DNA of 64,000 nt, taken from NCBI GenBank assembly GCA_028865345.1, contig JAGWKL010000002.1, positions 665-64,664 of the forward strand, written 5' to 3'. Source of the stretch: Candidatus Omnitrophota bacterium (GTDB taxonomy: Bacteria > Omnitrophota > Gorgyraeia > Zapsychrales > Fredricksoniimonadaceae). Positions 1 through 64,000 of this stretch are shown piece by piece. Numbering within the stretch: the first letter of the stretch is position 1; every line of letters starts with the position of its first letter. Both the position numbers and the translations under genes were made by a program. A model generated the notes under the pieces. That model was not told the origin of the DNA. It saw only the letters and a list, made by a program, of their open reading frames with translations, and ran no database searches.

Positions 1-1359
1 TTTTCTATCAAAATAAGTGAAAACAAAAACCCACTAATTAAAAATGTCTTGCTGATATCCTTCGCCTTAGATCTTCTTATTTTGCCATTCACTCCAACAA
101 AATTTTACATACCCAGCATGGCGCCTAAATTGGTATTTCAATTTTGGCCTGTGACTGGCCCCCTCTTATATTATTCAATGATCCAATTTGTCATTGCGGT
201 CCCCTTAGCTTTCTTTTTACTTCAGACTAAATTAAACAAATCCACAGGAACATCAAAAAGAAATTTTCAAATTCTTTTCTATTCTTTATTAATAGGGTTC
301 TTAGGAGGAACCACCGATTACTTTCCTTGTATTAATATACCAATAGCACCGTATGGAAATGCCTTAGTGCCGATTTTTATTTTTGGATTTTTGTATTTAA
401 TTTTCAAACATCAAATAATGGATATTCACATAAGCCTTTCAAGAAGTTTTGTTTACACCATTCTTATATTCTTAATCACTCTTCTATATTTTTTAGTAAC
501 ATATCTAATAAACACCTATCTGAATTTAATTGGTTATCAATCATTTATTTTCTCACTTTTAGCTGCTTCAATTACTGCATTGACTTTTATCCCGCTAAAA
601 GATATTCTTCAGATGTTTATAGATAAACATTTTCTTAAAAAATCTATTAAAGAAATAGAAGAAGAAAATGAATTACTTAAGCAAGAAGTGATGCAATCTG
701 ATCGTATGAAATCCATCGCGATCTTAGCCAGCGGAATGGCTCATGAAATAAAAAACCCTCTGACACCCATTAAAACCTTCAGCGAGCTTCTCCCCTCAAA
801 GCTCGAAGACAAAGAATTCTTGCTCAAATTTTCAAAAATTATAGGCAAAGAAGTTGACCGGATCGATGGATTAGTTCAAGAGCTGCTTAGCTTTGCCAAA
901 CCAAGCGTGCCCCAATTGAAATCAACTAATATCTGCCAACTCATCGAACAAACCCTGGAATTCCTGAATAATGAAATCATCCGCCACAAAATCGTCCTAA
1001 ATACTTTTTTTGAAAACAAAATCATACTTATTGATCTTGACCCTCACCTAATAAAACAAGCTCTTTTAAACATTTTCCTAAACGCCATTGATGCCATGCC
1101 AAATGGCGGCACTCTTAGCGTCATTGCGAGGAACGAAACTACAAAGCAATCTTTTATCATCGAAATCTCCGACACCGGTTGCGGGATTTCACCTAAGGAT
1201 CTGTCTCACATTTTTGATCCGTTCTTCACAAAGAAAGACCACGGCACAGGTTTAGGCCTGTCCATAACCGAGGGGATAATCAAGAATCACAATGGAAAAA
1301 TATTAGTGAAAAGCGAATTGAATAAGGGGACTTCTTTTAGGATTGAACTTCCGGTTTAA
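1..1359 (+). CDS. Membrane sensor histidine kinase, 5' partial. The multi-TM N-terminal domain probably continues upstream of the window.
   Basis: The reading frame is open all the way back to position 1; the ORF track starts it at a TTG (position 49). Hydrophobic helices are followed by a coiled coil, then a HisKA-type H-box (ASGMAHEIKNPLTPI) and HATPase_c G-boxes (DTGCGISP, GTGLGLSI). Confidence 0.8.
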   Translation, partial: FSIKISENKNPLIKNVLLISFALDLLILPFTPTKFYIPSMAPKLVFQFWPVTGPLLYYSMIQFVIAVPLAFFLLQTKLNKSTGTSKRNFQILFYSLLIGFLGGTTDYFPCINIPIAPYGNALVPIFIFGFLYLIFKHQIMDIHISLSRSFVYTILIFLITLLYFLVTYLINTYLNLIGYQSFIFSLLAASITALTFIPLKDILQMFIDKHFLKKSIKEIEEENELLKQEVMQSDRMKSIAILASGMAHEIKNPLTPIKTFSELLPSKLEDKEFLLKFSKIIGKEVDRIDGLVQELLSFAKPSVPQLKSTNICQLIEQTLEFLNNEIIRHKIVLNTFFENKIILIDLDPHLIKQALLNIFLNAIDAMPNGGTLSVIARNETTKQSFIIEISDTGCGISPKDLSHIFDPFFTKKDHGTGLGLSITEGIIKNHNGKILVKSELNKGTSFRIELPV

Positions 1360-2543
1360 ATCTCGCCTTTATTATAAAGCTCGACCAAGGCCTCCACGGG
1401 CTTGTGATGGAATTGCTTATTAACACACTGTTGTATTTCTATAATGGCCTCGTCCTTGCTTAATCCTTTACGGTAAGGCCTGTCCGTTGTCATGGCATCA
1501 AAGGTATCGGCCACGGCAATGATCGCTGCGATCATGGGGATATCTTCCCCTTTCAACCCATCCGGATAGCCTTGCCCGTCGTAGCGTTCATGATGGTATT
1601 GAACACCATTTATGACCTCTTCAAAACCGGTCAATGAAGAAAGGATCTCGGCCCCGCGGGTGGTATGGCTTTTCATGATCTCATATTCTTCGGCCGTTAA
1701 TTTGTCCTGCTTGGATAAAATGGCCTCAGGTACGCCGATCTTTCCGATATCATGCAAAAGCCCGGAAATATACAAGTTTTCGAAAAACTTATAAGGAAAA
1801 ACATAAGACTTGGCCGCCTCCATTCGGCGGCCTATGGCCAAAGCATATTTGGTGACACGTTCCGTATGACCGTGTGTGTAGATGTCCTTGGCTTCAATGG
1901 CTGACCCTAAGGCAATGGTTGTCTGGATAAACAAATTGCGGTTACGTTCCGCTTCTTTCTTAAGACCCTCAAATAATTGGGCATTGCGGATGGCAATGGC
2001 CACATCGGAGGCCAAAGCTGAAAAGAAATTCAATTCTTCCTGATCGAAACGGGCACCGTCCTGCTTTTCTCCGAGCAACAAAATAGCCATCAGCATATGC
2101 TGGTAATAAGCAGGCACGCAGGCCACGGCATTGAGCTTGGGTAATTGTTCACTGACATTGTGCAAAAGCTGCTTGGTGCCGTTGCCGTTGGAAATGACGC
2201 TTTCTTTCCAGAGAAGCTTATTAATGTCTTCAGCGACGATGGCATTGCGGTTTTCAAAGATATATTTATATTCTTTCTGGATAAAAAGTTTTATCAAAGG
2301 ATTGGTCTTGTTGAAGCGGATCAAGCCCTCGGGAATGCGTTCGCCTATACCTCCTCGGGAAATAGACAAAACATAGGAATCCCTGTCCGGATTATAAAGG
2401 ATCATGCCGGCATGCTGGATACGGACTTTTTGGACAAGGGAGCGGACAATGAGCTTGATCAATAAGCGGTGGTCATGGATCAAAACCATGCCTTTAGAGG
2501 CGGATTCCAATTCTCGCTTATAATCAATCTTGGTGGGAGGCAT
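1356..2543 (-). CDS. GAF domain plus HD-GYP domain protein; predicted c-di-GMP phosphodiesterase.
   Basis: An N-terminal GAF-like region precedes an HD-GYP domain with the motifs HDIGKIGVP, HTTRGAEIL and YHHERYDGQGYP. Its stop overlaps the stop of the convergent kinase by 4 nt. Confidence 0.85.
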   Translation of the reverse strand: MPPTKIDYKRELESASKGMVLIHDHRLLIKLIVRSLVQKVRIQHAGMILYNPDRDSYVLSISRGGIGERIPEGLIRFNKTNPLIKLFIQKEYKYIFENRNAIVAEDINKLLWKESVISNGNGTKQLLHNVSEQLPKLNAVACVPAYYQHMLMAILLLGEKQDGARFDQEELNFFSALASDVAIAIRNAQLFEGLKKEAERNRNLFIQTTIALGSAIEAKDIYTHGHTERVTKYALAIGRRMEAAKSYVFPYKFFENLYISGLLHDIGKIGVPEAILSKQDKLTAEEYEIMKSHTTRGAEILSSLTGFEEVINGVQYHHERYDGQGYPDGLKGEDIPMIAAIIAVADTFDAMTTDRPYRKGLSKDEAIIEIQQCVNKQFHHKPVEALVELYNKGEI

Positions 2544-2544
2544 C

Positions 2545-2904
2545 TTAACTGTTTAACTGTGCCAGGACTATCTTTTCAAGCTCTTCGAGAATGAAAGGCT
2601 TATGAATATACCCAAGAACGCCCAAAGCGTTGGCTTCTTTTATAGTTTCCTCATCCTCAACACCGGAAACCATGACGACTTTGACATTTAAATTGGCCTG
2701 GCGGAGCTGGCGCAAAACCTCAATACCTGTGATCTCTTCCATCCTGACATCAAGCAACACCAGATCGGGCTTCTCTTGTGAAATAATCTCCAAAGCCTGA
2801 CGGCCTCCGGATGCCACAAAAACATCGATTTTGCGTTTTTTAAAAAAATTCCGCGCAAATTCCCGGATGTCGGATTCATCATCAACGATCAATAATTTTG
2901 CCAT
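2545..2904 (-). CDS. Stand-alone response regulator receiver (CheY-like) domain protein.
   Basis: 119 aa protein starting LLIVDDE, with a phospho-acceptor Asp in LLDVRM and a conserved Lys near the C-terminus. It lies 2 nt upstream of the HD-GYP gene. Confidence 0.85.
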   Translation of the reverse strand: MAKLLIVDDESDIREFARNFFKKRKIDVFVASGGRQALEIISQEKPDLVLLDVRMEEITGIEVLRQLRQANLNVKVVMVSGVEDEETIKEANALGVLGYIHKPFILEELEKIVLAQLNS

Positions 2905-2926
2905 AATATAAGTTTATCCTAAAACC

Positions 2927-5086
2927 CTACCCTATAGCAATAGGCAAACGCAATTTCATCTGCGTGCCGTGCATATACTTGGAAACCATCTCCACCCTAC
3001 CGCCGTGATTTTCTTCGATTATTTTTCTGATCACATAAAGCCCCAAACCGGTGCCTTTTTTGCTGGAAAGCTTTGTTGTAAAGAACGGAGTAAACATTTT
3101 ACTCATGTCTTCATCTTTAACACCGACACCATTGTCTTCAAAAATGATCTCTACATACCCATCTTCTTTAAAAACCCGCACAATCAAGGTCGGCTGATAA
3201 TCCGGCTCACGTCTCTCGTCTTTTCTTTGCATCATCGCATCATAACCATTATCAATGAGATTAAAAAACACTTCCTGCACCTGCGTAAAATTAGCTTTTA
3301 TTTTTGGAATGGTCGCAACATCATATTCACGGATTATTTTCAACTGCTGCGTTTTGATCTTAAACTGTGTCATTTCCAAGGCGGCTTTAAATACCGCGTC
3401 TACATCAACAGCCGCAAAGCCGGTCTCTCCCTTGCGGGTATATTTCAAAAGCCCCTGAACGATTTCTCCGCCCTGCGTAACATTTTCCTGGACGCGTACA
3501 AGCGCACGCTCCAATTCCGCCATAACTTCTTTTGACTTTTCTGAGGACAACGCCTCTTTTTGATTCAAATGGATCGTATCCAAAGCATCACCGGCAATAA
3601 AACCCAACGCATGAAAACGGTTGTTGATCTGATGCGACAGCCCGTCAGCCATGGTGCCGATGGTGGCCATCTTTTCAGCCTTAAACAACTGCTCTTGGGT
3701 CAATTTCATGTCTTCATAAAACTTAGCATTCTCGATGGCAAGGGCGGTTTGATTGGCCAAAATTCCAAAAACAGAAATATCGTCCTGGGTATAAATTTTC
3801 CCGGATTCTTTTTTGCCCATTACTATGATGGCTATAATGCTACCTTCAATAAAAATGGGCGCAATCAATTCACCATCGAGAGAAGAAATGTCCTCTTCTA
3901 CTTGCCCTAATGTTAAACCCTTAAAGTCTTGGGACTTCTGCTTAAATTCTTCATAAATAACCAAATTCTTATCATCTAACAAATATCGTATTAAAGAAGA
4001 GTTTTCCGAAATTTTATCAAGAAACTGTTTATGACCAGACTTCCTTTTTATTGCACCCAGAAAATACTGTTTCTTTTCTTTATCATGAATATAAATCGAT
4101 GCGTGTTCAATTTGTATGGCATGTGTCAACACATATACAATCATATTTAACAACTTTTTTAAATCCTTTATTTTACCCATTCCAGCAGATGCTTGGCGTA
4201 AAGTAGCCTGATAACGACGCTGTTCTTGTAACAATTTGTCTTCGGCTTGTTTTTGTACATAAAGATAAATAAATGGGCCTAATGTTGCAAATAATGCCAT
4301 TAAGCCTATGGGCAACAACCAAGCCCCTTTCCCCAAAAACTTAAAACCTATCCATACAGGAATACCTAAAACAAAAGAATAAACAGCAATAAAAATAGCT
4401 GTATTGGATATAGCCACTCGTATATCCATAAGCCTATAACGAACAATGGCATAAGCAGAAATTGTTAAAGATATCAAAATCGCCACTACACCTAGTGGAT
4501 AAAAAGAGAAACCATAATTAACAAAAAAATCAGTAGACGCCAAACAATAAACAAAAAATGCGATTAACAAGAATGTAAGTTGACTTCCCAAAACTCCTTG
4601 CCATCTAATAAGAAAGCCTTTTTGTAAAAGCTGAAAAAAACACATTCCCATAAGCGTAAAAAGATATAATAAGAATAAAGGGTGTAAAATTCCAGCCTTT
4701 GGATAGTACCCCCAATAAAAATGATTTACTCCATTAATTAACAAATTGGTGGGAAGTAATATTATAAAAAAAAGACTCACAAAATAAGCCTTTTTAGTAA
4801 GACGCCAAAAATTTCGCGAATCAACAAAAGCTGTAAAATAATGTAAATAAGTAGCAGGTATCAACACTATTCCAATATGCCCAATCCTAGCAATATTCTT
4901 TGCTAATTCTAAATTGTTAGTATTGAATAAAAAGAACCAACTAAATTGCCACCAAAATGTAACAACTGAATTAAATAAAAAACCTAGGCGGATAGACCGA
5001 TTTCCCTTGCTTTTCAAATAAACAAAGGAACCAAGCAATAAGAAGAGAATAGCAGAAATTAAAGGAAGGAGAGAATATCTACTCAA
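2927..5086 (-). CDS. Sensor histidine kinase with a roughly 280 aa multi-TM (7TM-receptor-like) N-terminal domain, a GAF domain, HisKA and HATPase_c.
   Basis: About seven predicted TM helices are followed by a GAF-like segment, an H-box (MADGLSHQINN) and N, G1 and G2 boxes (IDNGYDAM, GTGLGLYVIRKIIEENHGG). Confidence 0.85.
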   Translation of the reverse strand: MSRYSLLPLISAILFLLLGSFVYLKSKGNRSIRLGFLFNSVVTFWWQFSWFFLFNTNNLELAKNIARIGHIGIVLIPATYLHYFTAFVDSRNFWRLTKKAYFVSLFFIILLPTNLLINGVNHFYWGYYPKAGILHPLFLLYLFTLMGMCFFQLLQKGFLIRWQGVLGSQLTFLLIAFFVYCLASTDFFVNYGFSFYPLGVVAILISLTISAYAIVRYRLMDIRVAISNTAIFIAVYSFVLGIPVWIGFKFLGKGAWLLPIGLMALFATLGPFIYLYVQKQAEDKLLQEQRRYQATLRQASAGMGKIKDLKKLLNMIVYVLTHAIQIEHASIYIHDKEKKQYFLGAIKRKSGHKQFLDKISENSSLIRYLLDDKNLVIYEEFKQKSQDFKGLTLGQVEEDISSLDGELIAPIFIEGSIIAIIVMGKKESGKIYTQDDISVFGILANQTALAIENAKFYEDMKLTQEQLFKAEKMATIGTMADGLSHQINNRFHALGFIAGDALDTIHLNQKEALSSEKSKEVMAELERALVRVQENVTQGGEIVQGLLKYTRKGETGFAAVDVDAVFKAALEMTQFKIKTQQLKIIREYDVATIPKIKANFTQVQEVFFNLIDNGYDAMMQRKDERREPDYQPTLIVRVFKEDGYVEIIFEDNGVGVKDEDMSKMFTPFFTTKLSSKKGTGLGLYVIRKIIEENHGGRVEMVSKYMHGTQMKLRLPIAIG

Positions 5087-5492
5087 AGTAAATATGATTA
5101 GTAATAACCTTTTTGATCCCTTCAGGGAGCCGAAGAATTGACCCCTTATTATTCACAAAAATAAGTGTTTCGCCTCCAATACTAACAACTTCACCTGATT
5201 GTTTATTAAGATAAATAAACATCATTTCGAAACTGGATTTCTTTATATTACGGTTTTGTACTCTTAGTAAAATACGATCAAACGCATGAATCTGTTTTTT
5301 ATATTCATTCCAGGCATGTTTTGTGACCAAAGTTATATTATTAAATATTTCTTGATAATTTTCTACAGTAGTAAAATAGAGCTCTCTGCATATCCCCTGC
5401 CACTCGAAATATCGAGAAAAATAGACAGTCCCGTACATATTAATATCTTTTAAAGTAACAATAAATTCATACTCAAATGCGTCCTGATTCAT
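5079..5492 (-). CDS. Hotdog-fold (4HBT-like) acyl thioesterase.
   Basis: 137 aa protein. The YGTVYFSRYFEWQ signature near the N-terminus is typical of 4HBT/YbgC/FcoT thioesterases. It is translationally coupled to the upstream ACP by a 4 nt overlap. Confidence 0.55.
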   Translation of the reverse strand: MNQDAFEYEFIVTLKDINMYGTVYFSRYFEWQGICRELYFTTVENYQEIFNNITLVTKHAWNEYKKQIHAFDRILLRVQNRNIKKSSFEMMFIYLNKQSGEVVSIGGETLIFVNNKGSILRLPEGIKKVITNHIYFE

Positions 5493-5719
5493 AGATTCTT
5501 TGAATTAAGATAATTAATTACATCTTTAACTGTTTTTAATCTTCCAATTTCTTCTTCGCCTATTTTTATATTAAATTTATCTTCAATATTTAATACTAAT
5601 TCAACAATATCCAATGAATCTGCTCCTAAATCTTCAAATTTTGAGCAGTCCTTTAAATCTTCCCTTTTAACTCCTAGAGTGTCAGCTATTATAGTCTTTA
5701 CTATATCTATATTAGTCAT
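5489..5719 (-). CDS. Acyl carrier protein.
   Basis: 76 aa acidic protein with the phosphopantetheine attachment motif DLGADSLDIVELV. Confidence 0.85.
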   Translation of the reverse strand: MTNIDIVKTIIADTLGVKREDLKDCSKFEDLGADSLDIVELVLNIEDKFNIKIGEEEIGRLKTVKDVINYLNSKNL

Positions 5720-5739
5720 ACCCCTCTAAAATAATATTT

Positions 5740-7014
5740 TCAGAACTTATACGTCAAACTCACCAACCCGATATTTATAAACTCACTATATTTCCCATCC
5801 ACCGTACCGGCGCTGCCGGCCGTCGACTTGGCAACTGAGTTGATAATGTTCCGTGTATCATAAAAAAGGATTGAATAGGCCACATCAAGTGTCAGGCGTT
5901 TAGTGATATCATAACCAAAACCTGTGGTATAACCGTTGGAATTGCTGTCCGGTATCCTCGGGTTAAAGGTGGCATCTGGGATAACCATTTCATGATGGTA
6001 ATAACCTAACCTTACACGAAAACGATCGTTGACATTATATTGGGTACCGATGGATTCAGACCATGCGGAATGCCAATCTGCGGGGGTGGGAGCAGCGAAA
6101 CCTAAAGTATTAAGGGTTGCACTGCCGTTGATGTTGATCGTCTGGTATTTCGTGCTGGACCAATCCACCCATGCCACATCAAGGTTAACCGTCCATTTCT
6201 TTGTAGGTTTGAAGCTATATCCTGCCACCACACTTTGAGGTAAAACCGACTTCTCGCTAACATTAGACACATAGGATGAAAAACCATAAGCAGTGGGATT
6301 AGCCCCGTTAATGCTCATTTTCCCCCGGTAATTGTGATTGATACGGCTGCGGTAGATCAAACCGATTTGATTTTTGTCATTGATTTTATACAGGGTCGCT
6401 ATACGGTATCCCCAAGCATCATCACCACCTTTAAGCTCGGCAATACCGATTGATCCGCCGTAACCATTAAGCGCAAAACTTTCATCCGCCTTTGATTCAT
6501 CGTTGTCCACGCTTGCGGCTATGGACCATTGCGGGGTCACTTGATACGAAAACGCCAGGGAATTATCAATGTCTGTAATGCTGGCCTGGGTTGTTGCATA
6601 CTCCAAAGGACTGTTAGGCCCCCAATTAGTGGCAGTGCCCCAATAAGAACCTGAACCAAAACCAATGCTTAATTTATTATTGACAGGCAAAACAGCGTAA
6701 AAATTGGGAATATTGAATTCATTGTTTTGCATGTGCACAGTATTTCCGTTTGGCTGTACCATATGGCCTCTGGGCGCAATAAGAGCATCTCCTACGGAAA
6801 TTTCCGGCCTGGTCATTTGATTCATACCGGCTGGGTTGTAGTACATGGCCGCAGGCGTATCCGCTTCACCGACAAAAGCCGAACCCATACCCATTGCACC
6901 AGCGTCGGGAACCTCTATATTATAGGCCCCGGAACCTGTAGCAAACGCACTCTGTCCCCAGGAAGTCATCAAAAACGCACAAAAAACGATGATGAATATA
7001 CGGAATAATGACAT
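5740..7014 (-). CDS. FadL/TodX-family outer-membrane beta-barrel protein, a channel for long-chain fatty acids or other hydrophobic compounds.
   Basis: It has a signal peptide and the N-terminal GAMGMGSAFVGEADTPAAMYYNPAG region typical of the FadL hatch domain. The amphipathic beta-strand pattern and the C-terminal YKF aromatic end are typical of OMP barrels. Confidence 0.65.
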   Translation of the reverse strand: MSLFRIFIIVFCAFLMTSWGQSAFATGSGAYNIEVPDAGAMGMGSAFVGEADTPAAMYYNPAGMNQMTRPEISVGDALIAPRGHMVQPNGNTVHMQNNEFNIPNFYAVLPVNNKLSIGFGSGSYWGTATNWGPNSPLEYATTQASITDIDNSLAFSYQVTPQWSIAASVDNDESKADESFALNGYGGSIGIAELKGGDDAWGYRIATLYKINDKNQIGLIYRSRINHNYRGKMSINGANPTAYGFSSYVSNVSEKSVLPQSVVAGYSFKPTKKWTVNLDVAWVDWSSTKYQTININGSATLNTLGFAAPTPADWHSAWSESIGTQYNVNDRFRVRLGYYHHEMVIPDATFNPRIPDSNSNGYTTGFGYDITKRLTLDVAYSILFYDTRNIINSVAKSTAGSAGTVDGKYSEFINIGLVSLTYKF

Positions 7015-7153
7015 TTTATCCCTCCATTATTAAAGGGTTTACAATACCCGCATTTTGCGGAAACAACATAATATGGATGAACACATTGAAATTATACTTC
7101 GTCGAAGGCTCGACGGGAAGGGAAAACAGAAATATTTTTGATTAAAGCTCAAA

Positions 7154-7522
7154 TTATAGAATGGCCTCAAAAGCATTCTTCAGATGTTGAATTTGAGCCA
7201 ATCCTGTTTTGTCGCGGATGATGGAAACCACATCAAATCGTGAAGGAATTTCCAAAGACCCGTATTTGTATTTCAGATAAAGCGCGGCCAATTGGGAAAG
7301 CTTGCGGATTTTCCAGGAAGTCACGGCCTCATAAGGCTGGCCTTGATCCAGGCTTTGGCGGGTCTTGACTTCGATAAAACAAATGGTTTTACCATCTTTG
7401 GCGATTAAATCGATTTCGCCCAATTTGCTGCGGAAGTTTTCCTCCAATATGCGGTAGCCTTGGTCTAGCAAATATTGCCGGGCCAGGGACTCACCATAGA
7501 CTCCCAAGGTTTTATTGGACAT
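7154..7522 (-). CDS. yraN: YraN-family (UPF0102) predicted endonuclease.
   Basis: GESLARQYLLDQGYRILEENFR...GEIDLIAKDG..IFIEVKTR matches the UPF0102 signature. Confidence 0.8.
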   Translation of the reverse strand: MSNKTLGVYGESLARQYLLDQGYRILEENFRSKLGEIDLIAKDGKTICFIEVKTRQSLDQGQPYEAVTSWKIRKLSQLAALYLKYKYGSLEIPSRFDVVSIIRDKTGLAQIQHLKNAFEAIL

Positions 7523-7552
7523 GAAGGAAGCTTAACAAATATATGATTATTA

Positions 7553-7587
7553 GTCAACTATAATATTGACTTATAGTCAATATTAAC
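7553..7587. promoter_or_regulatory. AT-rich dyad symmetry element (TAATATTGAC-N5-GTCAATATTA) in the yraN/hemH intergenic region.
   Basis: I read a perfect 10 bp inverted repeat with a 5 bp spacer at 7561-7585, with a partial extra repeat (AGTCAACTATAA) at its 5' side. Confidence 0.3.
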
Positions 7588-7701
7588 CGCGCAACTGCCG
7601 AAGAGCATGCTGAAAAACAAGCCAATAGTAGAACATTAGAAGAAGAAGGACAAGGACAACGATGACACCGGACCAGGAGAATTTATTTTTCATAAGACGC
7701 T

Positions 7702-8724
7702 TTAAGGAGACGGCGTAACCATCTGTTTCAGACACTCAACCCATAGAGGATGAGCATTCAGACTTTCGACCAGCTGCCAATGCTCTCCCCCGTGTTCTAA
7801 AAAAAGTTTTTTATATTCTACACCTATTTCAACGCTGGTCTCAAGACAATCCGCCACAAAGGCCGGAGAAAAAGTCAGCACCTTTTTAATGCCGCGCCCT
7901 GCCAGTTGCTTGATGACCTCATCCGTGTACGGCTTGATCCACGGCGTCTTGCCCAACCGCGACTGGAAACAAATCGTATATTCATCTTTTTTGATCCCAA
8001 GCTCCTGGACTAACAGCCGTGTCGTCTCAAAACACTGGGCCCGGTAGCAATATTGATTTTTGCCGTGATAAGTCGCGCAACAATCCCCCAATTTGCAATA
8101 ATCGCCGCAAGACGCTTTGAGGATCTGGCGCTCAGGCAAACCGTGATAACTAAACAGATAATGGTCGAAATTTCCCTGCGCCATATATTTTTTACCGGTC
8201 TGGGCAAAAGCTTTGATAAAAAGCGGGTGGTCAAAAAACCGGCTGATGCATTTGATCTCAGGAACCACCTCCCAATGCTTTACAACATTCATGACATCCT
8301 CTATCGTTGAACCCGTCGAGGAAGAAGCATATTGCGGATACAAAGGAATGATGATCAATTGCTTGAAGCCCTTATTCTCGAAATGCGGCAAAACCGATTG
8401 AATACTCGGGGACTGATATCGCATGGCCAATTTCACCAGGAAATCCCCGCCCAGGGCCTGTTGTAAAAGCCCTTGCAGTTGTTGGCCGTAAACCTTCAGC
8501 GGAGAACCTTCGTTAGTCCACAATTGGCGATACGCTTTGGAGGATTCAGGCGCTCGAAACGGAGCAATGACAAAATTGACAAGTAAAAACCTGCGCCAAA
8601 AAGGGATGTCCATGACGCGCCCATCCATCAGGAACTCACGCAGATATTTACGCACGTCCCCCGTCGAAGGGCTGTCAGGAGTGCCTAAATTAATGATCAA
8701 TACGCCGGTTTTGGGGTTGGACAT
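7702..8724 (-). CDS. hemH: Ferrochelatase.
   Basis: The N-terminus KTGVLIINLGTPDSP and the YSYHGLPE-like core (LFSYHGLPERQ) are ferrochelatase signatures. I moved the start to MSNPKTG. There is an internal Cys-rich insert (CGDYCKLGDCC...CYRAQC). Confidence 0.85.
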   Translation of the reverse strand: MSNPKTGVLIINLGTPDSPSTGDVRKYLREFLMDGRVMDIPFWRRFLLVNFVIAPFRAPESSKAYRQLWTNEGSPLKVYGQQLQGLLQQALGGDFLVKLAMRYQSPSIQSVLPHFENKGFKQLIIIPLYPQYASSSTGSTIEDVMNVVKHWEVVPEIKCISRFFDHPLFIKAFAQTGKKYMAQGNFDHYLFSYHGLPERQILKASCGDYCKLGDCCATYHGKNQYCYRAQCFETTRLLVQELGIKKDEYTICFQSRLGKTPWIKPYTDEVIKQLAGRGIKKVLTFSPAFVADCLETSVEIGVEYKKLFLEHGGEHWQLVESLNAHPLWVECLKQMVTPSP

Positions 8725-8796
8725 GGCAGGCATTATACTGGAAAAAAGAGAAAGAGGACACATTAATGTGTCCCCTTTTCCCTTTTACATAAATGC

Positions 8797-9078
8797 TTAC
8801 TTACGGATCATGTCCAACGGCGACGTGACCATATCCAAGGATCCGTCGACAATTTGCTTGGCCATATAAAACGTGCCCTTAAGGACACCGCCGACCAACG
8901 CAAAGGGAAGGAACTTGGCATCTTTTGTCTCCGTCTTGACGTTGCCGCTGATCTGCAAAGGTGCGGTGATCACATCTTTAACGCCACCCTGAAACTTTGA
9001 CACAGTATCAGCAAAAGACGGTACGCTTAAACCCCACACCACTGCCAAAGCAATAAGAAAAGAGACCATGCGTTTCAT
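8797..9078 (-). CDS. Small secreted or periplasmic protein of unknown function.
   Basis: The signal peptide MKRMVSFLIALAVVWGLSVPSFA is followed by a roughly 70 aa mature domain. No motif is recognised. Confidence 0.4.
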   Translation of the reverse strand: MKRMVSFLIALAVVWGLSVPSFADTVSKFQGGVKDVITAPLQISGNVKTETKDAKFLPFALVGGVLKGTFYMAKQIVDGSLDMVTSPLDMIRK

Positions 9079-9183
9079 AAGGCACCTCCTTCTTAAGGGG
9101 CCAGACCGCACTCTCCCAATTCAAGTATGTCACATAAAAATCGGATATGTAAGTGCGAAAAGGCCTATCCCGGAAAACGGTTC

Positions 9184-10263
9184 CTACCACTCCAGCGCGC
9201 CGCCGGTCTGGTATTCGGTAACGCGGGTCTCGAAGAAATTCTTTTCCTTCTTAAGGTCGATGATTTCGCTCATCCAGGGAAAAGGATTGCTGCTCTTATA
9301 TTGCACAGGCAGACGCAATTTTTCAAGACGGCGGTCCGCGATATACTGCACATACTCGCGCAGCATGGCCGTGTTGAGCCCCAAGACCCCGCGGGGCAGG
9401 CATTCCTGGGCATAGGAACACTCTAATTCAACCGCTTTTTTAATGCGTTCGACCAGATGCTCCTTGAACTCAGAGGTCCAGCAATAAGGGTTCTCATCGA
9501 TGATGGTGTTGATAAGCTCAATTCCGAAATTCATGTGGATGCTCTCATCGCGCAGAATGTATTGGATCTGCTCGCAGGTGCCGGGCATGCGGTTCTGACG
9601 GCCGAAAGACAACATGGTCACAAAACCGCTATAAAAGAAAATACCTTCCGTAACCACATAGAAAGCCACCAGGTTATCCAAAAATTTCTGCAAGCCGGCC
9701 GGGGTGGCCAAATCCACCGTGGTGTCTACAATCCCGTCGGTGCAGCTCATTGAAAATTCATCTTTTGCATAAATTTCCTGATTCTCGCGGTACATATTGA
9801 AAATTTCCGTCTCATCCAGGGAAAGAGATTCCACAATGTACTGAAAGGTGTGCGCATGCACAGCTTCCTCAAAAGCCTGGCGCAACAAATACTGGCGGCA
9901 TTCCGGATTGTCCACCATCTTGTATATGGACAGCACGATATTATTGCCCACCAGGGTCTCAGCCGTCGAGAAAAAGCCCAGGTTACGCTTGATCACGTGG
10001 CGCTCGTCCTCTGTAAAAGCATTGGGATTCTTCCATTGCTCGATGTCGCGCTGCATGGAAACCTCAGTCGGCATCCAGGTATTGGCGCAGCCGTCTAAGT
10101 AAAAATGCCAGGCCCATTTGTATTTGATGGGCACCAGCTGGTTGACGTCGACGGTACGGTTATTGAGGATAATGCGTTTGTTATCGGCGGAAACGCGATC
10201 GCGGGTCATGCGCAGGCCGCCGGAGCATTCAGCTTGAGGATTGGTTTGGGGGGTTTCTGGCAT
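9184..10263 (-). CDS. nrdB: Class Ia ribonucleotide reductase beta (R2) subunit.
   Basis: Di-iron/tyrosyl-radical motifs are present: [18 protein letters not shown] and DESIHMNFG. It lies 20 nt downstream of nrdA. Confidence 0.9.
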
Positions 10264-10283
10264 GTTAAAGACCTCCTAAAAAT

Positions 10284-13200
10284 TTACTGACAGGATTCGC
10301 AGTCCTGCACAGGTTCGGCGGCCGGTTTGGGGGCCGGCGAATCAACCACCCTGCCTTTTTCATCCCGCTGGCGCTGGCCTACCACATTGCCGTATTTATT
10401 GATATTCAAGGTGCTTTTTTCAATGCGGGTGGCACCCATGGAACGCAGATAATACGTCGTCTTCAAGCCCTTTTCCCAGGCAAACATGTACATATCGCTG
10501 ATCTTCTTACCGCTGGGCTTGGCCTGGTACAGATTCAAAGACTGCCCCATGTCGATCCATTTTTGACGGCGGGAGGCCGCCTCTATGATCCATTCATAAT
10601 CGATTTCAAAGGCCGTCGCATATTTGGCCTTCAGGGCTGCGGGAATGCGGGTGATCTCCTGCACACTGCCGTCGAAATATTTCAGGTCATCGATCATTTC
10701 CTGGTCCCAAATGCCCAATTTCTTGAGGTCTTCGACCAGGCATTCATTGATGACCGTAAATTCACCTGACAGGTTGCTTTTGACAAAAACATTCTTATAC
10801 ATAGGCTCGATGGACTGGGTGACGCCGGTGATGTTGCCGATCGTGGCCGTCGGCGCAATGGCCATGACCAGGCTGTTGCGCAGTCCATCCCGCTTGATGG
10901 CGGCACGCAGCGGTGACCAATCCATACGCGCTGAAGTGTCCATGGTCAAATAACCGCCGCGCTCTTTTTCCAAAAGCCCGATGGTATCAATGGGCAAAAG
11001 GCCCCTGTCCCATTTGGAACCTTTATAGCTGCAATAGCTCCCCCGCTCGCGAGCCAATTCCACTGACGCCTGCAAGGCATAGTAAGAAACCGCCTCCATA
11101 CTCTCATCGGCAAAATCGACCGCTTCCTGGGACGCATAACTGTAATTAAGCGCGTACAAAGCGTCCTGAAAACCCATGATCCCCATCCCCACAGGACGAT
11201 GGCTCTGGTTGGCGGCCTTGGATTCTATGGTGGGATAATAATTGATGTCAATGACGTTATCCAGCATGCGCACCGCAGTAGCAATGGTTTGCCGGAGTTT
11301 ATTGGCATCGAGCCCCTTGTCCGTGACGTGGACGGCAAGGTTGATGGACCCCAAATTGCATACCGCAGTCTCGTCCTTGGATGTATTCAACAAAATTTCC
11401 GTGCACAAATTGGAACTATGCACCACACCGGCGTGATCCTGGGGAGAGCGTATATTCGAAGGATCCTTCCAGGTCATCCACGGATGGCCGGTCTCAAAGA
11501 CCATGCTTAAAGCTTTACGCCACAGCTGCACGGCGGAAATGGTCCTGAAATTCTTGATCTTGCCCTCCCGGGCCATCTGTTCATACGCCTCATAGCGCGC
11601 CTCAAAGGCCTGGCCGTAAATATGGTGCAGATCCGGACATTCCGACGGTGTAAAGAGCGTCCAGTCCGCGTTGGCCTTGACCCTTTTCATAAAAAGATCC
11701 GGTACCCAGACGGCCGTATGCATGTCATGCGTGCGGCGGCGTTCATCGCCGGTGTTCTTGCGCAACTCCAGAAATTCTTCGATGTCCAAATGCCAGGCTT
11801 CCAGATAAGCGCACATGGCGCCCTGGCGCTTGCCGCCCTGGTTGACCGCCAAGGCGGTATCGTTGGCAACCTTCAAGAACGGGATGACGCCCTGGCTCTT
11901 GCCGTTGGTGCCTTTGATGCGGCTGCCCATGCCGCGCACATTGGTCCAGTCATTGCCCAATCCCCCACTCCACTTGGAAAGCATGGCATCGTCCTGGATG
12001 CATTTGAAAATGTGGAACAGGTCATCTTCGACCGTTGTCAAAAAGCAGGACGACAATTGGGGATGGCGGGTGCCTGCGTTAAACAGCGTCGGGGTGGATG
12101 ACATGAAACGGAAAGTGGAAAGGATGTTATAAAACTCGACGGCCTTCTGGTTCTTCTGCTCACCTTCGTTGACGGCCAAACCCATCGCCACCCGCATCCA
12201 GAAAATCTGGGGCAATTCGATGCGGCGGTCTTCCCAATGGATAAAATAACGGTCATACACCGTCTGCAGCCCCATATAGCGGAAAATAAAATCGCGTTCA
12301 GGGACAAGGGCCTTGCCCAAGGCCTTTAAATCAAAAAGTTTCAAGGCAGAGTCCAATAATTCATGCTTTACACCCAGATTGATATAGGTGTTTAAATATT
12401 CAGGATATTCCGCGCGCATCCGCTCAAAGGAAACATCCTGACCCAGCGCTTCCTGATAAGCCATCAAAAGCAGCAAACGCGCAGCCACAAACCCGTAATT
12501 AGGTTCTTTCTCGATAAAGCTGCGGGCAGCCAGGATATTGGCCTGGGACAACTGGCGCTCTGTCATGCCATTGAAATAATTTTTGACAGCTTCCTTAAAA
12601 AGCTTTTCCACTGAAACATCGGCCAGCCCTTTGCAACAGGTCTCAAACCTGAAACGCACCTCATCCAGATCAATGGGACGCTCAAGCCCGCCTTCGCCTT
12701 TAAGGACCAGGTTTTTGACCCATTCAATGGATTCTTCCACCTGAACACCGGAGCGATTACGCCGGACCTTGGCTCTTTCTTCTCTATATATAATATACCG
12801 CTTGGCCACTTCATGATAACCGGCGGCCATGATCACTTTTTCCGCAATGTCCTGCACTTCTTCAATATGGATGGATTTGCCCTCCGGCCAACGGGTGCGG
12901 ATCTCGGAGACAGCCTTCTCGCAAAGCTCCTGGGCTTTTTCGATCAGGATTTCATTATAAATACCTTTGTTTTGGGCGATCAGGGCCTTGGCAATGGCCA
13001 GGGCGATCTTTTCCTGCTTGAAAGAAACCACCTTGCCGTCGCGCTTGATCACTGAATATAATTCAAATAATTTGCGCCGTTCGGCATGATAGCGACGGTA
13101 ACTGGCATAACGTTCCGCTGCTTCCTTATAGCCGTTTTCGTACAACTGGCGGATCACCTCATCCTGGATCTCCTCGACTGTCAGGAAAGGCCGCTTGACC

Positions 13201-13412
13201 CCGCGTTCTTTCAAGACCGCCACCACGCAATCCGTCACTTCTTGCGCTTTTTTCATCTCTTCTTGCGTTAATTCAGACTCCCGGGGAAGACCGATTTGTT
13301 CCTTGAAGGAATTTGCGATGGCATGGGTGATGCGGTTGGGGATAAATTCAATGATTTGACCGTTGCGCTTTTGGACTCTGATGTCGAAATTGGCGGCAGT
13401 TTCCGGCGGCAT
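10284..13412 (-). CDS. nrdA: Class Ia ribonucleotide reductase alpha (R1) subunit with three tandem N-terminal ATP-cone domains.
   Basis: 1042 aa protein. Three ATP-cone repeats (VQKRNGQIIEF, VIKRDGKVVSFKQEKI and a third ending YIIYREER) precede the catalytic barrel (SNLCTEI) and a C-terminal CESCQ redox tail. Confidence 0.9.
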   Translation of the reverse strand: MPPETAANFDIRVQKRNGQIIEFIPNRITHAIANSFKEQIGLPRESELTQEEMKKAQEVTDCVVAVLKERGVKRPFLTVEEIQDEVIRQLYENGYKEAAERYASYRRYHAERRKLFELYSVIKRDGKVVSFKQEKIALAIAKALIAQNKGIYNEILIEKAQELCEKAVSEIRTRWPEGKSIHIEEVQDIAEKVIMAAGYHEVAKRYIIYREERAKVRRNRSGVQVEESIEWVKNLVLKGEGGLERPIDLDEVRFRFETCCKGLADVSVEKLFKEAVKNYFNGMTERQLSQANILAARSFIEKEPNYGFVAARLLLLMAYQEALGQDVSFERMRAEYPEYLNTYINLGVKHELLDSALKLFDLKALGKALVPERDFIFRYMGLQTVYDRYFIHWEDRRIELPQIFWMRVAMGLAVNEGEQKNQKAVEFYNILSTFRFMSSTPTLFNAGTRHPQLSSCFLTTVEDDLFHIFKCIQDDAMLSKWSGGLGNDWTNVRGMGSRIKGTNGKSQGVIPFLKVANDTALAVNQGGKRQGAMCAYLEAWHLDIEEFLELRKNTGDERRRTHDMHTAVWVPDLFMKRVKANADWTLFTPSECPDLHHIYGQAFEARYEAYEQMAREGKIKNFRTISAVQLWRKALSMVFETGHPWMTWKDPSNIRSPQDHAGVVHSSNLCTEILLNTSKDETAVCNLGSINLAVHVTDKGLDANKLRQTIATAVRMLDNVIDINYYPTIESKAANQSHRPVGMGIMGFQDALYALNYSYASQEAVDFADESMEAVSYYALQASVELARERGSYCSYKGSKWDRGLLPIDTIGLLEKERGGYLTMDTSARMDWSPLRAAIKRDGLRNSLVMAIAPTATIGNITGVTQSIEPMYKNVFVKSNLSGEFTVINECLVEDLKKLGIWDQEMIDDLKYFDGSVQEITRIPAALKAKYATAFEIDYEWIIEAASRRQKWIDMGQSLNLYQAKPSGKKISDMYMFAWEKGLKTTYYLRSMGATRIEKSTLNINKYGNVVGQRQRDEKGRVVDSPAPKPAAEPVQDCESCQ

Positions 13413-13447
13413 GCTATGTTTCCCTCCTAATGTGTTGAATCAAGAAT

Positions 13448-13495
13448 CATACTATAGGTATGGGGCACTAACTGACAGTAATACTACATATAGTA
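13448..13495 (-). promoter_or_regulatory. Two putative NrdR-box-like palindromes upstream of nrdA.
   Basis: Two near-palindromes sit upstream of the nrdAB start: CATACTATAGGTATG at 13448-13462 and TACTACATATAGTA at 13482-13495. Their centres are about 33 bp apart (roughly three helical turns). They resemble NrdR boxes but are not an exact consensus match. Confidence 0.3.
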
Positions 13496-13543
13496 TTTAA
13501 TAAAAAAGAGAAGTCAACGCTTTTTTTAGAATTTTTTCCAATT

Positions 13544-14158
13544 TTATCTCTTTGCGGCATTGAAACGCTTCTCGACTTCCTGCCAGTTGACCACGTTCCA
13601 AAAAGCCGCAATGTAATCAGGACGGCGGTTTTGGTATTGCAGGTAGTAGGCATGTTCCCAGACATCAATGCCCACGACGGGAGTTTTTCCTTCCATTAAC
13701 GGGCTGTCTTGATTGGCCGTCGAAGAAACTTCCAATTGACCGGGCTTGGAAACTGTCAGCCACGCCCAGCCGCTGCCGAAACGGGACGTTGCCGCCTGGG
13801 CGAATTTTTCTTTGAAAGCGTCGAAAGAACCGAAGGTCTGGTTGATCGCCGCGGCGATATTGCCCGACGGCACCCCGCCGGCCTTGGAGCCGATGATGGT
13901 CCAGAAAAACGTGTGGTTGGCATGGCCGCCGCCGTTGTTGCGCACCACTGTGCGGATGTCTTCCGGCACGGCATTCATATTGGAAATCAAATCCTCGACG
14001 GACTTGCTTTCCAAATCTGTTTTCCCCTTGATGGCATTGTTGACATTATTAATATACGCCTGGTGGTGCTTGGTGTGATGGATTTCCATGGTCGCGCGAT
14101 CGATATGCGGCTCCAGGGCATTATACGGGTAAGCTAACGGGGGTAATGTGTAAGCCAT
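13544..14158 (-). CDS. Fe/Mn-family superoxide dismutase.
   Basis: The N-terminus [31 protein letters not shown], plus metal ligands and the DVWEHAYY motif, are all present. Confidence 0.9.
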
Positions 14159-14173
14159 AATTGCCTCCTAAAA

Positions 14174-14704
14174 TTAATGATGTCCTCCGCAGCCGCAGGC
14201 CTCGCCTTTGACGGCTTTGAGCACTTCATCATAATTGGGTTCACTGGCGACTTCCTTGACCAGTTGGACATAGGTGACCCGGCCCTGTTCGTTGATGACA
14301 AAAATACACCGGGCCAGCAAATTCAAACCCTTGATCAAAACACCGTAGGTTTCACCGAAATTGCCGCGATAATCAGAGAGGGTCTTGACAGCCGTGGCGC
14401 CGTTGGCACCGCACCAGCGTTTTTGCGCGAAAGGCAGGTCCTTGCTTATCGTCAACACCGCGACATCCGAGAGCTTGGAGGCTTCTTGATTGAATCGCTT
14501 TGTTTCAAGATCGCAGACCGGCGTGTCCAAGGACGGGACTGAGGATAAAATGACTTTTTTGCCTTTAAATGAAGATAATTTGACTTCAGAGAGATCATTG
14601 GCTACCAGGGTGGCGTCCGGGGCCTGGTCTCCTGCCTTTATTTCATGGCCGGTCAAGGTCAAAGGATTGCCTTTCATCGTGATTGCGCCGACGCGTTCTG
14701 CCAT
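14174..14704 (-). CDS. tpx: Thiol peroxidase (Tpx-type atypical 2-Cys peroxiredoxin) with a Cys/His-rich C-terminal tail.
   Basis: The peroxidatic motif SSVPSLDTPVCDLET is present along with the Tpx fold. There is an unusual C-terminal extension KGEACGCGGHH. Confidence 0.85.
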   Translation of the reverse strand: MAERVGAITMKGNPLTLTGHEIKAGDQAPDATLVANDLSEVKLSSFKGKKVILSSVPSLDTPVCDLETKRFNQEASKLSDVAVLTISKDLPFAQKRWCGANGATAVKTLSDYRGNFGETYGVLIKGLNLLARCIFVINEQGRVTYVQLVKEVASEPNYDEVLKAVKGEACGCGGHH

Positions 14705-14812
14705 ACCAAACTCCTTTCAGTTCCATTAAAATAAAATCGCATCTCCACATGCCTAATACTCGAACAAAGGACATAATACAATCTTCTTTTTATTTGTCAA
14801 TGGTTTGGTATA

Positions 14813-15217
14813 ATGAGGCGCATGTTCACCTATAAGACCACCATCAAACTGCACGACACCGACGCCGCCGGGATCCTTTTCTTTGCCAACCAATTCAGGA
14901 TCATCCATGATGCTTACGAGCTTCTGCTTGAAAAATTCGGCTGGAGTTTCCCGAAAATGCTTCGACAAACGAATTACTTTCTGCCCATCGTGCATGCACA
15001 GTCCGATTACCTGGTCCCTCTCTTTGTAGGAGACAAGATAACCGTTTCCGTCAGGGTTGGGCATATCGGAAAAACATCATTTTCTTTTGAATACATACTC
15101 AAGCGGGGCAAGACCATGGTTGGGAGCGCCAAAACTGTGCACGTGACCATTGACCAAAAGACCCGCCGGAAAACCCCCCTGCCCGACACCCTGCGCCGGG
15201 CGCTTAACAAATGCTGA
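14813..15217 (+). CDS. Hotdog-fold (4HBT/YbgC-like) thioesterase; candidate 1,4-dihydroxy-2-naphthoyl-CoA thioesterase of the men cluster.
   Basis: The HDTDAAGILFFANQFR motif marks the 4HBT fold. It is adjacent to menE-menC-menA-menB. The start is uncertain between M1 and M4. Confidence 0.55.
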   Translation: MRRMFTYKTTIKLHDTDAAGILFFANQFRIIHDAYELLLEKFGWSFPKMLRQTNYFLPIVHAQSDYLVPLFVGDKITVSVRVGHIGKTSFSFEYILKRGKTMVGSAKTVHVTIDQKTRRKTPLPDTLRRALNKC

Positions 15218-16555
15218 TCATCTGTGGGGCAAGGCTTTCAGGAATTCCTGACGGAAAATTTTAATGCCCTGGTCCATCAAATTTTGCGGCCAGGGGAAAA
15301 ATGCAACGGGGATCTTAAAACGGGGCAAATCCGTCTCCAGACAGCGGATGATATGATCTTCGGGCAGTGGAGCCGCCGTAAATTTAATAAAAGCAATGGG
15401 CCGATGGCCGTATTCTTTATCTTCCTTAGGAACAACCACGGCCTCCGCAATCCCGTTAATGCTTAAAAGCGCCTTTTCGATTTCTTCCGGATGGATGTTT
15501 TCCCCCCCGGAAATAAACATGTTGTCCCGCCGGCCGGTCACGGTCAAACACCCGTTTTTGTCCAAATACCCCATATCGCCGGTGGAAAACCAGCCGTCGG
15601 CCAAAAGCGAATAAAGTTTGTCCCCGGCCGCATAGCCTTTAAACAAAACCTCTCCCTTGACCAGAACTTCTCCGCTCGACGAAATGCTCAATTGCCTGTA
15701 AGGCAAAACCCTGACACAGGCCTTGCCGCCATCGGCCACCTTGCCCGTCGCCACCTGGGAGGCCATTTCCGTTAACCCGTAACTTAAATAAATATTCAAT
15801 CCTGATTTAAAGGATTGCTCGACAAGGACAGGCGGTATGGCCGATCCGCCCAGGAGAATACACTTAAAAGAACGCAACACATCCAAATTTTTCGCTTCAA
15901 GCAACAGCTTCTGCAGCTGTGTTGCGACCAGGGACACATGGGTTGCCTGGGACCGCTTCGCCGCGACGATCAAATCCCCTTCATCGACAATCACCAGGCC
16001 CGCACCCGACAACAAACAACGCGACACAACGGCAAGGCCGGAGACATGGTATAACGGCAAAGACAGAAGCCACCGGTCTGCCGGCGCCAAAGGAATGATC
16101 TCATTGGAACCTTGGGCGCTGTAAAAATGGTTGCCCCACGTATGCACCACTGCCTTAGGCAAGCCGCTTGAACCTGACGTCGCTATGATGGATACTTCCT
16201 GATCAAGACCCAAATCCTTATAGTCCCCTGCTTCAAGGTTCTGGCGGGCATCATAACAAACAATACGTTTGATGTCCGCGCATCGCAATAAATGCCTGGC
16301 ATTGATCTTTGCCATGTACGCAGCAATGGTTTTATCCGGCCAACGGGGTGATATGGGCACGGCCACGGCCTTGATCTGCCATAGGGCCAGCAAAAGGACC
16401 ACATATTCCACGTTATTCTCGTCACAGATGGCAACGCGGTCCAGGGGCTTGATCCCCATCCCTTTAAGCTGCTTGACCGCACAAGCCAGATATAACGCCA
16501 CCTGCTGGCGCCTGATCCGGCGTGTGCCCCAAAAAATACCGAAATGCTCGTTCAT
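15218..16555 (-). CDS. menE: O-succinylbenzoate--CoA ligase (adenylate-forming enzyme).
   Basis: It carries the AMP-binding motif IATSGSSGLPKAVVHTW and the YGLTE motif, and is of MenE-like size (445 aa). It lies upstream of menC. Confidence 0.75.
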   Translation of the reverse strand: MNEHFGIFWGTRRIRRQQVALYLACAVKQLKGMGIKPLDRVAICDENNVEYVVLLLALWQIKAVAVPISPRWPDKTIAAYMAKINARHLLRCADIKRIVCYDARQNLEAGDYKDLGLDQEVSIIATSGSSGLPKAVVHTWGNHFYSAQGSNEIIPLAPADRWLLSLPLYHVSGLAVVSRCLLSGAGLVIVDEGDLIVAAKRSQATHVSLVATQLQKLLLEAKNLDVLRSFKCILLGGSAIPPVLVEQSFKSGLNIYLSYGLTEMASQVATGKVADGGKACVRVLPYRQLSISSSGEVLVKGEVLFKGYAAGDKLYSLLADGWFSTGDMGYLDKNGCLTVTGRRDNMFISGGENIHPEEIEKALLSINGIAEAVVVPKEDKEYGHRPIAFIKFTAAPLPEDHIIRCLETDLPRFKIPVAFFPWPQNLMDQGIKIFRQEFLKALPHR

Positions 16556-17634
16556 AAAATAAGAAATTCTTTTTTGATCACGCCGATTTCACCCATGATG
16601 GGATTTTTAAACCACCGCTCGGTCCCTAAGCCCGCAACCTGGCCGGCCAGGCAGGCCAAATGGGCCAATACCCTGAAACCAACCGGCGATTCAAATGCCG
16701 AACTGACAATGGCCTTGCGTCGCGAAAGCCCGGCTTCCTTTATCCAGTCCAAAACCGGGACAACCCCCAACAGCATGGGCTTGAGGACATAAGCAACAAT
16801 GCCTTCATGTTGTGCTAAAGGCAACGAACAGCACCCCGGCACGAGTGTTTCATCCAAAGCCATCCGCATATGCGTCTTTTCGTAGAAAGCTCCCAATTGG
16901 GCCGGATCATTGACAGGCTCTTCGATAAAATCGATTTTTTGATTGCCGGCGAGCTCGGCAAAAACACAGGCTTCCTTGAGGCTCCACACCCGGTTGGCGT
17001 CTAAGCGCAAATAAGATTCATTGTCCAGCAGGGCGCGTATATCCTGGACTTTCTTAACATCCAGGGCGATATTACGGTCGCCCACCTTTAATTTGAACAC
17101 TTGGGGAACTTGTTGGGAAAAACGTTTGACGTCGGCCATAACGTCCTGATATGTTCCCTGCAATAAAACCGCCGTACGTACGTCTTTTAACTGGGCGCCT
17201 AAAAATTCAGCCAGGCTTTTGCCCGCAGCTTGTGCCGCCAGCAACAGAATGGCCGATTCGACGGAAAAACGTACGGATGCGCATAAATTTAAAATATGCC
17301 CATCATGCCTTAAAACTTCCAGTAATTCATCTTTCTGACGAGGGACATTGAATTCCTTTAAATAGGAACAGGTTTCGGCCAAATCATGTTTGGCGCGGCG
17401 GATAGTTTCAGGGCTGAAGCCTTCTAAGGGGGCGGCTTCGCCCTGGGCATTCAGTCCGCCGGAGGTTTGGAGAGTCAGATAAAATCCGTTACGCTCCGTA
17501 ATCTCATGACCGGCAAATGTAAAAGGCTTAAGGAAAGGCGTCTTAAAAGACAAAAAACTGCATTGGCCGATCGTTAGCTGCTGCACAAGACCCATCCCAA
17601 TGAAAAAAGCACGCTGTAGACCAGCAACAAACAT
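16552..17634 (-). CDS. menC: o-Succinylbenzoate synthase (enolase superfamily).
   Basis: Enolase-superfamily barrel residues (KLKVGDRNIALDVKKV, RLDANRVW) are present. The ORF start overlaps the menA end, so the true start is probably an internal Met. Confidence 0.7.
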   Translation of the reverse strand: MFVAGLQRAFFIGMGLVQQLTIGQCSFLSFKTPFLKPFTFAGHEITERNGFYLTLQTSGGLNAQGEAAPLEGFSPETIRRAKHDLAETCSYLKEFNVPRQKDELLEVLRHDGHILNLCASVRFSVESAILLLAAQAAGKSLAEFLGAQLKDVRTAVLLQGTYQDVMADVKRFSQQVPQVFKLKVGDRNIALDVKKVQDIRALLDNESYLRLDANRVWSLKEACVFAELAGNQKIDFIEEPVNDPAQLGAFYEKTHMRMALDETLVPGCCSLPLAQHEGIVAYVLKPMLLGVVPVLDWIKEAGLSRRKAIVSSAFESPVGFRVLAHLACLAGQVAGLGTERWFKNPIMGEIGVIKKEFLIL

Positions 17635-18452
17635 CCGGTCTGTGCCAGGACCCGGTTAAGAGCAGGCCCATCCGCTTGCGTAAAAACGCCGATGATACTG
17701 GGGATGGCCAGAAAACCGGTCAGGGAAGCCACGGCGATGCCTTGGTAATCATCCGTAATAAGGACGACCGCGAAAGGTATTAATGCGGCCGCCAGGATGC
17801 AAAAAAGATATTCACCCATGGCAAAGCTCCTGCCGAAACGCACGGCCATGGTGAGTTTGCCCGCCCGGCGGTCGCCGTCAATGTCCCGCAGATTGTTCAC
17901 AGCTAAAATGGCTGCTGACAAAAAGCCCGGGGCCAGCCCCGCGACAATGACCGCCCAATTGATTTCCAGGCTTTGGACATAATAAGTCCCTGCGACGGCG
18001 ACAGGTCCGAAAAAGACCAGCACGAATAAATCTCCCAACCCCAAATATCCCAACGGCATCGGGCCTGCGGTATAAAAAATCCCTGAGACGATGGAGGCGA
18101 CCGCAATGACCAAAATGCAAAAACCGGCACGATGGATGAGGTAAACAGAAGACAAAGCTGCAAGTAGAAAGAAAATGATCGCTGCCGTCAGGACCACCCG
18201 GGGTTTGATCAAACCGGCCTGGGTGACGCGCACCGGCCCCTGGCGTTCAGAGGTGTCCGCACCCTTTTTAAAATCAAAATAATCATTGGCCAGATTGGTG
18301 CCGATCTGGATGCACAACGCCGCCGACAAGGCCATAAAAGCCGAAGGAGCGTGAAAAAGCCCGTCGCCAAAGGCCATGGCGGTACCGATAATCACAGGCG
18401 CAACCGCCGCAGGCAGGGTCTTGGGACGGATGGCAAGAAGCCAGGGATTCAT
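17574..18452 (-). CDS. menA: 1,4-dihydroxy-2-naphthoate octaprenyltransferase (UbiA superfamily).
   Basis: A polytopic membrane protein with the UbiA Asp-rich motifs NDYFDFKKGAD and NNLRDIDGD. Confidence 0.8.
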   Translation of the reverse strand: MNPWLLAIRPKTLPAAVAPVIIGTAMAFGDGLFHAPSAFMALSAALCIQIGTNLANDYFDFKKGADTSERQGPVRVTQAGLIKPRVVLTAAIIFFLLAALSSVYLIHRAGFCILVIAVASIVSGIFYTAGPMPLGYLGLGDLFVLVFFGPVAVAGTYYVQSLEINWAVIVAGLAPGFLSAAILAVNNLRDIDGDRRAGKLTMAVRFGRSFAMGEYLFCILAAALIPFAVVLITDDYQGIAVASLTGFLAIPSIIGVFTQADGPALNRVLAQTGCLLLVYSVLFSLGWVLCSS

Positions 18453-18455
18453 AGG

Positions 18456-19289
18456 TCAGGGCCTCTTGGGAAATTTAGAAAAATCCGGTTTGCGTTTCTG
18501 CACAAAGGCATTACGGCCTTCCTGGCCCTCTTCAGTCATATAAAATAAAAGCGTGGCATTGCCCGCCAGCTCCTGCAAACCGGCCTGCCCGTCGCAATCC
18601 GCGTTCATGGCGGACTTGATGCAGCGGATGGCCAAAGGCGAATGCTGCAAAATTTCTTTGGCCCAACGGACGGTCTCTTTTTCCAATTCTCTATATGGGA
18701 CGACCGTGTTGACCAATCCCATCTCCAGCGCCTGCTTGGCATTATACTGCCGGCACAAAAACCAGATCTCGCGCGCCTTTTTCTGGCCGACAATGCGCGC
18801 CATGTAGCTTGAGCCGAACCCTCCGTCGAAGGACCCCACCTTCGGGCCCGTCTGGCCGAAGACCGCGTTGTCCGCGGCAATGGAAAGGTCGCAGACCATA
18901 TGAAGGATCTGACCGCCGCCCACGGCATAACCCGCCACCATGGCAATGACGGGTTTCGGACAGGAGCGTATCTGACGTTGAAAATCCAGCACATTCAAAC
19001 GGTTGGTGCCGTCCTTGTCCTTATAACCGGCATCCCCTCGGATCTTCTGGTCCCCGCCGGAACAAAACGCTTCTCTGCCTTCACCGGTCAGGATGATGAC
19101 GCCCACCTTCTCGTCATCGCGGGCATCGTTTAAAGCGTCCATCATTTCTTTGACTGTAACCGGCGTAAAAGCATTGCGTCGCTGGGGACGGTTGATCGTG
19201 ATCTTGGCCATGCCTTCCATCTTTTGATATTTGATCTCTGTGTAGGACTTAGCCGTTTTCCAGGAGAATTTCGACATATTGACCCTCAA
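18456..19289 (-). CDS. menB: 1,4-dihydroxy-2-naphthoyl-CoA synthase (crotonase family).
   Basis: The sequence is MenB-like throughout, including [36 protein letters not shown] and the C-terminal KRKPDFSKF. Confidence 0.9.
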
Positions 19290-19291
19290 TG

Positions 19292-19630
19292 TTAATGGAC
19301 TAATGACCGCAGATTAAAAGACTCGCCTTTATAGCGGGGCAACAAATGGATATGCGCGTGCATGACGATCTGCCCGGCAGCCTCGCCGCAGTTGGCAGCG
19401 ATATTGAATCCATCCGGCTTATATTCCTTGGTCAGCAGTTCCTTGGCCTTTTGGATCAATGCAAAAACCGCTTTTATCTCTTCGGGTGTTGATTCAAAAA
19501 TAGTGGCATGGTGCCTCTTGGGTATGAAAAGCATATGCCCTTTGGTGATGGGGTGGATATCATAAACGCAATAGGCCAGTTCGTTTTCGAAGACTTTCGG
19601 CAGGTCCTTGCAAAATATGCACTCGTGCAT
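19292..19630 (-). CDS. HIT-family (histidine triad) nucleotide hydrolase.
   Basis: The HAHIHLLPR histidine triad is present along with a Cys-x2-Cys N-terminus. Confidence 0.8.
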
Positions 19631-19660
19631 AGACTTAGCTCCTGAGATTGAATATAAAAT

Positions 19661-21082
19661 TTACCACGAAAGGGTTGGACAATACAAGCCCTTTATTTCC
19701 CTTTGCCACCAGGCGCCGGTGGCTTTCCTGGCCTTAAAACCGGTAAAATGATACTCCCAAAAAGTGGCCTGAATGTAGCGTGGCGGATGACCGGCAAAAG
19801 GGTCCTTCGCAAACAAGCGCAGTACCGACGGATCGCCTTTTAAGAGACAGCGCATCAGATTGATCAACCAGGGGTTCTGGCGCCAATTGCTTAAAGAGGC
19901 AAACCACATTTGCCAATCCAGCCGGGGCTGATAAGGCACGGCCCAACCGGGAGCCCTGTAAATATTCCCCGGTTTATAAGGAAATTCGTACGGCTTCCAA
20001 TGGCTGCCGTCATTGCTTCCTTCCAGAATTATTTCATTACGCCGGGTCGTCATCACCGCAAAAAGACCGTAGTTATTGATGCTGCGCAAAGGGCTAAGCG
20101 CGTCCACGAGTTTCTCCACAGGCAGCGGCAAAGCCATACCCGCGAATGAATTCGCAATAAGCCCAAGGCTTACGGTCAAGATGAGCGCGGCCACAAGACA
20201 GGTGACAACCTTATGGATAGCCCCTCCCTCTATGACCTTGGCCCCAGCCAGGGGAATAAACTTAAGATGCCCGTCGTCCAAAAGGAGCAGGCAAAGGCCT
20301 ATGGCCAAAAGATTGAAAAAACAATAATTACCCGTCAGCATGATCAAGGATTGCAACACGACGATCCCCCAGAAGGCGATCAACCTTGCCCGTCGCCCGA
20401 AAAAAATAAAAAACGGCACAACGAGCTCAATGATAAAAACAAAAAGGCAGGACAATTTTTCAAACCACAACGGCAACTGGGCCATATACCAACTGATCAC
20501 GTTAGGCAAAGGCTGTGTCCAATAATGGTAGGTCAAGGCGGTGAGATCGGCCCAGTGGGGGTCTCCGCTGGCCAGCTTGACGACTCCGGACTCGAACATC
20601 AGGCGGAAAAGCAGCCAGCGCAAAAGCCAAATAACAATGATGGAAGGACGCACAGAGGGCTTTAATTGGATGCCCAATGGCCGCGGAAAAAGAAAGATCA
20701 AAAGAAAGCCGGCTTCCAGCAGCAAATTGTCCCACTGGAAACCTAAAAAGTCCTGGCCTGCGACCGTCAGGGACAAATAAAAAAGCCAGAGTAAAAAAGC
20801 TGACAACCCCGGCATGATCCCGAACAAAAGCAGGATGGAAAGCGCCGCCCCGCCCCAGCACAAAAACAACAAAAACCAGTCGCTATGATTCAGCCAGCAA
20901 AGGGTGGGGACAAGCCAAAAACGGCCGCCTCCTGCCTCTCCCTGCACAGAACGCAGAAAATCCCCGATGGGCAAAACGCCTTGGTGGCCGATAAGGCCCA
21001 ATACCTGCACTCCTAATGACCAAAAGGCCGCCAGATAAATCAAAGCCATCCATCGGCTGAAAACCCAGGCAGTAAGGACCAT
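19661..21082 (-). CDS. Polytopic membrane protein of the lipase-maturation-factor (LMF)/HTTM-like family.
   Basis: The N-terminus WVFSRWMALIYLAAFWSLGVQVLGLIGHQGVLP matches the LMF/HTTM-type signature (RWL..IYFIAF.SL..Q..GL.G..GILP). More than 10 TM helices are predicted. Confidence 0.55.
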   Translation of the reverse strand: MVLTAWVFSRWMALIYLAAFWSLGVQVLGLIGHQGVLPIGDFLRSVQGEAGGGRFWLVPTLCWLNHSDWFLLFLCWGGAALSILLLFGIMPGLSAFLLWLFYLSLTVAGQDFLGFQWDNLLLEAGFLLIFLFPRPLGIQLKPSVRPSIIVIWLLRWLLFRLMFESGVVKLASGDPHWADLTALTYHYWTQPLPNVISWYMAQLPLWFEKLSCLFVFIIELVVPFFIFFGRRARLIAFWGIVVLQSLIMLTGNYCFFNLLAIGLCLLLLDDGHLKFIPLAGAKVIEGGAIHKVVTCLVAALILTVSLGLIANSFAGMALPLPVEKLVDALSPLRSINNYGLFAVMTTRRNEIILEGSNDGSHWKPYEFPYKPGNIYRAPGWAVPYQPRLDWQMWFASLSNWRQNPWLINLMRCLLKGDPSVLRLFAKDPFAGHPPRYIQATFWEYHFTGFKARKATGAWWQREIKGLYCPTLSW

Positions 21083-21094
21083 GATTTTATCGAA

Positions 21095-21358
21095 TTAAAC
21101 TTTCAGGCTGCGTTCGAGTTCTTCGACGTCTTTTTTGGCTTTAAGGGGTGTGGTTTGAAAAATCTCGCAATAAAGCTGGATGGCCAGCTCTTTTTCACCT
21201 TCCATTAATAAATGACGGACATCGAACATGGTCCCACGGCCTTTGGCCGGCAGCTTACCACGGCGCCCTCCCGACAAAAGCCTGGCGCGCCAGGCGCTTA
21301 ACAGTACCAGGACACACGCTGAAATAATGAGAATTGTATATAAAACAGCCATAGGCAA
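21095..21358 (-). CDS. Small single-TM protein, hypothetical.
   Basis: 87 aa protein with an N-terminal TM helix and a basic linker. No motif is recognised. Confidence 0.3.
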   Translation of the reverse strand: MPMAVLYTILIISACVLVLLSAWRARLLSGGRRGKLPAKGRGTMFDVRHLLMEGEKELAIQLYCEIFQTTPLKAKKDVEELERSLKV

Positions 21359-21368
21359 CCTTTTTTAT

Positions 21369-21602
21369 CTATTCGTTAGCCAGGCTTTCTTTAGCTTCCT
21401 TGGCAAAATCATCGACGACCTGCTTGATCTCCATCTCGGCCTTGTCGATCTTGGCCTTGCACAGCTTAATAAGGCCCACAGCCTCCTTGACCCGCAGGGA
21501 CAATTCATCGACGTCTATCTCATCACTCTCTATTTGACCTATAATTTCATCCAGCCGTTGGACGGCCTTGCTGTATTTGGCTTCAGCCACTCTTGACCTC
21601 AC
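21369..21602 (-). CDS. xseB: Exodeoxyribonuclease VII small subunit.
   Basis: 77 aa helical protein with LDEIIGQIESDEIDVDELSLRVKEAVGLIKLC. It overlaps the xseA end. Confidence 0.8.
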   Translation of the reverse strand: MRSRVAEAKYSKAVQRLDEIIGQIESDEIDVDELSLRVKEAVGLIKLCKAKIDKAEMEIKQVVDDFAKEAKESLANE

Positions 21603-22896
21603 TATTAATTATACCATCAATCAATTCCGTTGCGATGCTTTTGACTTGGTGCGCATCCTCGACGCTCCTTATCAGACGGCCGTCTTGGGCCCTGGTGATG
21701 CTGAACCCGCGCTTGAGGATGTTCTTAGGCTCCGCCATTTGGGCCAGTTTCTGATAATGATTTATTTTAGTCCGTGAATTTTGAAGGTGCAAATAAATAA
21801 TTTTCTTTAGACGTGTTCCGGTATCTTTGAGGCGGTTTTTAGCTTCTTTCATCCTTGCGGAAGGTGTGCGTTGGATGGCAGAGGCCAGGCCAAAGAGGTG
21901 CTGGTGATGGCGCCTGACCAAGCCCAGTGTCTGGGTTTGCAGCACCACCGCGCTGTCTTTGAGGCGAAGCCGCCTGGTCTTGAAAACCTGGCGTAACGCC
22001 TCGAAAAAACGTCCCCGGCGATCTTCGACACCTTGGGCAAATGTATCCATCCGGTCCACCAGAAATTTGGCAACGGCCGTCGGCGTTTTGGCGAAAGTAT
22101 GGGCCGCCAGGTCCGTGACCGTGGTGTTGATTTCATGGCCGATACCGCTTAAGACCGGAATCCCTGTCTGGGCAATGGCCGTGGCGATCTTCTCATTGTC
22201 AAAACAGCTTAACTCGGCGATGGAGCCTCCGCCTCTCGTTATGACGACCGCATCCACGTCCTTGGGCATGCCTGCAAAAATTTTCAAGGCTTTAATGACG
22301 GAACTTTCCGTATTTTTCCCCTGCATGACGGAGTCGGCCAGAAATATCCTGAACGCATAGCCGCTCTTCTTTAATTCCGATATAAAATCATGATAGGCCG
22401 CGGAATCATAGGAGGTAACAAGGCCGACGTTCAAAATCAATTCAGGAAGCTCGAGTTGTTTGTTCTTGTCCAATATCCCCTTTTGTTTGAGAAGCGCGAT
22501 CAGGCGCTGGCGGTCCTGGGCGATCTTGCCCAAGGTATGGACAGGGTCAATGGCCTCCACGATCAGGCGCACCTGGCCATGGCCGGGATAAAAATCCACC
22601 TTGCACAGAAATTTAACCTCGATGTCGTCCTTGAGTTGGAAAGCATTCTCCGCTTTTTTAAGGATGGCCTCGATTTTAGGACGGCTCTGGGCAAAGATCA
22701 CAAGCCCAATGCGGGCCGTGATGTCATGAGTTACGGGATCTTTTTCGCACAATTCAAAAAAGACGTGCTTCTTGTCCTTGCCGCGGTCATAACCCTGGAT
22801 TTCTCCGCAAACCCATAAACTGCGGGGAAATCCGCTGCTCAGGACATCGCGGATAAAGCGGTTTAACTCGGATACCGTCAAAAATTCATCACTCAT
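21583..22896 (-). CDS. xseA: Exodeoxyribonuclease VII large subunit.
   Basis: An N-terminal OB-fold (LTVSELNRFIRDVL...LWVCGEIQGY) and the catalytic core are present. Confidence 0.85.
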   Translation of the reverse strand: MSDEFLTVSELNRFIRDVLSSGFPRSLWVCGEIQGYDRGKDKKHVFFELCEKDPVTHDITARIGLVIFAQSRPKIEAILKKAENAFQLKDDIEVKFLCKVDFYPGHGQVRLIVEAIDPVHTLGKIAQDRQRLIALLKQKGILDKNKQLELPELILNVGLVTSYDSAAYHDFISELKKSGYAFRIFLADSVMQGKNTESSVIKALKIFAGMPKDVDAVVITRGGGSIAELSCFDNEKIATAIAQTGIPVLSGIGHEINTTVTDLAAHTFAKTPTAVAKFLVDRMDTFAQGVEDRRGRFFEALRQVFKTRRLRLKDSAVVLQTQTLGLVRRHHQHLFGLASAIQRTPSARMKEAKNRLKDTGTRLKKIIYLHLQNSRTKINHYQKLAQMAEPKNILKRGFSITRAQDGRLIRSVEDAHQVKSIATELIDGIINSEVKSG

Positions 22897-23318
22897 GATT
22901 TCAGCAAACCCAATTTGAGCATTTCCCGCTCAAGGTCCTGTCCGGCCAAAATGATCACCGCTTCCATTGCTTTAAGCTTTTGATCCAATTCGGATTTAAG
23001 AGCATGGAGCTTGCGGGCATTTTGGGCATTTTTATTGTTCACATCCCCGGCATACCAGGTCTCAAAATCTTTATACGCTTTTAAGGAACCGTTAAAGTCT
23101 TCCATGGCCGAACCGTATTTAAGAATGGTCTCATGACGCCTGATGATTTCCATGTCTTTGACCAGGCCCCAGGCATCCGTCAGAAATCCATGGGTGATGA
23201 ACTGCCGCTGGTCCATGACATAGAAGAATTCCAGGTTCTTCTCCATCTCAGCCAAAAGATCATAGAGACTCTTACTTAACTGTTTTTCTGCTGCGTATTT
23301 CTTAAATATCGAAAACAT
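22893..23318 (-). CDS. Hypothetical cytoplasmic protein (141 aa).
   Basis: A clean ORF coupled to xseA by a 4 nt overlap. No motif is recognised. Confidence 0.4.
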   Translation of the reverse strand: MFSIFKKYAAEKQLSKSLYDLLAEMEKNLEFFYVMDQRQFITHGFLTDAWGLVKDMEIIRRHETILKYGSAMEDFNGSLKAYKDFETWYAGDVNNKNAQNARKLHALKSELDQKLKAMEAVIILAGQDLEREMLKLGLLKS

Positions 23319-23420
23319 GCTCCTCCAGACTTCTCGGCATTACAGGGCACATCTTAAACCAAGAATTTGGGGGACACAATACTTAATTCATGATAAAATC
23401 CTCAACAAATAAAACCTTAC

Positions 23421-23442
23421 GACCTGTCCCCAGACTCGGGGA
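23421..23442 (+). repeat. Left copy of a 22 bp perfect inverted repeat (GACCTGTCCCCAGACTCGGGGA) in the promoter region of the plus-strand lipid operon.
   Basis: An exact reverse-complement partner sits at 30011-30032. The motif contains an internal hairpin (TCCCC-agactc-GGGGA). Confidence 0.9.
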
Positions 23443-23462
23443 AAACCAAGAAATAGGGCCTT

Positions 23463-24623
23463 TTGAAGATCTCCCCCCATTTTAAAAGACACCGTTTCCG
23501 GACGCGAGTGATCAGGAAAATCGAAGAAATACCCGCCGAACAATGGGGCAAGGTCTTTCCTGACGTCCCGGAGAACTATTATTTTCTAAAAACCCTGGAT
23601 GAATCGAAATTCAACCAGTTCTCGTTCTATTATGTGCTGGTCTATCGCGGCCAACAACTCGTGGGCTGCGCCCCTTGTTTCCGGGTTGATTATTCCCTGG
23701 ACACCAGCATCAGCGGTCCCTTGCGCCGCCTCACCAACGCAATTACAAAAAAATTCCCCCGGCTTTTGAGCATCAGGGCCCTGGTTTGCGGCATTCCCAT
23801 GGGGCAGGGACAAATGGGGATCGCAGGATTCTCCTCGGCCGTATTCGAAGCCATTGAAAAGCGGATGGAATCCCTGGCCCGCAAACTCCACGCCCCCCTC
23901 ATTGCCTTTAAGGATTTCGACCGCTCTTATGATAAATTCTTCCATCCCCTGCTTCAGGATGACTTCATGAAGATCGACAGCCTGCCCATGACCTGCCTGA
24001 AACTTGATTTTTCCAGTTTTGAAGATTATCTAAAAACCTTGAGCAGCGCCACCCGTTATGACGTACGCCGGAAACTTAAAAAGGCCTCCGGCGCAGCCAT
24101 TGAACCGATGATCACCGATACCCTGGATGAAAACACCTTGAATGAAGTTTATGACCTGTACCTGGCGGCTGTTGAGACCCATGATATGGGCTTTGAAATT
24201 GTCCCTAAAGAGTTTTTCCGGCTGATCTCCAAAAACATGCCGCAGGAGACCAAATTCTTTCTGTGGCGGATCAACGGCAAGTTGACTGCCTTTGTCTTCT
24301 GCCTGGTCTCCAACGGGAAGCTCCTTGATTATTATCTGGGACTGGACCACACCCTCAGCCACGAATTCCATCTGTACTTTGTTAAATTCAAGGAAGTCTT
24401 TGAATGGTGTAAAAAGCACGGCGTCCAATCTTACGAAATGGGCGCCACGGGTTATGAACCCAAACGCCGTCTTAAATTTGAATTTATCCCGGTCTATCTC
24501 TACGTCAAAAGCCGATATAAAATATTCAGTCCCTTTTTAAAAATTTTGAGTTCTCTTCTTAAATTCGAAAATTTCGACCCGGAACTGCGACGATGGAAAA
24601 AATCACGAAAGTCAACCAACTGA
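23463..24623 (+). CDS. FemAB-like/GNAT-fold acyltransferase family protein (PF04339-like).
   Basis: The N-terminal IEEIPAEQWGKVFPD...YYFLKTLDES motif is typical of the FemAB-like (DUF482) family. The listed start is TTG; GTG at about 23508 is an alternative. Confidence 0.5.
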   Translation: MKISPHFKRHRFRTRVIRKIEEIPAEQWGKVFPDVPENYYFLKTLDESKFNQFSFYYVLVYRGQQLVGCAPCFRVDYSLDTSISGPLRRLTNAITKKFPRLLSIRALVCGIPMGQGQMGIAGFSSAVFEAIEKRMESLARKLHAPLIAFKDFDRSYDKFFHPLLQDDFMKIDSLPMTCLKLDFSSFEDYLKTLSSATRYDVRRKLKKASGAAIEPMITDTLDENTLNEVYDLYLAAVETHDMGFEIVPKEFFRLISKNMPQETKFFLWRINGKLTAFVFCLVSNGKLLDYYLGLDHTLSHEFHLYFVKFKEVFEWCKKHGVQSYEMGATGYEPKRRLKFEFIPVYLYVKSRYKIFSPFLKILSSLLKFENFDPELRRWKKSRKSTN

Positions 24624-24976
24624 CGCTTAGAATCCTTTTATTTCTGGTGGCCAATGACCTTTTGGATACCGCCGGCCAATTACTCATGAAAAAAGGGATA
24701 GTCCATCCTTTTAATTTTGCCTGTCCCGATGCTTTCCTTTTTTGGCTGGGGCTGGCCATTTATATCTCCAATTTCTTTTTATGGATGAACATCCTCTCCA
24801 AGGTCGATTTGAGCGTTGCCCTGCCTCTGGCCAGCAGCAGCTATATTTTGATACCTGTAGCTGCCGTGGTTTTCCTGCACGAATATGTGCCGCCGTTGCG
24901 CTGGCTGGGCCTGGCAGCCATTGTGGTTGGTATTTACTTTGTGGCCCAAAGCAAATCCTCTAAGGGGGCCCCATGA
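24593..24976 (+). CDS. Small 4-TM DMT/SMR-like membrane protein (ArnE/ArnF-like flippase half).
   Basis: 127 aa protein with four predicted TM helices. It overlaps the next 4-TM paralog by 4 nt (ATGA), an arrangement typical of heterodimeric ArnE/ArnF pairs. Confidence 0.5.
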   Translation: MEKITKVNQLTLRILLFLVANDLLDTAGQLLMKKGIVHPFNFACPDAFLFWLGLAIYISNFFLWMNILSKVDLSVALPLASSSYILIPVAAVVFLHEYVPPLRWLGLAAIVVGIYFVAQSKSSKGAP

Positions 24977-25341
24977 AAACCATTGTCCTTGTCTTTATCG
25001 CCGAATGCCTGATGACCACAGGGCAGATTTGCTTCAAAAAAAGCACCAACAGCTTCCATATACAAGAAACCACGCCGGCGGCATGGATCATCGGATTGCT
25101 GAAATGCGTCTTGAAACATCCTCTTCTTTGGATGGGGGCTGCTTTCATGCTTGTGGGGCTGGTCTTCTGGCTGGCTGCCTTGAGCAGCGGGCAATTGAAC
25201 TTTGTTTATTTGCTGGGGAGCGTCCAATACATCTTCGCGCTTTTTGCCGCGCACTTTTTTCTGCAGGAGAAAATCGATGCTCCCAAATTGGCAGGCACCC
25301 TGCTGATCACACTGGGAGTGATTTTAACGGCAATGAGTTAA
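24973..25341 (+). CDS. Small 4-TM DMT/SMR-like membrane protein, second subunit of the pair.
   Basis: 122 aa protein with four TM helices, a paralog of the preceding ORF. Confidence 0.5.
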   Translation: MKTIVLVFIAECLMTTGQICFKKSTNSFHIQETTPAAWIIGLLKCVLKHPLLWMGAAFMLVGLVFWLAALSSGQLNFVYLLGSVQYIFALFAAHFFLQEKIDAPKLAGTLLITLGVILTAMS

Positions 25342-26744
25342 TCAGCCAGGGCTTTTTGAAGAGCCTCTTCAAAAAGCATGAGACTTAAATCAATTTCTTC
25401 TTCGGTAATATAAAGAGATGGGGCGATCGTAAAGACGTTCTTATAATAGCCGCCCACATCGAGCACCAGCCCGCGCTTCTTACCGCCGGCCGTCAACTCA
25501 CCTTTTAAACCGATGTTGACTATTTTATCCGTCAATTCCTGATTGGGTGTAAATCCGTCCTTTTGACAGATCTCCATACGTAGGGCGAGACCTAATCCTC
25601 CCACCTCGCCGATATGAGGATATTTTTTCTGAAGGGCCTGCAGTTTTTTCAGGAAATAGGCCCCCTTTTGGGGGACTGTGACATCAAAATTCGATTCCTC
25701 GATAAGGTCCATCACCGCCAGGCCGGCGGCCGTCCCTAACGGGTTTGAAGAAAATGTCGAATGGGTCATGCCCGGCCCAAAAATTTCCGGATTGATTAGC
25801 TCTTCCTTGGCCCATATCCCTGAAAGCGGGTTAAGGCCGTTGGTCAGGGCTTTGCCAAAAATAATGATATCCGGCACCACATCAAAATGCTCGATGGACC
25901 ATAACTTGCCCGTGCGATAGAACCCCATTTGAATTTCATCAGCAACAAATAATATATTATGTTTGTCCAGGGTCTTTTTTAATTCTTTAAAATAATTCTG
26001 TGGAGGGGCGATATAGCCCCCTGTCCCCTGTACCGGCTCGACAAAAAAAGCCCCGTATTCACAGTTATTATTCTTAGTATTGATGACGGAATAGTATTCA
26101 GACTCAAACATTTTCTGGAATGGCTTTAAACAGGACAGATCGCAGCAGTCTTTCTTATCATGGACCGCCGTACAGCGGAAACGATAAGGATAAGGGACAA
26201 AATGGGCCCGGTCGCCAAAATGCCCGTAATGCTCACGGTAACGGTAGCTGGAGGTTATGGCCGTTGCCCCGAAGGTGCGCCCGTGATAACTGCCCATAAA
26301 AGCGAACACGGGTATTTTGCCCGTATAATTGCGAACGACCTTTAGGGCGTCCTCTACGGCCTGCGCCCCCCCGACGTTAAAATGCACGCGCCCCTTGACA
26401 CCGAACTTCTTTTCGATGTCCTGGGAAATCTTGGTGGCCAGCATGATCTTTTCCTCATGCAGATACTGGCAGGCCAACTGGGGCAAGGTATCGATCTGCT
26501 TCTTAAGAGCATCATTAAGGCGTTTGTTCTTATAGCCGAAATTAGCGGCGGAATACCACATTTGAAGGTCCATGTATTCCGTTCCCCGGGCATCATACAA
26601 ACGCATACCTTGGGCATCGCAAAAAATATTCGGATGTTGGGCGCGATGAACGGTATCTCCCCATGAGCAGTATTTGGACTCCAAGGCACGCAACTCTTCC
26701 TCACTCATCGGCCCTGCTTTTTGTTCAACGGTTCTTCCGGCCAC
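25338..26744 (-). CDS. Class III PLP-dependent aminotransferase.
   Basis: Class III aminotransferase signatures are present (FVADEIQMGFYRTGKLWSIEHFDVVPDIIIFGKALTNG, with the Schiff-base Lys in FGKAL). There is an unusual Cys-rich insert (KKDCCDLSC). Confidence 0.8.
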   Translation of the reverse strand: MAGRTVEQKAGPMSEEELRALESKYCSWGDTVHRAQHPNIFCDAQGMRLYDARGTEYMDLQMWYSAANFGYKNKRLNDALKKQIDTLPQLACQYLHEEKIMLATKISQDIEKKFGVKGRVHFNVGGAQAVEDALKVVRNYTGKIPVFAFMGSYHGRTFGATAITSSYRYREHYGHFGDRAHFVPYPYRFRCTAVHDKKDCCDLSCLKPFQKMFESEYYSVINTKNNNCEYGAFFVEPVQGTGGYIAPPQNYFKELKKTLDKHNILFVADEIQMGFYRTGKLWSIEHFDVVPDIIIFGKALTNGLNPLSGIWAKEELINPEIFGPGMTHSTFSSNPLGTAAGLAVMDLIEESNFDVTVPQKGAYFLKKLQALQKKYPHIGEVGGLGLALRMEICQKDGFTPNQELTDKIVNIGLKGELTAGGKKRGLVLDVGGYYKNVFTIAPSLYITEEEIDLSLMLFEEALQKALAD

Positions 26745-27453
26745 TGGTCAATACCTCCTTAAAATAATGATGGACATCACTTAAATCCTTATAAGCAATA
26801 ACAGGCAGCCCTTCTTTGTTCATGAAATCCAATAAGGTGCCCTTGGCAAACACCACGTCGGACACGCGCGCCGGGCAAAAATCCGACCGGCCGTCACCCA
26901 CGTAAACAATCAGCTTATTTTCCGTCTTGTCCTTGGTCAAATGGATCTTCTTGCAATGGGCGCAGTTCAGGCAAAAAGGATTGTCGTAAGGAAAGGACGG
27001 AATAATACGGTCGCGATAGAAACGCAAGGAATTGGCGTAGACCTTCAGGTCCTTGATCCCGTGATAAGCCAGGATCCATTCGACGATATAGGTAAAATTA
27101 TCGCTCAGAATGACAGGCTTGACGCCTTCCCGGACAAGCAGGGTCAGAAACTGATGGAAATGCGGGTCAAGTTCAACCTTCCTGAGGAACTTATGCAAGG
27201 CATTTTTGGAAAGCCGCACATTTTTTAACTGCCCTGTCAGGCATTCCTTGGTGCTTATTTTCTCGTCTTCCCACGACTTTTCCAGGGCAGCCCACCGGTC
27301 ATTGATCGAAAAGCGCTGGATGACATCATCCAACACGTCCGAGGTGGTCATAGTATTGTCGAAATCAAAAAAAACCCGGCAGTTCGACAAAACAATGTGC
27401 GACTTAAACTGCGACGCTGATTCCAATTGATTGAGACGGTTGACAAATGGCAT
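26725..27453 (-). CDS. HAD-superfamily phosphatase (MtnX/PSP-like subfamily).
   Basis: HAD motif I FDFDNTMT is present. I moved the start to an internal Met (MPFVNRL) so the gene does not overlap the hydrolase upstream. There is a Cys cluster CLNCAHC. Confidence 0.55.
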   Translation of the reverse strand: MPFVNRLNQLESASQFKSHIVLSNCRVFFDFDNTMTTSDVLDDVIQRFSINDRWAALEKSWEDEKISTKECLTGQLKNVRLSKNALHKFLRKVELDPHFHQFLTLLVREGVKPVILSDNFTYIVEWILAYHGIKDLKVYANSLRFYRDRIIPSFPYDNPFCLNCAHCKKIHLTKDKTENKLIVYVGDGRSDFCPARVSDVVFAKGTLLDFMNKEGLPVIAYKDLSDVHHYFKEVLTSGRKNR

Positions 27454-27457
27454 AGGT

Positions 27458-28345
27458 TTAGGCGGGGACCGGTTCTCCGGCAAAAAACCGTTGCATATGC
27501 AGGGCCACCGAATTGCGCTCCTGGTCAGCGGTGATAATATGATAGGAATTATATAAAAGCACAAGTTCTTTACGGTCGGATTTGACCCTGCTGTAAATAT
27601 ACTGGGAATTACGCACCGAGCTCATATCGTCATGCTTGGCCTGGATCAGTTGAACGGGCACGGATATCCCTTGAAGGCGGGCGCTTAAATGTTTAACCAG
27701 CTTTTCCAATTGGTACAATAAGGTCAATGGAAAGAAAGGATAGCCGTATTGATGCACTTGTTCCATATTATCAAGGTCAGCCTTAATATAAAATTCATGG
27801 ATACGGCGGCGCACGGCCTTATTCTTGATACCGTAAGGCGGCTCTTCCTTATAATAAAAGAAATATTTCAATGGGGTCTTATAGGCCAAAGGCAGCAGAA
27901 AGCTATACCAAGGCGTGTTCCACCCATCGTAGAAAAGGGTGGGCGAAAGACAACTGACGCCGGCGATTTCAGTTTTAAATTCATCCGCCAAAAGCAGGGC
28001 CAGCAAAGCGCCCATGGAAAGGCCTCCGGCATAGACATGCTTATATTGCCCCCGGATATTAAGATAAGATTGGCGCACCGTCTGATAAAAATCCTGCCAT
28101 TTGCTCATTTGCAGGATGTGGATCGGCGCTCCATGATTGGCCAGGCGCGGGCAATAAACGGCATAGCCCTGGCGGTTTAAAAAATTGGCCAGGAACCTCA
28201 TTTCATGGGGAGTGCCTGTCATGCCGTGGATCAGGATGATGGCATTACCGTTAGAACCGGGCAATTCAAAACCATTGTCGGGCAAATGCGGTTTTTCAGC
28301 AGGCTTGAAGAAACCTCTTAAATTGACAGAAAATCTAACGGCCAT
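27458..28345 (-). CDS. Alpha/beta-hydrolase fold esterase, lipase or thioesterase.
   Basis: It has an HG oxyanion motif (ILIHGMTG) and a nucleophile elbow GLSMG. Confidence 0.7.
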   Translation of the reverse strand: MAVRFSVNLRGFFKPAEKPHLPDNGFELPGSNGNAIILIHGMTGTPHEMRFLANFLNRQGYAVYCPRLANHGAPIHILQMSKWQDFYQTVRQSYLNIRGQYKHVYAGGLSMGALLALLLADEFKTEIAGVSCLSPTLFYDGWNTPWYSFLLPLAYKTPLKYFFYYKEEPPYGIKNKAVRRRIHEFYIKADLDNMEQVHQYGYPFFPLTLLYQLEKLVKHLSARLQGISVPVQLIQAKHDDMSSVRNSQYIYSRVKSDRKELVLLYNSYHIITADQERNSVALHMQRFFAGEPVPA

Positions 28346-28347
28346 TT

Positions 28348-28596
28348 CTATTTAATCCCTTTTTGAGAACTTATGTAATCCACGATATTCTTGACGGTCT
28401 TGGCTTCGTAAAGGGCCGCGTCCGGAATTTTCAATTCAAACTTCTCTTCCAATTCAAAAGCGATCTCCACCGACCCGAATGAGTCGATCCCCAGATCTTC
28501 CACCAGGCGCGAATCCAAATTGATTTTCGCCGCTTCCATGGTCAACTGCTTGGCCAAAATGTCCTTAACGGTCCCCTCAACTTCAGCGTACGTCAT
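28348..28596 (-). CDS. Dedicated acyl carrier protein.
   Basis: The true start is an internal ATG (MTYAEVEG) with a GGAG ribosome-binding site, 5 nt after the KAS stop. The phosphopantetheine motif DLGIDSFGSVE is present. The longer ORF on the track is an artefactual 5' extension. Confidence 0.75.
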   Translation of the reverse strand: MTYAEVEGTVKDILAKQLTMEAAKINLDSRLVEDLGIDSFGSVEIAFELEEKFELKIPDAALYEAKTVKNIVDYISSQKGIK

Positions 28597-28600
28597 GAGA

Positions 28601-29848
28601 TTAATCTCCGTTATAATCCGAAAAAACGACACAGGCATTGCAATTGCCGAACCCGAAAGAATTGGACAATACCGTCTTGAGATGCGCACAACGCCCTTCA
28701 TTAGGGACATAGTCGAGATCGCATTGCGGGTCCCTGTCCTTATAATTGATCGTCGGCGGAATGAACCTGTTTTTAATGGCCAATGCGCAAACCACCGCTT
28801 CAATGCCTCCTGCAGCCCCAAGGCTATGGCCGATCATGGATTTCGTCGAAGAAATCGGGACTTTATACGCTTTGGGACCGAACACATTCTTGATGGCCAT
28901 GGTTTCCGCACGGTCATTGGCCACGGTCGAGGTGGCATGGGCATTGATGTAATCAACCTGCCCGGCATCCCTCCCCGCATCTTTTAAGGCATCGGCCATG
29001 ACCCGCGCCGCATCTGCGCCGCTTAAATCCGGCATCACCATGTGACGGCCTCCGGAATTACTGGCATACCCGGCAACTTCCGCATATATAGGGGCATTTC
29101 TCCTGCGGGCATGTTCCAATTCCTCCATGATGACAAGCCCCCCGCCTTCGCTTAGCACAAAACCGTCGCGTTTCAAGTCAAAGGGGCGTGAGGCTTCCTC
29201 GGGAACGCTGTTTTTGGACATCACCCGCAAATAATAATACGCCTCAAAATTCAAAGGCGACAAGGTCGCTTCCACACCGCCGGTCACGCACAAGTCCATA
29301 TCGCCCCACTGGATCTTGCGAAAGGCCTCACCGATAGCATGATTGGCCGAAGCGCAAGCCGTGGAAATCACCATATTAGGGCCCAAGCATCCGTGCTGGA
29401 TGGCAATATGGCTGGACACCGCATTAGGTGAAATCCTTGGCACAGCCGTCGGATGACAGCGGGGGTTCGATTTTTCAAAGTGGGCGACCAATTGCTCTTC
29501 ATGGAACATCATGCCGCCCAAGCCGGAACCGATGACCACCCCGATGCGGTTTTTGTCCTCGGTCTCTAAGTCAAGACGACTGTCTTCGACGGCCATCTTG
29601 GTACAGGCCAGCCCAAAATGGACAAACCTGTCCACTTTTTTGACCACTTCCGAAGGCATATACCGGCAAGGGTCAAAACCCCTCACCTCTCCGGCTATTT
29701 TTGTATCGAAGTTGTCGGTATTAAAACCGCTGACTTTGACAACCCCTGACCGGCCCTGCATATTGGCCTGCCAAAAATCATCCTTGCCTATACCATTGCA
29801 GGCTACCACGCCCAAACCGGTGACAACCACACGCCGTTTCTTCGTCAT
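28601..29848 (-). CDS. 3-oxoacyl-ACP synthase II-like (KAS, FabF family).
   Basis: The thiolase-fold KAS signature is present: VVVTGLGVV, the active-site Cys in ISTACASANHAIGEA, the HATST and GHSLGAAG His motifs, and the C-terminal NSFGFGG-like end. Confidence 0.85.
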   Translation of the reverse strand: MTKKRRVVVTGLGVVACNGIGKDDFWQANMQGRSGVVKVSGFNTDNFDTKIAGEVRGFDPCRYMPSEVVKKVDRFVHFGLACTKMAVEDSRLDLETEDKNRIGVVIGSGLGGMMFHEEQLVAHFEKSNPRCHPTAVPRISPNAVSSHIAIQHGCLGPNMVISTACASANHAIGEAFRKIQWGDMDLCVTGGVEATLSPLNFEAYYYLRVMSKNSVPEEASRPFDLKRDGFVLSEGGGLVIMEELEHARRRNAPIYAEVAGYASNSGGRHMVMPDLSGADAARVMADALKDAGRDAGQVDYINAHATSTVANDRAETMAIKNVFGPKAYKVPISSTKSMIGHSLGAAGGIEAVVCALAIKNRFIPPTINYKDRDPQCDLDYVPNEGRCAHLKTVLSNSFGFGNCNACVVFSDYNGD

Positions 29849-30010
29849 TGTGAAAGAAAAACTAATTAAAAAATAATTTTAACTAAAACGTCATTAAGAA
29901 AACATTAATCTTTAATTATAAAATTTTAATGCCTCTTAAGCTCCTAACAACCCTAATTATAGGGGCATACTATACCATAATAATATCAAAAAAGAAAAAA
30001 ATATTTGTTA

Positions 30011-30032
30011 TCCCCGAGTCTGGGGACAGGTC
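30011..30032 (-). repeat. Right copy of the 22 bp perfect inverted repeat, about 160 bp upstream of the KAS operon start.
   Basis: TCCCCGAGTCTGGGGACAGGTC is the exact reverse complement of 23421-23442. Each copy has the same orientation relative to its inward-transcribed operon. Confidence 0.9.
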
Positions 30033-30055
30033 CTTTTTTCCAAGGCTTGGGACCA

Positions 30056-30487
30056 TTAGAACTTAAAACTGGCACCCTCTGGCGTGAAACTGGGACCGTC
30101 ATCGACATCGGAGTCTCCATTGCCGTCCGGGTTCAGGGAGGCAAGGATATTTTCTCTATTGATCCATTTCTTCATTTGCTCCCGGCTCAAAACCAGGCTT
30201 AATCTTTTATTTTCTTCTTCTTTCAACTTTTGTATGGCGCTTTTGACAGCCCCATGCTCCAGCAAACCGCCTCCCGCCACCTGCTGAAGGACCGCTTCGC
30301 GCTTGACCAGATAGTCTTGGACAATGGGGTACACGGCTTGAACCTGGGCCTTTGTCAATTGCAACACAGTCTTCATTTTGTTGACATTATAATCGACAGC
30401 AGACTGCATTTCTTTGGCTTGGGCCGATGCCCAGGGGCCCAATACCAAAAAAAAGGCCAAAACACCTGCCCCATATTTGCGGACCAT
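30056..30487 (-). CDS. Periplasmic CpxP/Spy-like protein (LTxxQ-type motif).
   Basis: A signal peptide precedes a helical mature domain with LQLTKAQVQAV. Confidence 0.4.
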   Translation of the reverse strand: MVRKYGAGVLAFFLVLGPWASAQAKEMQSAVDYNVNKMKTVLQLTKAQVQAVYPIVQDYLVKREAVLQQVAGGGLLEHGAVKSAIQKLKEEENKRLSLVLSREQMKKWINRENILASLNPDGNGDSDVDDGPSFTPEGASFKF

Positions 30488-30603
30488 AAATTCCCCTTCC
30501 CGTAAGCTTTAGCCTGCGGCATATTGACCGCGCCTGCTCATACCGGATGTAGTTTACAATAAAAAAGCGCTGAAAGGGGAAAATTTTGTGGCGAAATAAT
30601 ATT

Positions 30604-33600
30604 TTAGCGATCTCCCTGCGTCATAGAGCCCCCCAAAAATGCCCCTAAATCCTTCATCGGCTGAATGTCGATGATCACCGGCACGAAACCTGGGGCATTT
30701 TGCAGACGGGTGAGCATGGCAGGATCCATATGGAAATTAATGCCTTGGCCCGCATGTTGTGTCTGCAAATCCATGTGGGCGGCGGTCAGATCAATACCTC
30801 CGGTGGGAGTCATGGATTGATCGGCGTGCGCCATGGCAATTTTATCCATAAGTTGCCGGGCCATGAGTATCGCTCTGTGTTGATCAATAAAATTTGGGCT
30901 TGTCACGATAGAAACCGCTTTAGCCTTAACGGCCATTTGAGCTATTTTGTCCAGCATAGTTTCGACTTCAGCATTGGAATAGCCGTTAAATACGTCGAGA
31001 TCGACATCCACCAGATCATAAGGCTTTTCCTGCGGATCAATGGATGAGCCTGGTTGAGCGGCGTATCGCACCGGCCCTTCGTCGATCATTTGCACGGCAC
31101 GCAAAGTGTCCAGATTATAAAGCCAATGCCAATAAGGCAGGCCGCTTTTATCTGAAGCTATGAAACCTTCCTTAACAAAGGGAGCTATAAAACCTTCTAT
31201 ACCAAGGACATTTTGGGCATAACGATCAGCCTCGATGAGCTTGTCCGTGTTTTCCCCAAGAAACCCGCCGGAGCTATTATAACGGCGGGTAATCCGTGCA
31301 TCAGGGTGTGCATCAATATGCAATAAACTTAACCCCTTTTGAAGCATCCCTTGCCTCAACATCAACCACCAAAAGGTAAAGACATTGCTGTGATCGTCGG
31401 AAATAAAAACCATGGGGCCTTTTTTAAGATCGATCAAAACTTTTTTCGTTAGTCCGTAGATGGTCCCGTCCTTCGCCGTTGCGCCCTTGATCAGTTGTCC
31501 TCCCATCTTATCAGACCAGCCATCAACAATGTCCCAATCCGTGATGCCGGAGGCATTTATAGAAGAAAAACCCGCCTCTGCGAAACTCTTGAGAGACACC
31601 TTCATGGCACTGTCCTTTTTAATTTTAGGCTTTGGGGCCAATAAAACCAGGGCCTTTCCGTTGGAGAAATCACGGTTTGCGTTTTGGACGATGGTGTAAT
31701 TAAACCGGCCTGGGGCGGAATTTAATTCAGCAAGAGTGTCTACAACTTGAGCCGCTTTCCCCAAAGAAGTATATTGAACAAAGGAAGTGTCCATCATCAA
31801 TGCAGAAATAAACCCCCGGTTAAAATTTTCTAAATCAAAATGCTCAGCAGCCTCTTCTTTTGTCAAAAGGTCCCCCACATCAATCACAACCATCCTGTCG
31901 GTCCCCCCGGCCGATCCAACATCTACCAAAAAACCATTAGGCTTCATGACAAAACCCCGGGCCAACAATTTCTTATATAACTTAAAATAGCCGTTTAACA
32001 GAGTGTCTATTTTTTGGTGTAAAACATCAGGATCATCCTGATAAATTCTTCTTAAACTCCTTATCCGATCCAGCAACGGGACAACTTCTTGCTGTACGAC
32101 GGCATGGGGGACCCTGATGATGTGTCCGCCCACATTGACGTCCAGGTCCTTAAAAACGAGATACCCGGCCGCCAAGGGGCCCAAACGCTCCTGATATTCA
32201 TCATATTTTGACCAAACCTGAGGATCAGTGACACCCTTGACGACAATATCACGCCCTTCGACATTCCCTTTATAGACCACTGATTCCACTCCTCCGGCAA
32301 ATTTAATCAACGGGTGGTCTCTCAATTGGGAACGCAACACATTCTTTAACGCCTCCAGGCCGGTATCCTGCGCTTTTGAAGCCATGGCATTATCTTTGAT
32401 CTCCAGTTCGATGCCATGGCCCTTATCTTGGGGAACTAAATATTCATACTCCTCTGCAAAGCCGCCGAACCGCGTATCATCAGCGACTATCGCCGTGATC
32501 TTTCCGCCGCTCTTTTTGATGCCGAAAAAGAAATTGTGACTGCCGGCGAGGCCCACATTGACCTCATGGGTTTGTATATGGCGCGCTTGGAAGGCCTCCT
32601 TGACATTGGGCAATATTTGCGAGTAGCTGTCGATCAAATTCACCATTTCGGGCCTGGGCCCCAATCTTCCCAGGAAAAGCCCGACCTGGTTGTCCAGATC
32701 GTCGAGGTCTTCATTAAAGAAATGGGCGATAGACATTTTGCCCTCGCGGTCAATCACGACCGCCACCACGCAATCCCCCATTTCGACGGCATCTGTCCAA
32801 AACACGCCGTTAGTGGCGCCGATGACCGCCGTACGCTCGGATATTTCATGGCCGACAAATTCCTTACCCGTCGACAAATTCATCAAATTGATGTCCGGCT
32901 CAGGCGGGACATGAGATTTCAGATAGGAGTACTCGATCCCCAACGCGCCGGCAAAGGCCAGCGAAACGGCTATGACTTTAAGGGATTTGGGGACAGTCAT
33001 GGCCGCATTGGGCATTTGGTCCGTATACCGTATGACTTGATTTGCCTTCATGGCCAAATCAAACTTCACCCCTCCGGAAAAATATTTTCTCGGGACCATT
33101 TGCCGTGTCAGGGGGTCCCGTTTTTCCTCGATATAATTATAGACGCCTTTTTTAAACGCCTGCAGGTAACGCCGGTAAATTGCCTCCACCCGTAAGGGGC
33201 CGTTGAAGCCCACACCTGCCACTTTATTTTTACCGGCATAAGCTTGTGCCAGGATACTCTTTTTTATTTTCATCTTATACCAGGTAGCCAGGATCAAAGA
33301 ATTATAAACCTGACGCAAGACGGCAAAATTTTCATCTTCATTGACCTCCCTGGTCAATTCAGGGATGACGATTTCACGGATGACCTGACTCCCCAATTGA
33401 TTGGTGCCTCGGGCAACGGCCGCAGCACCCGACCCTTCATGCTTTTCAAGTGACAAATAATCCTGGTCCAGCATGACCTTTAGCCTGCTGCTTATCACAT
33501 AGGCCGTTTGTGCCCCGGTATTTTCATAGACCACGGCTTTTTGGGGAAGTATCCAGACTTTGTTAAACGTGTTCACTGCAATATCGGTCGTCCCGTATTT

Positions 33601-34101
33601 TTTCCGGGCCTCTTCATAAACACGTTTCCAAAACTTTTTTCCGGTTTGTCCCTCGGGATAAATCAGGCTGGCGGTGACCTGTTTAAGCAGGTAATCTTCA
33701 GCCAATAAATCACGGCCCATCCGTGTTGAACCAAAAGAAGGCGGGATGATCCTGTCTTTTTCATAAGGGCTTAAATTGACCCACAGGTCCTCTTCCGGGA
33801 CGGTCAATGATGCCAGGAAGTATTGGACCAGCCTGGCAGCTTCCCGTTTCAGCCCCTCCCTTCCTTCAGGATACTGGTCCCCCTGATCCAAAATAAAGTC
33901 GAATCTCAGAGGATCATCAGGATAAACTTTTATTCCTTTGAGGATGGGAGGCTCAAGAGGAGGACTTAAATGGACCATGACGCCGGGGGCAGGCAGACGC
34001 CATTCATCCGCCCGGGCCATGGGGATCGGCCCCATGACAAGCGTTACAAAAAAAGACAAAATGGTCAATACGCATATAGGGGACTTTGGGGTTTGGTTCA
34101 T
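30604..34101 (-). CDS. Large secreted multidomain protein (about 1165 aa) with a C-terminal ureohydrolase (arginase/deacetylase)-like domain.
   Basis: I set the start at MNQTPK, which carries a signal peptide. The C-terminal region has arginase-family metal-binding motifs in order: SDDHS, HIDAHPD and DVDLDVF. The first roughly 800 aa are unrecognised. Confidence 0.6.
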   Translation of the reverse strand: MNQTPKSPICVLTILSFFVTLVMGPIPMARADEWRLPAPGVMVHLSPPLEPPILKGIKVYPDDPLRFDFILDQGDQYPEGREGLKREAARLVQYFLASLTVPEEDLWVNLSPYEKDRIIPPSFGSTRMGRDLLAEDYLLKQVTASLIYPEGQTGKKFWKRVYEEARKKYGTTDIAVNTFNKVWILPQKAVVYENTGAQTAYVISSRLKVMLDQDYLSLEKHEGSGAAAVARGTNQLGSQVIREIVIPELTREVNEDENFAVLRQVYNSLILATWYKMKIKKSILAQAYAGKNKVAGVGFNGPLRVEAIYRRYLQAFKKGVYNYIEEKRDPLTRQMVPRKYFSGGVKFDLAMKANQVIRYTDQMPNAAMTVPKSLKVIAVSLAFAGALGIEYSYLKSHVPPEPDINLMNLSTGKEFVGHEISERTAVIGATNGVFWTDAVEMGDCVVAVVIDREGKMSIAHFFNEDLDDLDNQVGLFLGRLGPRPEMVNLIDSYSQILPNVKEAFQARHIQTHEVNVGLAGSHNFFFGIKKSGGKITAIVADDTRFGGFAEEYEYLVPQDKGHGIELEIKDNAMASKAQDTGLEALKNVLRSQLRDHPLIKFAGGVESVVYKGNVEGRDIVVKGVTDPQVWSKYDEYQERLGPLAAGYLVFKDLDVNVGGHIIRVPHAVVQQEVVPLLDRIRSLRRIYQDDPDVLHQKIDTLLNGYFKLYKKLLARGFVMKPNGFLVDVGSAGGTDRMVVIDVGDLLTKEEAAEHFDLENFNRGFISALMMDTSFVQYTSLGKAAQVVDTLAELNSAPGRFNYTIVQNANRDFSNGKALVLLAPKPKIKKDSAMKVSLKSFAEAGFSSINASGITDWDIVDGWSDKMGGQLIKGATAKDGTIYGLTKKVLIDLKKGPMVFISDDHSNVFTFWWLMLRQGMLQKGLSLLHIDAHPDARITRRYNSSGGFLGENTDKLIEADRYAQNVLGIEGFIAPFVKEGFIASDKSGLPYWHWLYNLDTLRAVQMIDEGPVRYAAQPGSSIDPQEKPYDLVDVDLDVFNGYSNAEVETMLDKIAQMAVKAKAVSIVTSPNFIDQHRAILMARQLMDKIAMAHADQSMTPTGGIDLTAAHMDLQTQHAGQGINFHMDPAMLTRLQNAPGFVPVIIDIQPMKDLGAFLGGSMTQGDR

Positions 34102-34175
34102 CTCTTTTAAAGTATGTAATATATTTAGATAAAAAACAAGGGTCAAAGAACAATAAAAATGGTAATATAACAGCC

Positions 34176-35276
34176 ATGCGTTTAAAAAAGGAAGAACTGT
34201 TTTTTGTAACTTCTTTTGAGCAAGCCTCCATCCTGCGTAAATACGCCATCCTCTTTCTGGTCTCCTCTGTTATTCCCATGGTCCTTTTATATTACGTCTA
34301 TTTTAAAAGCACCCGGATCGGGCACATCGCCATGCTGCTGATGGTAACGGGTGTTTTGGTGGGTTACTTTTCCATCCGAACCTTACTGACCAGGGCCATC
34401 AGTATCGCCGAGGAAAACCGCAAAGCGATCGAGCCTTTTTTAAAACCTGAAATCTTCAAAGAACTCAGCAAGGAAAAAAATGAACTGATGGCTTTAAACC
34501 ACTTGTTCTCCGCCATGACCAAACAGCTGGAAGCCAACATCAAAGAATTAAGATCCAAGAACGAGGAGCTTAAAACCCTGGACCGGCTCAAAGATGATTT
34601 TGTCAACAACGTTTCCCATGAATTGCGCCTGCCGTTGACCGTCATCCAGGAAAGCATACGCCAGATCGGCGAAGGGATGTTCGGCAAAGTCAATGACTTG
34701 CAGATGAAATACATCCATATGTCATTAAGAAATATCGACAGGCTCAGGGCGCTCATCGACAATATGCTGGACATTGCCAAGATTGAGAAAGGCAAGCTGG
34801 AACTCCTGAAAAAAAACGTTGATGTCAGCCAGATCATCAAAGAGGTCATCTCCGATTTTACGTTCAAAATTGAAAAAAAAGGTTTGGCCCTGAAAGCCGC
34901 CCTGCCTGACCAACCGCTTTGGGCAACGGTCGATAAAGATAAGATCACCCAGGTCTTGATCAACCTGGTCGGCAACGCCTGTAAATTCACCGAAAAAGGC
35001 CGCATCATCGTGTCCGCCTGCGACAGAGGGGATTTGATTGAATGCAGCGTCGAGGATTCCGGAATAGGCATTCCCCCGCAGGAGATGCCCCATCTATTCT
35101 CTAAATTCCATCAGATCGGCCGGCTGAAAAACCAGCCGGAGAAAGGGACAGGTTTGGGGCTGGTCATTTCCAAACATATCATCGAATTGCACAACGGGCA
35201 GATCCATGCGCAAAACCTGGAAGGAACGGGCACGAAATTCACCTTTACATTGCCTAAATCCCCCGGCGGACTTTAA
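34176..35276 (+). CDS. Sensor histidine kinase (two TM helices, HisKA, HATPase_c).
   Basis: I set the start at MRLKKEE to avoid overlap with the upstream gene. The H-box NVSHELRLPL and the G-boxes DSGIGIP and GTGLGLVISKHIIELHNG are present. Confidence 0.8.
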   Translation: MRLKKEELFFVTSFEQASILRKYAILFLVSSVIPMVLLYYVYFKSTRIGHIAMLLMVTGVLVGYFSIRTLLTRAISIAEENRKAIEPFLKPEIFKELSKEKNELMALNHLFSAMTKQLEANIKELRSKNEELKTLDRLKDDFVNNVSHELRLPLTVIQESIRQIGEGMFGKVNDLQMKYIHMSLRNIDRLRALIDNMLDIAKIEKGKLELLKKNVDVSQIIKEVISDFTFKIEKKGLALKAALPDQPLWATVDKDKITQVLINLVGNACKFTEKGRIIVSACDRGDLIECSVEDSGIGIPPQEMPHLFSKFHQIGRLKNQPEKGTGLGLVISKHIIELHNGQIHAQNLEGTGTKFTFTLPKSPGGL

Positions 35277-35293
35277 GGAAAGGAGTATTTTTC

Positions 35294-35674
35294 ATGAAGA
35301 AAATATTAATCATTGATGACGACGTGGACATCATTGATCTGGTCACCAACAGGCTGGAGAGAAACAACTATGAGGTCATATTTTCCAATGACGGCGATAA
35401 TGGGGTCAAAAAAGCCCTTGAGCAAAAACCTGACCTGATCATCATTGATGTCATGATGCCGCGCCTGCCGGGACCGGAAGCGGTCAAGCTCCTGAAATCA
35501 TATGAAGGGACCCAAAACATACCTATTCTTTTCTTTACCGCCATGAACTCATACCTGCCGCCTAATACCGAATTTGATGACATCAATGTGGGCGGCCAGT
35601 TTTTCCCCTCTATCCCCAAACCATTTGATCCCAACAGACTGTTGTCCTGTGTCCGGCTGCTTTTGGGAGAATGA
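35294..35674 (+). CDS. Stand-alone CheY-like response regulator receiver.
   Basis: Starts KILIIDDD and has a phospho-acceptor Asp in LIIIDVMMP. It lies 17 nt downstream of the kinase. Confidence 0.85.
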   Translation: MKKILIIDDDVDIIDLVTNRLERNNYEVIFSNDGDNGVKKALEQKPDLIIIDVMMPRLPGPEAVKLLKSYEGTQNIPILFFTAMNSYLPPNTEFDDINVGGQFFPSIPKPFDPNRLLSCVRLLLGE

Positions 35675-35844
35675 AAAATTTTCAAATCAGGTGGAGAAAG
35701 GTCAGAAAAAAGCGGCAAAAGCCAATGGTTGATCCGTATTAAATGAGTATGATGAAAAGCATGAAAATGATCCTGCCAAGCGACGGTTCCATTCTCTTTG
35801 TAGAAACGCCCCTTACATCCTCCTAAACTCTCCATCAGCAGCCT

Positions 35845-35884
35845 TAATTAAAAACCCCAAGAAGCTTGTCGCTATTCCTGGGGT
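35845..35884 (-). terminator. Rho-independent terminator downstream of the first hppA copy (possibly bidirectional).
   Basis: On the minus-strand RNA, a 9 bp stem (CCCCAGGAA/UUCUUGGGG, with one G-U pair) and an 11 nt loop are followed by UUUUUAAUU. Confidence 0.5.
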
Positions 35885-35915
35885 TTTGCTGCATTATAAG
35901 CAAACGCCGCGTTGA

Positions 35916-38321
35916 CTATATGCGCGCTTTGGCTGAAATACGCATTTCATAAAAGGAGCGGATCAAAAAGAACAGGGCAACGCCAAAAAAGACAACGGCA
36001 AGAAAAATGTCAAGCCCCCGGCCCAAACCAATGGCAATTTCAATGGCCAGCAACCCAAACAAGGTCGTAAATTTGATGATCGGATTGATGGCCACCGATG
36101 ATGTGTCTTTAAAAGGATCCCCCACCGTGTCCCCGACCACCGTTGCCGCATGTAATTCTGTGCCTTTTTCCTGATACGTCACTTCTACCAACTTTTTAGC
36201 ATTGTCCCACGCCCCGCCGGCGTTGGCCATGAAAATGGCTTGAAAAAGGCCGAAAACGGCAATGGAGATCAGATAGCCTATGAAGAAATACGGCTCCAGA
36301 CAGGCGAAAGCAAGGGTCATAAAAAGCACGGCCACGAAAATATTGATCATCCCCTTTTGGGCGAACATCGTACAAATTTCTACGACCCTTGTACTGTCCT
36401 GTTTGGAGGATCTGTCTGTTCCTTCCAACTTGATATGTTCCTTGATATACTGCACAGTATGATAAGCCCCTGTGGTCACCGCCTGAATGGAGGCGCCGGA
36501 AAACCAGAAGATCATGCCCCCGCCGCTTAAAAGCCCGAGCAACAAAGGCGGATAAAGCACCGACATGTTCTCCATATGCACTGTGAGGCCGCGGGTTAAT
36601 ATCATAATGATAGAAAAAATCATGGTGGTGGCGCCAACCACGGCTGTCCCGATCAACACCGGCTTTGAAGTGGCCTTAAAGGTGTTCCCCGCCCCGTCAT
36701 TGGCTTCCAGATGATGTTTGGCAAGCTCGAAATTCGGCGTAAAACCGCTGGTCTTTGCGATTTCTTCCTTAATATTCGGAATGGCCTCGACAAGAGAGAG
36801 TTCATAAATCGACTGCGCGTTGTCGGAAACAGGCCCATAAGAATCAACGGCAATGGTGACTGCCCCCATCCCTAAAAATCCGAACGCCACCAGGCCAAAG
36901 GCAAACACCGCGGGTGCTATCATGATGGCATCCAACCCCATTAAACTGACAAAATAGCCTAAAGCCATCAGGACCACGATCACCAGCCCCATCCAATACG
37001 CGCTGTAATTCCCCGCCACCAGCCCGGAAAGGATATTCAGCGAGGTGCCACCCTTTTTGGAGCATTCGTAAATGTTCTTCACAAAATCCGAATTCATGGA
37101 TGTAAAGACCTTGATCCCCTCCGGAATGACGGCACCGGCCAAGGTGCCGCAGGTGATGATGGTGGCCAGCTTCCACCAAAACGTACCGTCCCCCAAATTC
37201 GGGATAAGGACATAGGAGGCCACATAGGTCAGGATGATCGAAAAAATCGAGGTGATCCATACCAGGGAGGTCAAGGGATCTTCAAAGTTCATTTCTTTAG
37301 CATTGGCATAGCGCCTTTTGGCAAAAAAATGGTTGATTTCATAAGAAAAACCGCTGGCGATCAGCATGATCAAACGCATGGAAAAGATCCAAACCAGGAG
37401 CTCTGCCTGGACCTGCGGATTTTTGACGGCCAAGAGAATAAAAGCGATGAGCGCCACTCCGGTCACCCCGTAGGTCTCGAAACCGTCCGCCGTGGGCCCA
37501 ACCGAGTCCCCCGCATTGTCCCCCACGCAATCGGCGATGACCCCCGGATTGCGCGCGTCGTCCTCCTTGATATTAAAAACGATCTTCATGAGATCAGACC
37601 CGATGTCCGCAATTTTTGTAAAAATGCCGCCTGCGATCCTCAGAACGGAGGCGCCCAACGATTCACCGATGGCAAAACCGATAAAACATGGGCCGGCATA
37701 GTTGGGATTAATAAAAAGAAGAATGCATAACATGACAAAAAGTTCAATGCTGATAAGGAGCATGCCGATGCTCATGCCCGCCTGCAAAGGAATGGAATAG
37801 ACCGGAAATGGTTTGCCTTCCAGGCTCGCAAAGGCGCAACGCGAATTCGCCAGGGTGTTGATCCTCATGCCAAACCAGGCGACACTATAGCTTCCGGCGA
37901 TACCGATGAGACTGCAGACTAAAATAAGAGCGACCCTGCCGGCGTCAAAATGGCGCAGCCAGCCGAAATAGGCCACCATGACACCCCCGATCAGGACCTC
38001 CAAAACCAGCAGGAACTTCCCCTGGGCAATAAGATATGCTTTACAGGTCGAATAAATGAGCTCGGAGATCTCTTTCATGCTTTGATGCACCGGCATCTTT
38101 TTCAATTGCCCGAACTGATAGATACCAAAAAATGCCCCGAAAGCGCAGACAATAAGACCTAACATCAATGCGGTGTGGCCGTTTAAGTGAAAAATAAGAG
38201 GAACCGAGGATAAATCAGGCACTATCAGGTCTGATTCGCCCGCCCAAGCTCCCGGAAGACCCAGAAAAAATGCCATGAACGTTAAAAGTCCAAGTCTATA
38301 AAACTTCTGACGACGGCTCAT
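35916..38321 (-). CDS. hppA: Membrane-bound H+-translocating pyrophosphatase, copy 1.
   Basis: H+-PPase signatures are present (GVIADCVGDNAGDSVGPTADGFETYGVTGVALI, DGAGNTFKATSKPV, DNAGGAWDNAKK). The GNTFKA motif has Lys rather than Ala, which suggests the K+-independent subtype. Confidence 0.9.
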   Translation of the reverse strand: MSRRQKFYRLGLLTFMAFFLGLPGAWAGESDLIVPDLSSVPLIFHLNGHTALMLGLIVCAFGAFFGIYQFGQLKKMPVHQSMKEISELIYSTCKAYLIAQGKFLLVLEVLIGGVMVAYFGWLRHFDAGRVALILVCSLIGIAGSYSVAWFGMRINTLANSRCAFASLEGKPFPVYSIPLQAGMSIGMLLISIELFVMLCILLFINPNYAGPCFIGFAIGESLGASVLRIAGGIFTKIADIGSDLMKIVFNIKEDDARNPGVIADCVGDNAGDSVGPTADGFETYGVTGVALIAFILLAVKNPQVQAELLVWIFSMRLIMLIASGFSYEINHFFAKRRYANAKEMNFEDPLTSLVWITSIFSIILTYVASYVLIPNLGDGTFWWKLATIITCGTLAGAVIPEGIKVFTSMNSDFVKNIYECSKKGGTSLNILSGLVAGNYSAYWMGLVIVVLMALGYFVSLMGLDAIMIAPAVFAFGLVAFGFLGMGAVTIAVDSYGPVSDNAQSIYELSLVEAIPNIKEEIAKTSGFTPNFELAKHHLEANDGAGNTFKATSKPVLIGTAVVGATTMIFSIIMILTRGLTVHMENMSVLYPPLLLGLLSGGGMIFWFSGASIQAVTTGAYHTVQYIKEHIKLEGTDRSSKQDSTRVVEICTMFAQKGMINIFVAVLFMTLAFACLEPYFFIGYLISIAVFGLFQAIFMANAGGAWDNAKKLVEVTYQEKGTELHAATVVGDTVGDPFKDTSSVAINPIIKFTTLFGLLAIEIAIGLGRGLDIFLAVVFFGVALFFLIRSFYEMRISAKARI

Positions 38322-38435
38322 ATTTCACTCCTTTATAAAATGACTTTCATACCTTTTTTAGTATAAAAGCCTTCTGTCGGTACTGAAATGAGTAATTGCC
38401 TGGAGATTGCTACGTAGTATTACTTAAAGGAGGGC

Positions 38436-40193
38436 TTATTGTTGAATAACACGCAGGAATTCTTTGGCGGCTTCCGCAGGGCCGTTGCGCTCCCAGCCGG
38501 AAAGCCCCAGGCGGGTGCGGAGCAATCCCACAAAAACCCCGGCCTTAAAGAAAGCGTCAAAATATTTCTTCGCCAATTGCTCATGAAGTTCCTTGTACTG
38601 GACAGGACCGAAAACATTGGCGAAATAGGAGTGGACTATCCCGCTTGAAGTGGTGGTGCCTTTGCTCATCACTGTCCCATCCCGGAAGATCTTGATGGCA
38701 GATTCGGACGTTTTCAACTTCTCAATGATGGGATGATCATCATCAATATCTTCATAATTGTTGGCATACAGGATAAAATCAACCTGGTGGCCTTTGATCA
38801 GATTATTAAAGGTGGTGACCGGCAGAATGATGCGCGCGTTGACCTGGTTGGCGTTCATGATGATGGCGCGGTCGATCTGCCCAAGGGCATAACCGGGCTG
38901 CAGGTCGTCCAGGCGCAGGAAAGCGCCGATCTCCGTCCCTCGGCCCATGACTTTTCCCTGCGCTGACAAAGCCAAGGATCCCATGTCGTCCGCAATAACG
39001 ATAATATCCTGGATGTAAAGGTCCCCCAAGGTGCGGAATGCCTCCAACGTTTCCGATTTTCCGGCCCCTGTGTCCCCCATCAATAAAACGGTAACGTCTT
39101 TATCGCCCTTAAGGATGATGCGCACCATGGCCCCGTGAAAAGGCAGGTGCCCCATTTTCATGATCTTGATGTTATGGAGCGTCAGGATCATTTTCTTCAA
39201 ATAACCGAAATAACCGAATTCGTCGCGGCCGGGGACCGCGCCGACCAAAAGACCGTTTCTTTCATCATCGAAGAAAACCGTCGGCATCTTGCTAAGACCG
39301 TCCAATACCGCGCCCGGAACCCCAAAAGCAAAAACCGCATCAGGGACGCGTTCCAAATCCTTGTCATCTGCCATTTCGAAAAGATTGCACAGCGAAAGAC
39401 CGAGTTCGAAAAACATTTTATGGAAATAAACCAGGACAATGAGCGGCCCCACCTTGGCCGGATAACACAGCCATTCATCCTTGTCGAAATCAAACAAGTC
39501 CATGGGGTTCTGCGCCACGCGTTCGAATTTTCCCGTACGCTTGTTCATCGGCGTATCCAGTATCAAAGGCGGATACAGAAGCACCTGCCGGATGATGGGC
39601 ACCCCCCGCAATTTTTCATAAACACCGGAAGGCAAATTCAATTTCCGCTGGGAAGTGATCACCCCGACTTCGGCGCCGGCAATGACCTGCCGGTAAATAC
39701 GCGGGTGTTGTTTGGTCAAATTCTCGGCAATATCGCGGTAGGTCCCCCGGATGAGGTGGCTCAACGGTTCGACCACATTATTGAAGGTGCGGTAAGGCCT
39801 TTGATCCAGGTCACGGCCTGCCGAATCACAGACGACAAAACGCTCCAGGGAGCGCCAATAGTTGTAAAGATATTCAATAAAATCATTGAGCAGGAACTTG
39901 TCTTGCAAAAGCACCTCTGATCCTGGAACTGCGCCAGGCAGAAGGTCTGCGGAATTCTTGCTCAAAAACTTGAAACTCCTGATAATGAGATCGATCTCAT
40001 CCTTATCTGCAGGCTTGTCGGCGTGGAATATATTTAAAAGAATGGAATTCTTGTGCTTGAGCTCCGCCATGCAGTCGCCCAGCACCCTCTTGAACAATTC
40101 GCTGTTAAGGACATCCTCCGTGGTGAAACAGACCTTATCATTAAAATGGATGATGACCTTGTTGCCGTGAATATCGAAATGGGAATTATTCAT
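38436..40193 (-). CDS. HprK-like P-loop kinase domain protein with a large uncharacterised N-terminal domain.
   Basis: The C-terminal region HGAMVRIILKGDKDVTVLLMGDTGAGKSETLEAF...IVIADDMG matches the HPr kinase/phosphorylase C-domain core (HG..V.GxGVLxxGxSGxGKSE ... ADD). The roughly 370 aa N-terminal domain has no recognisable motif. Confidence 0.55.
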   Translation of the reverse strand: MNNSHFDIHGNKVIIHFNDKVCFTTEDVLNSELFKRVLGDCMAELKHKNSILLNIFHADKPADKDEIDLIIRSFKFLSKNSADLLPGAVPGSEVLLQDKFLLNDFIEYLYNYWRSLERFVVCDSAGRDLDQRPYRTFNNVVEPLSHLIRGTYRDIAENLTKQHPRIYRQVIAGAEVGVITSQRKLNLPSGVYEKLRGVPIIRQVLLYPPLILDTPMNKRTGKFERVAQNPMDLFDFDKDEWLCYPAKVGPLIVLVYFHKMFFELGLSLCNLFEMADDKDLERVPDAVFAFGVPGAVLDGLSKMPTVFFDDERNGLLVGAVPGRDEFGYFGYLKKMILTLHNIKIMKMGHLPFHGAMVRIILKGDKDVTVLLMGDTGAGKSETLEAFRTLGDLYIQDIIVIADDMGSLALSAQGKVMGRGTEIGAFLRLDDLQPGYALGQIDRAIIMNANQVNARIILPVTTFNNLIKGHQVDFILYANNYEDIDDDHPIIEKLKTSESAIKIFRDGTVMSKGTTTSSGIVHSYFANVFGPVQYKELHEQLAKKYFDAFFKAGVFVGLLRTRLGLSGWERNGPAEAAKEFLRVIQQ

Positions 40194-40275
40194 CAGTTCT
40201 TGCCATTGAAGGATCTACGGGTTTAAAAAATCTATATATAGTAAGACTTTTTATCCCATCTCACAACATTTTTCT

Positions 40276-41175
40276 TTATTTTAGGGAAACACCGAAACCT
40301 TTGAGGTGCCGTATCCAGCCGGCCATGAATTTGGCCCGGTCCATGACAATGCTGTCTTCTATTTGTCCCTGGACCGTTCCTTCTAACTTAAACGATTTCG
40401 CGCTTAAGTTCTTCAGTACATACCGGATGGCGGGTTGGGTTTGTTGATAAAAGGTGTTCAGGCGCTCGTCGATGACCTCCGGCCTGTCATCCTCCCGTAT
40501 TTCCGCGGGGCGGTTCTCCAAAGCAGCTTTGGAGATCTCTTGGGCTATCCGCATTTGAGCGCGTTGTTTGAAGACCGTATCCTGTTTGCGGGGGATGTGC
40601 GCATGGACATACAAATCAACGGCCAGCGGCTTGCCTTGCCACAGAATCTTGCCCGACTGCAGTATTTTTACCTGTTCTAAATTCCGGGGAAAACCGTCGA
40701 AGAATAACCCAAAGGCCTTATTGTAGGGTTCTGTTTTCAAAACAGCGGTGACCACATTAATGACGGTCTCATCGCTGATCATTTTGCCGGCTTTCATTTC
40801 GGCCAAATCCCGGTCGGTCACAAAAGAAAGGAAAGGGCCGTATTTTTCCAGGTCTTCCGCAGAGGCGCTGCCGGGGTCTTTCCTGATTTTTAATATCTTC
40901 CTGAAATAACCGCCCAGGACCAGGGTTTCATACCGTGAACCTTCAGGCAAGAATTTATTAAGTTCTTTAATCAACCAGGCGGACAAAGTGCCTTTGCCGC
41001 AACCGGCTTTGCCTAAGATCGTAAAAATACGCACCTTGCCGATAAACTGTTTTATCGCATCTTTGATAAGGTTTTGAACGGCCGTATCTTTATTCGATTC
41101 CGGGTGCCGCAAAACCATGAACATGCGGTTTCTGATCGCTGAGGACACACGGCAGACCACTTTTAGTTTACGCAT
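40276..41175 (-). CDS. Adenylate-kinase-family protein with an N-terminal extension.
   Basis: It has the P-loop GKAGCGKGT, the FDGFPRNLEQV motif and a LID-like R..DDRPEVIDERLNTFYQQTQP. Adk proteins are typically around 215 aa, so this 299 aa protein appears to be an extra paralog outside the usual secY-adk context. Confidence 0.6.
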   Translation of the reverse strand: MRKLKVVCRVSSAIRNRMFMVLRHPESNKDTAVQNLIKDAIKQFIGKVRIFTILGKAGCGKGTLSAWLIKELNKFLPEGSRYETLVLGGYFRKILKIRKDPGSASAEDLEKYGPFLSFVTDRDLAEMKAGKMISDETVINVVTAVLKTEPYNKAFGLFFDGFPRNLEQVKILQSGKILWQGKPLAVDLYVHAHIPRKQDTVFKQRAQMRIAQEISKAALENRPAEIREDDRPEVIDERLNTFYQQTQPAIRYVLKNLSAKSFKLEGTVQGQIEDSIVMDRAKFMAGWIRHLKGFGVSLK

Positions 41176-41245
41176 GTTTATAGCATATATTCTCTTATAA
41201 AATTATGGAATACATCAAAATACGTAAGGATGTCGGTACAAGTAC

Positions 41246-41509
41246 TTACTGACGGGAGCTCAGGCAGGTGCACTGGGGAGGTGAAAACATAGGCCACTTA
41301 AATTCGTAACCGGCATATCCTGCCTGCGTGCATTTGTTCTCGCAAGCCGTAGTTTGAACGCCTGATTGCTGGTACTTCTGATAGGCATTATAGAACAGCC
41401 AGGCGATAACAGGGATGCAGATGACCGATACGATCAGCGGGCGCCAGGAATGGTCTTGCGCTTTATGGGGTTGGGACAAATCGCTCATATTTTCAGTATA
41501 AAGGCTCAT
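41246..41509 (-). CDS. Small single-TM protein with a Cys-rich C-terminus, hypothetical.
   Basis: 87 aa. The TM helix IVSVICIPVIAWLFY is followed by C-x3-C and C-x-C (ACENKCTQ...QCTCLSS). Confidence 0.3.
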   Translation of the reverse strand: MSLYTENMSDLSQPHKAQDHSWRPLIVSVICIPVIAWLFYNAYQKYQQSGVQTTACENKCTQAGYAGYEFKWPMFSPPQCTCLSSRQ

Positions 41510-41576
41510 TACTATTTTTCAATTATTTTGTCCACTTTCTGACCTTACTTGAAAGACGGCCATGACCCGCCGCACT

Positions 41577-43973
41577 TTAAGCTGAAATACGCATCTCGTA
41601 AAAAGACCGGACCAAAAAGAACACGGCAACTGTAAAAAAAACAGCCGCCAAAAATATATCCAGCCCCCGGCTTAACCCGATGGCGATCTCAATGGCCAGT
41701 AAGCCGAACAATGTCGTGAATTTGATGATCGGATTGATGGCCACAGATGAAGTGTCTTTAAACGGGTCCCCCACCGTGTCTCCCACCACCGTCGCCGCAT
41801 GCAATTCAGTGCCTCTCTCTTGGTATGTGACTTCCACGAGCTTCTTGGCATTGTCCCATGCTCCGCCGGCATTGGCCATGAAAATGGCCTGAAAGAACCC
41901 GAAGGCGGCAATGGAGATCAAATACCCTATAAAAAAATACGGCTCCAGGCAGGCAAAGGCGAGAGTGGTAAAAAGGACGGTCACGAAAATATTGATCATG
42001 CCTTTTTGGGCGAATACCGTGCAAATTTCCACCACCTTTTTGCTGTCCTTGGTGGAAGCCCTGCCTTCCTGGTCCAGCTTTATGTTTTCTTTGATGTATT
42101 GCACGGTGTGGTAGGCGCCGGTGGTCACCGCCTGGATGGAAGCCCCGGAAAACCAATAGATCATGCCGCCCCCGCTCAAGAGCCCAAGCAGGAATGGAGG
42201 ATAAAGTACGGATAAATTTTCCATATGGACCGTAAGGCCGCGGGTCAATATCATGATGATGGAAAAGATCATGGTGGTGGCCCCCACCACGGCCGTTCCG
42301 ATCAAAACAGGCTTGGCTGTGGCTTTAAAAGTGTTGCCTGCGCCGTCATTGGATTCCAGATGGTGCTTGGCAAGCTCAAAGTCAGGCGTAAAGCCATGGT
42401 CCCTGATGATCTCCTCTTTGATATGAGGAAGGGTCTCGATGAGAGAAAGCTCATAAATGGATTGTGCATTGTCGGAAACCGGCCCATAGGAATCAACGGC
42501 AATGGTGACCGGCCCCATGCCCAAAAATCCAAACGCCACCAGGCCAAAAGCAAACACCGCCGGTGCGATCATAATGGCATTCAGGCCAAGAGTACTGATA
42601 AAAGAAGCAACGGCCATCAGGACCACAATGACCACCCCCATCCAGTGGGCGCTGTAATTCCCCGCCACCAAGCCTGATAGGATATTAAGAGAAGCCCCTC
42701 CTTTTTTGGAGCTTTGATAAATGTTCTTCACAAAATCTGAATTCAAGGAAGTAAACACCTTGGTCCCCTCCGGTATGACCGCTCCTGCCATGGTGCCGCA
42801 GCTGATGATGGCGGCGAGTTTCCACCAGTAGGTGCCATCACCCAAAGATCGTATGAGGGCAAAAGAAGCCAGGAAAACCAGGGCGATCGATACGATGGAG
42901 GTGATCCACACCAGGGATGTCAACGGCGCTTCGAAATCCATGGTGTGAGTTTTTAAATAGCGCCTTTTGGCAAAAAAATTATTGATCTCGTAGGAAAGGC
43001 CGCTGGCGATGATCATGATGGTGCCGATGAAAAATATCCACACCAACAGCCTGGCCTGAACCAGGGGATTTTTAACAGCCAAAAGAATAAAGGAAATAAG
43101 CGCCACCCCGGTCACGCCGTAGGTCTCAAAAGCATCCGCCGTAGGACCCACCGAGTCGCCGGCATTGTCTCCCACGCAATCGGCGACCACCCCGGGATTA
43201 CGCGCGTCGTCTTCCTTGATGTTAAAAGCGATCTTCATGAGATCGGCGCCGATGTCCGCAATTTTGGTAAAGATCCCTCCGGCGACCCTCAGCACAGACG
43301 CGCCCAACGATTCACCAATGGCAAAACCGATAAAGCAAGGGCCGGAATAATCGGGGTTGATAAAAAGGATGATGCTTAACATGACGAAAAGTTCCGTGCT
43401 TATCAACAACATGCCGATGCTCATACCCGCCTGCAGGGGAATGGAATAAACGGGAAAGGGTTTGCCTGCAAGGCTTGCGAAAGCGCACCGGGCATTGGCC
43501 TTGCCGTTGATCCTCATGCCGAACCATGCCACGGCATAGCTTCCGGCGATGCCGATCAGGCTGCAGACTAAAATAAGAACGACTTTGTCGGCGTCAAAAT
43601 GCCGCAGCCATCCGAAATAGGCCACCATGACAGCACCGATCAAAACTTCCAGGGCAAGCAAAAACTTTCCCTGGGCGATGAGATAGGTTTTGCAGGTCGT
43701 ATAAATGAGCCGGGAGATATCTTCCATGCTTTTATGCACGGGCATTTTCTTCAAACGTGCGTACTGGTACATTCCGAAAAAGATGCCGAAAATGCATACC
43801 AAAAGCCCCAAGATGAGGGTCCTGCGGCCGTCCAAACCAAAAATGCCGGGTACAGCGGACAAATCCGGAACCTTCAAATCCGCCTCACCGGCCCATGCCG
43901 GCGAAACACCTGAAAAGAATGCCGCAAAAATTACAAACCAGGATTTACAGACCCCCGTCCACCGATTCTTCAT
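41577..43973 (-). CDS. hppA: Membrane-bound H+-translocating pyrophosphatase, copy 2 (paralog of 35916-38321).
   Basis: It has the same motifs as copy 1 and is collinear along its full length. Sampled aligned nucleotide stretches are about 88% identical. There is a ribosome-binding site 23 nt downstream of tRNA-Ser. Confidence 0.9.
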   Translation of the reverse strand: MKNRWTGVCKSWFVIFAAFFSGVSPAWAGEADLKVPDLSAVPGIFGLDGRRTLILGLLVCIFGIFFGMYQYARLKKMPVHKSMEDISRLIYTTCKTYLIAQGKFLLALEVLIGAVMVAYFGWLRHFDADKVVLILVCSLIGIAGSYAVAWFGMRINGKANARCAFASLAGKPFPVYSIPLQAGMSIGMLLISTELFVMLSIILFINPDYSGPCFIGFAIGESLGASVLRVAGGIFTKIADIGADLMKIAFNIKEDDARNPGVVADCVGDNAGDSVGPTADAFETYGVTGVALISFILLAVKNPLVQARLLVWIFFIGTIMIIASGLSYEINNFFAKRRYLKTHTMDFEAPLTSLVWITSIVSIALVFLASFALIRSLGDGTYWWKLAAIISCGTMAGAVIPEGTKVFTSLNSDFVKNIYQSSKKGGASLNILSGLVAGNYSAHWMGVVIVVLMAVASFISTLGLNAIMIAPAVFAFGLVAFGFLGMGPVTIAVDSYGPVSDNAQSIYELSLIETLPHIKEEIIRDHGFTPDFELAKHHLESNDGAGNTFKATAKPVLIGTAVVGATTMIFSIIMILTRGLTVHMENLSVLYPPFLLGLLSGGGMIYWFSGASIQAVTTGAYHTVQYIKENIKLDQEGRASTKDSKKVVEICTVFAQKGMINIFVTVLFTTLAFACLEPYFFIGYLISIAAFGFFQAIFMANAGGAWDNAKKLVEVTYQERGTELHAATVVGDTVGDPFKDTSSVAINPIIKFTTLFGLLAIEIAIGLSRGLDIFLAAVFFTVAVFFLVRSFYEMRISA

Positions 43974-43996
43974 AACTCCCTTTCTTTATTTAAGAA

Positions 43997-44081
43997 CGGA
44001 GAGGGTGAGATTCGAACTCACGGCCCCTTGCGAGGCAACGGTTTTCAAGACCGCCGCATTCGACCACTCTGCCACCTCTCC
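43997..44081 (-). tRNA. tRNA-Ser (anticodon UGA), type II with a long variable arm.
   Basis: Folded by hand: acceptor GGAGAGG/CCTCTCC; anticodon stem GCGGT/ACCGT with loop CUUGAAA (anticodon UGA); long variable arm; T-arm GTGAG-TTCGAAT-CTCAC; discriminator G. No CCA end is encoded. Confidence 0.8.
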
Positions 44082-44157
44082 AAAATTTAAAGAAATAATT
44101 TGGGCGTATACATAAAAAAGGATATATTAACAAAAGGTCCAAATCTTAACAAGAAAT

Positions 44158-45480
44158 ATGAAAACGTTCAAACCTTTTCCCTTACCTCTCCATGTGTCGG
44201 GCGTTTTCCTTTTCTCATTGATCTACTGGATTTTTCTGTCTCTGAAAAGTATTTCTGCCGACCTCATTGGTTATAAAACCTTGGGGTCTATCATTTACCA
44301 CCAAGGGTTGGTCGGATACGCAGCCACCGGGCTGCAACGTGAACCTCTCTATCCCCTGTTATGTTCCTTGGCCATGTATGTAGAACACTTAAGCGGTGTT
44401 AATTTCACTCATATCATGGCAGCTTTAAGCATCATCATGTTGATGATCTCTCAAATTCTAATATATGCCATTTTAAGAAAACTGAACATCCGCCCTTTGA
44501 TCTGTTCTTTAGTGCTGCTTTATTGGGCCGTATCGCCATGCATCACAGAATCCGCCTTTCACATATTATTATTTTGCGAAATCGTTACCTATCCCCTCAT
44601 TCTTGCCGTAATTATTTTCTCTTACCTCGGATGGGAATCTGTAAAAGAAAACGACAAAGGGGAGGCCTGCGCCTATGGAGCCCTTACAGGCCTTTTATTT
44701 GCATTGCTGACCCTCGTGAAAGCCGCATTTGAATGTATTTGCCCTGCCTATCTTATATTCTTTTTCCTGGGAGCCTTGCATAAAAATAAATTTTCCGCTT
44801 CTCTGATCTGTTTTCTGGCTGCTGCAGGCTTATTATTTTATTCTCCTATCGTTGGCTACAAATCTTTAAATAAAATGTATAATGGGCATTTTGCCGTTAC
44901 TAACAGGGGCGACTGGGCCTTTTATGGAGTTGCGGCCCACCGTGTAAGACCTCTCAAGAACTACCTCATCAATCTTGATTTCGTAATAGGCAACTGCGAG
45001 GCCTTTTTTCAATCATCAGCATGCAACTCTGTAAGTTCCGGTATTTCGGATAGTTTAGGGACACAAAAGGCGGCAGAATTGGCCGCCAAGCACATCCCGC
45101 CGCAAGCCGTCTCAAATACCCTTCTGCAGTTGTCCATCCAGAAAATCCTGTCCCATCCGTTTCAATATATTTTGTTATCAGCAACCGAAGGACTCAAAGC
45201 ATTATTTTGGGAAAACAACGCCGGTATCATTCCACTGCGGTTCATTATGCCTATCATTACATTCTTTGCGATCATTTATTGCTGTTTCAACTTTGCCCAA
45301 GCCCCCATTTTGATAAAAAACATTATGGCTATGATTTTCTTATTTGTTTTCTTTTATTCATTTTTTGACACTTTGGGCCGCTATTTTCTTCCGATTTCTT
45401 CCCTATACCTTATCAGCATCGGTTACTGCATGAATTCATTATGCAACTTTCTATCCCCTTCTAAAAACACTATAGTTTAA
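44158..45480 (+). CDS. Polytopic GT-C-type glycosyltransferase-like membrane protein (ArnT/PMT_2-like).
   Basis: About 12 TM helices. The N-terminal loop carries an REPLYPLL motif resembling the EKPPL signature of ArnT/PMT-family lipid-linked sugar transferases. Confidence 0.45.
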   Translation: MKTFKPFPLPLHVSGVFLFSLIYWIFLSLKSISADLIGYKTLGSIIYHQGLVGYAATGLQREPLYPLLCSLAMYVEHLSGVNFTHIMAALSIIMLMISQILIYAILRKLNIRPLICSLVLLYWAVSPCITESAFHILLFCEIVTYPLILAVIIFSYLGWESVKENDKGEACAYGALTGLLFALLTLVKAAFECICPAYLIFFFLGALHKNKFSASLICFLAAAGLLFYSPIVGYKSLNKMYNGHFAVTNRGDWAFYGVAAHRVRPLKNYLINLDFVIGNCEAFFQSSACNSVSSGISDSLGTQKAAELAAKHIPPQAVSNTLLQLSIQKILSHPFQYILLSATEGLKALFWENNAGIIPLRFIMPIITFFAIIYCCFNFAQAPILIKNIMAMIFLFVFFYSFFDTLGRYFLPISSLYLISIGYCMNSLCNFLSPSKNTIV

Positions 45481-45508
45481 TATATTTATAGGATTCTGCA
45501 CTCTATAT

Positions 45509-46144
45509 TTAGAACCTGCTTAAGGGGATCAAATCCGCAAAGTAAATGCAACGGGCGATGTCCGTGAGTTTCAATAATTGGGCAAGCCGGGCCAGGCCCA
45601 CTCCCTGGGACAATAATCGCCGGGCTAACACATAACGGGGCGTTTCTTTCGGCGGACGCGACGGAGGCCAGGGCAATAAACGCAGATGCAAACAGGGATT
45701 GTCATTGATAAAACCCAATGTAATGCCGAATTCCAGGACATCTCTTATCAAAAGCAGTGTCAGATTAAGGACCCTTGGGCGTAGTGCTCCGGCCAAACAA
45801 CGCTTGTATGATTCCAAAATGCCGGGTGATATTTGGGCCAGCCGGACGACCTGAGGGAAATCTGATTTAAGAAAACCGCTGAAATGTTCGATGGCGGCGG
45901 CGAAACGTCCGACCGTTCTGGAACTCTGCTGTTTCTGTATCTCGTCGATAAAACGCCCGAAAAAATCCGCCAGGTCGATATGACGGTCGATCGTCAGGGC
46001 CTCGCCGTGGGCGATTTTCTCTTCAACCTGGAATAATAGCCTTTGGGCTTGCTCCAAATCACCGCCGGCCATTTGGGAATAAAGCAGGCCACGGGCATGG
46101 AACTCGATATAGTAAACACCGTTGACCTTACGGATTTGACCCAT
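45509..46144 (-). CDS. Truncated tyrosine integrase: N-terminal arm-binding and core-binding (SAM-like) domains only, no catalytic domain.
   Basis: MGQIRKVNGVYYIEF is an arm-type DNA-binding N-terminus. It is followed by a core-binding-like helical domain. The ORF ends about 60 aa later, before the R-K-H-R-H-Y catalytic residues would appear. Confidence 0.45.
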   Translation of the reverse strand: MGQIRKVNGVYYIEFHARGLLYSQMAGGDLEQAQRLLFQVEEKIAHGEALTIDRHIDLADFFGRFIDEIQKQQSSRTVGRFAAAIEHFSGFLKSDFPQVVRLAQISPGILESYKRCLAGALRPRVLNLTLLLIRDVLEFGITLGFINDNPCLHLRLLPWPPSRPPKETPRYVLARRLLSQGVGLARLAQLLKLTDIARCIYFADLIPLSRF

Positions 46145-46446
46145 TAAGAAGTGAAGAAGATGATGTATAGAAGAGCGCCTATAACGGCAAAAGACAATAA
46201 ATAAAAATCGTTGAAATAAAAAAAGTCGCGCACGCGTTCGCCGAAACTGTATTCCGGAAGAGTATTCTCGGAAACGACCTGCCCCGTCGAACGGATATTG
46301 AGGACTTCATTGCGTTTAAGGCGCAGAAATTGATCGGCGATCTTGTAGGCCTGCAAACTGCCGCTTTCGATCAAATCCATGACCTTTTTTTCCGATACGG
46401 CCAGGATCTGCGCCGTCTCACGGACAGTAATGTATTGGCTGCTCAT
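46144..46446 (-). CDS. HTH_17 (excisionase/MerR-like) DNA-binding protein with a C-terminal TM helix.
   Basis: ITVRETAQILAVSEKKVMDLIESGSLQAYKI is an HTH_17 signature. The C-terminal FYLLSFAVIGALLYIIFF is a TM segment. Confidence 0.5.
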   Translation of the reverse strand: MSSQYITVRETAQILAVSEKKVMDLIESGSLQAYKIADQFLRLKRNEVLNIRSTGQVVSENTLPEYSFGERVRDFFYFNDFYLLSFAVIGALLYIIFFTS

Positions 46447-46961
46447 GATTTAACCCTGCTGACCAAGGCCCATTGTTCGATTTGGGAGCGCTCGAATTTC
46501 CAGCCGTCCCCTTCTTTGATCGCAGGGATCTTGCCGGTGGTGGCCAGTTCCACAATGGCCGGAATCTCAATTTCCAGATATTGTGCCAGGTCATCGATGC
46601 TCAAAATATCCTCCAGCATGTGGCAATGTCCCTGGAAAATAGCCCCTTCGACGATGTTCAATTTAGGCGTTGAAATATCCCCGTGCACAACAGCCGAGGG
46701 CATAAGAACAAGCATCTTTTTGGCGACAATATTGCCCTTGATCTTTCCGGCAACGATGACATTTTCGCCGATGATGTTGGCTTCCACCTGAGAGGTCGGC
46801 CCGATGGTCAGGGTGCCGCGGGCATCCAGCTTGCCCGTGTAGCGGCCCTGGATCTTTAAATTCACGGGGTCGCTGAAAGTCAAGGTCCCTTCCATTTGGG
46901 CATTGATCTCAATGACTTTTTCTTCAGCGGCGTCTTTATGCTCTTTGCGGTTAAAGGCCAT
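46443..46961 (-). CDS. Bactofilin (DUF583) fused to a C-terminal HTH_17-like DNA-binding domain.
   Basis: The bactofilin beta-helical repeat region (GTLTIGPTSQVEANIIGENVIVAGKIKGNIVAKKMLVLMPSAVVHGDISTPKLNIVEGAIFQG) is followed by LSIDDLAQYLEIEIPAIVELATTGKIPAIKEGDGWKF, which is excisionase-type HTH-like. Its stop overlaps the next start by 4 nt. Confidence 0.65.
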   Translation of the reverse strand: MAFNRKEHKDAAEEKVIEINAQMEGTLTFSDPVNLKIQGRYTGKLDARGTLTIGPTSQVEANIIGENVIVAGKIKGNIVAKKMLVLMPSAVVHGDISTPKLNIVEGAIFQGHCHMLEDILSIDDLAQYLEIEIPAIVELATTGKIPAIKEGDGWKFERSQIEQWALVSRVKS

Positions 46962-47048
46962 AGAAGGCTCCTCCTTGTAAAATTAAAAATAGATACTATT
47001 GATTCACATTAATTATATCAAAACTTATCCTGGGGCAAAAAATAAAAC

Positions 47049-48071
47049 TTAATTGTTATTATGCCAGTGGTACGCCAATCCGGCGATCATAGCCGCGTTA
47101 TCCAGGCACAACACCATGGGCGGGAAAAACACATCCACCCCCTGGACACCGGCGCGGGCCTGCACAAGGCGCCTTAAGGCGGAATTGGCCGCCACCCCGC
47201 CGCCGACCAAAAGAGTATTGACCTTGAACTTACGGCAGGCCTGCAGGGATTTTTCCGCTAAAACAGCTACTACGCTTTCCTGAAAGGCATGTGCCACCTG
47301 GGCGGCGGAATAATCCGGCTTGAGACCATTTCTCTGGACATAATAAAGCACCGCCGTCTTGGTGCCGCTGAAAGAAAAATCCCAGCCTCCTTTCATGGGC
47401 GCTGGGGGAAACTTGATCCCTGAAGAGGCCGCCTCCCTTGAATTACAGGGAACCGCCCCCTTTACGCCGGCCGCCAAACGGTCGATCGCAGGGCCGCCGG
47501 GATAACCCAAACCCAGAATACGCGCCACCTTATCAAAGGCTTCCCCGGCCGCATCATCGCGGGTTGTGCCCAGCAACTTAAACTTCCTGAAATTCTCGAT
47601 ATAAAAAAGGCTGGTATGCCCGCCGGAAACAACCAGTCCCACGGCCGGCAGACGGTTTTGAGGGCAAGCCGCCTTTTCACCGGAAAGCTGCACATAATTC
47701 GCATATAGATGGGCCTTGATGTGGTCGATCTCCACAAGAGGTTTGTTTAAAGCATGGCTTAAACCCCTGGCGAAACAAAGACCAACCAAAAGAGAACCAA
47801 TGAGCCCCGGAGCGCGGGTGACGGCAATGGCATCAATATCTTCAAACGTCATCCGGGCGCTCTTCAAACTCTCAGCCACGACCCCGTCAATAAATTCGAT
47901 CTGGCGGCGGGAGGCGATTTCCGGGATGATGCCGCCGTAAGCTTCATGCTCCTTAAGGCTGGTGGCCACGACGTTGGAATGCACCCGTACACCGTCCTGC
48001 ACGACAGCCGCCGCCGTCTCATCACAGGAAGTTTCAATACCTAAAATAGTCAACGGGATAGACGTCTTCAT
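47049..48071 (-). CDS. tsaD: tRNA N6-adenosine threonylcarbamoyltransferase.
   Basis: The N-terminus ILGIETSCDETAAAVV and the Kae1/TsaD metal-binding His pair are present. Confidence 0.9.
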   Translation of the reverse strand: MKTSIPLTILGIETSCDETAAAVVQDGVRVHSNVVATSLKEHEAYGGIIPEIASRRQIEFIDGVVAESLKSARMTFEDIDAIAVTRAPGLIGSLLVGLCFARGLSHALNKPLVEIDHIKAHLYANYVQLSGEKAACPQNRLPAVGLVVSGGHTSLFYIENFRKFKLLGTTRDDAAGEAFDKVARILGLGYPGGPAIDRLAAGVKGAVPCNSREAASSGIKFPPAPMKGGWDFSFSGTKTAVLYYVQRNGLKPDYSAAQVAHAFQESVVAVLAEKSLQACRKFKVNTLLVGGGVAANSALRRLVQARAGVQGVDVFFPPMVLCLDNAAMIAGLAYHWHNNN

Positions 48072-48928
48072 CGGCCTTTAAGCAGATCTTTGATGCTGAC
48101 GATCGCAAACCCCTGCTTTTCAAGCCAGGGGATCTCATCTTTAAGGACCTGCATGGTCAAGCGCCGGTCATGGCCGATGGCCACGGCATACCCCCTGCGG
48201 CGCGCTATGTGGGCAAGGACGACAAGCTGCTTGTCGATGGCAGGCCTGGTATTGACATTGTCCAGAAACACGTCCCTTCTGGCGAACCTCAAACCCATTT
48301 CATCGGCCATGCGCCCGGCGACCGAATGGCGCGATGTCATGCTGTCGACAAAGAACAATTCTCTTTTCCTTAATATCCTCAGAATGATCCTCATGAGGGG
48401 CCCGTCGGCGGTGGCTTTGGATCCCATATGATTATTGACGCCTTCGACCGAAGGCAGCTGGGCCAGGTCATTGTTGACAATCGCGGTAACCAGGCCCGGC
48501 GACATGGTTGTCTTGATGATATAATTTTTCGGATAATAAAAATCATAATTTTGCATGGCTTCCATGGGCAAATGGAGCATGGTCAGTTTGCCGGCACGGC
48601 GGGCACAAGCGGCCGCATCCTGCGTATGCCGCAAACCAGGCAGAATGGACACGGCCAGCGGTTCGGGTATTTCAGCCAAATATTTGCAATCGATCGTTGA
48701 GTATCCCCAATCATCGAGGATAAAGGCGATCTTTGGTCTTAAAGACGCTTTTACAGCGGAGACGGGAATCTTAGGCGCCTTATTAAGATGCTGAGCACTC
48801 AGGCGATGCCCCTCATGCACCTTTGAAAAAATAAAAAGAAGTATAACAACGGCCACGAACAAGCCCGTCACAATAGCGGCAACCCTCGAATCATTGTCGG
48901 GCGGAAGGGTCAGTTTTCTTTTAATCAT
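48068..48928 (-). CDS. Divergent polysaccharide deacetylase family protein (YibQ-like).
   Basis: A signal/TM N-terminus precedes the IAFILDDWGYS motif characteristic of the YibQ family. Confidence 0.55.
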   Translation of the reverse strand: MIKRKLTLPPDNDSRVAAIVTGLFVAVVILLFIFSKVHEGHRLSAQHLNKAPKIPVSAVKASLRPKIAFILDDWGYSTIDCKYLAEIPEPLAVSILPGLRHTQDAAACARRAGKLTMLHLPMEAMQNYDFYYPKNYIIKTTMSPGLVTAIVNNDLAQLPSVEGVNNHMGSKATADGPLMRIILRILRKRELFFVDSMTSRHSVAGRMADEMGLRFARRDVFLDNVNTRPAIDKQLVVLAHIARRRGYAVAIGHDRRLTMQVLKDEIPWLEKQGFAIVSIKDLLKGR

Positions 48929-48943
48929 ATTGAATGGGAGAGA

Positions 48944-50269
48944 TTATTTTTGGAACTTACGGTAAATTTTGATGCCTTTAATGACATTGACCGCACTTTG
49001 CAACTGGACGTCTTCCAGGTCTTTTTTCCTTTGCTCGGCCTGGACCTTCTCTTCGGGCGTCAAAGTTTTATTTTCTTTCTCTCTATGTTCAAGATCGGCA
49101 AACATGGCATCGACATCCTCTGGGGTAATTTCTTTGGCGGCCGGGTTGTGCAGACCCTCTTCTTGGGGCAGCTTCTCGGCAATGACCACATCAGGGGTGA
49201 TCCCGATGCCGTCGATGCACACGCCGGAAGGGGTATAATATTTGGCCGTCGTCAAACGCAACGCCGAGCCGTCGGGCATGGGGATGACCGACTGCACCGA
49301 GCCCTTGCCGAAAGATTTTTCACCCACCAATACCGCCCTATTATTGTCCCGAAGGGCGCCGGCGACAATTTCACTGCCTGAAGCGGAGCCTTCGTTGATC
49401 AAAACCGCCATCGGCCAATCCAGAAAATCCCCGTGGGCATTTTCAGACTTGACGCTCATATCATCGGACGGATGCCGGCCTTTGGTGGTAACAATGGTCT
49501 CTCCCGCCGGCAGGAAATCCTGGGCGACCTTGACGGCCACGTTCAATAACCCGCCGGGATTGTTGCGTAAATCCAGGACCAAGCTGTCGGCCCCCTGGGC
49601 TTTTAATTTCTCCAGGGCCTGGTGCAGCTCATTATAAGAATTTTCCCGGAACTCCGTCAGGCGCACATAACCGATATGGTCCTCCAGCAGATGAGGGTCC
49701 TTGACATCGTCCACATGAATGATCCGCCGCGTAATTGTAAAATCCTTGATCTGATTCCCTTTTTCACGGAAGATCGTAAGGACCACCTTGGTGCCCGGAC
49801 GCCCCCGCAACTTTTTGACCGCGTCATCCAGTGTCATGTCCTGGGTGACCTTGTTGCCGATCTTAAGGATCCTGTCGCCGGCTTTGATTCCCGCTTTCCA
49901 GGCCGGCGTGTCTTCCACAGGGGCAATGACGGTCAATAAGCCGTCCTTGAGGGAGATCTCCACCCCCAAACCGCCGAACTTGCCCTCCGTTTCGGTTTTC
50001 AAATCTTTATACTCGTCAGGATCCATGAACTGGCTGTGCGGATCGAGCGATGAAAGCATGCCGCTAAGCGCCCCGTAGATCAATTCCTTCGGGGTCTTTG
50101 CGTCCACGTATTGGGATTCAACCACCGTGAACACATAACTGAAAAGCTCGACCTCGTCATACAGGCTTTTCCTGCTTTGGGCCTCGACGGGCGTCACTCC
50201 GGCGCCAAAGAAACCCAGCGAAGCAATAAAAACAACAATCCATAGAAACTTTCTTTTAGACACCGGCAA
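48944..50269 (-). CDS. ctpA: Carboxyl-terminal processing protease (S41 family) with a PDZ domain.
   Basis: There is a signal peptide, a PDZ domain (GIKAGDRILKIGNKV) and the S41 catalytic region (LINEGSASGSEIVAGAL). Confidence 0.85.
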   Translation of the reverse strand: MPVSKRKFLWIVVFIASLGFFGAGVTPVEAQSRKSLYDEVELFSYVFTVVESQYVDAKTPKELIYGALSGMLSSLDPHSQFMDPDEYKDLKTETEGKFGGLGVEISLKDGLLTVIAPVEDTPAWKAGIKAGDRILKIGNKVTQDMTLDDAVKKLRGRPGTKVVLTIFREKGNQIKDFTITRRIIHVDDVKDPHLLEDHIGYVRLTEFRENSYNELHQALEKLKAQGADSLVLDLRNNPGGLLNVAVKVAQDFLPAGETIVTTKGRHPSDDMSVKSENAHGDFLDWPMAVLINEGSASGSEIVAGALRDNNRAVLVGEKSFGKGSVQSVIPMPDGSALRLTTAKYYTPSGVCIDGIGITPDVVIAEKLPQEEGLHNPAAKEITPEDVDAMFADLEHREKENKTLTPEEKVQAEQRKKDLEDVQLQSAVNVIKGIKIYRKFQK

Positions 50270-51716
50270 TTCTCCGTGTTATCAGTTCATTCAATTTCTT
50301 GGGATTGGCGCGGCCGCCTGATTTTTTCATGGCCTGCCCCACCAGGAATCCGGCGGCATTGGACTTTCCGGACTTGATTTGTTCCACAACGGCGGGATTT
50401 TGCGCAATCACTTCATCGATAATGACAAGAAGGGCTGAATCATCCGAAACCTGGGACAGGCCCTTTTCCTTAATGACCTCATCTGCATTTTTACCTTCAT
50501 TCAACATAAAAGTCAATACTTCTTTACCGACCAGATTGCTGACAATGCCCTCCTCAACTTTCTTGATGAGTCCGATCAGGGAGGCGGGAGATATTTTCAA
50601 CTCATATATGGACATTTTCCGGTCATTAAGTTCCATCAACACAGGACCGGCCATCCAATTGGCGACCTTTTTGGGGGACGGGTACTCCTTGACCGCAGCC
50701 TCGAAAAAATCAGCCGTCCCCCTGTCGGCAACCAGAATATTGGCATCATACTCGGAAAGGCTGTATTGGCTTAAAAAGCGGATATGTTTTGCCTGCGGCA
50801 GTTCAGGCAATTCGGCGCGCACGCTGTCGATCAGTTTATGGTCAACCGTAAACGGCACCAGATCAGGGTCCGGGAAATAACGGTAATCGTGGGCCTCTTC
50901 TTTGGAACGCATGGTCTGGGTCTGCGCTTTGGCGTCGTCCCATAGCAAGGTCTCCTGCACAATCTTGCCCCCTGCAGTGATCACCTGTTCGTGGCGGCGG
51001 ATCTCATATTCCAGCGCCGCCTTCACCGCGCGGAAAGAGTTCATGTTTTTCAATTCAGTCTTGGTGCCCAGCAAGGTCTGCCCAACAGGGCGTATGGATA
51101 CGTTGGCATCGCAACGCAAGCTGCCTTTTTCCATGTCGCAATCCGAGACATCCAAATACTGGAGGGTCAATTTCAGGATGTTGAGATAATCATAGGCCTC
51201 CTGGGGCGAATGCAGGTCCGGTTCGGTCACGATCTCGATAAGCGGCGTGCCGGTGCGGTTGAAGTCGACAAGGGAGCAGGACCCGGAATTATCGTGGACC
51301 AATTTCCCGGCGTCCTCCTCGAGATGGGCCCGTTTAATACGTACGCGTTTTTCCTGATCGCCGATTTTAATATTTAAAAACCCATCTTTAGCAACGGGAA
51401 AATCATACTGGGAAATTTGGTAGCCTTTGGGCAGGTCGGGATAATAATAATTCTTACGGTCGAATTTGATGAAAGGATTAATTTGGGCATTCAGCCCCAA
51501 GCCCACCTTGATGGCAGACAAAAGCGCCTGCTGGTTCAATACCGGCAAAGATCCCGGAAGCCCGAGGCACACCGGACAGACATTGGTATTGGACGCACAG
51601 CCGTACTGGTTGGCGCAAGAACAGAATATCTTGGTCCTTGTGTTCAACTGCAAATGGACTTCCAGCCCTATGACGGGTTCAAATGAACTCATAAATTCGG
51701 TTTTCTGGTGTGCCAT
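50256..51716 (-). CDS. gatB: Asp/Glu-tRNA amidotransferase subunit B.
   Basis: The N-terminus [20 protein letters not shown] and the GatB/YqeY C-terminus are present. Confidence 0.9.
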
Positions 51717-53116
51717 TCGGTGTTTTGTTCATAGGTGTAGGAAACCCTTAGAAGCATCTCTTCATCAAAGGCTTTGCCCATCAATTGCATGCCGATGGGA
51801 AGACCGCCTTTGGAAAACCCGCAAGGGACTGAGATGGCCGGAATGCCGGCCAGATTGGCCGGGATCGTGTAGATGTCAGAGAGATACATACTCAAAGGAT
51901 CGCTCATTTTCTCGCCGACTTTAAAAGCGACCGTCGGAGAAGTCGGGGTCAGGACCACATCACATACCTTGAAGGCCTCATCCAGGTCATTTTTGATCAA
52001 GGTCCTTACTTTTTGGCCCCGCAAATAATAGGCATCATAATAGCCGGACGACAACGCGTAGGTGCCAAGCATGATGCGCCGCTTGGCTTCAGCGCCAAAA
52101 CCTTTGGAACGGGTCTCTTCGTACATATCAACCAGGGCGTTCTTGCGGGCACGGGCAGGCTGGACGCGCAAACCATAACGTACTCCGTCAAAACGTGCCA
52201 AATTGGAACTGGCCTCGGCCGTGGCCACGATATAATAGGTGGCAACGGCATAAGGCGTATGCGGCAAATGCACTTGCGTGACAACCGCGCCCAATTTTTT
52301 AAGAAGATCTATGGCCGCTTCCAGTGAAACCCGGACTTGAGCGTCGAGACCTTCGGCGAACGCTTCTTTGGGTACTCCTATCTTGAGGCCGCGCACATCA
52401 TTGACCAGGGCCTTGGTGTAATCAGGCACAGGTTCATTAACACAGGTGGAATCCCGCTCATCATACCCTGCGATAATATTCAAAAGCAAAGCGCAGTCCC
52501 GCACGTCCTTGGTCAAAGGCCCGATCTGATCCAGGCTCGAGGCAAAGGCGATCAAGCCGTAGCGTGACACGCGGCCATAGGTTGGTTTCAACCCCACGAT
52601 GCCGCAGAAAGATGCCGGCTGACGGATAGATCCGCCGGTATCCGAACCCAGGGCCCAGACCGCCTCATCCGCAGCCACGGCAGCCGCGGACCCGCCGCTA
52701 GAGCCGCCGGGCACGCATTGCAGATCCCACGGATTAAAGGTGGGGCCATAGCAGGACGTTTCACACGAGGAGCCGAAGGCGAACTCATCCTGGTTGGCAA
52801 ACCCCAAAACAGCCCCTCCGCTTTTCTTTACTTTTTCAACAACGCCGGCGTCATAGGGCGAAATGAATCCTTTTAAAATTCGTGAAGCACATGTGATCTC
52901 TTCCTGCTTGGTGCATAAATTGTCTTTGAGCGCGATGGGTATTTGAAACCCACCCTTGAAATCCGGCTGGTTTTTTGCAGGACGCACGTAGGCTTTCACC
53001 TTGGGGTCAACAGCTTTGATGCGGCGCAAGACATCTTCATAAGCTTCCTTAGGAGAAGCTTTGCCGGATTTAAATACATCCAATAAATCATGGGCAGTCA
53101 ATTGGGGAAGATTCAT
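51689..53116 (-). CDS. gatA: Asp/Glu-tRNA amidotransferase subunit A (amidase signature family).
   Basis: The amidase signature [13 protein letters not shown] and the Ser-cisSer-Lys triad context are present. Confidence 0.9.
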
Positions 53117-53400
53117 TCAATAACTAATGGCACTTTAAAGCAGCCGTCTTTGGCCTCAACGGCGATGGACAGGGCTTGCTGTTGAGTTAAAGATTTGAGA
53201 GTTTCGTCCGAACGAAGAACATTCCCCATAGGGACGGCATGGCTGGTCGGCTTGACATTGTCCAGGTCAAGCTTCTGCAATTGTTCAACATAATGGACGA
53301 TCTTGGCCAAGGTCTGGGTAAAGCCTTCCAATTCCCCATCGGACAGATCGATCCGCGCTAAAGCAGCGACATATTTGACGTCCTGTTTGGAAATAGACAT
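53113..53400 (-). CDS. gatC: Asp/Glu-tRNA amidotransferase subunit C.
   Basis: I trimmed the start to [24 protein letters not shown] is a GatC signature. Confidence 0.8.
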
Positions 53401-53450
53401 AGGCAAAATACTACCATTAAGGCCGGGTAAAAACAAGGGTTAGTTAGAAA

Positions 53451-53834
53451 TCAGGAGGCCAATTTTTCCCTTAAATCATCAGGGATGGCGGTGGGCTTGA
53501 ACTCTTTGTTCAGGCAAACCAAAGAGACTTCGGCCTCGACGATCAAGCGGCCGTCTTTTTTATCGTGGATGGTCTGGTCGAAAATCAGCTGGGAGGCGCC
53601 CAACTTCTTTAATTTGGCGTCACACATGACGGTATCGCCGTAACGTGCCGGTGAACGGTAGCTGACATTGCATTGCCTGACGACATAAACAAAACCGCGC
53701 TCGCGGAAAAGTTCGACGCTCAAATCCCTCTGTTCCAGAAATTCCGTGCGCGCCTCTTCAAGGTAGCACAAATACTGCCCGTAATAGACGATGCCGCCGG
53801 CATCGGTGTCGTGATAGAAAATGCGTTTTTCCAT
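53451..53834 (-). CDS. YbgC-like hotdog acyl-CoA thioesterase.
   Basis: The YHDTDAGGIVYYGQY motif of the 4HBT/YbgC family is present. Confidence 0.7.
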   Translation of the reverse strand: MEKRIFYHDTDAGGIVYYGQYLCYLEEARTEFLEQRDLSVELFRERGFVYVVRQCNVSYRSPARYGDTVMCDAKLKKLGASQLIFDQTIHDKKDGRLIVEAEVSLVCLNKEFKPTAIPDDLREKLAS

Positions 53835-53845
53835 AAGACGAGAAA

Positions 53846-54628
53846 TTATAACATAAGCCGCCGGGAAAGCCCGATGTAATTTGACAAAGTTAACCCTTCC
53901 GGCCGGGCGTCCGCCTTAATGCCCAAGTCCGCCAACGCCCGTTCCAATTTTTCTTTACCCAGCATGCTTTTAAGGGCATTGACGATGGTCTTGCGCCGTT
54001 GCTGAAAAGCTGTTTGGATCACTTTGAATAAAAATTGCTCAATATCACCCGTTTCTTCATCAGGGCCGCGCATGATCAATCGCACAAAGCCAGAATCGAC
54101 CTTGGGGACGGGCCGAAAGCAGGTGTTCTTGATCTTAAAAAGCATTTTGGGCCCGGTGTAATATTGGACAAAACAGCTTAAAGACCCGTAATCCTTGCCA
54201 CCGGCTGCCGCAACCAGGCGCCTGCCGAACTCAAGCTGCACGGTCAGGAAGGCTTCTGAAATCTTCTTCCTGTTCTCAATTAATTTCTCGATGATCGGCG
54301 TGGAAATATAATAAGGGATATTACCGATGACCTTAATCCCGTCGGGAAGATGCCCCATGTCCATTTTAAGAAAATCGGCATGGACGATCTCGACGGGCGC
54401 GGGGAAACCGGAACGCAAAGCCCCGATCAAATCACGGTCGGCCTCCACACAAATGAGCTTTTTGACTTGCGGACCTATTAAACGCGTCAAGGCCCCCTGC
54501 CCGGGACCTATTTCCACCACCACATCGTCATGTTTAAAATCACAAGCTTGGATGATTTTCTGCTGAATCCGTCCGTCGACAAGAAAATTCTGCCCTAAAT
54601 ATTTTTTGGGTCGGTGAGGGGGCTTCAT
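53846..54628 (-). CDS. rsmA: 16S rRNA (adenine1518/1519-N6)-dimethyltransferase.
   Basis: The N-terminus KKYLGQNFLVD and the SAM-binding motif VVEIGPGQGALT are present. Confidence 0.9.
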   Translation of the reverse strand: MKPPHRPKKYLGQNFLVDGRIQQKIIQACDFKHDDVVVEIGPGQGALTRLIGPQVKKLICVEADRDLIGALRSGFPAPVEIVHADFLKMDMGHLPDGIKVIGNIPYYISTPIIEKLIENRKKISEAFLTVQLEFGRRLVAAAGGKDYGSLSCFVQYYTGPKMLFKIKNTCFRPVPKVDSGFVRLIMRGPDEETGDIEQFLFKVIQTAFQQRRKTIVNALKSMLGKEKLERALADLGIKADARPEGLTLSNYIGLSRRLML

Positions 54629-55566
54629 GCTAATCGGCAGGCAAGCTTGAGGGCGGCCCTCATGGATGAAGGGTCGGCTTTATTTTGACCGGCGATATCA
54701 AAGGCCGTGCCATGCGCCGGAGAAGTCCGTACAAAAGGCAGGCCTGCGGTAAAATTCACCAATTCCTTCATATACAGCCCCTTGAAAGGCGCCAGGCCCT
54801 GGTCATGGTACATCGCAATCACCCCATCGTAGCCACCGTCGGAGCAATTGGGCCTTTTGATCCCGTCACAATGGCGGGGAAAAGCAAAAAAAGTATCGGC
54901 AGGCACAGGCCCCTGGACCTTGATGCCACAAGCGCGCGCCTGACGAACAGCCGGTAAAATATGCTTAACATCTTCCGAACCCAAAAGCCCGCCTTCACCG
55001 GCGTGAGGGTTAAGGCCCAGTACAGCGATCTTGGGTTTCCTGACCCTAAACCTTTCTTTTAACGTCCTGTCCATCAACGCAATGGAATCGAACACCTTCT
55101 TTTGCGTAATCAATCGGGGAACCTCTTTCAAAGGCACGTGGCGGGTGACGATCGACAGGCAGGCGCCGCCTGCCGTGAACATCATGTCAAAATCCCTGAT
55201 GCCGAAAGCGCCGGCCAAATATTCCGTATGGCCCACGAAATTGGGGACGTAACGGCTGACCTCTTCTTTGGATAAAGGCGCTGTGCTCATGGCATGAGCT
55301 TGCTTGGTCCTAATGAGCTCAATGGCCTTGTCCAGAAATTTAACCGCCCCTTCCCCGGCGGCCTTGTAAGGCACATCGATGACTTTCACCGATGACGGCA
55401 GGCGGCCCAACTTTTTGCCATCGCCGATCACAATAAAAGAGCCGCAGGCAAGCAACGCCTTGGATTGAAGGGCTTTACAGACAACCTCGGGGCCTATGCC
55501 GCGCGGATCGCCCATGGAGACCGCGATACAAGGACGCTTTGCAATTTTCCTATTTGATTTCGACAT
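54625..55566 (-). CDS. pdxA: 4-hydroxythreonine-4-phosphate dehydrogenase.
   Basis: I set the start at MSKSNRKIAKRPCIAVSMGDPRGIGPEV, which parallels E. coli PdxA (RVVITPGEPAGIGPDL). It overlaps the last 20 nt of the upstream surA-like gene. Confidence 0.85.
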   Translation of the reverse strand: MSKSNRKIAKRPCIAVSMGDPRGIGPEVVCKALQSKALLACGSFIVIGDGKKLGRLPSSVKVIDVPYKAAGEGAVKFLDKAIELIRTKQAHAMSTAPLSKEEVSRYVPNFVGHTEYLAGAFGIRDFDMMFTAGGACLSIVTRHVPLKEVPRLITQKKVFDSIALMDRTLKERFRVRKPKIAVLGLNPHAGEGGLLGSEDVKHILPAVRQARACGIKVQGPVPADTFFAFPRHCDGIKRPNCSDGGYDGVIAMYHDQGLAPFKGLYMKELVNFTAGLPFVRTSPAHGTAFDIAGQNKADPSSMRAALKLACRLA

Positions 55567-56497
55567 AGGCCTTTTGGCGAAGCTTATCGACATATTTCTT
55601 GTAATCGGCTTTAAATTGACCGTCCAACAATTTGTTATAAATCTGGTCTTTGACATCGGCCAGGGGCTGCTGTCTGGCCTTTGTCGCGCTGATGAGCTTA
55701 AAAATATAAATGCCGTTGGCCACTTCAACAGGATCTGAGACTTCGCCGGGTTTCAAATTAAAAACCACCTTTTCCACAGCATCCGCCATTTCTCCTTTTT
55801 CGACCTCTCCGATGGAAGAGCCGTCCGAATACTTCTGAAAAACCTTATTGAAATCTTCTCCCGCCATCAGGCGCGAACGGGCCTCGTCCGCGCGGCTGCG
55901 GGCCTCCTGCTTGCCGTACTTGCCGAAAGAAACAAAAATGGACTGCAGGTCCACCGCAGGCTTTTGATAAAAATCGCCCAGATGGTTGTTATAATAATCC
56001 GTGACATCCTGGGGGTTGACCATGATCTTATCACGCACTTGCATATCGATCTCATACTGGACCTTCATCTGGTCCAGCAACCTGCGCCGCAGATCAGTGA
56101 TGGTCATCCCCTGGGCATCAAGCGCCCTTATAAACACATCTTCACTGGGATAACGGTCTTCGATCTCCTGCAGGCGCTTATCAACAGCGTCATCATTGAC
56201 TTTAAGGCCCTGGGCATCTGCAGCGGCCAGGATCAACTTGTCTTCAATCAACCGGTCCAGTCCTCTCTGTTCATACTCTTGCAGGATCTTTTGGACTTCC
56301 TGGGGCGACCTGTTTTCCAGCCTCATTTGGCCGGCCACGCCCGCAATGTATTGACGCAGGTCCCTCATGGTGATGACATCATCGTTGACAACGGCAATAA
56401 TGGCATCCCCGCCGTCGGCATGCGCAGGAAGCAACGGACAAAAGAACAATGATAGGACCAAAACACCCTTAAATATGTTTCGCATGTAATTGTTCAT
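55550..56497 (-). CDS. Periplasmic SurA/PpiD-like chaperone with a parvulin-type PPIase domain.
   Basis: I set the start at an internal Met carrying a signal peptide (MNNYMRNIFKGVLVLSLFF). The SurA N-domain-like region is followed by a parvulin motif GEVSDPVEVANGIYIFKL. Confidence 0.65.
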   Translation of the reverse strand: MNNYMRNIFKGVLVLSLFFCPLLPAHADGGDAIIAVVNDDVITMRDLRQYIAGVAGQMRLENRSPQEVQKILQEYEQRGLDRLIEDKLILAAADAQGLKVNDDAVDKRLQEIEDRYPSEDVFIRALDAQGMTITDLRRRLLDQMKVQYEIDMQVRDKIMVNPQDVTDYYNNHLGDFYQKPAVDLQSIFVSFGKYGKQEARSRADEARSRLMAGEDFNKVFQKYSDGSSIGEVEKGEMADAVEKVVFNLKPGEVSDPVEVANGIYIFKLISATKARQQPLADVKDQIYNKLLDGQFKADYKKYVDKLRQKAYVEIK

Positions 56498-56505
56498 TGC
56501 TGATC

Positions 56506-58380
56506 TTAAACCTCTTTTCTTAGATGTTCGATGGATTCTTTCAACAAACGGCAATACAGGTCAAAACCGATGCTGGCGATAAAACCGTGCTGCTGGGAAC
56601 CCAACAGATTGCCCGCGCCGCGGATCTGCAGGTCTTCGAAAGCAATGTGAAATCCCGCCCCCAGATCGCTGTGCTTTTCAATGGCTTTAAGCCTCTGCCT
56701 GGCAATTTCCGACTGGGATTCACGCCTCGGCACAATAAAATACGCATAAGCCTGCACGTCCAGCCGGCCCACGCGGCCGCGCAATTGGTGCAAATCCGCC
56801 AAACCAAACTTGTCCGCGCGGTTGACGATAAGCGTATTGGCCAAAGGCACGTCGATACCGGATTCAATGATCGTCGTACACACCAGGACATCGATTTCTT
56901 TTTTGAGGAATTTTAACATGATTTCTTCCAGGAAGCGAGCGCTCATTTGTCCATGTGCTATACCTAAACGCGCATGGGGCACGAGTTTTCTTATGCCCTC
57001 CGCGATCGTCTCGATGTTCTCAACGCGGTTATGCAAAAAAAACACCTGGCCCCCGCGCGCCAGCTCCCTTTCAATGGCATCATGGATCAAGTCTTCATCA
57101 AAAGGAATCATCTGGGTTTTCACGGCCAGGCGGTTGGTCGGCGGGGAAGAAATTACGGACATGTCCCGTGCGCCTGCCAGGGCCATGTAAAGGGTCCGCG
57201 GGATCGGAGTGGCTGTCAGGGTCATCACATCGGCCAACAGGCGGAAATGTTTTAATTTCTCCTTGGACCGCACGCCGAAACGCTGTTCCTCATCAATAAT
57301 GACCAGCCCCAGGTCTTTGAACGCGACGTCCTTGGACAACAGCCGGTGGGTGCCGATCAATATGTCGACCTTGCCTTCGGCGGCTTCCTTGACGATCATC
57401 TGCTGCTCATGCTTGGTACGGAAACGCGACAACATCCCCACCTTGACGGGAAAACCTTCCAGCCGTTTGGTAAAATTATAATAATGTTGTTCCGCCAAAA
57501 TTGTTGTTGGAACCAAAAGGGCCACCTGTTTGTTGTCCATGACGGCTTTAAAGGCCGCGCGCATGGCCACCTCGGTCTTGCCATAACCTACATCCCCGCA
57601 GATAAGCCGGTCCATAGGCCTGGGAGATTCCATATCAACCTTGGTTTCCAACGTCGCTTTCAACTGGTCAGGCGTTTCTTTATAAGGAAACCTGCCCTCA
57701 AATTCCTTTTGCCATTCATTGTCTTTGGTAAACGCGAAGCCTGCCAGTTGCGCTCTTAAGGCCTGCGTACGCAGCATCTCGGCCGCCAAAGCCTTAAGCT
57801 TCTTTTCTACGGCCCGGCGGGTGGCCAGCCATTCCTTGCCGCCCAATTTGTGCAAACGGGCCGGGCGCTTGGTGAATGATACATATTTTTGCACTAAATG
57901 GACGTCATGCTTGGGCACGAATAATTTATCACCGTCCTTGTATTCGATGACAAGGTGTTCTTTCTTCTGGGCGGTGAGATCAAATTCTTTGATGCCGATG
58001 AAGCGGCCTATACCGTGATTGTTATGCACGACATAGTCGCCCTGCTCGATATCCACGAAATTATTTAAAGGGACTTCAGCGCTGAAAACGGACTGCGAAG
58101 ATGTTTTAAACGGCGCCACGATGACGATGGCGTGCTCGTCGATAGGGGCGGCCGTGGCAGGGTCAAAGCCATGGATGGCGCGGATGGTATCATCTTCCAA
58201 ATCCAGGCGCAAAGGAACTTCAAAATGGGCGGGATAAACGTCCAGCACGCCGCCGCGCAGGGCAAATTCACCTTCCTTAAAAACCTTTGTCGCCCGGGCG
58301 TACCCGAAGGCGACGAGAGTCCGAACGACGTCGTCCACGTTGACCTTTTGGCCAACCAAAAATTCAAGAGATTTGAACAT
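56506..58380 (-). CDS. mfd: Transcription-repair coupling factor Mfd, short form (624 aa). It lacks the N-terminal D1a/D2 (UvrA-interacting) module, probably lacks D3, and lacks most of D7.
   Basis: The RID motif GDYVVHNNHGIGRF and the SF2 translocase motifs (ICGDVGYGKTEVAMRAAF, DEEQRFGV, and the TRG-like arginine finger region HQLRGRVGR) are present. It ends shortly after GFDLYCRLL. SecDF ends 36 nt upstream, so no N-terminal domains can be encoded. Confidence 0.75.
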   Translation of the reverse strand: MFKSLEFLVGQKVNVDDVVRTLVAFGYARATKVFKEGEFALRGGVLDVYPAHFEVPLRLDLEDDTIRAIHGFDPATAAPIDEHAIVIVAPFKTSSQSVFSAEVPLNNFVDIEQGDYVVHNNHGIGRFIGIKEFDLTAQKKEHLVIEYKDGDKLFVPKHDVHLVQKYVSFTKRPARLHKLGGKEWLATRRAVEKKLKALAAEMLRTQALRAQLAGFAFTKDNEWQKEFEGRFPYKETPDQLKATLETKVDMESPRPMDRLICGDVGYGKTEVAMRAAFKAVMDNKQVALLVPTTILAEQHYYNFTKRLEGFPVKVGMLSRFRTKHEQQMIVKEAAEGKVDILIGTHRLLSKDVAFKDLGLVIIDEEQRFGVRSKEKLKHFRLLADVMTLTATPIPRTLYMALAGARDMSVISSPPTNRLAVKTQMIPFDEDLIHDAIERELARGGQVFFLHNRVENIETIAEGIRKLVPHARLGIAHGQMSARFLEEIMLKFLKKEIDVLVCTTIIESGIDVPLANTLIVNRADKFGLADLHQLRGRVGRLDVQAYAYFIVPRRESQSEIARQRLKAIEKHSDLGAGFHIAFEDLQIRGAGNLLGSQQHGFIASIGFDLYCRLLKESIEHLRKEV

Positions 58381-58416
58381 AGAAAAAACTTAAAGACAGG
58401 ACGGCGCTCTCGACCG

Positions 58417-60621
58417 CTACCACTTCTTCTTTCCCTGCAACCACAAGAAAAGCGGCGATACGATCCACACCGTTGAATAAGTCCCGAAGAGAAAACCTCG
58501 GATCAAGACAAAGGCAAAGGTGTTGAGCACTTCGCCCCCGAAGAAAAACAAAGCCAGAGCGGACAATGTCGTCATGAAGGTGGTCAGCACGGTGCGGCCC
58601 AAGGTCTGGTTGATGCTCTCATTGATCACATCCGCCAGTGGCTTGTTTCGCATCTTGGGCACGTTCTCCCGCACACGGTCGTAAATGATGATGGCGTCGT
58701 TGGTGGAGTAACCGGTGATCGTAAGGATGGCGGTGACCACCAACAGGTCTATCTGGCGGCCTGCGATCAGGATGAGCGACAACGTGATCAGCACGTCATG
58801 GAAAATAGCCACGACCGTCGCCAGCCCGAAGGTGTAATGCTTGAAACGAAAGCCGATATAGATCAGCATGCCCCCTAAGGCCAGGGCGATGGCCCAAATG
58901 GCCTTGATGCGAAGCGCTTGCCCCACGACAGGGCCCACCTTCTCGATGCGCAGGATTTGATAAGGATTGTCCGGCATTTTACTCTTGAAAAGCTTCGCAA
59001 CCGCCACATCGCTGTCCTGCGGAGTGCGGATGATCACGTCATCAGGGACATGGGGAAAAGTTTGGATGACGGCGTCCGCCACCCTGCCCTCTTTAAGCAA
59101 GGCGCGCAGTTTGTCAGCCGTGACCGGATGGGCAAATTTATACTCCTGGATCTGGCCCCCGGCGAAATCGATGCCGAAAGCCGCATCTTTTTTATGGGCA
59201 AAATCAACGGCGCCCCAAATGATGATGCCCGCGGAAAGGGCAAAACAAATATACTTCTTGTTTAAAAAGTTAAAATGGGGATTCCTGAAAAGGTGCATCA
59301 TCGGCAGGGACTTGATATGCCTCTGCGAGATGAGCCAGTTAAAGAAGGTCCGAGTGACATAGATTGAAGAAAACAAACTGGCGACCAGACCCGTCGATAA
59401 AGTAATGGCAAAACCCTTGATGGGCCCGGAACCGAATTGGAACAGGAAAAATGCGGCAATAAGCGACGTCACATGCGAGTCAAGGATCGCAGACCAGGCA
59501 CGGGCATAACCCGTATTGACCGACGCGGTCAAAGGCCTGCCGTTGTCCAGCTCTTCACGGATGCGCTCGTTGATAAGCACGTTGGCATCCACCGCCATGC
59601 CGAGGGTCAGGATGATCCCCGCGATGCCGGGCAATGTCAGTGTTACCTGGGACTGCGGCAAAAGGATGTTCAAAAGCCCCATGCTTCCCAAAATCATCAG
59701 CAGGTTGATGGCCAATGCCGCCGACGCGATGAACCCCCCTATAAAATAATAAAGGCACATAAAGAACACGATCGCGACCCCGCCCAAAATTGTGGCTTTG
59801 ACGCCGGCTTCAATGGAATCCTTCCCTAATAAGGGGCCGATGGTGCGCTCTTCCTCGATGGTCATGGGCACAGGCAGAGCGCCGGTGCGCAGGGCCAGGG
59901 CCAAAAGCGAGGCCTCTTCAAACTTGAAATCCCCTGTGATTTCCGCGTCACCGGTCAGTATGGGCTCCCGGATCACCGGGGCAGATAGGACCTGATTGTC
60001 CAAAACAATAGCCAGGCGGTCGCCTACGTGCGCGGTCGTCAGATCACCGAACTCCTTGGCGCCCTTTTCATTGAAGCTCATAGTGATCTTGGGCTGCATG
60101 CCGTTCTGGCTGATGTCCACGCGGGCGTCCTTGATATTTTGCCCGCCCATGGCCACGGTTTTGTAAATCAAAATCGGCGTACCGCCTTCTTTCTTTATGG
60201 TCATCAATTCCTCACCGGCAGGCACCTTGCCGTTCAAAGCGGCCTTTAAATGCCCCTCATCAGGGTCCACCATATGGAATTCCAGGCGCGCCACGCGGCC
60301 GATCATGGCCAGGGCCTTTTGACGGTCGGTAACGCCGGGCAGTTGCAATAAAATCTGGTTGTTGCCCTGGCGCTGGATCAGGGTCTCGCCCACACCCAAC
60401 CCGTCGATGCGGTTACGCAAAACCTCCATGGACCTCAGCACCGCGTCTTCCTTCTCCTGGGCGGTGGGCAAATTCTGGTTATCGACCCTCAGGACAAGAT
60501 GCATCCCGCCTTTGAGGTCAAGTCCCAAATTGATGCGTTTATTGATAGGAATTAAGGAAACCACACAGCCGGCGATAACGGCAATGATAATGATGGACCT
60601 TTTACGAAGTTCTTTCGACAT
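58417..60621 (-). CDS. secDF: Fused protein-export membrane protein SecD/SecF.
   Basis: 734 aa protein with two RND-like 6-TM bundles and periplasmic P1 domains. The SecD motif LGLDLKGG is present. Confidence 0.9.
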   Translation of the reverse strand: MSKELRKRSIIIIAVIAGCVVSLIPINKRINLGLDLKGGMHLVLRVDNQNLPTAQEKEDAVLRSMEVLRNRIDGLGVGETLIQRQGNNQILLQLPGVTDRQKALAMIGRVARLEFHMVDPDEGHLKAALNGKVPAGEELMTIKKEGGTPILIYKTVAMGGQNIKDARVDISQNGMQPKITMSFNEKGAKEFGDLTTAHVGDRLAIVLDNQVLSAPVIREPILTGDAEITGDFKFEEASLLALALRTGALPVPMTIEEERTIGPLLGKDSIEAGVKATILGGVAIVFFMCLYYFIGGFIASAALAINLLMILGSMGLLNILLPQSQVTLTLPGIAGIILTLGMAVDANVLINERIREELDNGRPLTASVNTGYARAWSAILDSHVTSLIAAFFLFQFGSGPIKGFAITLSTGLVASLFSSIYVTRTFFNWLISQRHIKSLPMMHLFRNPHFNFLNKKYICFALSAGIIIWGAVDFAHKKDAAFGIDFAGGQIQEYKFAHPVTADKLRALLKEGRVADAVIQTFPHVPDDVIIRTPQDSDVAVAKLFKSKMPDNPYQILRIEKVGPVVGQALRIKAIWAIALALGGMLIYIGFRFKHYTFGLATVVAIFHDVLITLSLILIAGRQIDLLVVTAILTITGYSTNDAIIIYDRVRENVPKMRNKPLADVINESINQTLGRTVLTTFMTTLSALALFFFGGEVLNTFAFVLIRGFLFGTYSTVWIVSPLFLWLQGKKKW

Positions 60622-60692
60622 TCAAAAACCCTCTCTAGCTCACGCTTTTAAGAAGACATACGAAATCGAAGCAATTGGGCCTTTTTCTTTGT

Positions 60693-60989
60693 TCATTTAA
60701 CGACCTCGACTTTTGCTTCGCTCACTTTTACTGAGGCAATGGATTCACGGTCAAACTCAATGCGGCAGCCTTCATCCACGCGCACCACAATGGTCTTCTC
60801 TTTGATAATAGCCACCGTACCGTGAATGCCGGAAGTGGTGACCACCTCGTCATTCTTCTTAAGATTGGCCATCATTTCTTTGAATTTTTTCTGCTGTTGC
60901 CGTTGGGGGCGGATCAGGAGAAAATAACCCCAAACAGCGATCAGAGCCAGAAAAAGCAAATTCTGACTCAAAGCTGATTGTTGGAACAT
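60693..60989 (-). CDS. yajC: Preprotein translocase subunit YajC.
   Basis: 98 aa with a single TM helix, then VVTTSGIHGTVAIIKEKTIVV. Confidence 0.8.
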   Translation of the reverse strand: MFQQSALSQNLLFLALIAVWGYFLLIRPQRQQQKKFKEMMANLKKNDEVVTTSGIHGTVAIIKEKTIVVRVDEGCRIEFDRESIASVKVSEAKVEVVK

Positions 60990-60999
60990 AGAACCACCT

Positions 61000-61239
61000 T
61001 TATTTGACTTTCTTCATTAAACTTCGGACGGTATCGCTCAATTGGGCGCCCTTGGACACCCATGCCGCGATCTTTTCTTTTTTGAGCGAAAAATAGGACT
61101 TCTTGGCAGGGTCATAATATCCCAAAATGTCCAGGGTACGACCGTCGCGGCCTTCTTTACGGCTCATTGCCACCACACGCCAGTTGTAAGCCTTGTTGGC
61201 GGCCTTGCCTGCTTTTTGTAGACGGATTCTAACTTCCAT
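61000..61239 (-). CDS. rpsP: 30S ribosomal protein S16.
   Basis: MEVRIRLQKAGKAANKAYNWRVVAM...ILGYYDP is a canonical S16 sequence. Confidence 0.9.
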   Translation of the reverse strand: MEVRIRLQKAGKAANKAYNWRVVAMSRKEGRDGRTLDILGYYDPAKKSYFSLKKEKIAAWVSKGAQLSDTVRSLMKKVK

Positions 61240-61268
61240 GTGATTTCATTTCCTTTCCTAGATTAAAC

Positions 61269-62762
61269 TTAAGCATGGGCCAATTCAATGGCTTTGATCT
61301 GGGCCCTGGCTTTGTTCATTGTTTCCATGTATTCCGTGGCAGGGTCGGAATCAGCCACAACACCGCCCCCTGCCTGGACGTAGGCCTTTTTCTTATGAAC
61401 CACTATTGTACGTATAGTTATGCAAGTATCAAGGTTTTTTGAGAAACTCAAAATCCCAACGCACCCGCCATACGGCCCTCTTTTTTGGGGCTCCATATCT
61501 TCGATGATCTCCATGGCCCTGATCTTCGGCGCTCCGGAAAGCGTTCCGGCGGGGAATACTGCCTCCAAGGCATCCAGGGCGTCCTTATCTTTGCGCAACA
61601 TGCCCCTCACGTTGCTGACAATGTGCATCACGTGAGAATATTTCTCGACTTCCATAAATTCCGAAAGACGCACAGTTCCCTTTTCGCATACGCGGCCCAG
61701 ATCATTGCGGCCCAAATCCACCAGCATGATATGTTCGGCTTTTTCCTTGGGGTCGGCCAAAAGGCTTTTCTTCAAAGCCTCGTCTTGGGCCTCATCGCCG
61801 CCCCTGGGGCGGGTACCCGCGATAGGTCTGGTCTCGACCACGCCGTTTTCGCAACGCACCAAAAGCTCAGGGGACGCCCCTACCAGCTGCAACCCGTCAA
61901 AATCCAAATAAAACATATACGGCGAAGGATTGAGCACACGCAAAGAACGATAAATTTCGAAAGCGCCGACGTTGATGTCCATTTGAAAACGTTGAGAAGG
62001 AACAATCTGAAAAATATCGCCGGCTTTGATATGGACCTTCGCCCTGGAAACCACCCGTTCGTACTGGGCCTTGGTAAAGTTCGAGACCGCGGATATTTTC
62101 TTAGGCCTTCTTTTAGGCGCAGCGGCTACATAAGGTTTACGCAAATCCGCGATCAACGCGTCGATGGTCCTGCAGGCGGCGTTATATTTCTTGATTTTGG
62201 CCCTGCGGCCGTCTTTTTTGTCCAGATGCACGCAACTGATCACCTTGATCGCATGGTGACGATGGTCGAAGGCCACCAAATCGCGGGCCAGCCCCAGGCA
62301 AACATCAGGGAGCTTCAAATCATCAACGGTCTTGTCCGGCAGGCGTTCAAAAAAACGCACGCAATCATAACTTAAATATCCCACCATGCCGCCATAGAAA
62401 CGTGGTAGGCCATCGACCTGGACGGCACGGTAATCTTTCATCAACCGCCGAACCACAGACAAAGGAGAGCCTTCAAAAGAAATTTTCTCCGGCTGATGCC
62501 TCCCCCCGACAAAGCGCAGGACACGGGCCTCATGGCCTTTGGAGGTAAAAACCAGTTCGGGATCCCGGGCGATAAAGGAATACCGCGCGACCTTCTCCTC
62601 GCCCTCTACGGATTCCAATAAGAAAGAATAAGCCGAACGCCCGGCCAACTTGTAATACGCGGACACCGGCGTTTCCAGGTCCCCGGGGATTTCCTTGTAA
62701 ACGGGGATCAAATTGCCCTTGGAAGTCAATTTTAAAAACTCTTGCTGAGACAAATAATTCAT
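61269..62762 (-). CDS. trpE: Anthranilate synthase component I family (TrpE/PabB-type chorismate-utilising enzyme).
   Basis: The LESVEGEEKVARYSF N-domain and the C-terminal chorismate-binding core with a PKxRAMEIIE-like motif are present. Sequence alone cannot separate TrpE from PabB. Confidence 0.7.
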   Translation of the reverse strand: MNYLSQQEFLKLTSKGNLIPVYKEIPGDLETPVSAYYKLAGRSAYSFLLESVEGEEKVARYSFIARDPELVFTSKGHEARVLRFVGGRHQPEKISFEGSPLSVVRRLMKDYRAVQVDGLPRFYGGMVGYLSYDCVRFFERLPDKTVDDLKLPDVCLGLARDLVAFDHRHHAIKVISCVHLDKKDGRRAKIKKYNAACRTIDALIADLRKPYVAAAPKRRPKKISAVSNFTKAQYERVVSRAKVHIKAGDIFQIVPSQRFQMDINVGAFEIYRSLRVLNPSPYMFYLDFDGLQLVGASPELLVRCENGVVETRPIAGTRPRGGDEAQDEALKKSLLADPKEKAEHIMLVDLGRNDLGRVCEKGTVRLSEFMEVEKYSHVMHIVSNVRGMLRKDKDALDALEAVFPAGTLSGAPKIRAMEIIEDMEPQKRGPYGGCVGILSFSKNLDTCITIRTIVVHKKKAYVQAGGGVVADSDPATEYMETMNKARAQIKAIELAHA

Positions 62763-62763
62763 T

Positions 62764-63126
62764 TTAATGTTCTATCTTGCGATAAAAGCAGCTTCTCTTC
62801 ATGGTGTGGCACGCGCAGCCCACCTGATCGACCTTCATCAAAAGCACATCGCAATCGCAGTCATAATAAATCTCTTTCACGTACTGAAAATGGCCAGAGG
62901 TCTCACCCTTGACCCAGTATGTTTTGCGCGAACGTGACCAATAAGAAGCTTTGCCGCTTTTTAAGGTATCCCGCAGGGAATCGATGTTCATCCATGCCAT
63001 CATGAGGACCTCGCCGTTCTTGCAGTCCTGGGCAATGGCCGGAATGAGCCCTTCGCTGTTGAATTTCAATTTCTCCAAATTGTCTTTGGTGATCTGGATG
63101 GTTTCACTTTCAGGATTGTCGCTCAT
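62764..63126 (-). CDS. hisI: Phosphoribosyl-AMP cyclohydrolase.
   Basis: The [17 protein letters not shown] and DCDCD metal-binding motifs are present. Confidence 0.85.
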
Positions 63127-63875
63127 CTCACGTTCACTTTCTTTTCTTTTAAGAATTTTTTGACTTCGGGTATCGGTATTTCACCATAATGAAAGACCGA
63201 TGCCGCCAGGGCGGCATCCGCCCCGCTTTCCACAAAAACACGGTAAAAATGCTCCAGAGCCCCCGCCCCTCCGGAGGCGATCACCGGTATGCCGACCGCC
63301 TCGGTGACGGCACGGGTTAGGCCCAAATCAAAACCGTTCTTGGTGCCGTCCGCATCCATGCTGGTCAATAAAATCTCCCCGGCGCCGAGGGCCTGGACCT
63401 CCCTGGCCCACGCCACCGCGTCCTTGCCCGTGGCCTCGCGTCCGCCGTGGGTAAAAACGTTCCAGCTCTCGCCGCTACGTTTGGCGTCAATGGCCACCAC
63501 AATGCACTGGGACCCGAACATATTGGCCGCCTGGCGTATCAGACCGGGTTCGTTGACGGCAGAGGTGTTGATCGAAACCTTGTCCGCGCCGGCATTCAAC
63601 AAAGCACGGATGTCAACCACATTGCTGATCCCTCCTCCAACGGTCAACGGCATAAACACGCATTCCGCGGTCTTGCGCACGACGTCGGCAAAAATCTTGC
63701 GCTTCTCGTGGCTGGCGGTGATGTCCAGAAAAACCAGTTCATCCGCGCCAGCCTGGTCATAGGCGCGGGCGCAATCCACCGGATCGCCGGCGTCCTTCAG
63801 GGAAACGAAATTGACCCCCTTGACGACCCTGCCGTCCTTGACATCCAAACACGGAATGATACGCTTATTAAGCAA
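63123..63875 (-). CDS. hisF: Imidazole glycerol phosphate synthase cyclase subunit.
   Basis: [20 protein letters not shown] aligns residue-for-residue with the E. coli HisF N-terminus. The start codon read from the DNA is TTG. Confidence 0.9.
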
Positions 63876-64000
63876 TGGTATCCAGCGCCTTTTTGAAATC
63901 CAGTTTTCCTTCGTAAATGGCCTTGCCTGTAATGGCCCCCCAAAGCTCCCTGCCTTCAGACGATTTTAAATTTTTTAATTTAACCACGTCTTCCAATGAA
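63869..64000 (-). CDS. hisA: ProFAR isomerase (HisA), C-terminal fragment. The gene continues beyond the window end.
   Basis: A hand translation of the minus strand gives ...[17 protein letters not shown]-stop. This resembles HisA C-termini (A.YEGKF..KEAL). The stop overlaps the hisF start by 7 nt. Confidence 0.45.

Follow-up and report, generated by a model that had tools for sequence, protein, structure and literature searches.

At the start of a 64,000-nucleotide stretch of Candidatus Omnitrophota DNA, hereafter the window, lie seven genes, of which six are on the minus strand and one, for a second kinase (HK2), is on the plus strand. Open reading frame calls and profile searches of the window recovered all seven, with their domains, where a sequence-only reading had placed them. 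L002 below denotes the locus in a sister genome.

1..1359, plus strand: HK2, a second HisKA_7TM-HisKA-HATPase kinase (Pfam HisKA and HATPase_c), its 5' end cut by the window edge
1..1100, no strand: hypervariable low-GC allelic block 2, the HK2 sensor and DHp region, continuing past the window edge; ~73% identity to L002
1356..2543, minus strand: predicted GAF-HD-GYP c-di-GMP phosphodiesterase (Pfam HD_5 1.5e-35, plus GAF)
2545..2904, minus strand: stand-alone receiver (REC; Pfam Response_reg 6e-30), whose sequence has D8/D9, D52, S80 and K102
2927..5086, minus strand: main kinase (HK), HisKA_7TM-GAF-HATPase, with a TTG start and His485 in the H-box SHQINNR
2927..3688, minus strand: main kinase transmitter, DHp with His485 and HATPase_c (Pfam HATPase_c 4.6e-20, H-box alignment)
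3689..4192, minus strand: main kinase GAF domain, residues 299-466 (Pfam GAF_2/GAF_3)
4193..5086, minus strand: main kinase sensor, residues 1-298, the HisKA_7TM seven-helix bundle and two further TM helices
3800..5750, no strand: hypervariable low-GC allelic block 1, the ACP, the TE, and the main kinase's 7TM with the greater part of its GAF; ~72% identity to L002
5079..5492, minus strand: 4HBT_2 hotdog thioesterase (TE) of the CalE7/DynE7/SgcE10/EspE7 (ACP-polyene thioesterase) type (profile, phmmer, structure model)
5489..5719, minus strand: AcpP-type acyl carrier protein (ACP), Ser35 in a DSLD motif (TIGR00517, 79.6 against a cut-off of 70.45)
5740..7014, minus strand: FadL/TodX-family (Toluene_X) outer-membrane channel for hydrophobic molecules, leading the predicted operon
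7015..7153, minus strand: intergenic region upstream of FadL, at 139 nt the only sizeable gap, containing GTATAAT

The minus-strand genes are tightly packed, as had been described, with spacings that range from -8 to +22 nt rather than from 0 to 4 nt: yraN, 139, FadL, 20, ACP, -4, TE, -8, main kinase, 22, REC, 1, HD-GYP. The ACP stop codon overlaps the TE start codon (ATGA). HK2 converges on the HD-GYP gene and their stop codons overlap by 4 nt, also as described; HK2 is truncated by the window edge, and the fragment aligns to residues 82-534 of a 534-aa homologue in L002, which has HisKA_7TM. The 139-nt gap 5' of FadL is the likely promoter region, where GTATAAT was read by eye and was unflagged by a consensus scan. 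In that scan of the locus, promoter and terminator counts were at chance level, and the single weak terminator-like hairpin lay inside the kinase gene.

By sequence and by fold, the closest relatives of the TE are the enediyne ACP-polyene thioesterases CalE7, DynE7, SgcE10 and EspE7. A phmmer search against the PDB matched 5vpj (9e-12), CalE7 (1e-11), SgcE10 (2e-11) and DynE7 (1e-8), and the structure model (pLDDT 90.6) had TM-scores of 0.84-0.88 to those proteins. A generic YbgC-type housekeeping enzyme, which had been named as a finding that would argue against a signalling role, was rejected: the YbgC/FadM profile TIGR00051 scored 23 bits against a cut-off of 68.7, and the TE falls in the CalE7 group that cleaves ACP thioesters. 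Asn18, Tyr28 and Arg36, invariant in 87 sequences, align with N19, Y29 and R37 of CalE7, which we take to be catalytic, as Kotaka et al. are said to have reported in 2009, and are candidate catalytic residues. An R35A mutant of EspE7 has been deposited (9ccr), which shows only that this Arg was singled out for study. By homology, the TE would act on ACP thioesters; CalE7 frees the ACP-tethered products of CalE8 (PMC3107222).

The ACP is 47% identical to a manually entered E. coli AcpP sequence. Its GC3 is 0.13, compared with 0.60-0.71 in housekeeping genes. With 64% identity to its allele in L002, from a genome that is otherwise 99.8% identical, it is not the housekeeping AcpP, and judging from its sequence it is the dedicated carrier of the operon. 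The FadL assignment (Toluene_X 3.9e-57, 194 bits against a cut-off of 29.7) is accompanied by a signal peptide, a GGAGG ribosome-binding site and an NPAG hatch motif (NPA) that aligns with E. coli FadL 1t16; the PDB matches were 1t16 (1e-10), TodX, TbuX and CymD.

The 7TM domain previously recognized in the main kinase is present, and its helix count was incomplete, as the AlphaFold model of the N-terminal 298 residues showed nine TM-length helices. Invariant residues of the 7TM sensor cluster in periplasm-facing loops (motifs WGYYPKAGxLHP and DxxxNYGxxxYPxG). The kinase GAF domain is paralogous to that of the HD-GYP protein (BLASTP, 24% identity over 193 aa, E 2e-17). D52 is the presumed phospho-acceptor of the receiver, presumably the target of one or both kinases. 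The HD-GYP motifs are intact (H264-D265 and HHERYDGQGYP at 317-327), and the protein is 100%, 89% and 80% identical to its homologues in L002, L089 and L173, respectively.

Synteny across several Omnitrophota and further phyla supported the claim that the genes form a conserved unit, and showed that its core is the TE and the 7TM sensor rather than the six-gene block first proposed. We fetched 160 loci, comprising 80 from species-representative genomes (75 with the pair) and 80 from metagenomes (63 with the pair). The TE adjoined a 7TM sensor kinase in 138 of these, across Omnitrophota, Elusimicrobia, Proteobacteria and Bacteriovoracia and through four different relative gene orientations, and the N-terminal 7TM domains of the adjacent kinases matched that of the window at 100-185 bits. 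In 21 of the 22 loci without the pair, the contig ends too close to the TE, on one side or both, to leave room for a kinase; the exception was L067, where the TE follows a 2,799-aa ORF with an ACP match (a PKS-type context). The seven-gene layout was identical in L002, flanks included, and the same in L089 and L090 as far as their contigs reach. This repetition and the 138 adjacencies indicate that the arrangement is not due to chance, and the window genes very probably constitute one functional unit. No third gene was common to the lineages among the fetched loci. The ACP and FadL are add-ons, both seen in Omnitrophota, with FadL in every Omnitrophota-type locus with upstream sequence and also in L173 and L174. 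In L003 and L004 an HK2-like kinase lies between FadL and the TE. In most cases the proteobacterial pair has neither a response regulator nor a FadL, ACP or c-di-GMP gene next to it.

Where c-di-GMP genes occur they recur as HD-GYP or as a stand-alone PilZ, the latter after the kinase in L003, and one locus has a degenerate REC-GGDEF. The receiver and the GAF-HD-GYP protein are linked in the window only by gene adjacency. In L176, the order TE - 7TM HK - REC::HD-GYP places a receiver fused to HD-GYP directly after the pair, a Rosetta-stone fusion in favor of the suggested link from kinase to HD-GYP. L173 (FadL - PilZ::TE - 7TM/GAF-HK - REC - GAF/HD-GYP) has the window layout with PilZ replacing the ACP gene. 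PilZ::TE fusions were found in at least 32 of 149 family representatives (at least a fifth), and 23 of them have both RxxxR and [DN]x[ST]xxG. These fusions indicate that c-di-GMP may act on the thioesterase too. The proposed control of c-di-GMP is retained, and the fusions favor a loop over a linear pathway: the circuit would control c-di-GMP and probably be controlled by it. The window TE is without PilZ, and this feedback arm is predicted from its relatives.

Compared with L002, the window showed 99.8% nucleotide identity in the flanks and only about 72% in the ACP, the TE and the sensor regions of both kinases, while FadL, the main kinase core, the receiver and the HD-GYP protein were 98.5-100% identical, with single values of 99.8% for FadL, 98% for the main kinase transmitter and 99% for the receiver. 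Block 1 has sharp boundaries, a GC3 of 0.13-0.35 and includes GAF residues 299-430; the GC3 of block 2 is 0.36. Because its sensor co-varies with the ACP and TE, HK2 is probably part of the circuit rather than a bystander. The pherotype-like pattern comes from this one comparison of two genomes. In six near-identical Oxalobacteraceae pairs, where the TE and kinase are a stable, syntenic core-genome locus, neither was more divergent than the flanks, so strain-specific signalling is not general to the TE-kinase pair. Some other loci lie beside Tra genes and an integrase, and there the 7TM domain is 54-58% identical and the rest of the kinase 14-34%, which suggests that the sensor travels with the ACP and TE.

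These data bear on whether there is a functional circuit at all. Packing could result from genome streamlining, and the variable block could have arisen by recombination or misassembly, given that the promoter and terminator information is at consensus level, the Omnitrophota sequences are all from metagenome assemblies and the allelic comparison is one pair. This explanation, already disfavored, is hardly credible in view of the cross-phylum adjacency, the two independent domain fusions (PilZ::TE and REC::HD-GYP), the start/stop overlaps in both the window and homologous loci, and the occurrence of exactly the window allele, FadL junction included, in the independent assembly L001.

We propose that the CalE7-type TE would cleave an acyl chain off the dedicated, co-translated ACP; at loci other than the window's, the carrier would presumably be the AcpP of the cell itself. 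Cleavage would yield a free fatty acid, or a methyl ketone if the substrate is a 3-oxoacyl-ACP; there is a precedent in a hotdog thioesterase that turns 3-oxo-myristoyl-ACP into the infochemical 2-tridecanone (PMC12794305). This hydrophobic product could serve as ligand for the GPCR-like 7TM sensor of the adjacent kinase, whose conserved pocket would face the periplasm or outer leaflet, and FadL may pass such molecules through the outer membrane. The main kinase, and probably HK2, would phosphorylate the single-domain receiver, which would control the GAF-HD-GYP phosphodiesterase and hence the c-di-GMP level; in relatives, c-di-GMP would feed back on signal production via the TE-fused PilZ. 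We give a probability of about 0.5 to the reading in which the 7TM kinase senses the TE product and c-di-GMP is the output. True cell-to-cell signalling is a more tentative proposition, and we regard it as doubtful.

A host- or prey-associated life is assumed for many Omnitrophota, and the ligand could come from outside: FadL would admit environmental, host or prey lipids, the 7TM kinase would respond by lowering c-di-GMP via HD-GYP, and the TE would be a co-regulated output or adaptation enzyme rather than the ligand maker. The periplasmic side of the conserved 7TM residues and the PilZ::TE fusions, which make the TE look like a c-di-GMP effector, are consistent with such a cue, as is the classical role of FadL as an uptake channel, normally an importer (PMC5977203), with which an outside ligand is equally compatible. 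We nevertheless consider it unlikely, since it leaves unexplained the persistence of TE-7TM adjacency in all four orientations and the joint replacement of ACP, TE and sensor while FadL stays identical, and there is no FadL near the proteobacterial pairs.

The kinase might instead monitor the bilayer or free fatty acids while the TE adjusts or samples the acyl-ACP pool, as cell-autonomous housekeeping and not communication. The AcpP-like ACP fits such homeostasis, as do the stable Oxalobacteraceae pair, which evolves like its flanks, and a FabF-like ketosynthase upstream in L005; two loci directly after a plsX-fabH-fabD cluster fit it as well as they fit signalling. It is improbable, as neither a 25-35% difference in sensor and carrier protein between genomes 99.8% identical elsewhere nor a GC3 of 0.13-0.36 with Tra/integrase neighbours would be expected. 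The PilZ and HD-GYP links, and an AfsA A-factor-type hotdog gene that immediately follows the TE-7TM HK pair in L010, point to behavioural signalling.

The interpretation as a fatty-acid-derived signal circuit is therefore partly supported, and the TE-receptor pair looks like an undescribed lipid-signalling circuit. Its likeness to Rpf/DSF holds as an analogy of logic, and the HD-GYP domain is the one component homologous to an Rpf protein. RpfF makes DSF signals via an acyl-ACP thioesterase activity (PMC4542539), whereas the window would use an ACP and a hotdog TE. FadL also aids the perception of long-chain AHLs (PMC5977203). In the one genome pair compared, the variation resembles that of quorum-sensing pherotype loci such as ComQXPA, where ComP varies in its N-terminal sensor and is conserved in its cytoplasmic portion (PMC4008528; PMC4408185).

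All seven genes of the module were present, with the domains that the sequence-only reading had assigned to them.

Genes of the module (ORF list and profile search).
5740–7014, minus strand: FadL/Toluene_X channel
5489–5719, minus strand: AcpP-type ACP
5079–5492, minus strand: 4HBT_2 hotdog thioesterase (TE)
2927–5086, minus strand: HisKA_7TM-GAF-HATPase kinase (main kinase)
2545–2904, minus strand: stand-alone receiver (REC)
1356–2543, minus strand: GAF-HD-GYP protein
1–1359, plus strand: HK2, convergent kinase, truncated by the window edge

The window part of HK2 aligned to residues 82–534 of its homologue in L002, a sister-genome locus with the same layout. Gaps of 0–4 nt had been claimed; the packing was indeed tight, but the actual spacing ranged from -8 to +22 nt, with an ATGA overlap joining ACP and TE, an 8-nt overlap between TE and kinase, and a sole sizeable gap of 139 nt upstream of FadL. 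Signature residues were intact in the ACP (Ser35), kinase (His485), receiver (D52, S80, K102) and HD-GYP protein (H264-D265 and HHERYDGQGYP at 317–327). The HD-GYP protein scored 122.9 bits against HD_5 (cut-off 27.2) and its HD and HHExxDGxGYP motifs read as intact, so that by domain and motifs it is a predicted member of the HD-GYP c-di-GMP phosphodiesterase family. The FadL gene matched Toluene_X (194 bits, cut-off 29.7) and encodes a signal peptide and an N-terminal hatch NPA motif aligned to FadL 1t16, fitting a putative FadL/TodX outer-membrane transporter. The main kinase matched PF16927 (44.3, cut-off 28.6) and HATPase_c (72.6), with no REC or HPt in the profile search; its H-box His485 is conserved, and its structural model contains a seven-helix bundle. 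The GAF domains of the main kinase and the HD-GYP protein were paralogous (24% identity, E 2e-17). The ACP scored above the TIGR00517 cut-off, has the DSL serine and was 47% identical to E. coli AcpP; a profile search of its neighbours found no adjacent fab genes.

The remaining 57 kb around the module was ordinary chromosome, with nrdAB, hemH, the men cluster, H+-PPases, gatAB and secDF among its genes, and the names carried by the nearest homologues put the organism in Candidatus Omnitrophota. A riboswitch search of the leader and operon (c-di-GMP and others) returned only sub-threshold matches, at 8738–8797. This stretch, in the nrdB-hemH gap, is a strong 12-bp hairpin with a T-run, terminator-like on both strands, and its sub-threshold Rfam matches were to the CsrC terminator part and miRNA models. 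Promoter and terminator consensus scans gave counts at chance level, and no tRNA integration site was found near the module, the single tRNA of the window lying at 43996–44082. A known anti-phage defence system was considered and rejected, as PADLOC gave only generic HD, REC and HATPase similarity. Elsewhere in the window, two paralogous membrane H+-pyrophosphatase genes of about 800 aa each (35916–38321 and 41577–43973) lie 3 kb apart, separated by an adenylate-kinase-like gene and a 585-aa ORF without Pfam match. A 473-aa protein (19661–21082) carries both lipase-maturation-factor domains (LMF1 4e-59, LMF1_C 6e-50), a family known mainly from eukaryotes, and a 1180-aa ORF (30604–34146) has UPF0489, near residues 913–996, as its sole Pfam match. 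A class-III aminotransferase, a HAD-type phosphatase, an alpha/beta hydrolase and a FabF-like ketosynthase (25338–29848), about 22 kb from the module, form a possible lipid-biosynthesis cluster.

Exact-protein look-ups of homologues revealed three types of context in Omnitrophota. Context A (the window, L002 and loci L089/L090) had the full layout as far as the contigs reach, convergent HK2 included. Context B (loci L003/L004 and the contig of sequence P0017) was rpmF-plsX-fabH-fabD-FadL-(HK2-like)-TE-7TM/GAF-kinase, without ACP; in L003/L004 a PilZ gene follows the kinase, and the stand-alone PilZ protein of L003, as called, contained no RxxxR motif. Context C (loci L005–L007, L088 and L091) was TraU/TraF/TraH ... 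REC ... (KS) ... FadL-ACP-TE-7TM kinase-REC, then an integrase where the contig reaches. Next to the context C cassettes are TraU/TraF/TraH-like genes along with several receivers, a mobile-element-like setting, with a tyrosine integrase in L005 and L088 and a FabF-like ketosynthase plus a second ACP in L005–L007. The REC-GGDEF protein of L088 was not counted as an active cyclase, its motif being a degenerate GGDDF.

To look beyond Omnitrophota, we scanned one genome per GTDB species, which gave 276 TE relatives; 80 loci were fetched and searched with the window proteins. The TE (32–39% identical) directly adjoined a kinase with a window-like 7TM (100–185 bits) in 75 of these 80 species-representative loci, of which 52 were divergent, 11 convergent, six TE-to-kinase and six kinase-to-TE. 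The TE stood at a contig end in four of the five exceptions, and the fifth was L067, a locus of PKS-type context. The same adjacency was found in 63 of 80 metagenome loci, and in each of the other 17 the contig ends within ~1.3 kb of the TE on one side or both. Only five of the metagenome loci, all short, were from Omnitrophota and the rest were proteobacterial-type, providing an independent replication. Neighbour clustering identified no third partner common to lineages, Proteobacteria included, and the annotated Pseudoduganella neighbours were unrelated; in the clustered set, FadL and ACP occurred near the TE in Omnitrophota only. The conserved core is TE plus 7TM sensor. Because their adjacency persists through rearrangement across phyla, there is strong evidence that the TE and the 7TM kinase are functionally coupled. 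Synteny had been suggested as a check on the six-gene block: the TE-7TM kinase pair is conserved across phyla, while ACP, FadL and the rest are not shared between lineages. The pair is also present in the cultured genera Duganella, Massilia, Collimonas, Variovorax, Polaromonas, Alcanivorax and Trinickia, which makes experiments feasible although the window organism is uncultured.

Two loci types carried additional genes. In a Bacteriovoracia MAG (L010, 4711–5454), an AfsA gene (PF03756, 2e-29; the hotdog of A-factor/gamma-butyrolactone biosynthesis) directly follows the TE-7TM kinase pair, with another kinase downstream, and represents a second acyl-ACP-using signal-synthesis enzyme at such a locus. 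In two gammaproteobacterial MAGs (L008, 11811–12641, and its L009 counterpart), a protein of 276–338 aa with a weak receiver match follows the pair and may be a lineage-specific cognate regulator.

The sequence-only reading had conceded that a generic YbgC-type housekeeping TE would argue against a signal circuit, and that description failed. The TE scored 23 bits against TIGR00051 (cut-off 68.7) and 21.5 against TIGR02799 (cut-off 141), its best relatives were CalE7-type, and no tol-pal genes lie nearby. The closest solved relatives by phmmer were EspE7 (5vpj), CalE7, SgcE10 ('ACP-polyene thioesterase') and DynE7, with E values of 1e-8 to 1e-11. Searched with the TE model (pLDDT 90.6), Foldseek gave all of the top 30 ranks to CalE7-group proteins (TM 0.84–0.88), above every acyl-CoA thioesterase. 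The TE residues N18, Y28 and R36 (in RYFEWQGxCRE) align to CalE7 Asn19, Tyr29 and Arg37 and were invariant in 87 family members. This Asn/Tyr/Arg set is reportedly catalytic in CalE7, which is said to have no acidic catalytic residue; where YbgC has its catalytic Asp, the window TE presumably has Asn. An EspE7 R35A mutant structure has been deposited (9ccr), which shows that the equivalent Arg has been a chosen target of study. The products that CalE7 hydrolyses are tethered to an ACP, and in their recognition the acyl moiety counts for more than the ACP does (PMC3107222). Because CalE7-type enzymes cleave ACP-tethered chains, the window TE probably acts on an ACP thioester.

The window TE thus shares with CalE7, DynE7, SgcE10 and EspE7 its best sequence and fold matches, the WQGxCRE motif and the Asn/Tyr/Arg residues, but is only about 25% identical to them and has no enediyne PKS (PKSE) nearby. 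Window-type TEs are instead partnered by a stand-alone AcpP-like ACP or none, plus a sensor kinase in the genome neighbourhood. No PKS was found in the window, nor did 159 of the 160 related loci have one; in the exception, L067, the TE is preceded by a 2,799-aa ORF with an ACP match. A second 4HBT_2 hotdog on the opposite strand (14813–15217), beside menE-menC-menA-menB, is presumably the DHNA-CoA thioesterase and the real housekeeping hotdog of the window.

The TE family is small: when 1.84 billion cluster representatives were searched exhaustively, 462 matched at E ≤ 1e-3 and 121 of these reached E ≤ 1e-10. An N-terminal extension is present in about a third of the best 149 representatives, and contained PilZ in nine of ten scanned. 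With a local HMM, PilZ::TE fusions were found in 32 of the best 149 representatives, including the closest relatives of the window TE beyond its own cluster (46–51% identity). Both RxxxR and [DN]x[ST]xxG were present in 23 of the 32, whose PilZ parts are therefore predicted c-di-GMP receptors by motif; the window TE itself is without PilZ. In L173, a locus with such a fusion (R5-R9, D33-G38), the order FadL - PilZ::TE - 7TM/GAF-kinase - REC - GAF/HD-GYP reproduces the window operon with a PilZ domain at the place of the ACP gene, and identities to the window proteins were 80% (HD-GYP), 78% (REC), 60% (kinase) and 52% (TE). In the Elusimicrobia locus L174, the series FadL - PilZ-PilZ::TE - 7TM kinase - REC - REC is preceded by four further kinases, three of which carry HisKA_7TM. 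Over 372–11398 of that locus (GCA_020523905.1), one kinase is apparently split, and the 7TM sensor family is locally expanded around a single double-PilZ::TE. Two further loci had PilZ::TE - 7TM/GAF-kinase (L175) and TE - 7TM kinase - REC::HD-GYP, the RpfG architecture (L176). These loci contain two Rosetta-stone fusions, PilZ::TE tying c-di-GMP to the TE and REC::HD-GYP tying the receiver to HD-GYP. The c-di-GMP connection is deeper than was first seen.

On the sensor side, 23 positions of the 7TM were 97–100% conserved across 133 TE-linked kinases and present in the window (P8, F15, G19, W46, Q47, W50, G69, P77, G119, G126, Y128, P129, A131, G132, H135, D186, N190, Y191, G192, Y196, P197, G199 and L207). 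Most lie in or near loops placed in the periplasm by the positive-inside rule, which would fit a ligand reaching the sensor from the exterior or via the outer leaflet. The 7TM fold search retrieved generic GPCR/rhodopsin bundles only (4–14% identity) and thus gives no clue to the ligand. In the full-text literature that can be searched, which is incomplete, HisKA_7TM was named in only two papers, one of which simply lists it with other sensor domains, and no ligand of the family came up. An acyl-releasing TE as fixed genomic partner offers the first concrete ligand hypothesis for the HisKA_7TM family, testable in cultured carriers.

The best-supported reading is a five-step circuit running from an acyl product through 7TM kinase and REC to HD-GYP, the functional steps of which we infer. 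The TE would free an acyl product from ACP, and this product, or a derivative, would be the ligand of the 7TM sensors, with outer-membrane passage via FadL. The kinases would signal to the receiver, which in turn would act on HD-GYP, and c-di-GMP would feed back on the TE where PilZ is fused. Each step has a precedent: RpfF, the DSF synthase, is an acyl-ACP thioesterase (PMC4542539); a hotdog thioesterase makes the infochemical 2-tridecanone from 3-oxo-myristoyl-ACP (PMC12794305); a FadL homologue raises sensitivity to long-chain AHLs in rhizobia (PMC5977203); and AfsA occurs in L010. Of the fatty-acid signal circuit controlling c-di-GMP that the sequence-only reading envisaged, a conserved unit and a c-di-GMP link through fusions held up, but the unit is the TE and 7TM sensor rather than the six-gene block.

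The window and L002 were 99.8% identical over 5800–14000 and 98.5% over 1200–3750, but only about 72% identical in two sharp-edged blocks. The block at ~3800–5750 holds ACP, TE and main-kinase residues 1 to ~430 (7TM and most of GAF), and that from 1 to ~1100 holds the HK2 sensor and DHp.

Protein identity between the window and L002.
FadL: 99.8%
ACP: 64%
TE: 69%
Main kinase, 7TM: 65%
Main kinase, DHp/CA: 98%
REC: 99%
HD-GYP: 100%
HK2: 80%

GC3 was 0.13 in ACP, 0.29 in TE, 0.25 in the 7TM part, 0.35 in GAF and 0.36 in HK2, compared with 0.60–0.71 in housekeeping genes, and was mosaic inside the main-kinase gene (kinase core 0.49 vs 7TM part 0.25). Low overall GC of the variable genes recurred in L002, L003 and L005, three different genomic contexts; the low-GC island may stem from foreign low-GC mobile DNA or from selection. 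We also considered the ACP as the housekeeping AcpP of the cell, which was ruled out by its GC3 and by its 64% identity between genomes otherwise 99.8% identical. The window allele and its FadL junction were reproduced exactly in L001, an independent assembly. Because the window TE was closer to the alleles of other genomes (78%, 77% and 74%, the last on a Tra/integrase element) than to that of L002 (69%), the alignments suggest exchange of an ACP-TE-sensor cassette. Compared with the window, context C kinases were 54–58% identical in the 7TM domain but 14–34% in the transmitter, indicating that the sensor travels with ACP-TE.

This co-replacement of TE and sensor bears on two other explanations. 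Were an exogenous lipid sensed by the 7TM kinase, with the TE as output enzyme, co-replacement would be accounted for less well, and we regard this as unlikely. A cell-autonomous lipid-homeostasis loop would suit the fab-linked loci and the stable proteobacterial TE-kinase pairs; it too accounts less well for co-replacement, and we hold it to be about as unlikely as the first. Six near-identical Oxalobacteraceae pairs showed no excess TE/kinase divergence, so the generality of the allelic pattern is not upheld; a look for more alleles from the same Omnitrophota species gave none with flanking sequence.

The acyl-product circuit could extend to a new family of lipid quorum-sensing, with a CalE7-type TE as synthase and a GPCR-like 7TM kinase as receptor, strain-specific pherotypes carried as ACP-TE-sensor cassettes on low-GC mobile DNA, and c-di-GMP wiring both ways (HD-GYP output, PilZ gating the synthase). 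We put the probability of this at roughly one in four. If true, no earlier cell-cell signalling system would have been proposed for Omnitrophota or Elusimicrobia, and many cultivable Proteobacteria would carry simpler forms of it; to our knowledge, no signalling system is known in uncultured lineages such as that of the window. PilZ gating of the synthase would then give a post-translational autoinduction loop, and an ACP thioesterase joined to PilZ would represent a novel type of c-di-GMP effector, directly controlling lipid release. If the allelic cassettes are real pherotypes, they would mean kin-specific lipid communication in ultra-small uncultured bacteria, a lipid counterpart to the peptide pherotypes of Firmicutes. 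What is possibly new here is an acyl-signal/two-component/c-di-GMP circuit from non-homologous parts, possibly with a c-di-GMP-gated synthase. Neither the TE-7TM kinase pair nor PilZ-thioesterase fusions were found in the literature searched, of which the searchable part is incomplete.

Several known systems resemble parts of the module. Staphylococcal agr is a pherotype-polymorphic quorum-sensing locus. In ComQXPA of Bacillus, the signal-making genes and the membrane sensor of the receptor are divergent between close strains, while the cytoplasmic part of the kinase and the regulator are conserved (PMC4008528, PMC4408185). The one genome pair compared here, window and L002, shows the same pattern of variable signal genes and sensor with conserved transmitter and regulator; however, the Firmicutes systems use peptide pheromones, whereas the presumed signal of the window module is a lipid. 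In CqsA/CqsS and LqsA/LqsS, the autoinducer synthase gene adjoins a polytopic kinase and a hydrophobic acyl-derived ligand is bound in or at the TM bundle. Compared by description only, the module likewise places its synthase candidate beside a polytopic kinase, but CqsA is a PLP-dependent acyl-CoA transferase, CqsS is a hybrid kinase with six TM helices and the output is LuxU/LuxO or LqsR, whereas the module has a thioesterase and a proposed c-di-GMP output. The methyl-ketone synthases tomato MKS2 and Sinorhizobium SMc03960 are also 4HBT-type hotdogs, acting on 3-oxoacyl-ACP to give volatile 2-tridecanone (PMC12794305); unlike the window TE, which fails the YbgC model and falls on the CalE7 branch, they are YbgC-like enzymes whose active site is Asp-based and which are associated with Tol-Pal. 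In rhizobia a FadL homologue aids perception of a hydrophobic acyl signal (PMC5977203), but is unlinked to synthase or receptor genes, whereas the window FadL heads the operon.

The proposed logic parallels that of the Rpf/DSF system in Xanthomonas and Burkholderia, which combines acyl-ACP thioester cleavage, sensing by a membrane kinase and output through an HD-GYP c-di-GMP phosphodiesterase, and L176 has a REC::HD-GYP fusion of RpfG type. The HD-GYP domain is, however, the only homologous part. The synthase candidate is a CalE7-type hotdog rather than the RpfF crotonase, and the only ECH_1 protein in a profile search of the window was MenB (18456–19289), inside the men cluster. The sensor is HisKA_7TM-GAF-HATPase, whereas RpfC is a hybrid with TM input, HisKA, REC and HPt; REC and GAF-HD-GYP are separate proteins in the window but fused in RpfG; and the module has a dedicated ACP and FadL, with a PilZ gate on the synthase in relatives. 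The domain comparison thus agrees with the sequence-only reading, which had proposed Rpf/DSF-like logic with a different domain set, and the module would work like Rpf/DSF but lies outside that family.

Follow-up and report, generated by a model that had tools for sequence, protein, structure and literature searches.

The gene at 30604..34101 on the reverse strand of the window analysed here, a stretch of 64,000 nucleotides from a Candidatus Omnitrophota bacterium, encodes a member of a very large family of Omnitrophota mosaic proteins, which are predicted to be exported by the Sec pathway. The layout of the family is fixed: a signal peptide is followed by a conserved head of ~310 aa, and a conserved tail of ~65 aa closes the protein, with one or several exchangeable cargo modules in between. 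The present copy carries three cargo modules, A, B and C, of which C adjoins the tail, and it has all four features of the family (signal peptide, head, D-x-A-M junctions and tail). We lean, if only moderately, towards the explanation that the protein is an export or delivery scaffold with swappable cargo, the modules of which are perhaps released at the junctions, with module C being peptide-arginase-like. According to this explanation, the head and tail would form a common export, anchoring or delivery apparatus, and the activity would be supplied by the cargo. The D-x-A-M linkers would be sites of module separation, for which the simplest means would be proteolysis of the kind seen in polyproteins or MARTX toxins. 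Module C would hydrolyse the guanidino groups of arginine residues in peptides or proteins to ornithine and urea, and its substrate would lie outside the cytoplasm of the producer, either at the cell surface or inside a host or prey cell. Neither the head nor the tail has a recognisable fold, and their role in delivery is assigned by exclusion.

Gene and domain layout

An uninterrupted open reading frame extends over 30604..34146 (-), where a TTG start would give a product of 1180 aa. Since the 15 extra residues from the TTG at 34146 are absent from homologues, the ATG at 34101, which is consistent with them, is the preferred start. The sequence-only reading of this DNA was right in that the frame is real and uninterrupted, although its title (1180 aa, TTG) and its coordinates (1165 aa, ATG) referred to two different starts. 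The near-identical NCBI protein MDE1920486.1 (1165 aa; 'UPF0489 family protein [Candidatus Omnitrophota bacterium]') is reported to be 100% identical, yet at least one residue differs (K352 in the present product). The features are as follows.

30604..34101 (-), whole gene with ATG start, 1165-aa product, stop codon 30604-30606 included
34009..34101 (-), predicted signal peptide, aa 1-31 (MNQTPKSPICVLTILSFFVTLVMGPIPMARA then DEW), hydrophobic core aa 8-27 (Kyte-Doolittle 2.2)
33070..34008 (-), conserved head, aa 32-344 (LPAPGVMVHLSP ... PRKYFSGG), from the family-wide alignment
32998..33069 (-), short linker, aa 345-368, with two junction motifs, DLAM and NAAM
33049-33060 (-), junction DLAM, aa 348-351, in the linker after the head
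32998-33009 (-), junction NAAM, aa 365-368, in the linker after the head
32383..32997 (-), cargo module A, aa 369-573, a weakly hydrophobic helix and then an alpha/beta domain
32383-32394 (-), junction DNAM, aa 570-573, end of module A
31603..32382 (-), cargo module B, aa 574-833, common to P0121, P0106, P0002 and P0061 at 46-64%
31603-31614 (-), junction DSAM, aa 830-833, end of module B
30811..31602 (-), cargo module C, aa 834-1097, UPF0489/PF12640, peptide-arginase-like ureohydrolase domain
31387..31398 (-), DDHS, aa 902-905, in which H904 corresponds to OspR His12 (MnA ligand)
31300..31320 (-), HIDAHPD, aa 928-934, in which D930, H932 and D934 correspond to OspR Asp39, His41 and Asp43
30988..31008 (-), DVDLDVF, aa 1032-1038, in which D1034 and D1036 correspond to OspR Asp165 and Asp167
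30811-30822 (-), junction-like DQSM, aa 1094-1097, end of module C
30607..30810 (-), conserved tail, aa 1098-1165 (TPTGGIDL...NFHMDPAML..LQNAPGFVPVIIDIQPMKDLGAFLG), from BLAST and 121 family sequences

Head and tail of the family

The head is matched by >3,600 Omnitrophota protein clusters, proteins of 650-2000 aa whose alignments span no more than the N-terminal ~30% of the query; identity in the head is 60-70% among the 120 matches listed. The head alignment (A2) has about 90 invariant columns and a consensus of …WVNLSPYE…PRKYFSGG. The AlphaFold2 model of the head is moderately confident only (mean pLDDT 63.6), and neither PDB nor BFVD gave a fold match. The tail (consensus GGIDL…GFVPVII.IQP) was found by BLAST in 121/121 family sequences, and a metagenome scan with the tail alone gave 252 relatives. 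In the 80 tail loci read, 40 tail-bearing ORFs also have the head, another 33 run off the contig end, and 11 are short or interrupted and have no head; leaving aside those truncated at a contig end, head and tail occur together in 40 of 51 tail-bearing ORFs. Neither the head, the tail nor the junction has a Pfam or NCBIfam model or a recognisable fold, and no description of them was found in the literature searched.

Members of the family range from 0.65 to 2.7 kaa. Their cargo elsewhere includes CheY, GGDEF, HATPase_c, Pkinase, methyltransferase, GNAT, HAD, metallophosphoesterase, MutS, HEAT and other domains, a repertoire matching that on signal-peptide-bearing long or giant Omnitrophota proteins. 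About 800 aa had earlier been called unrecognisable, which holds for curated libraries only (no match outside PF12640 in Pfam and NCBIfam). These residues are not private to one giant enzyme: they comprise the family-wide head, two shuffled modules and the tail, all of which are also found with unrelated cargo.

Cargo modules

Module A is common to the paralogues P0106 (63%), P0003 (46%) and P0087 (41%), and its core is modelled with pLDDT 57-85. Neither module A nor module B has a Pfam match or a sequence match in PDB. Module B is possibly protein-kinase-like, its low-confidence model giving only weak Foldseek matches to kinases (E 0.1-0.3).

Module C is an intact peptide-arginase-type domain with a complete set of binuclear-metal ligands, and its activity is predicted. 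PF12640 (FlmR_OhkR_N) scores 40.1 bits with the whole protein and 44.3 bits with the module (gathering cutoff 27; E 6.5e-10 to 3e-11), the direct alignment covering only model positions 1-74 of 167 and the remainder being covered by a family profile. The best match of this profile, built from 45 sequences (A3), is the peptide arginase OspR (PDB 8brp; E 1.1e-28). The AlphaFold2 model of module C (pLDDT 64-93) likewise matches 8brp first in Foldseek (probability 1.0, E 3e-3), followed by arginases, metformin hydrolase and guanidinase. The binuclear Mn site of OspR is formed by His12, Asp39, His41, Asp43, Asp165 and Asp167, and a peptide arginase acts on arginine residues in peptides, not on free arginine (PMC10028609). 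Across the 45 sequences of A3 there is no variation at D930, H932, D934 or D1034, and at least 90% keep H904, D1032 and D1036. The register of DVDLDVF was taken from the 8brp alignment, in which the PDB chain number is the number in the paper plus 1.

The sequence-only reading had deduced a ureohydrolase with a binuclear metal site from DDHS, HIDAHPD and DVDLDVF. All three are present in the order that it gave, and the PF12640 score above cutoff together with the profile and Foldseek matches to 8brp bears out a ureohydrolase fold with a site of the UPF0489 type; the structure prediction that it had recommended points the same way, since the predicted model matches this fold. Membership of the canonical arginases or agmatinases is not supported: PF00491 scores 12.7 bits vs a cutoff of 22, and among solved structures the nearest relative is that of a peptide arginase. 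The motifs are UPF0489 variants (DDHS, DAHPD, DVDLD), not the canonical GGDHS, DAHxD and SxDxDxxDP. UPF0489 modules are also present in Omnitrophota proteins of 2.9-7.5 kaa.

Junction motif

D-x-A-M is a short protein-level motif in flexible linkers between modules. In the 121 family proteins, [DN]x[AS]M was observed 443 times vs 52 expected (8.5-fold enriched), and its density is 5.15 per 1000 aa in the present protein vs 0.23 in the other proteins of the window (about 22-fold). Conservation at the junction is limited to D, A and M. Synonymous usage at the D and A codons is the same as background and there is no enrichment of Shine-Dalgarno sequences upstream; therefore, selection acts on the protein. 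Homologous cargo blocks start at a median of 32 aa past a junction (135 aa for random placement) and end 30 aa ahead of the next (106 aa for random placement), and the first junction is 1-45 aa from the end of the head in most family members. In the AlphaFold2 model, DNAM and DSAM lie within low-pLDDT linkers, and DQSM closes the last helix of module C just before such a linker.

The coincidence of the motif with module boundaries would also be expected if the protein were an unprocessed multi-enzyme chain on the surface or in the periplasm, with D-x-A-M as an inherited structural cap or linker and the modules acting in cis. No candidate junction protease is found in the family proteins themselves or among conserved neighbours, and the conserved D-P-A-M of the tail is inside an apparently folded mini-domain, suggesting that the motif can be structural. 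We regard such a chain as unlikely, although it survives better than the other alternatives: three fixed residues are rarely kept in linkers across unrelated modules unless they are recognised, and giant Omnitrophota proteins with the same UPF0489 domain are without the motif, which is thus not intrinsic to the modules. Asp at -3 of D-x-A-M is not typical of signal peptidase I sites, which was counted against processing at the junctions.

Export and topology

That the protein is secreted, as first proposed from the sequence, is likely, since the classical signal peptide has a cleavage site kept family-wide. At the inferred site in 109 homologues, A or V occupies -3 in 97 and A or G occupies -1 in 102, and the family pattern, G-P-x-P-x-A-x-A before [DQ], is that of a conserved, cleavage-type Sec signal. 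A FadL-type outer-membrane protein and SecDF are encoded in the window, which indicates that the cell is a diderm with a Sec pathway.

Cargo domains such as CheY, GGDEF, kinases and SAM methyltransferases need cytoplasmic cofactors. This requirement is compatible with injection into another cell, but it is just as much a reason to think that the predicted topology could be wrong. Such domains, with HATPase_c, are typical of cytoplasmic signalling and metabolism, and the protein might instead be tethered to the membrane by the N-terminal segment and/or the helix of aa 376-394, in which case the head would be a sensor in the periplasm and the cargo would act in the cytoplasm of the producer. Many long Omnitrophota proteins have been read as membrane-anchored with cytoplasmic domains in a 2026 preprint (bioRxiv 10.64898/2026.06.07.730766), with which this arrangement agrees. 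A hydrophobic stretch opens module A here as well as in P0003 and P0087, and at least one internal TM-like segment is present in 32 of 120 members. The helix could be a membrane anchor, which was counted against an export scaffold; however, it is weakly hydrophobic (Kyte-Doolittle 1.59) and Ala/Gly-rich in homologues. The remaining 88 members have no internal TM-like segment and the same head and tail, so that the side of the membrane on which the tail lies would vary from member to member, and the N-terminal signal is of the cleavage type and would leave no anchor. Tethering with cytoplasmic cargo is accordingly quite unlikely in our estimation.

Gene neighbourhood

The neighbouring genes encode FabF, ACP, an S33 hydrolase, a HAD phosphatase, a histidine kinase, a receiver and H+-PPase. 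The sequence-only reading had placed the gene between a CpxP/Spy-like gene and a two-component pair. The pair is real (histidine kinase, 34086-35276 (+); receiver, 35294-35674 (+)), although it is divergent from this gene. The other flank, a 143-aa ORF at 30056-30487 (-), has no CpxP/Spy (LTXXQ/CpxP) match in Pfam even at E up to 10; its best match, DUF5621, is not significant (E 0.11). P0004, the closest UPF0489-bearing paralogue, is preceded by three receiver genes.

A dedicated giant ureohydrolase of the periplasm or cell surface, with an N-terminus specific to the enzyme and a function in envelope stress under the adjacent kinase and receiver, would account for the signal peptide and the intact UPF0489 site, which are real, and for the pair immediately upstream on the opposite strand, as for the receivers ahead of P0004. 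It is nevertheless improbable, and the architecture of the family has largely refuted it: thousands of proteins that carry no UPF0489 have the N-terminal 344 aa and the C-terminal 68 aa in common with it. The envelope-stress context is not supported either: only 4/72 family loci have a receiver gene within 3 kb, at background density (0.024 vs 0.031 per kb across the window), and the link of this gene to the adjacent kinase and receiver is not conserved. No neighbouring gene is recurrent in 80 family loci, and no protease, transporter or immunity gene is conserved there. This absence of a conserved neighbour supporting specific secretion or processing machinery was counted against the scaffold reading, too.

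A RiPP maturase of the OspR/FlmR/OhkR type, converting Arg to Orn in the precursor of a ribosomal natural product, is highly improbable, although peptide arginases are the closest solved structure and the closest NCBIfam model (NF052474, FlmR/OhkR peptide arginase), since this model scores 24.8 bits vs a cutoff of 350, no precursor peptide or other RiPP maturase genes are found near this gene, and the domain is embedded in an exported mosaic protein of 1165 aa.

Comparison with known systems

Module C shares the six Mn ligands and the fold with OspR (8BRP) and UPF0489 (PF12640, which includes human C5orf22). OspR is, however, a free-standing cytoplasmic RiPP maturase of ~300 aa, whereas module C is part of an exported mosaic with no RiPP context, and the residue before the first ligand His is Asp in module C and Glu11 in OspR.

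In MARTX toxins, conserved N- and C-terminal regions flank interchangeable effector modules with short linkers, and the module content is polymorphic. The scaffold proposed here resembles them in having conserved ends around exchangeable modules with short linkers, a likeness of layout. It differs in having no RTX repeats or cysteine protease domain (Pfam, NCBIfam), a Sec signal peptide instead of a type I C-terminal signal, a much smaller size and D-x-A-M junctions with putative processing. Polymorphic toxins (CdiA, Rhs, MafB; VENN, DPxGL) similarly combine a conserved delivery part and a short junction motif with modules apparently exchanged between paralogues. In the present family, the cargo is between the head and tail, not C-terminal, and usually consists of several modules, mostly signalling or metabolic enzyme domains rather than nucleases, deaminases or pore formers, and no immunity-like gene is conserved downstream (80 loci). 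Cargo of Type IX secretion also has an N-terminal Sec signal and a small conserved C-terminal domain on unrelated proteins; the tail, however, matches no T9SS C-terminal domain model in Pfam or NCBIfam, the organisms are Omnitrophota, not Bacteroidota, and the conserved 310-aa head is additional. Giant and long Omnitrophota proteins ('Archaeovorins') have been described (bioRxiv 10.1101/2023.11.21.568195 and 10.64898/2026.06.07.730766). They belong to the same phylum and have signal peptides and concatenated methyltransferase, HATPase_c, GNAT, HAD, GGDEF, receiver and HEAT domains, although five long UPF0489-bearing proteins examined are without the head, the tail or D-x-A-M enrichment.

Implications

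Even on a conservative reading, a domain of ~310 aa in >3,600 protein clusters is without a Pfam or NCBIfam model. Members are named by the detected cargo ('UPF0489 family protein', 'GGDEF domain-containing protein', 'protein kinase'), which misleads functional annotation. Omnitrophota are ultra-small, probably host-dependent or predatory bacteria, and their lifestyle has been inferred mostly from genomes. We tentatively raise, as a rather doubtful extension of the scaffold reading, an undescribed, phylum-wide delivery platform by which strings of cytoplasm-type enzyme and signalling domains would be delivered into host or prey cells and cut into single effectors at D-x-A-M, with the peptide arginase editing arginine residues in host proteins. 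If the scaffold reading is true, the head and tail, being recognisable, would mark thousands of proteins of an uncultured phylum as candidate exported effectors, giving a direct route to an effector list and to what the cells do to hosts, and the D-x-A-M junction would be a concrete prediction for proteomics. With an exported module of the peptide-arginase type, Arg-to-Orn editing may reach beyond RiPP biosynthesis.

The gene and its family

The gene at 30604..34101 (minus strand) is an ordinary member, bearing a peptide-arginase cargo, of an uncatalogued, phylum-specific protein family in which a common head and tail enclose variable cargo. It lies in an uninterrupted minus-strand ORF (30604..34146). 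The sequence-only reading was right that this ORF is real, whereas the length of 1180 aa that it gave belongs to a TTG start and its end at 34101 to an in-frame ATG, which yields 1165 aa. The near-identical NCBI protein MDE1920486.1 ('UPF0489 family protein [Candidatus Omnitrophota bacterium]') also has 1165 aa; its identity to the gene product is reported as 100%, with at least one residue different (K352 in the window product). The ATG start leaves an n-region of 8 residues ahead of the hydrophobic core, the same as in the homologues.

A search with the whole protein gave more than 3,600 matches, nearly all confined to the first ~30% of the query, with 60–70% identity among the matches listed. 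They are proteins of 650–2000 aa, and their Pfam contents are unrelated from member to member. The cargo includes response-regulator receiver, GGDEF, HATPase_c, protein kinase, many methyltransferase, GNAT, HAD, metallophosphoesterase, MutS ATPase, poly(A) polymerase, glycosyltransferase, guanylate kinase, M48 peptidase, HEAT and other domains, while about two-thirds of the matches listed have no Pfam domain at all. The layout is fixed (28 members inspected, 66 aligned): a signal peptide, the head, a variable middle and the tail. In the 66-sequence alignment the head (~310 aa), from LPAPGVMVHLSP to PRKYFSGG, has about 90 columns without variation, and the tail (~65 aa) has the consensus GGIDLTPANMNLQTQNAGEGIKFHLDPAMLAQLQNAPGFVPVIINIQPM.DL..FLG. 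BLAST detected the tail in all 121 family sequences, and a reverse search of metagenome contigs with the tail only found 252 relatives. In the 80 loci read, 40 tail-bearing ORFs carry head and tail together (737–2666 aa, median ~1400); 33 others are ended by a contig edge, and 11 are short or interrupted and have no head. The claim of a lone giant ureohydrolase with about 800 aa of unrecognisable sequence is thus not tenable, since the remainder is a family scaffold of head, exchanged modules and tail common to unrelated cargo.

Neither head nor tail matches any entry of Pfam-A (2025) or NCBIfam (2026), and the fold of the head (model pLDDT 63.6) has no match in the PDB or BFVD. The head model contains three long β-hairpins (aa 53–72, 182–211 and 321–342), each with helices, which give rise to recurrent non-significant Foldseek matches to HU/IHF-type proteins; the model would allow a threefold internal repeat. 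The named sources of family members are all Omnitrophota or Omnitrophica, and several MAGs with automatic names bear the label 'uncultured Planctomycetales'. Several copies are found per genome, at least seven in MAG OFTM38; there is one in the window, where no paralogue of the gene was found. No description of the combination of head, tail and junction was found in the literature searched, Omnitrophota papers included, an absence that is no proof of novelty.

Predicted export

The N-terminus consists of a basic n-region, a hydrophobic core of ~16 residues and a Gly-Pro break followed by A-R-A | D-E-W. Among 109 homologues, the putative cleavage site has A or V at −3 in 97 and A or G at −1 in 102, the next residue being Q or D. 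By its sequence the N-terminus follows the pattern classical for signal-peptidase I, that of a cleavage-type signal peptide. Beyond it, 88 of 120 members have no transmembrane-like segment, and the only other hydrophobic stretch of the gene product (aa 376–394) is marginal. From this pattern and the lack of further membrane segments in most members, sequence rules predict that the family is Sec-exported, in agreement with the earlier proposal of a secreted protein, the signal being conserved across the 109 homologues. Since a FadL-type outer-membrane protein and SecDF are encoded in the window, inner-membrane export would leave the protein in the periplasm unless a further step exists.

Junctions and exchanged modules

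The motif [DN]-x-[AS]-M recurs between modules, mostly as D-x-A-M. In the gene product, the junctions, the modules and the relatives that share them (P-numbers) are as follows.

Junctions and modules of the gene product
aa 348, minus strand: DLAM, junction
aa 365, minus strand: NAAM, junction
aa 369–573, minus strand: module A, common to P0106, P0003 and P0087
aa 570, minus strand: DNAM, junction in a low-confidence, presumably flexible stretch of the model
aa 574–833, minus strand: module B, common to P0121, P0106, P0002 and P0061
aa 830, minus strand: DSAM, junction in a low-confidence, presumably flexible stretch of the model
aa 834–1097, minus strand: module C, UPF0489, common to P0004 and the fragments P0122 and P0123, there too immediately before the tail
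aa 1094, minus strand: DQSM, closing the last helix of module C just ahead of a low-confidence stretch
aa 1098–1165, minus strand: tail, family-wide

In 121 family proteins the motif was counted 443 times, against 52 expected from shuffled sequences. Only D, A and M are fixed, usually with a small or polar residue next. In an all-against-all comparison of cargo, homologous blocks start at a median of 32 aa past a junction and end 30 aa ahead of the next one, compared with 135 and 106 aa for random placement. The junction motif marks module boundaries at the level of the protein, and sequence comparison indicates that the modules are exchanged among paralogues. It is not a general feature of the proteome: 4 motifs were counted in the 17,026 residues of the 40 other window proteins, compared with 6 in the gene product alone. 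Nor do the junction Met codons serve as internal translation starts, as Shine-Dalgarno-like sequences precede 14% of them and 18% of other internal Met codons. At junction D and A, synonymous codon usage does not depart from background, which, with this lack of Shine-Dalgarno enrichment, argues for a constraint on the protein. The tail of nearly all members also contains a junction-like D-P-A-M (FHMDPAML; aa 1126–1129, window 30712–30723), so that D-x-A-M may be a binding or structural element besides a mark of linkers.

Module A had been guessed from a C…H pattern to be a CheD-like Cys-His deamidase, which was rejected, as Pfam was negative and a 7-sequence profile gave a best E of 0.7 against the PDB. 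Module B has kinase-like motifs (GxxSxVYKG, VVK, KPNGFLVD and VIDVGD) and weak Foldseek matches to kinases (E 0.1–0.3) on a low-confidence model; it matches nothing in Pfam, and a profile search against the PDB was negative. That it is a protein kinase is a possibility only.

Module C, a peptide-arginase-type domain

Pfam PF12640 (UPF0489), whose gathering score is 27, matches the gene product with 40–44 bits. The motif order noted previously is confirmed and the motifs are not fortuitous, with DDHS at aa 902–905, HIDAHPD at 928–934 and DVDLDVF at 1032–1038. Word-indexed searches found only 4 matches with the cargo region and 5 with module C; it took an exhaustive HMMER search, over 1.84 billion representatives, to find 186 relatives of aa 834–1097. 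In an alignment of 45 of these relatives, neither DxHxD nor the third motif's central Asp varies, and the first His and flanking Asp residues are kept in at least 90%. The profile from this alignment matches the solved peptide arginase OspR (PDB 8brp) with E 1.1e-28. In OspR, MnA is bound by His12 and Asp43 and MnB by His41 and Asp167, with Asp39 and Asp165 bridging (PMC10028609; the 8brp chain numbering is the paper's plus 1). His12, Asp43, His41, Asp167, Asp39 and Asp165 align with H904, D934, H932, D1036, D930 and D1034, respectively; all six Mn ligands are thus present in module C, and the UPF0489 metal site is intact as judged by alignment.

The AlphaFold2 model of aa 369–1165 is poor overall (mean pLDDT 53.7), while the UPF0489 module within it is confident (10-residue block means of pLDDT 64–93). 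Foldseek against the PDB ranked OspR first (probability 1.0), followed by arginases, metformin hydrolase and guanidinase. A canonical arginase or agmatinase is excluded (PF00491, 12.7 bits against a cutoff of 22), as is membership of the curated FlmR/OhkR RiPP-maturase family (24.8 bits against 350), and no RiPP gene context was found among the window neighbours. Profile and model place module C in the peptide-arginase branch as a member of UPF0489/PF12640, and the ureohydrolase fold assigned by the sequence-only reading was correct. Several shorter UPF0489 proteins outside the head-cargo-tail family (P0132, P0134 and P0135; 412–696 aa) have signal-peptide-like N-termini; exported UPF0489 enzymes may occur more widely than one would expect from the cytoplasmic RiPP examples.

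Gene neighbourhood

The adjoining histidine kinase and receiver are real, but they are transcribed divergently from the gene. Receiver genes lie within 3 kb of family genes in 4 of 72 loci, at a density (0.024 per kb) no higher than in the window overall (0.031 per kb), and no neighbouring gene is found at more than 7 of the 80 loci. The downstream 143-aa ORF (30056–30487, minus strand), called CpxP/Spy-like earlier, begins like a signal peptide (…VLGPWASAQA) and continues as a helical body rich in Lys, Glu and Gln; no CpxP/Spy match was detected in Pfam, the best being DUF5621 (E 0.11). These results lend no support to the two-component or envelope-stress setting proposed for the gene.

Other features of the surroundings were recorded. 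Directly downstream of the 143-aa ORF is a lipid-type cluster (26725–29848, minus strand) of a FabF-like ketoacyl synthase, an ACP with an N-terminal extension of ~80 aa in the mechanical ORF, an S33 α/β hydrolase and a HAD-type phosphatase. Only 3.3 kb separate two full-length paralogues of the H+-translocating pyrophosphatase (35916–38321 and 41577–43973, both minus strand; 801 and 798 aa; ~595–599 bits to PF03030). Between them lie an adenylate-kinase-like ORF and a 585-aa ORF (38436–40193, minus strand) with no Pfam match above threshold and weak P-loop/HPr-kinase-like matches (E 0.02–0.1) at aa ~350–420. A signalling cluster at 1356–5086 (minus strand) comprises a 7TM-GAF histidine kinase, a receiver and a GAF-HD(HD_5) protein; the GC minimum of the window (32.6% against ~50%; dip at 4001–6000) falls on the kinase gene. 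In the neighbourhood of P0004, the paralogue with UPF0489 that is closest to the gene product (locus L081, 6130–7831), three single-domain receiver genes come before the P0004 gene, and genes for a DsbA-like thioredoxin and DoxX/MauE come after it; at this single locus, the disulfide-bond genes would fit an exported product.

Proposed mechanism and comparison with known systems

Because head and tail accompany every kind of cargo, we infer that they provide a shared step, most likely outer-membrane export, surface attachment or delivery, and that the activity resides in the cargo. That three residues stay fixed between otherwise unrelated modules is most simply explained by recognition at that site, and the favoured reading is that the modules would be separated there by proteolysis, on the model of MARTX toxins and viral polyproteins; neither a protease for the junctions nor a transport partner was identified. 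Many of the cargo domains depend on ATP, GTP or SAM, so action inside another cell would fit better than action in the periplasm or medium. This would agree with proposals that Omnitrophota are host-dependent or predatory; their giant proteins pose the same cofactor puzzle (bioRxiv 10.1101/2023.11.21.568195, 10.64898/2026.06.07.730766). In the gene product, module C would act on a peptide or protein target, turning its arginine residues into ornithine with release of urea.

The closest likeness of the whole protein is to mosaic delivery proteins, namely MARTX toxins, polymorphic toxins with a junction motif and T9SS cargo. However, the RTX repeats and cysteine protease domain of MARTX toxins were not found in the gene product, no conserved gene like the immunity gene of polymorphic toxins was found at the 80 loci, and the tail is matched by no library model of a sorting domain such as that at the C-terminus of T9SS cargo. 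The giant Omnitrophota proteins have the same cargo repertoire as the family. A link to the 'Archaeovorin'-type giants through head, tail or junction was not found, all three features being absent from five long UPF0489-bearing proteins. With a family scaffold and unconserved neighbours, the framing of the gene as a lone giant envelope-stress ureohydrolase was wrong; the head-cargo-tail family with its D-x-A-M junctions is a more interesting object than the single enzyme.

Follow-up and report, generated by a model that had tools for sequence, protein, structure and literature searches.

One evolutionarily divergent group of membrane pyrophosphatases (mPPases) is reportedly only 23-34% identical to the canonical enzymes and is said to retain Lys12.46. 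This group, the Na+-regulated H+-PPases of Chlorobium limicola and Cellulomonas fimi, is described as K+-independent with a semi-conserved Glu6.53 (PMC6882861, whose Table 1 cites Luoto et al. 2015, Biochem J 467:281). Among mPPases of solved structure, the best relative of the two pumps analysed here is PaPPase of Pyrobaculum aerophilum (PDB 8b37; 215 bits, 33% identity over 667 aligned residues), a K+-independent, H+-translocating enzyme of 729 residues with the motif GNTTKA and a coupled Thr at position 12.49. Its T12.49A variant is nearly inactive (PMC10897367).

The two pumps are encoded in a stretch of 64,000 nucleotides from Candidatus Omnitrophota (assembly GCA_028865345.1, contig JAGWKL010000002.1), hereafter the window. 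Like PaPPase, both have Lys12.46 and Glu6.53, and all the catalytic Asp/Lys motifs of TM5, 6, 12, 15 and 16 are intact. Unlike PaPPase, they read GNTFKA, the Lys-type (K+-independent-type) signature already noted in a preliminary description of this DNA; at 12.49, copy 1 has Ser and copy 2 has Ala; and they are about 800 aa long, their N-terminus resembling a signal peptide and a 16-residue insert preceding the GNT motif. By description, they would also fit every trait given above for the Chlorobium and Cellulomonas enzymes; the regulation of that group by Na+ and K+ is a biochemical property.

Results

Read along the minus strand, the locus consists of a tRNA-Ser(UGA) gene, hppA copy 2 (the "up" copy), an 87-aa ORF, an adenylate-kinase-like gene (ADKL), the gene of a 585-aa protein (K585) and hppA copy 1 (the "down" copy). 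The five protein genes are co-directional with gaps of 67-114 nt. In agreement with the three genes described earlier for the spacer between the hppA copies, its 3255 nt contain ORFs of 585, 299 and 87 aa, all on the same strand. A MAG, L087 (GCA_028870995.1), is syntenic with the window from the Polysacc_deac_2/TsaD genes to a FlmR-type gene and has the same order, running from tRNA-Ser and a pyrophosphatase gene (L087up) through intervening genes to ADKL, K585 and a second pyrophosphatase gene (L087dn). The housekeeping proteins of L087 and the window are just 69-85% identical.

Copy 1 (35916-38321, minus strand; 801 aa) and copy 2 (41577-43973, minus strand; 798 aa) match Pfam H_PPase with 599 and 594 bits, respectively (E about 1e-179 for both), and NCBIfam NF001950 with 1363 and 1332 bits (cut-off 826); the next-best NCBIfam model reaches only 351 bits against 1363, which separates the subfamily sharply. 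The proteins are collinear and 84% identical over 783 aa without gaps, in line with the earlier view of two tandem, diverged paralogs. The nucleotide identity of about 88% given earlier for sampled stretches proved too high: it amounts to 79% over 2356 nt, and the best 150-nt windows reach 85%. Nucleotide homology ends at the coding sequences (38274-35923 versus 43923-41571), and the flanks show no duplication; nor were gene-conversion tracts found between the copies, which share no exact stretch longer than 26 nt. The traits of the NF001950 subfamily, namely a length of about 800 aa, a predicted cleavable signal peptide ending in AWA before GE, Lys12.46 and Glu6.53, lead to the prediction that both pumps are K+-independent, H+-pumping enzymes.

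Within the window genome, dS between the copies is 1.16, compared with 1.6-1.85 between positional orthologs; the lower within-genome value could reflect shared codon usage or an old, blurred gene conversion. Overall dN/dS is 0.035-0.094 (0.035 for copy 1 versus L087dn, 0.07 for copy 2 versus L087up) and, judged from these ratios, both copies are under strong purifying selection. The evolutionary rate of copy 2 is about 1.8 times that of copy 1. At 364 columns conserved to at least 97% among 117 family members, copy 1 departs twice and copy 2 four times, two of the latter departures being common to L087up. The derived G6.51A and an I-to-V change in GVIADC, both adjoining catalytic and ion-gate residues, occur in copy 2 and otherwise only in L087up; Ala in place of Ser at 12.49 is a further copy 2 change beside these residues. 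The two pumps may be kinetically or regulatorily specialised isoenzymes.

In a neighbour-joining tree of the pumps (200 bootstraps), copy 1 pairs with L087dn (98%) and copy 2 with L087up (90%), the latter pair being joined by P0140 (93%). Copy 1 and L087dn belong to clade A together with the pumps of L004, L007 and L088, all with Ser12.49; copy 2, L087up and P0140 fall within its sister clade B, with Ala12.49. The deep nodes separating the clades have bootstraps of only 65-66, and the residue at 12.49 draws the same division independently of the tree. The copies thus fall into sister clades within the one subfamily NF001950, and both clades also hold single-copy pump genes of other genomes. 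The identity of copy 1 is 88.8% with L087dn and 87.4% with L004.

The preliminary description had envisaged a tandem duplication with definable boundaries. A recent local duplication of hppA, followed by insertion of the kinase genes between the copies as an island, would suit two genes that share a strand and a register at a distance of 5649 nt, that are collinear over the whole alignment without indels, and whose dS is somewhat below that of the orthologs. We nevertheless consider it very improbable. With dS above 1, each copy grouping with genes of other genomes (copy 1 with L087dn, copy 2 with P0140) and the same layout present in a second MAG, the pair is not a recent duplication; the low nucleotide identity and the lack of any surviving flank homology add to this, and the arrangement predates the split from L087, a genome whose housekeeping proteins have diverged as far as stated above.

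Moreover, the genes taken for a kinase island stand beside a single hppA in L098, L089, L093, L088 and L004, so that in relatives the spacer genes are ancestral neighbours of the pump. In L098, which has one pump, K585 is followed after 23 nt by the pyrophosphatase gene and then by the same downstream genes as in the window; these neighbours of copy 1 comprise U143, KAS, ACP, hydrolase, HAD and aminotransferase genes. The order in L089/L090 and L093/L094 is ADKL, the Cmk-like Cmk2 and a single pyrophosphatase gene; ADKL and the single pump gene are divergent in L088, and the single pump gene and K585 are convergent in L004. Because single-pump relatives already have K585 followed by hppA, or ADKL followed by a Cmk-like gene and hppA, we take copy 1, the positional ortholog, to be resident and copy 2 to have been added.

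The tRNA-Ser gene (anticodon UGA; 43996/43997-44082, minus strand; detected by ARAGORN and matching Rfam RF00005 with 61.5 bits) ends 22-23 nt from the ATG of copy 2, and the gap contains the ribosome-binding site AAAGGGAG. Both the tight spacing and the ribosome-binding site agree with the preliminary description, and the proximity is conserved in L087, where a 100% identical tRNA-Ser precedes L087up, the copy 2 ortholog by position, with a gap of 47 nt. No conserved promoter was recognisable upstream of the tRNA in the window and L087; promoter-like matches were fewer than in shuffled controls, and terminator-like matches were about twice the shuffled number but mostly within coding sequences. 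As there is no room for a promoter or terminator of its own after the tRNA, copy 2 most likely depends on read-through transcription that starts at the tRNA-Ser promoter, its message being released by tRNA 3' processing. In the E. coli thrU-tyrU-glyT-thrT-tufB operon, tRNA genes are co-transcribed with a downstream protein gene. The window resembles this operon in having a tRNA directly 5' of a same-strand ORF, with no space for a terminator or promoter, and differs from it in that co-transcription is deduced from the layout and no recognisable conserved promoter precedes the tRNA.

The suggestion that the tRNA served as an insertion junction found no counterpart in the DNA: its 3' end is not repeated elsewhere in the window as an att-like sequence, and no integrase or mobile-element gene was found. 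These results bear on the possibility that copy 2 is a xenolog, that is, an hppA of clade B that came from a different Omnitrophota lineage and integrated next to tRNA-Ser(UGA) before the window and L087 genomes separated, landing beside the resident pump operon by chance or through homology-assisted recombination. We regard such a transfer as possible, if somewhat unlikely. The nesting of copy 2 and L087up with P0140 inside clade B, with A12.49 in common, speaks for it, as does the fact that the genomes with the most similar K585 (L003/L007 and L004) have no pump other than one of clade A with S12.49. Copy 2 also adjoins a tRNA, and tRNAs are classical integration sites; the sequence that follows copy 2 differs between the window (orphan ORF) and L087 (DUF5985 and DUF4423 genes), and beyond the tRNA the window contains an additional gene of low GC content. 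However, besides the missing marks of integration, copy 2 does not differ in GC content (0.51-0.52) from copy 1 or from the DNA around it, a same-strand landing within 3.3 kb of a resident homolog is improbable at random, and an old duplication with two losses fits the same tree.

The 87-aa ORF (41246-41509, minus strand) is doubtful as a gene. The single hydrophobic segment and the Cys residues (four, C-terminal) ascribed to it are present, but its translation has no match in Pfam, NCBIfam or PHROG, and its standing as a gene is unsupported because tblastn found no homolog in the syntenic L087 or any fetched locus. In L087, the position is occupied by two small, unrelated genes on the opposite strand. 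A promoter-like TTGAAA-16-TATACT overlaps the start of the ORF.

K585 (38436-40193, minus strand) has a P-loop, GDTGAGKSE, at residues 373-381, and had been read as an HprK-like kinase with an unknown N-terminal domain of about 370 aa. A Pfam search gave no match, the NCBIfam PEPCK model scored 18.5 bits, far under its cut-off of 369, and no sequence relative was found in the PDB. The AF2 model (pLDDT 83, pTM 0.86), by contrast, gives the entire chain a PEP-carboxykinase fold: the best 50 Foldseek matches are all PEPCKs (E down to 7e-14, TM 0.38-0.49), and hhalign against a canonical PEPCK fragment aligned YxGxxKK, H, the P-loop, DD and NxRxxxP. K585 has, as modelled, a divergent, full-length PEP-carboxykinase fold with PEPCK active-site motifs, and fold and motifs together point to PEPCK rather than to an HprK-like protein kinase. 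It shares with ATP-dependent PckA (T. thermophilus 2pc9/1j3b, E. coli 1aq2) the two-domain fold over 390-540 aligned columns, the YxGxxKK motif, the metal-binding His, the P-loop GxxGxGK[ST], the DD and NxRxxxP motifs and the GT/FxxxFG region; it differs in an identity of 12-19%, a TM of only 0.4-0.5 and scores below the Pfam and NCBIfam PEPCK thresholds. More than 5900 homologs, at least 59% identical, occur across phyla. Since a canonical PEPCK_ATP gene lies near the K585 homolog in the close relative L004, K585 is probably not simply the PEPCK of the organism.

ADKL (40276-41175, minus strand; 299 aa) is an adenylate-kinase-family paralog with an N-terminal extension, as proposed earlier. 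It matches Pfam ADK with 56 bits (cut-off 26.8) and stays below the cut-off of every NCBIfam Adk equivalog; its relatives form only 18 clusters at 69-100% identity, after which identity drops to 29-31% (canonical Adk). The best folds for its AF2 model (pLDDT 88.7) are UMP kinase 1UKY, AK1 and E. coli Adk (E 4e-8, TMt 0.6-0.69). With short-lid NMP kinases it has in common the P-loop GxxGxGKGT, the DGFPR motif (DGFPRN in ADKL), lid Arg residues and a DD pair, and these catalytic elements are invariant in its family. Its own lid is short. Unlike canonical Adk, to which it is at most 31% identical, it begins with a two-helix extension of about 50 aa in which LRHPExN.D is invariant, its NMP-binding domain contains an 18-aa insert, and a helix is present at the C-terminus.

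Discussion

Taken together, these results describe a real yet fairly ordinary lineage-specific gene arrangement, which is neither a recent duplication nor an inserted island. We think it rather likely that the row is stable and vertically inherited in one Omnitrophota lineage, with two anciently diverged, functional-looking pump paralogs of which copy 1 was resident and copy 2 was added. The ancestral state would have been a single pump gene, probably in an operon, right behind a PEPCK-like and/or Adk-like gene. Copy 1 would descend from this gene, and copy 2, an extra gene of the sister clade, would have been placed between tRNA-Ser(UGA) and the pump operon before the window and L087 genomes diverged; its source may have been an old duplication with differential loss elsewhere, or else a related Omnitrophota lineage that passed it on by transfer. 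Strong purifying selection has acted on both copies since, copy 2 changing faster and beside catalytic and ion-gate residues, and copy 1 would probably be expressed together with the Adk-like and PEPCK-like genes.

Whether the neighbours also work together is a separate matter. The row might be a dedicated PPi/adenylate energy module in which the PEPCK-like enzyme and the Adk-like kinase partner the pumps; for example, the former could make or use PPi and the latter recycle the AMP that arises along with PPi, with the two pumps tuned for hydrolysis versus synthesis. Co-directional genes with short gaps are compatible with this, as are the adjacency of K585 to the pump gene in L098, L087 and the window (and their proximity in L004), the nearness of ADKL to this pump in five of six contexts despite rearrangements, and the lineage restriction of ADKL with all catalytic residues kept. 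The P-loop of the PEPCK/HprK superfamily can, in addition, bind PPi in HprK/P. We nonetheless judge a dedicated module to be decidedly unlikely: across 80 loci from other lineages with a pump of this subfamily, neither K585 nor ADKL was found within 10 kb; the K585 homologs of Atrimonas and Lucifera, outside Omnitrophota, do not adjoin a pump and, like that of the close Omnitrophota relative L003, have unrelated neighbours; ADKL in L092 lies among glycan-synthesis genes (PMT_2, GT2, MdoG) with no pump nearby; and synteny kept in one narrow lineage may be mere inheritance.

Within the history of a resident and an added copy, the gene neighbourhood inside this one Omnitrophota lineage makes a looser PPi/adenylate functional link plausible, in which pump, NMP kinase and PEPCK-like enzyme might jointly recycle the AMP and PPi released by adenylate-forming reactions. 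If the window pumps belong to the Na+-regulated divergent group of mPPases, they would be Omnitrophota members of it, and a tandem pair would be new for the group.

Layout of the locus and its conservation in a sister genome

In transcriptional order, a tRNA-Ser(UGA) gene (44082-43996, minus strand) is followed on the same strand by hppA copy 2 (43973-41577; 798 aa), an 87-aa ORF (41509-41246), the ORF for the 299-aa Adk-like protein ADKL (41175-40276), the ORF for the 585-aa P-loop protein K585 (40193-38436) and hppA copy 1 (38321-35916; 801 aa), with intergenic gaps of 67-114 nt in the row. The identical gene set is also present on contig JAGWOE010000001.1 of GCA_028871075.1. This anatomy is genuine, and it recurs in the sister genome L087 (GCA_028870995.1), a relative MAG that carries both pumps, is syntenic with the window from the Polysacc_deac_2/TsaD genes through the FlmR-type gene, and has the row in the same order (tRNA-Ser(UGA), PPase, spacer, Adk-like gene, 585-aa gene, PPase). 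Housekeeping proteins of the two genomes are only 69-85% identical, so the row has persisted through substantial divergence. The 87-aa ORF is an orphan, and at that spot L087 holds two unrelated genes on the opposite strand.

Past copy 1 lies a convergent pair of histidine kinase and response regulator genes (34086-35674), its true neighbours, which L087 also keeps. A 155-aa ORF that immediately follows copy 1 (35368-35835, minus strand) overlaps the response-regulator gene (35294-35674, plus strand) and is probably a shadow ORF. Low-GC stretches (0.32-0.33 vs about 0.50) were also seen at window positions 1-1000 and 4001-6000, the latter overlapping the upstream part of a 7TM-GAF histidine kinase gene (2927-5086).

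Pump family and predicted ion type

Both copies are full-length members of the pyrophosphatase family, scoring 599 and 594 bits against Pfam PF03030 H_PPase (cut-off 29.7; profile positions 1-644 of 645) and 1362.7 and 1332.2 bits against NCBIfam NF001950 (PRK00733.1-1), whose equivalog cut-off is 826; the next-best NCBIfam pyrophosphatase model reached 351 bits, under its own cut-off. The catalytic Asp/Lys motifs of TM5, 6, 12, 15 and 16 (GGIxTKxAD, DNxGD, GNTxKA..K, AWDNAKK and GDTVGDPxKDT) are present in both copies, are invariant across 117 family members and also align to the Pyrobaculum aerophilum enzyme (PaPPase), the K+-independent H+-PPase that provides the nearest solved structure (8b37; 215 bits, 33% identity). 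Relatives within the NF001950 subfamily, at 67-85% identity, come from Omnitrophota, Planctomycetota, Rokubacteria/Methylomirabilota, Acidobacteriota, Gemmatimonadota and Myxococcota (Sorangium, Minicystis). In all close orthologs the N-terminus is a basic-hydrophobic stretch that closes with (A/S)WAGE or ARAGE, resembling a signal-peptide cleavage site.

The preliminary description had assigned both pumps to the K+-independent subtype, and this predicted assignment is supported by Lys12.46 (GNTFKA), found in both copies and in 116 of the 117 family members, since this residue sets K+ independence in mPPases (PMC10897367). The semi-conserved Glu at 6.53 is likewise present in both. The coupled Thr at 12.49, a trait of the K+-independent class, is replaced by Ser in copy 1 and by Ala in copy 2, and across the pump family this position is occupied by Ser (70), Ala (43) and Thr (4); in PaPPase this residue influences activity and the communication between subunits (PMC10897367). 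Public records name members of the pump family (P0121-P0240) 'sodium-translocating pyrophosphatase' or 'K(+)-stimulated pyrophosphate-energized sodium pump', names that, given the near-invariant Lys12.46, are probably wrong in detail. One group of divergent, Na+-regulated H+-PPases, with enzymes of Chlorobium limicola and Cellulomonas fimi, is reportedly 23-34% identical to canonical mPPases. The window pumps resemble this group in being 33% identical to PaPPase and in combining Lys12.46 with Glu6.53. In the account of the group (Luoto et al. 2015) given in Table 1 of PMC6882861, its members are K+-independent and have Glu at 6.53. Compared by description, these features of the window pumps fit this group, to which the pumps may belong.

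Age and origin of the pump pair

At the protein level the two copies align gap-free over 783 residues with 84% identity. Their DNA is 79% identical over 2356 nt, ranging from 59% to 85% in 150-nt windows, and the figure of about 88% given previously was too high. The pair had been read as a tandem duplication whose boundaries an alignment of genes and flanks should reveal; blastn of both genes with about 1 kb of flank found homology that starts about 50 nt inside each gene and stops at the stop codon, with none in the flanks outside the coding sequence. The dS between copies is saturated (1.16), with a dN/dS of 0.094 between them and of 0.035-0.071 between the positional orthologs of the window and L087, which together indicate that both copies are old and constrained. 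Sliding-window identity and exact-run analysis of copy 1 against copy 2 revealed no gene conversion tract longer than 26 nt.

In a neighbour-joining tree (200 bootstraps), copy 1 is paired with L087's downstream copy (98%), and the single-copy genes of the relatives L004, L007 and L088 join these next. Copy 2 is paired with L087's upstream copy (90%), and they are joined by P0140 (93%), a single-copy gene whose surroundings are unrelated. The resulting clades A and B are sisters (support 65-66%), and the state of 12.49 independently agrees with the tree, Ser marking clade A and Ala clade B. Considering the saturated dS, the arrangement shared with L087, the separate clades and the 12.49 state, the pair does not represent a recent duplication; by both tree and identities the copies are not each other's closest relatives, and their homology is confined to the coding sequence.

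The genes between the pumps, described earlier as a kinase island, proved to be ancestral neighbours, because relatives with a single pump already have them beside it. In L098 (GCA_015233375.1), 23 nt separate a 586-aa K585 homolog (74% identity) from the one pump gene behind it, which is of the Ser type and 77.5% identical to copy 1, and the genes past this pump are those past copy 1 (U143, ketoacyl synthase, ACP, hydrolase, HAD phosphatase and aminotransferase). The pump of L004 adjoins a 586-aa K585 homolog in convergent orientation, in L088 the Adk-like gene and the pump are divergent and adjoining or near, and L089/L090 and L093/L094 have the order Adk-like, Cmk-like, PPase; in L091/L092 the Adk-like gene has no pump nearby. 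The preliminary description had itself held that intervening genes beside a single hppA in relatives would make the arrangement ancestral, as is found here. Since this neighbourhood is that of the single-copy relatives, copy 1, preceded by its customary partners, is the resident gene, and copy 2 has been added.

The addition may have arisen in either of two ways. An old duplication followed by differential loss in other lineages is favoured by the copies adjoining on one strand, and intra-phylum acquisition of a clade B gene as copy 2 is favoured by copy 2 being nested in clade B and positioned at the tRNA. We regard either origin as compatible with the pair.

The linkage of pump, K585 and ADKL is limited to one lineage. 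Within 10 kb of the pump, none of 80 loci of the pump subfamily in other species contained another pump or a homolog of K585 or of the Adk-like gene, and the genes around the K585 homologs of Atrimonas, Lucifera and one closely related Omnitrophota genome are unrelated. For two pairs of a K585 homolog and a pump homolog, P0011/P0130 (30830 nt) and P0006/P0132 (24194 nt), the longest contigs have identical lengths, which suggests two more genomes with both genes on one short contig.

Other genes recur around the pumps. A giant FlmR_OhkR_N-type protein is encoded near copy 1 (30604-34146, minus strand) and near its counterpart in L087, and homologs of it (51-56% identity) directly flank clade B pumps, upstream in L008 (5707-9864) and downstream in L097 (12476-16984); this gene is a second recurrent pump neighbour. 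Cytidylate_kin2 (PF13189) genes adjoin or lie near a pump or K585 homolog in L004 (9150-9848), L088 (10762-11460), L089 (11112-11822), L093 (3476-4156) and L003 (16864-17565), filling in relatives the slot between Adk-like gene and pump that K585 holds in the window, where no Cytidylate_kin2 homolog was found. The pump gene of L089 (12521-14576) and a canonical PEPCK_ATP gene of L004 (20817-22400) are each split into several short ORFs, which probably reflects assembly frameshift errors rather than pseudogenes.

The tRNA-Ser gene upstream of copy 2

The 3' end of the tRNA lies 22 nt (ARAGORN) or 23 nt (Rfam) from the copy 2 ATG, and the spacer contains AAAGGGAG; in L087 the tRNA-Ser(UGA) matches it at 100% identity, with 47 nt between the tRNA and the ATG. 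The suggestion that the tRNA served as an insertion junction found no backing: sequence search and repeat scan did not reveal the 3' end of the tRNA a second time as an att-like repeat, and no integrase or phage-family genes turned up among the neighbours in scans with PHROG and Pfam. A tRNA-targeted genomic island was rejected on these grounds and on the typical GC content of copy 2, the only low-GC gene nearby being a 440-aa polytopic membrane ORF.

This ORF (44158-45480, plus strand; GC 0.42 vs about 0.50), which separates the U211 gene from the tRNA, had no Pfam, NCBIfam or PHROG match. In the otherwise syntenic L087 it is missing and U211 directly precedes the tRNA, so it represents an indel beside the tRNA. 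Its homology to the PMT_2 gene next to tRNA-Ser in L089 was considered and dismissed (E 0.016, not significant).

An Rfam scan for regulatory RNAs at a permissive E-value returned only the tRNA. As for transcription signals, promoter-like matches were fewer than in shuffled controls, and terminator-like matches fell mostly inside coding sequence.

Nature of the two intervening enzymes

The label of HprK-like kinase with an unknown N-terminal domain, formerly given to K585, has to be abandoned in view of its two-domain PEPCK fold and motifs. K585 had no Pfam match at E≤0.01, PF01293 included, scored 18.5 bits against NCBIfam PckA NF006821 (cut-off 369), and a PDB sequence search found no relative. 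Its AlphaFold model (pLDDT 83, pTM 0.86) resembles both ATP- and GTP-dependent PEP carboxykinases, all 50 of the 50 best Foldseek matches being PEPCKs covering both domains (E down to 7e-14, TM 0.38-0.49). In an hhalign comparison with the canonical PEPCK fragment from L004 (E 1.7e-4, probability only 49%) the motifs were in register, pairing YFGYLKKM with YGGEMKKG, PFHGA with SFHCSA, GDTGAGKSE with GLSGTGKTT, ADDMG with GDDEHG, and NARIILP with NTRVSYP. The active-site motifs (YxGxxKK, His, P-loop, DD and NxR) are invariant in 53 homologs. HprK was found neither by Pfam or NCBIfam nor among the 50 Foldseek matches listed. On the basis of the Foldseek matches and the aligned motifs, K585 is predicted to be a divergent PEPCK-superfamily enzyme, and NCBI naming agrees.

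With more than 5900 matches and at least 59% identity across phyla, no Pfam model and no solved sequence relative, the K585 family is a widespread, uncharacterised enzyme family. At 59-82% identity it extends from Omnitrophota to Atribacterota (Atrimonas thermophila) and Negativicutes (Lucifera butyrica), and a literature search on it found nothing relevant. Homologs were seen at loci L001, L002, L003, L004 and L098.

ADKL is a true Adk-fold paralog. It scores 56.2 bits against PF00406 (cut-off 26.8), its Foldseek matches include 1UKY, AK1 and E. coli Adk, and it keeps all catalytic residues, with G55-T63, R92, D160-N165, R209, R227, D229, D230 and R238 invariant. It falls below equivalog level (best TIGR01351 score 70.3 bits vs a cut-off of 168; every NF model under its cut-off), carries an extra 50 aa at its N-terminus, an 18-aa insert and a short lid, and belongs to a family limited to 18 sequence clusters. 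In L092 (3800-14326), the Adk-like gene stands beside PMT_2-type and GT2 glycosyltransferase genes and MdoG, with no pump nearby, and a PMT_2 gene lies beside it in L089 (7845-9344) and L090 (39-1538). Because of this adjacency to glycan genes, the functional partner of ADKL could be envelope-glycan synthesis rather than the pump.

Divergence of the pumps and implications

The locus carries two intact, constrained pumps of one subfamily that have evolved asymmetrically. Between the window and L087, dN is 0.116 for the upstream copies vs 0.064 for the downstream copies, and substitutions specific to the upstream copy, G6.51A (Gly in 116 of 117 family members) and Ile to Val in GVIADC (Ile in 117 of 117), sit beside catalytic aspartates and the gate. 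The two pumps may be specialised isoenzymes. Copy 2 would be transcribed by read-through from tRNA-Ser and its transcript released by tRNA 3' processing, and copy 1 would be transcribed with the Adk-like and PEPCK-like genes. As a metabolic rationale one may speculate that AMP and PPi, both produced by adenylate-forming reactions, are handled jointly, or that the PEPCK-like reaction is PPi-linked. That K585 represents a new class of PPi-tied PEPCK-like phosphotransferases, with PPi for instance as donor or product, and in Omnitrophota forms a PPi-economy operon with a dedicated Adk-like kinase and two specialised, possibly heterodimeric mPPases, seems to us very improbable.

Multiple mPPase paralogs per genome and tRNA-mRNA co-transcription are known phenomena, and none of the features of the locus is a new kind of system. 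A literature search on Omnitrophota pyrophosphatases found nothing relevant. Altogether, the interpretation of the locus needs revision, from a fresh duplication, an island and an HprK-like kinase to old paralogs, ancestral neighbours and a PEPCK-like enzyme, and its main value lies in this corrected annotation and interpretation. The natural pump pair, differing at 12.49 and 6.51, two sites tied to activity and to communication between subunits by PaPPase mutagenesis, offers a ready comparison for studies of mPPase mechanism. The most promising lead is the PEPCK-fold family of K585 and its repeated pairing with the NF001950 pump in Omnitrophota; the recurrent neighbourhood of mPPase, lineage-specific Adk paralog and PEPCK-fold protein is a testable lead on the function of this family.
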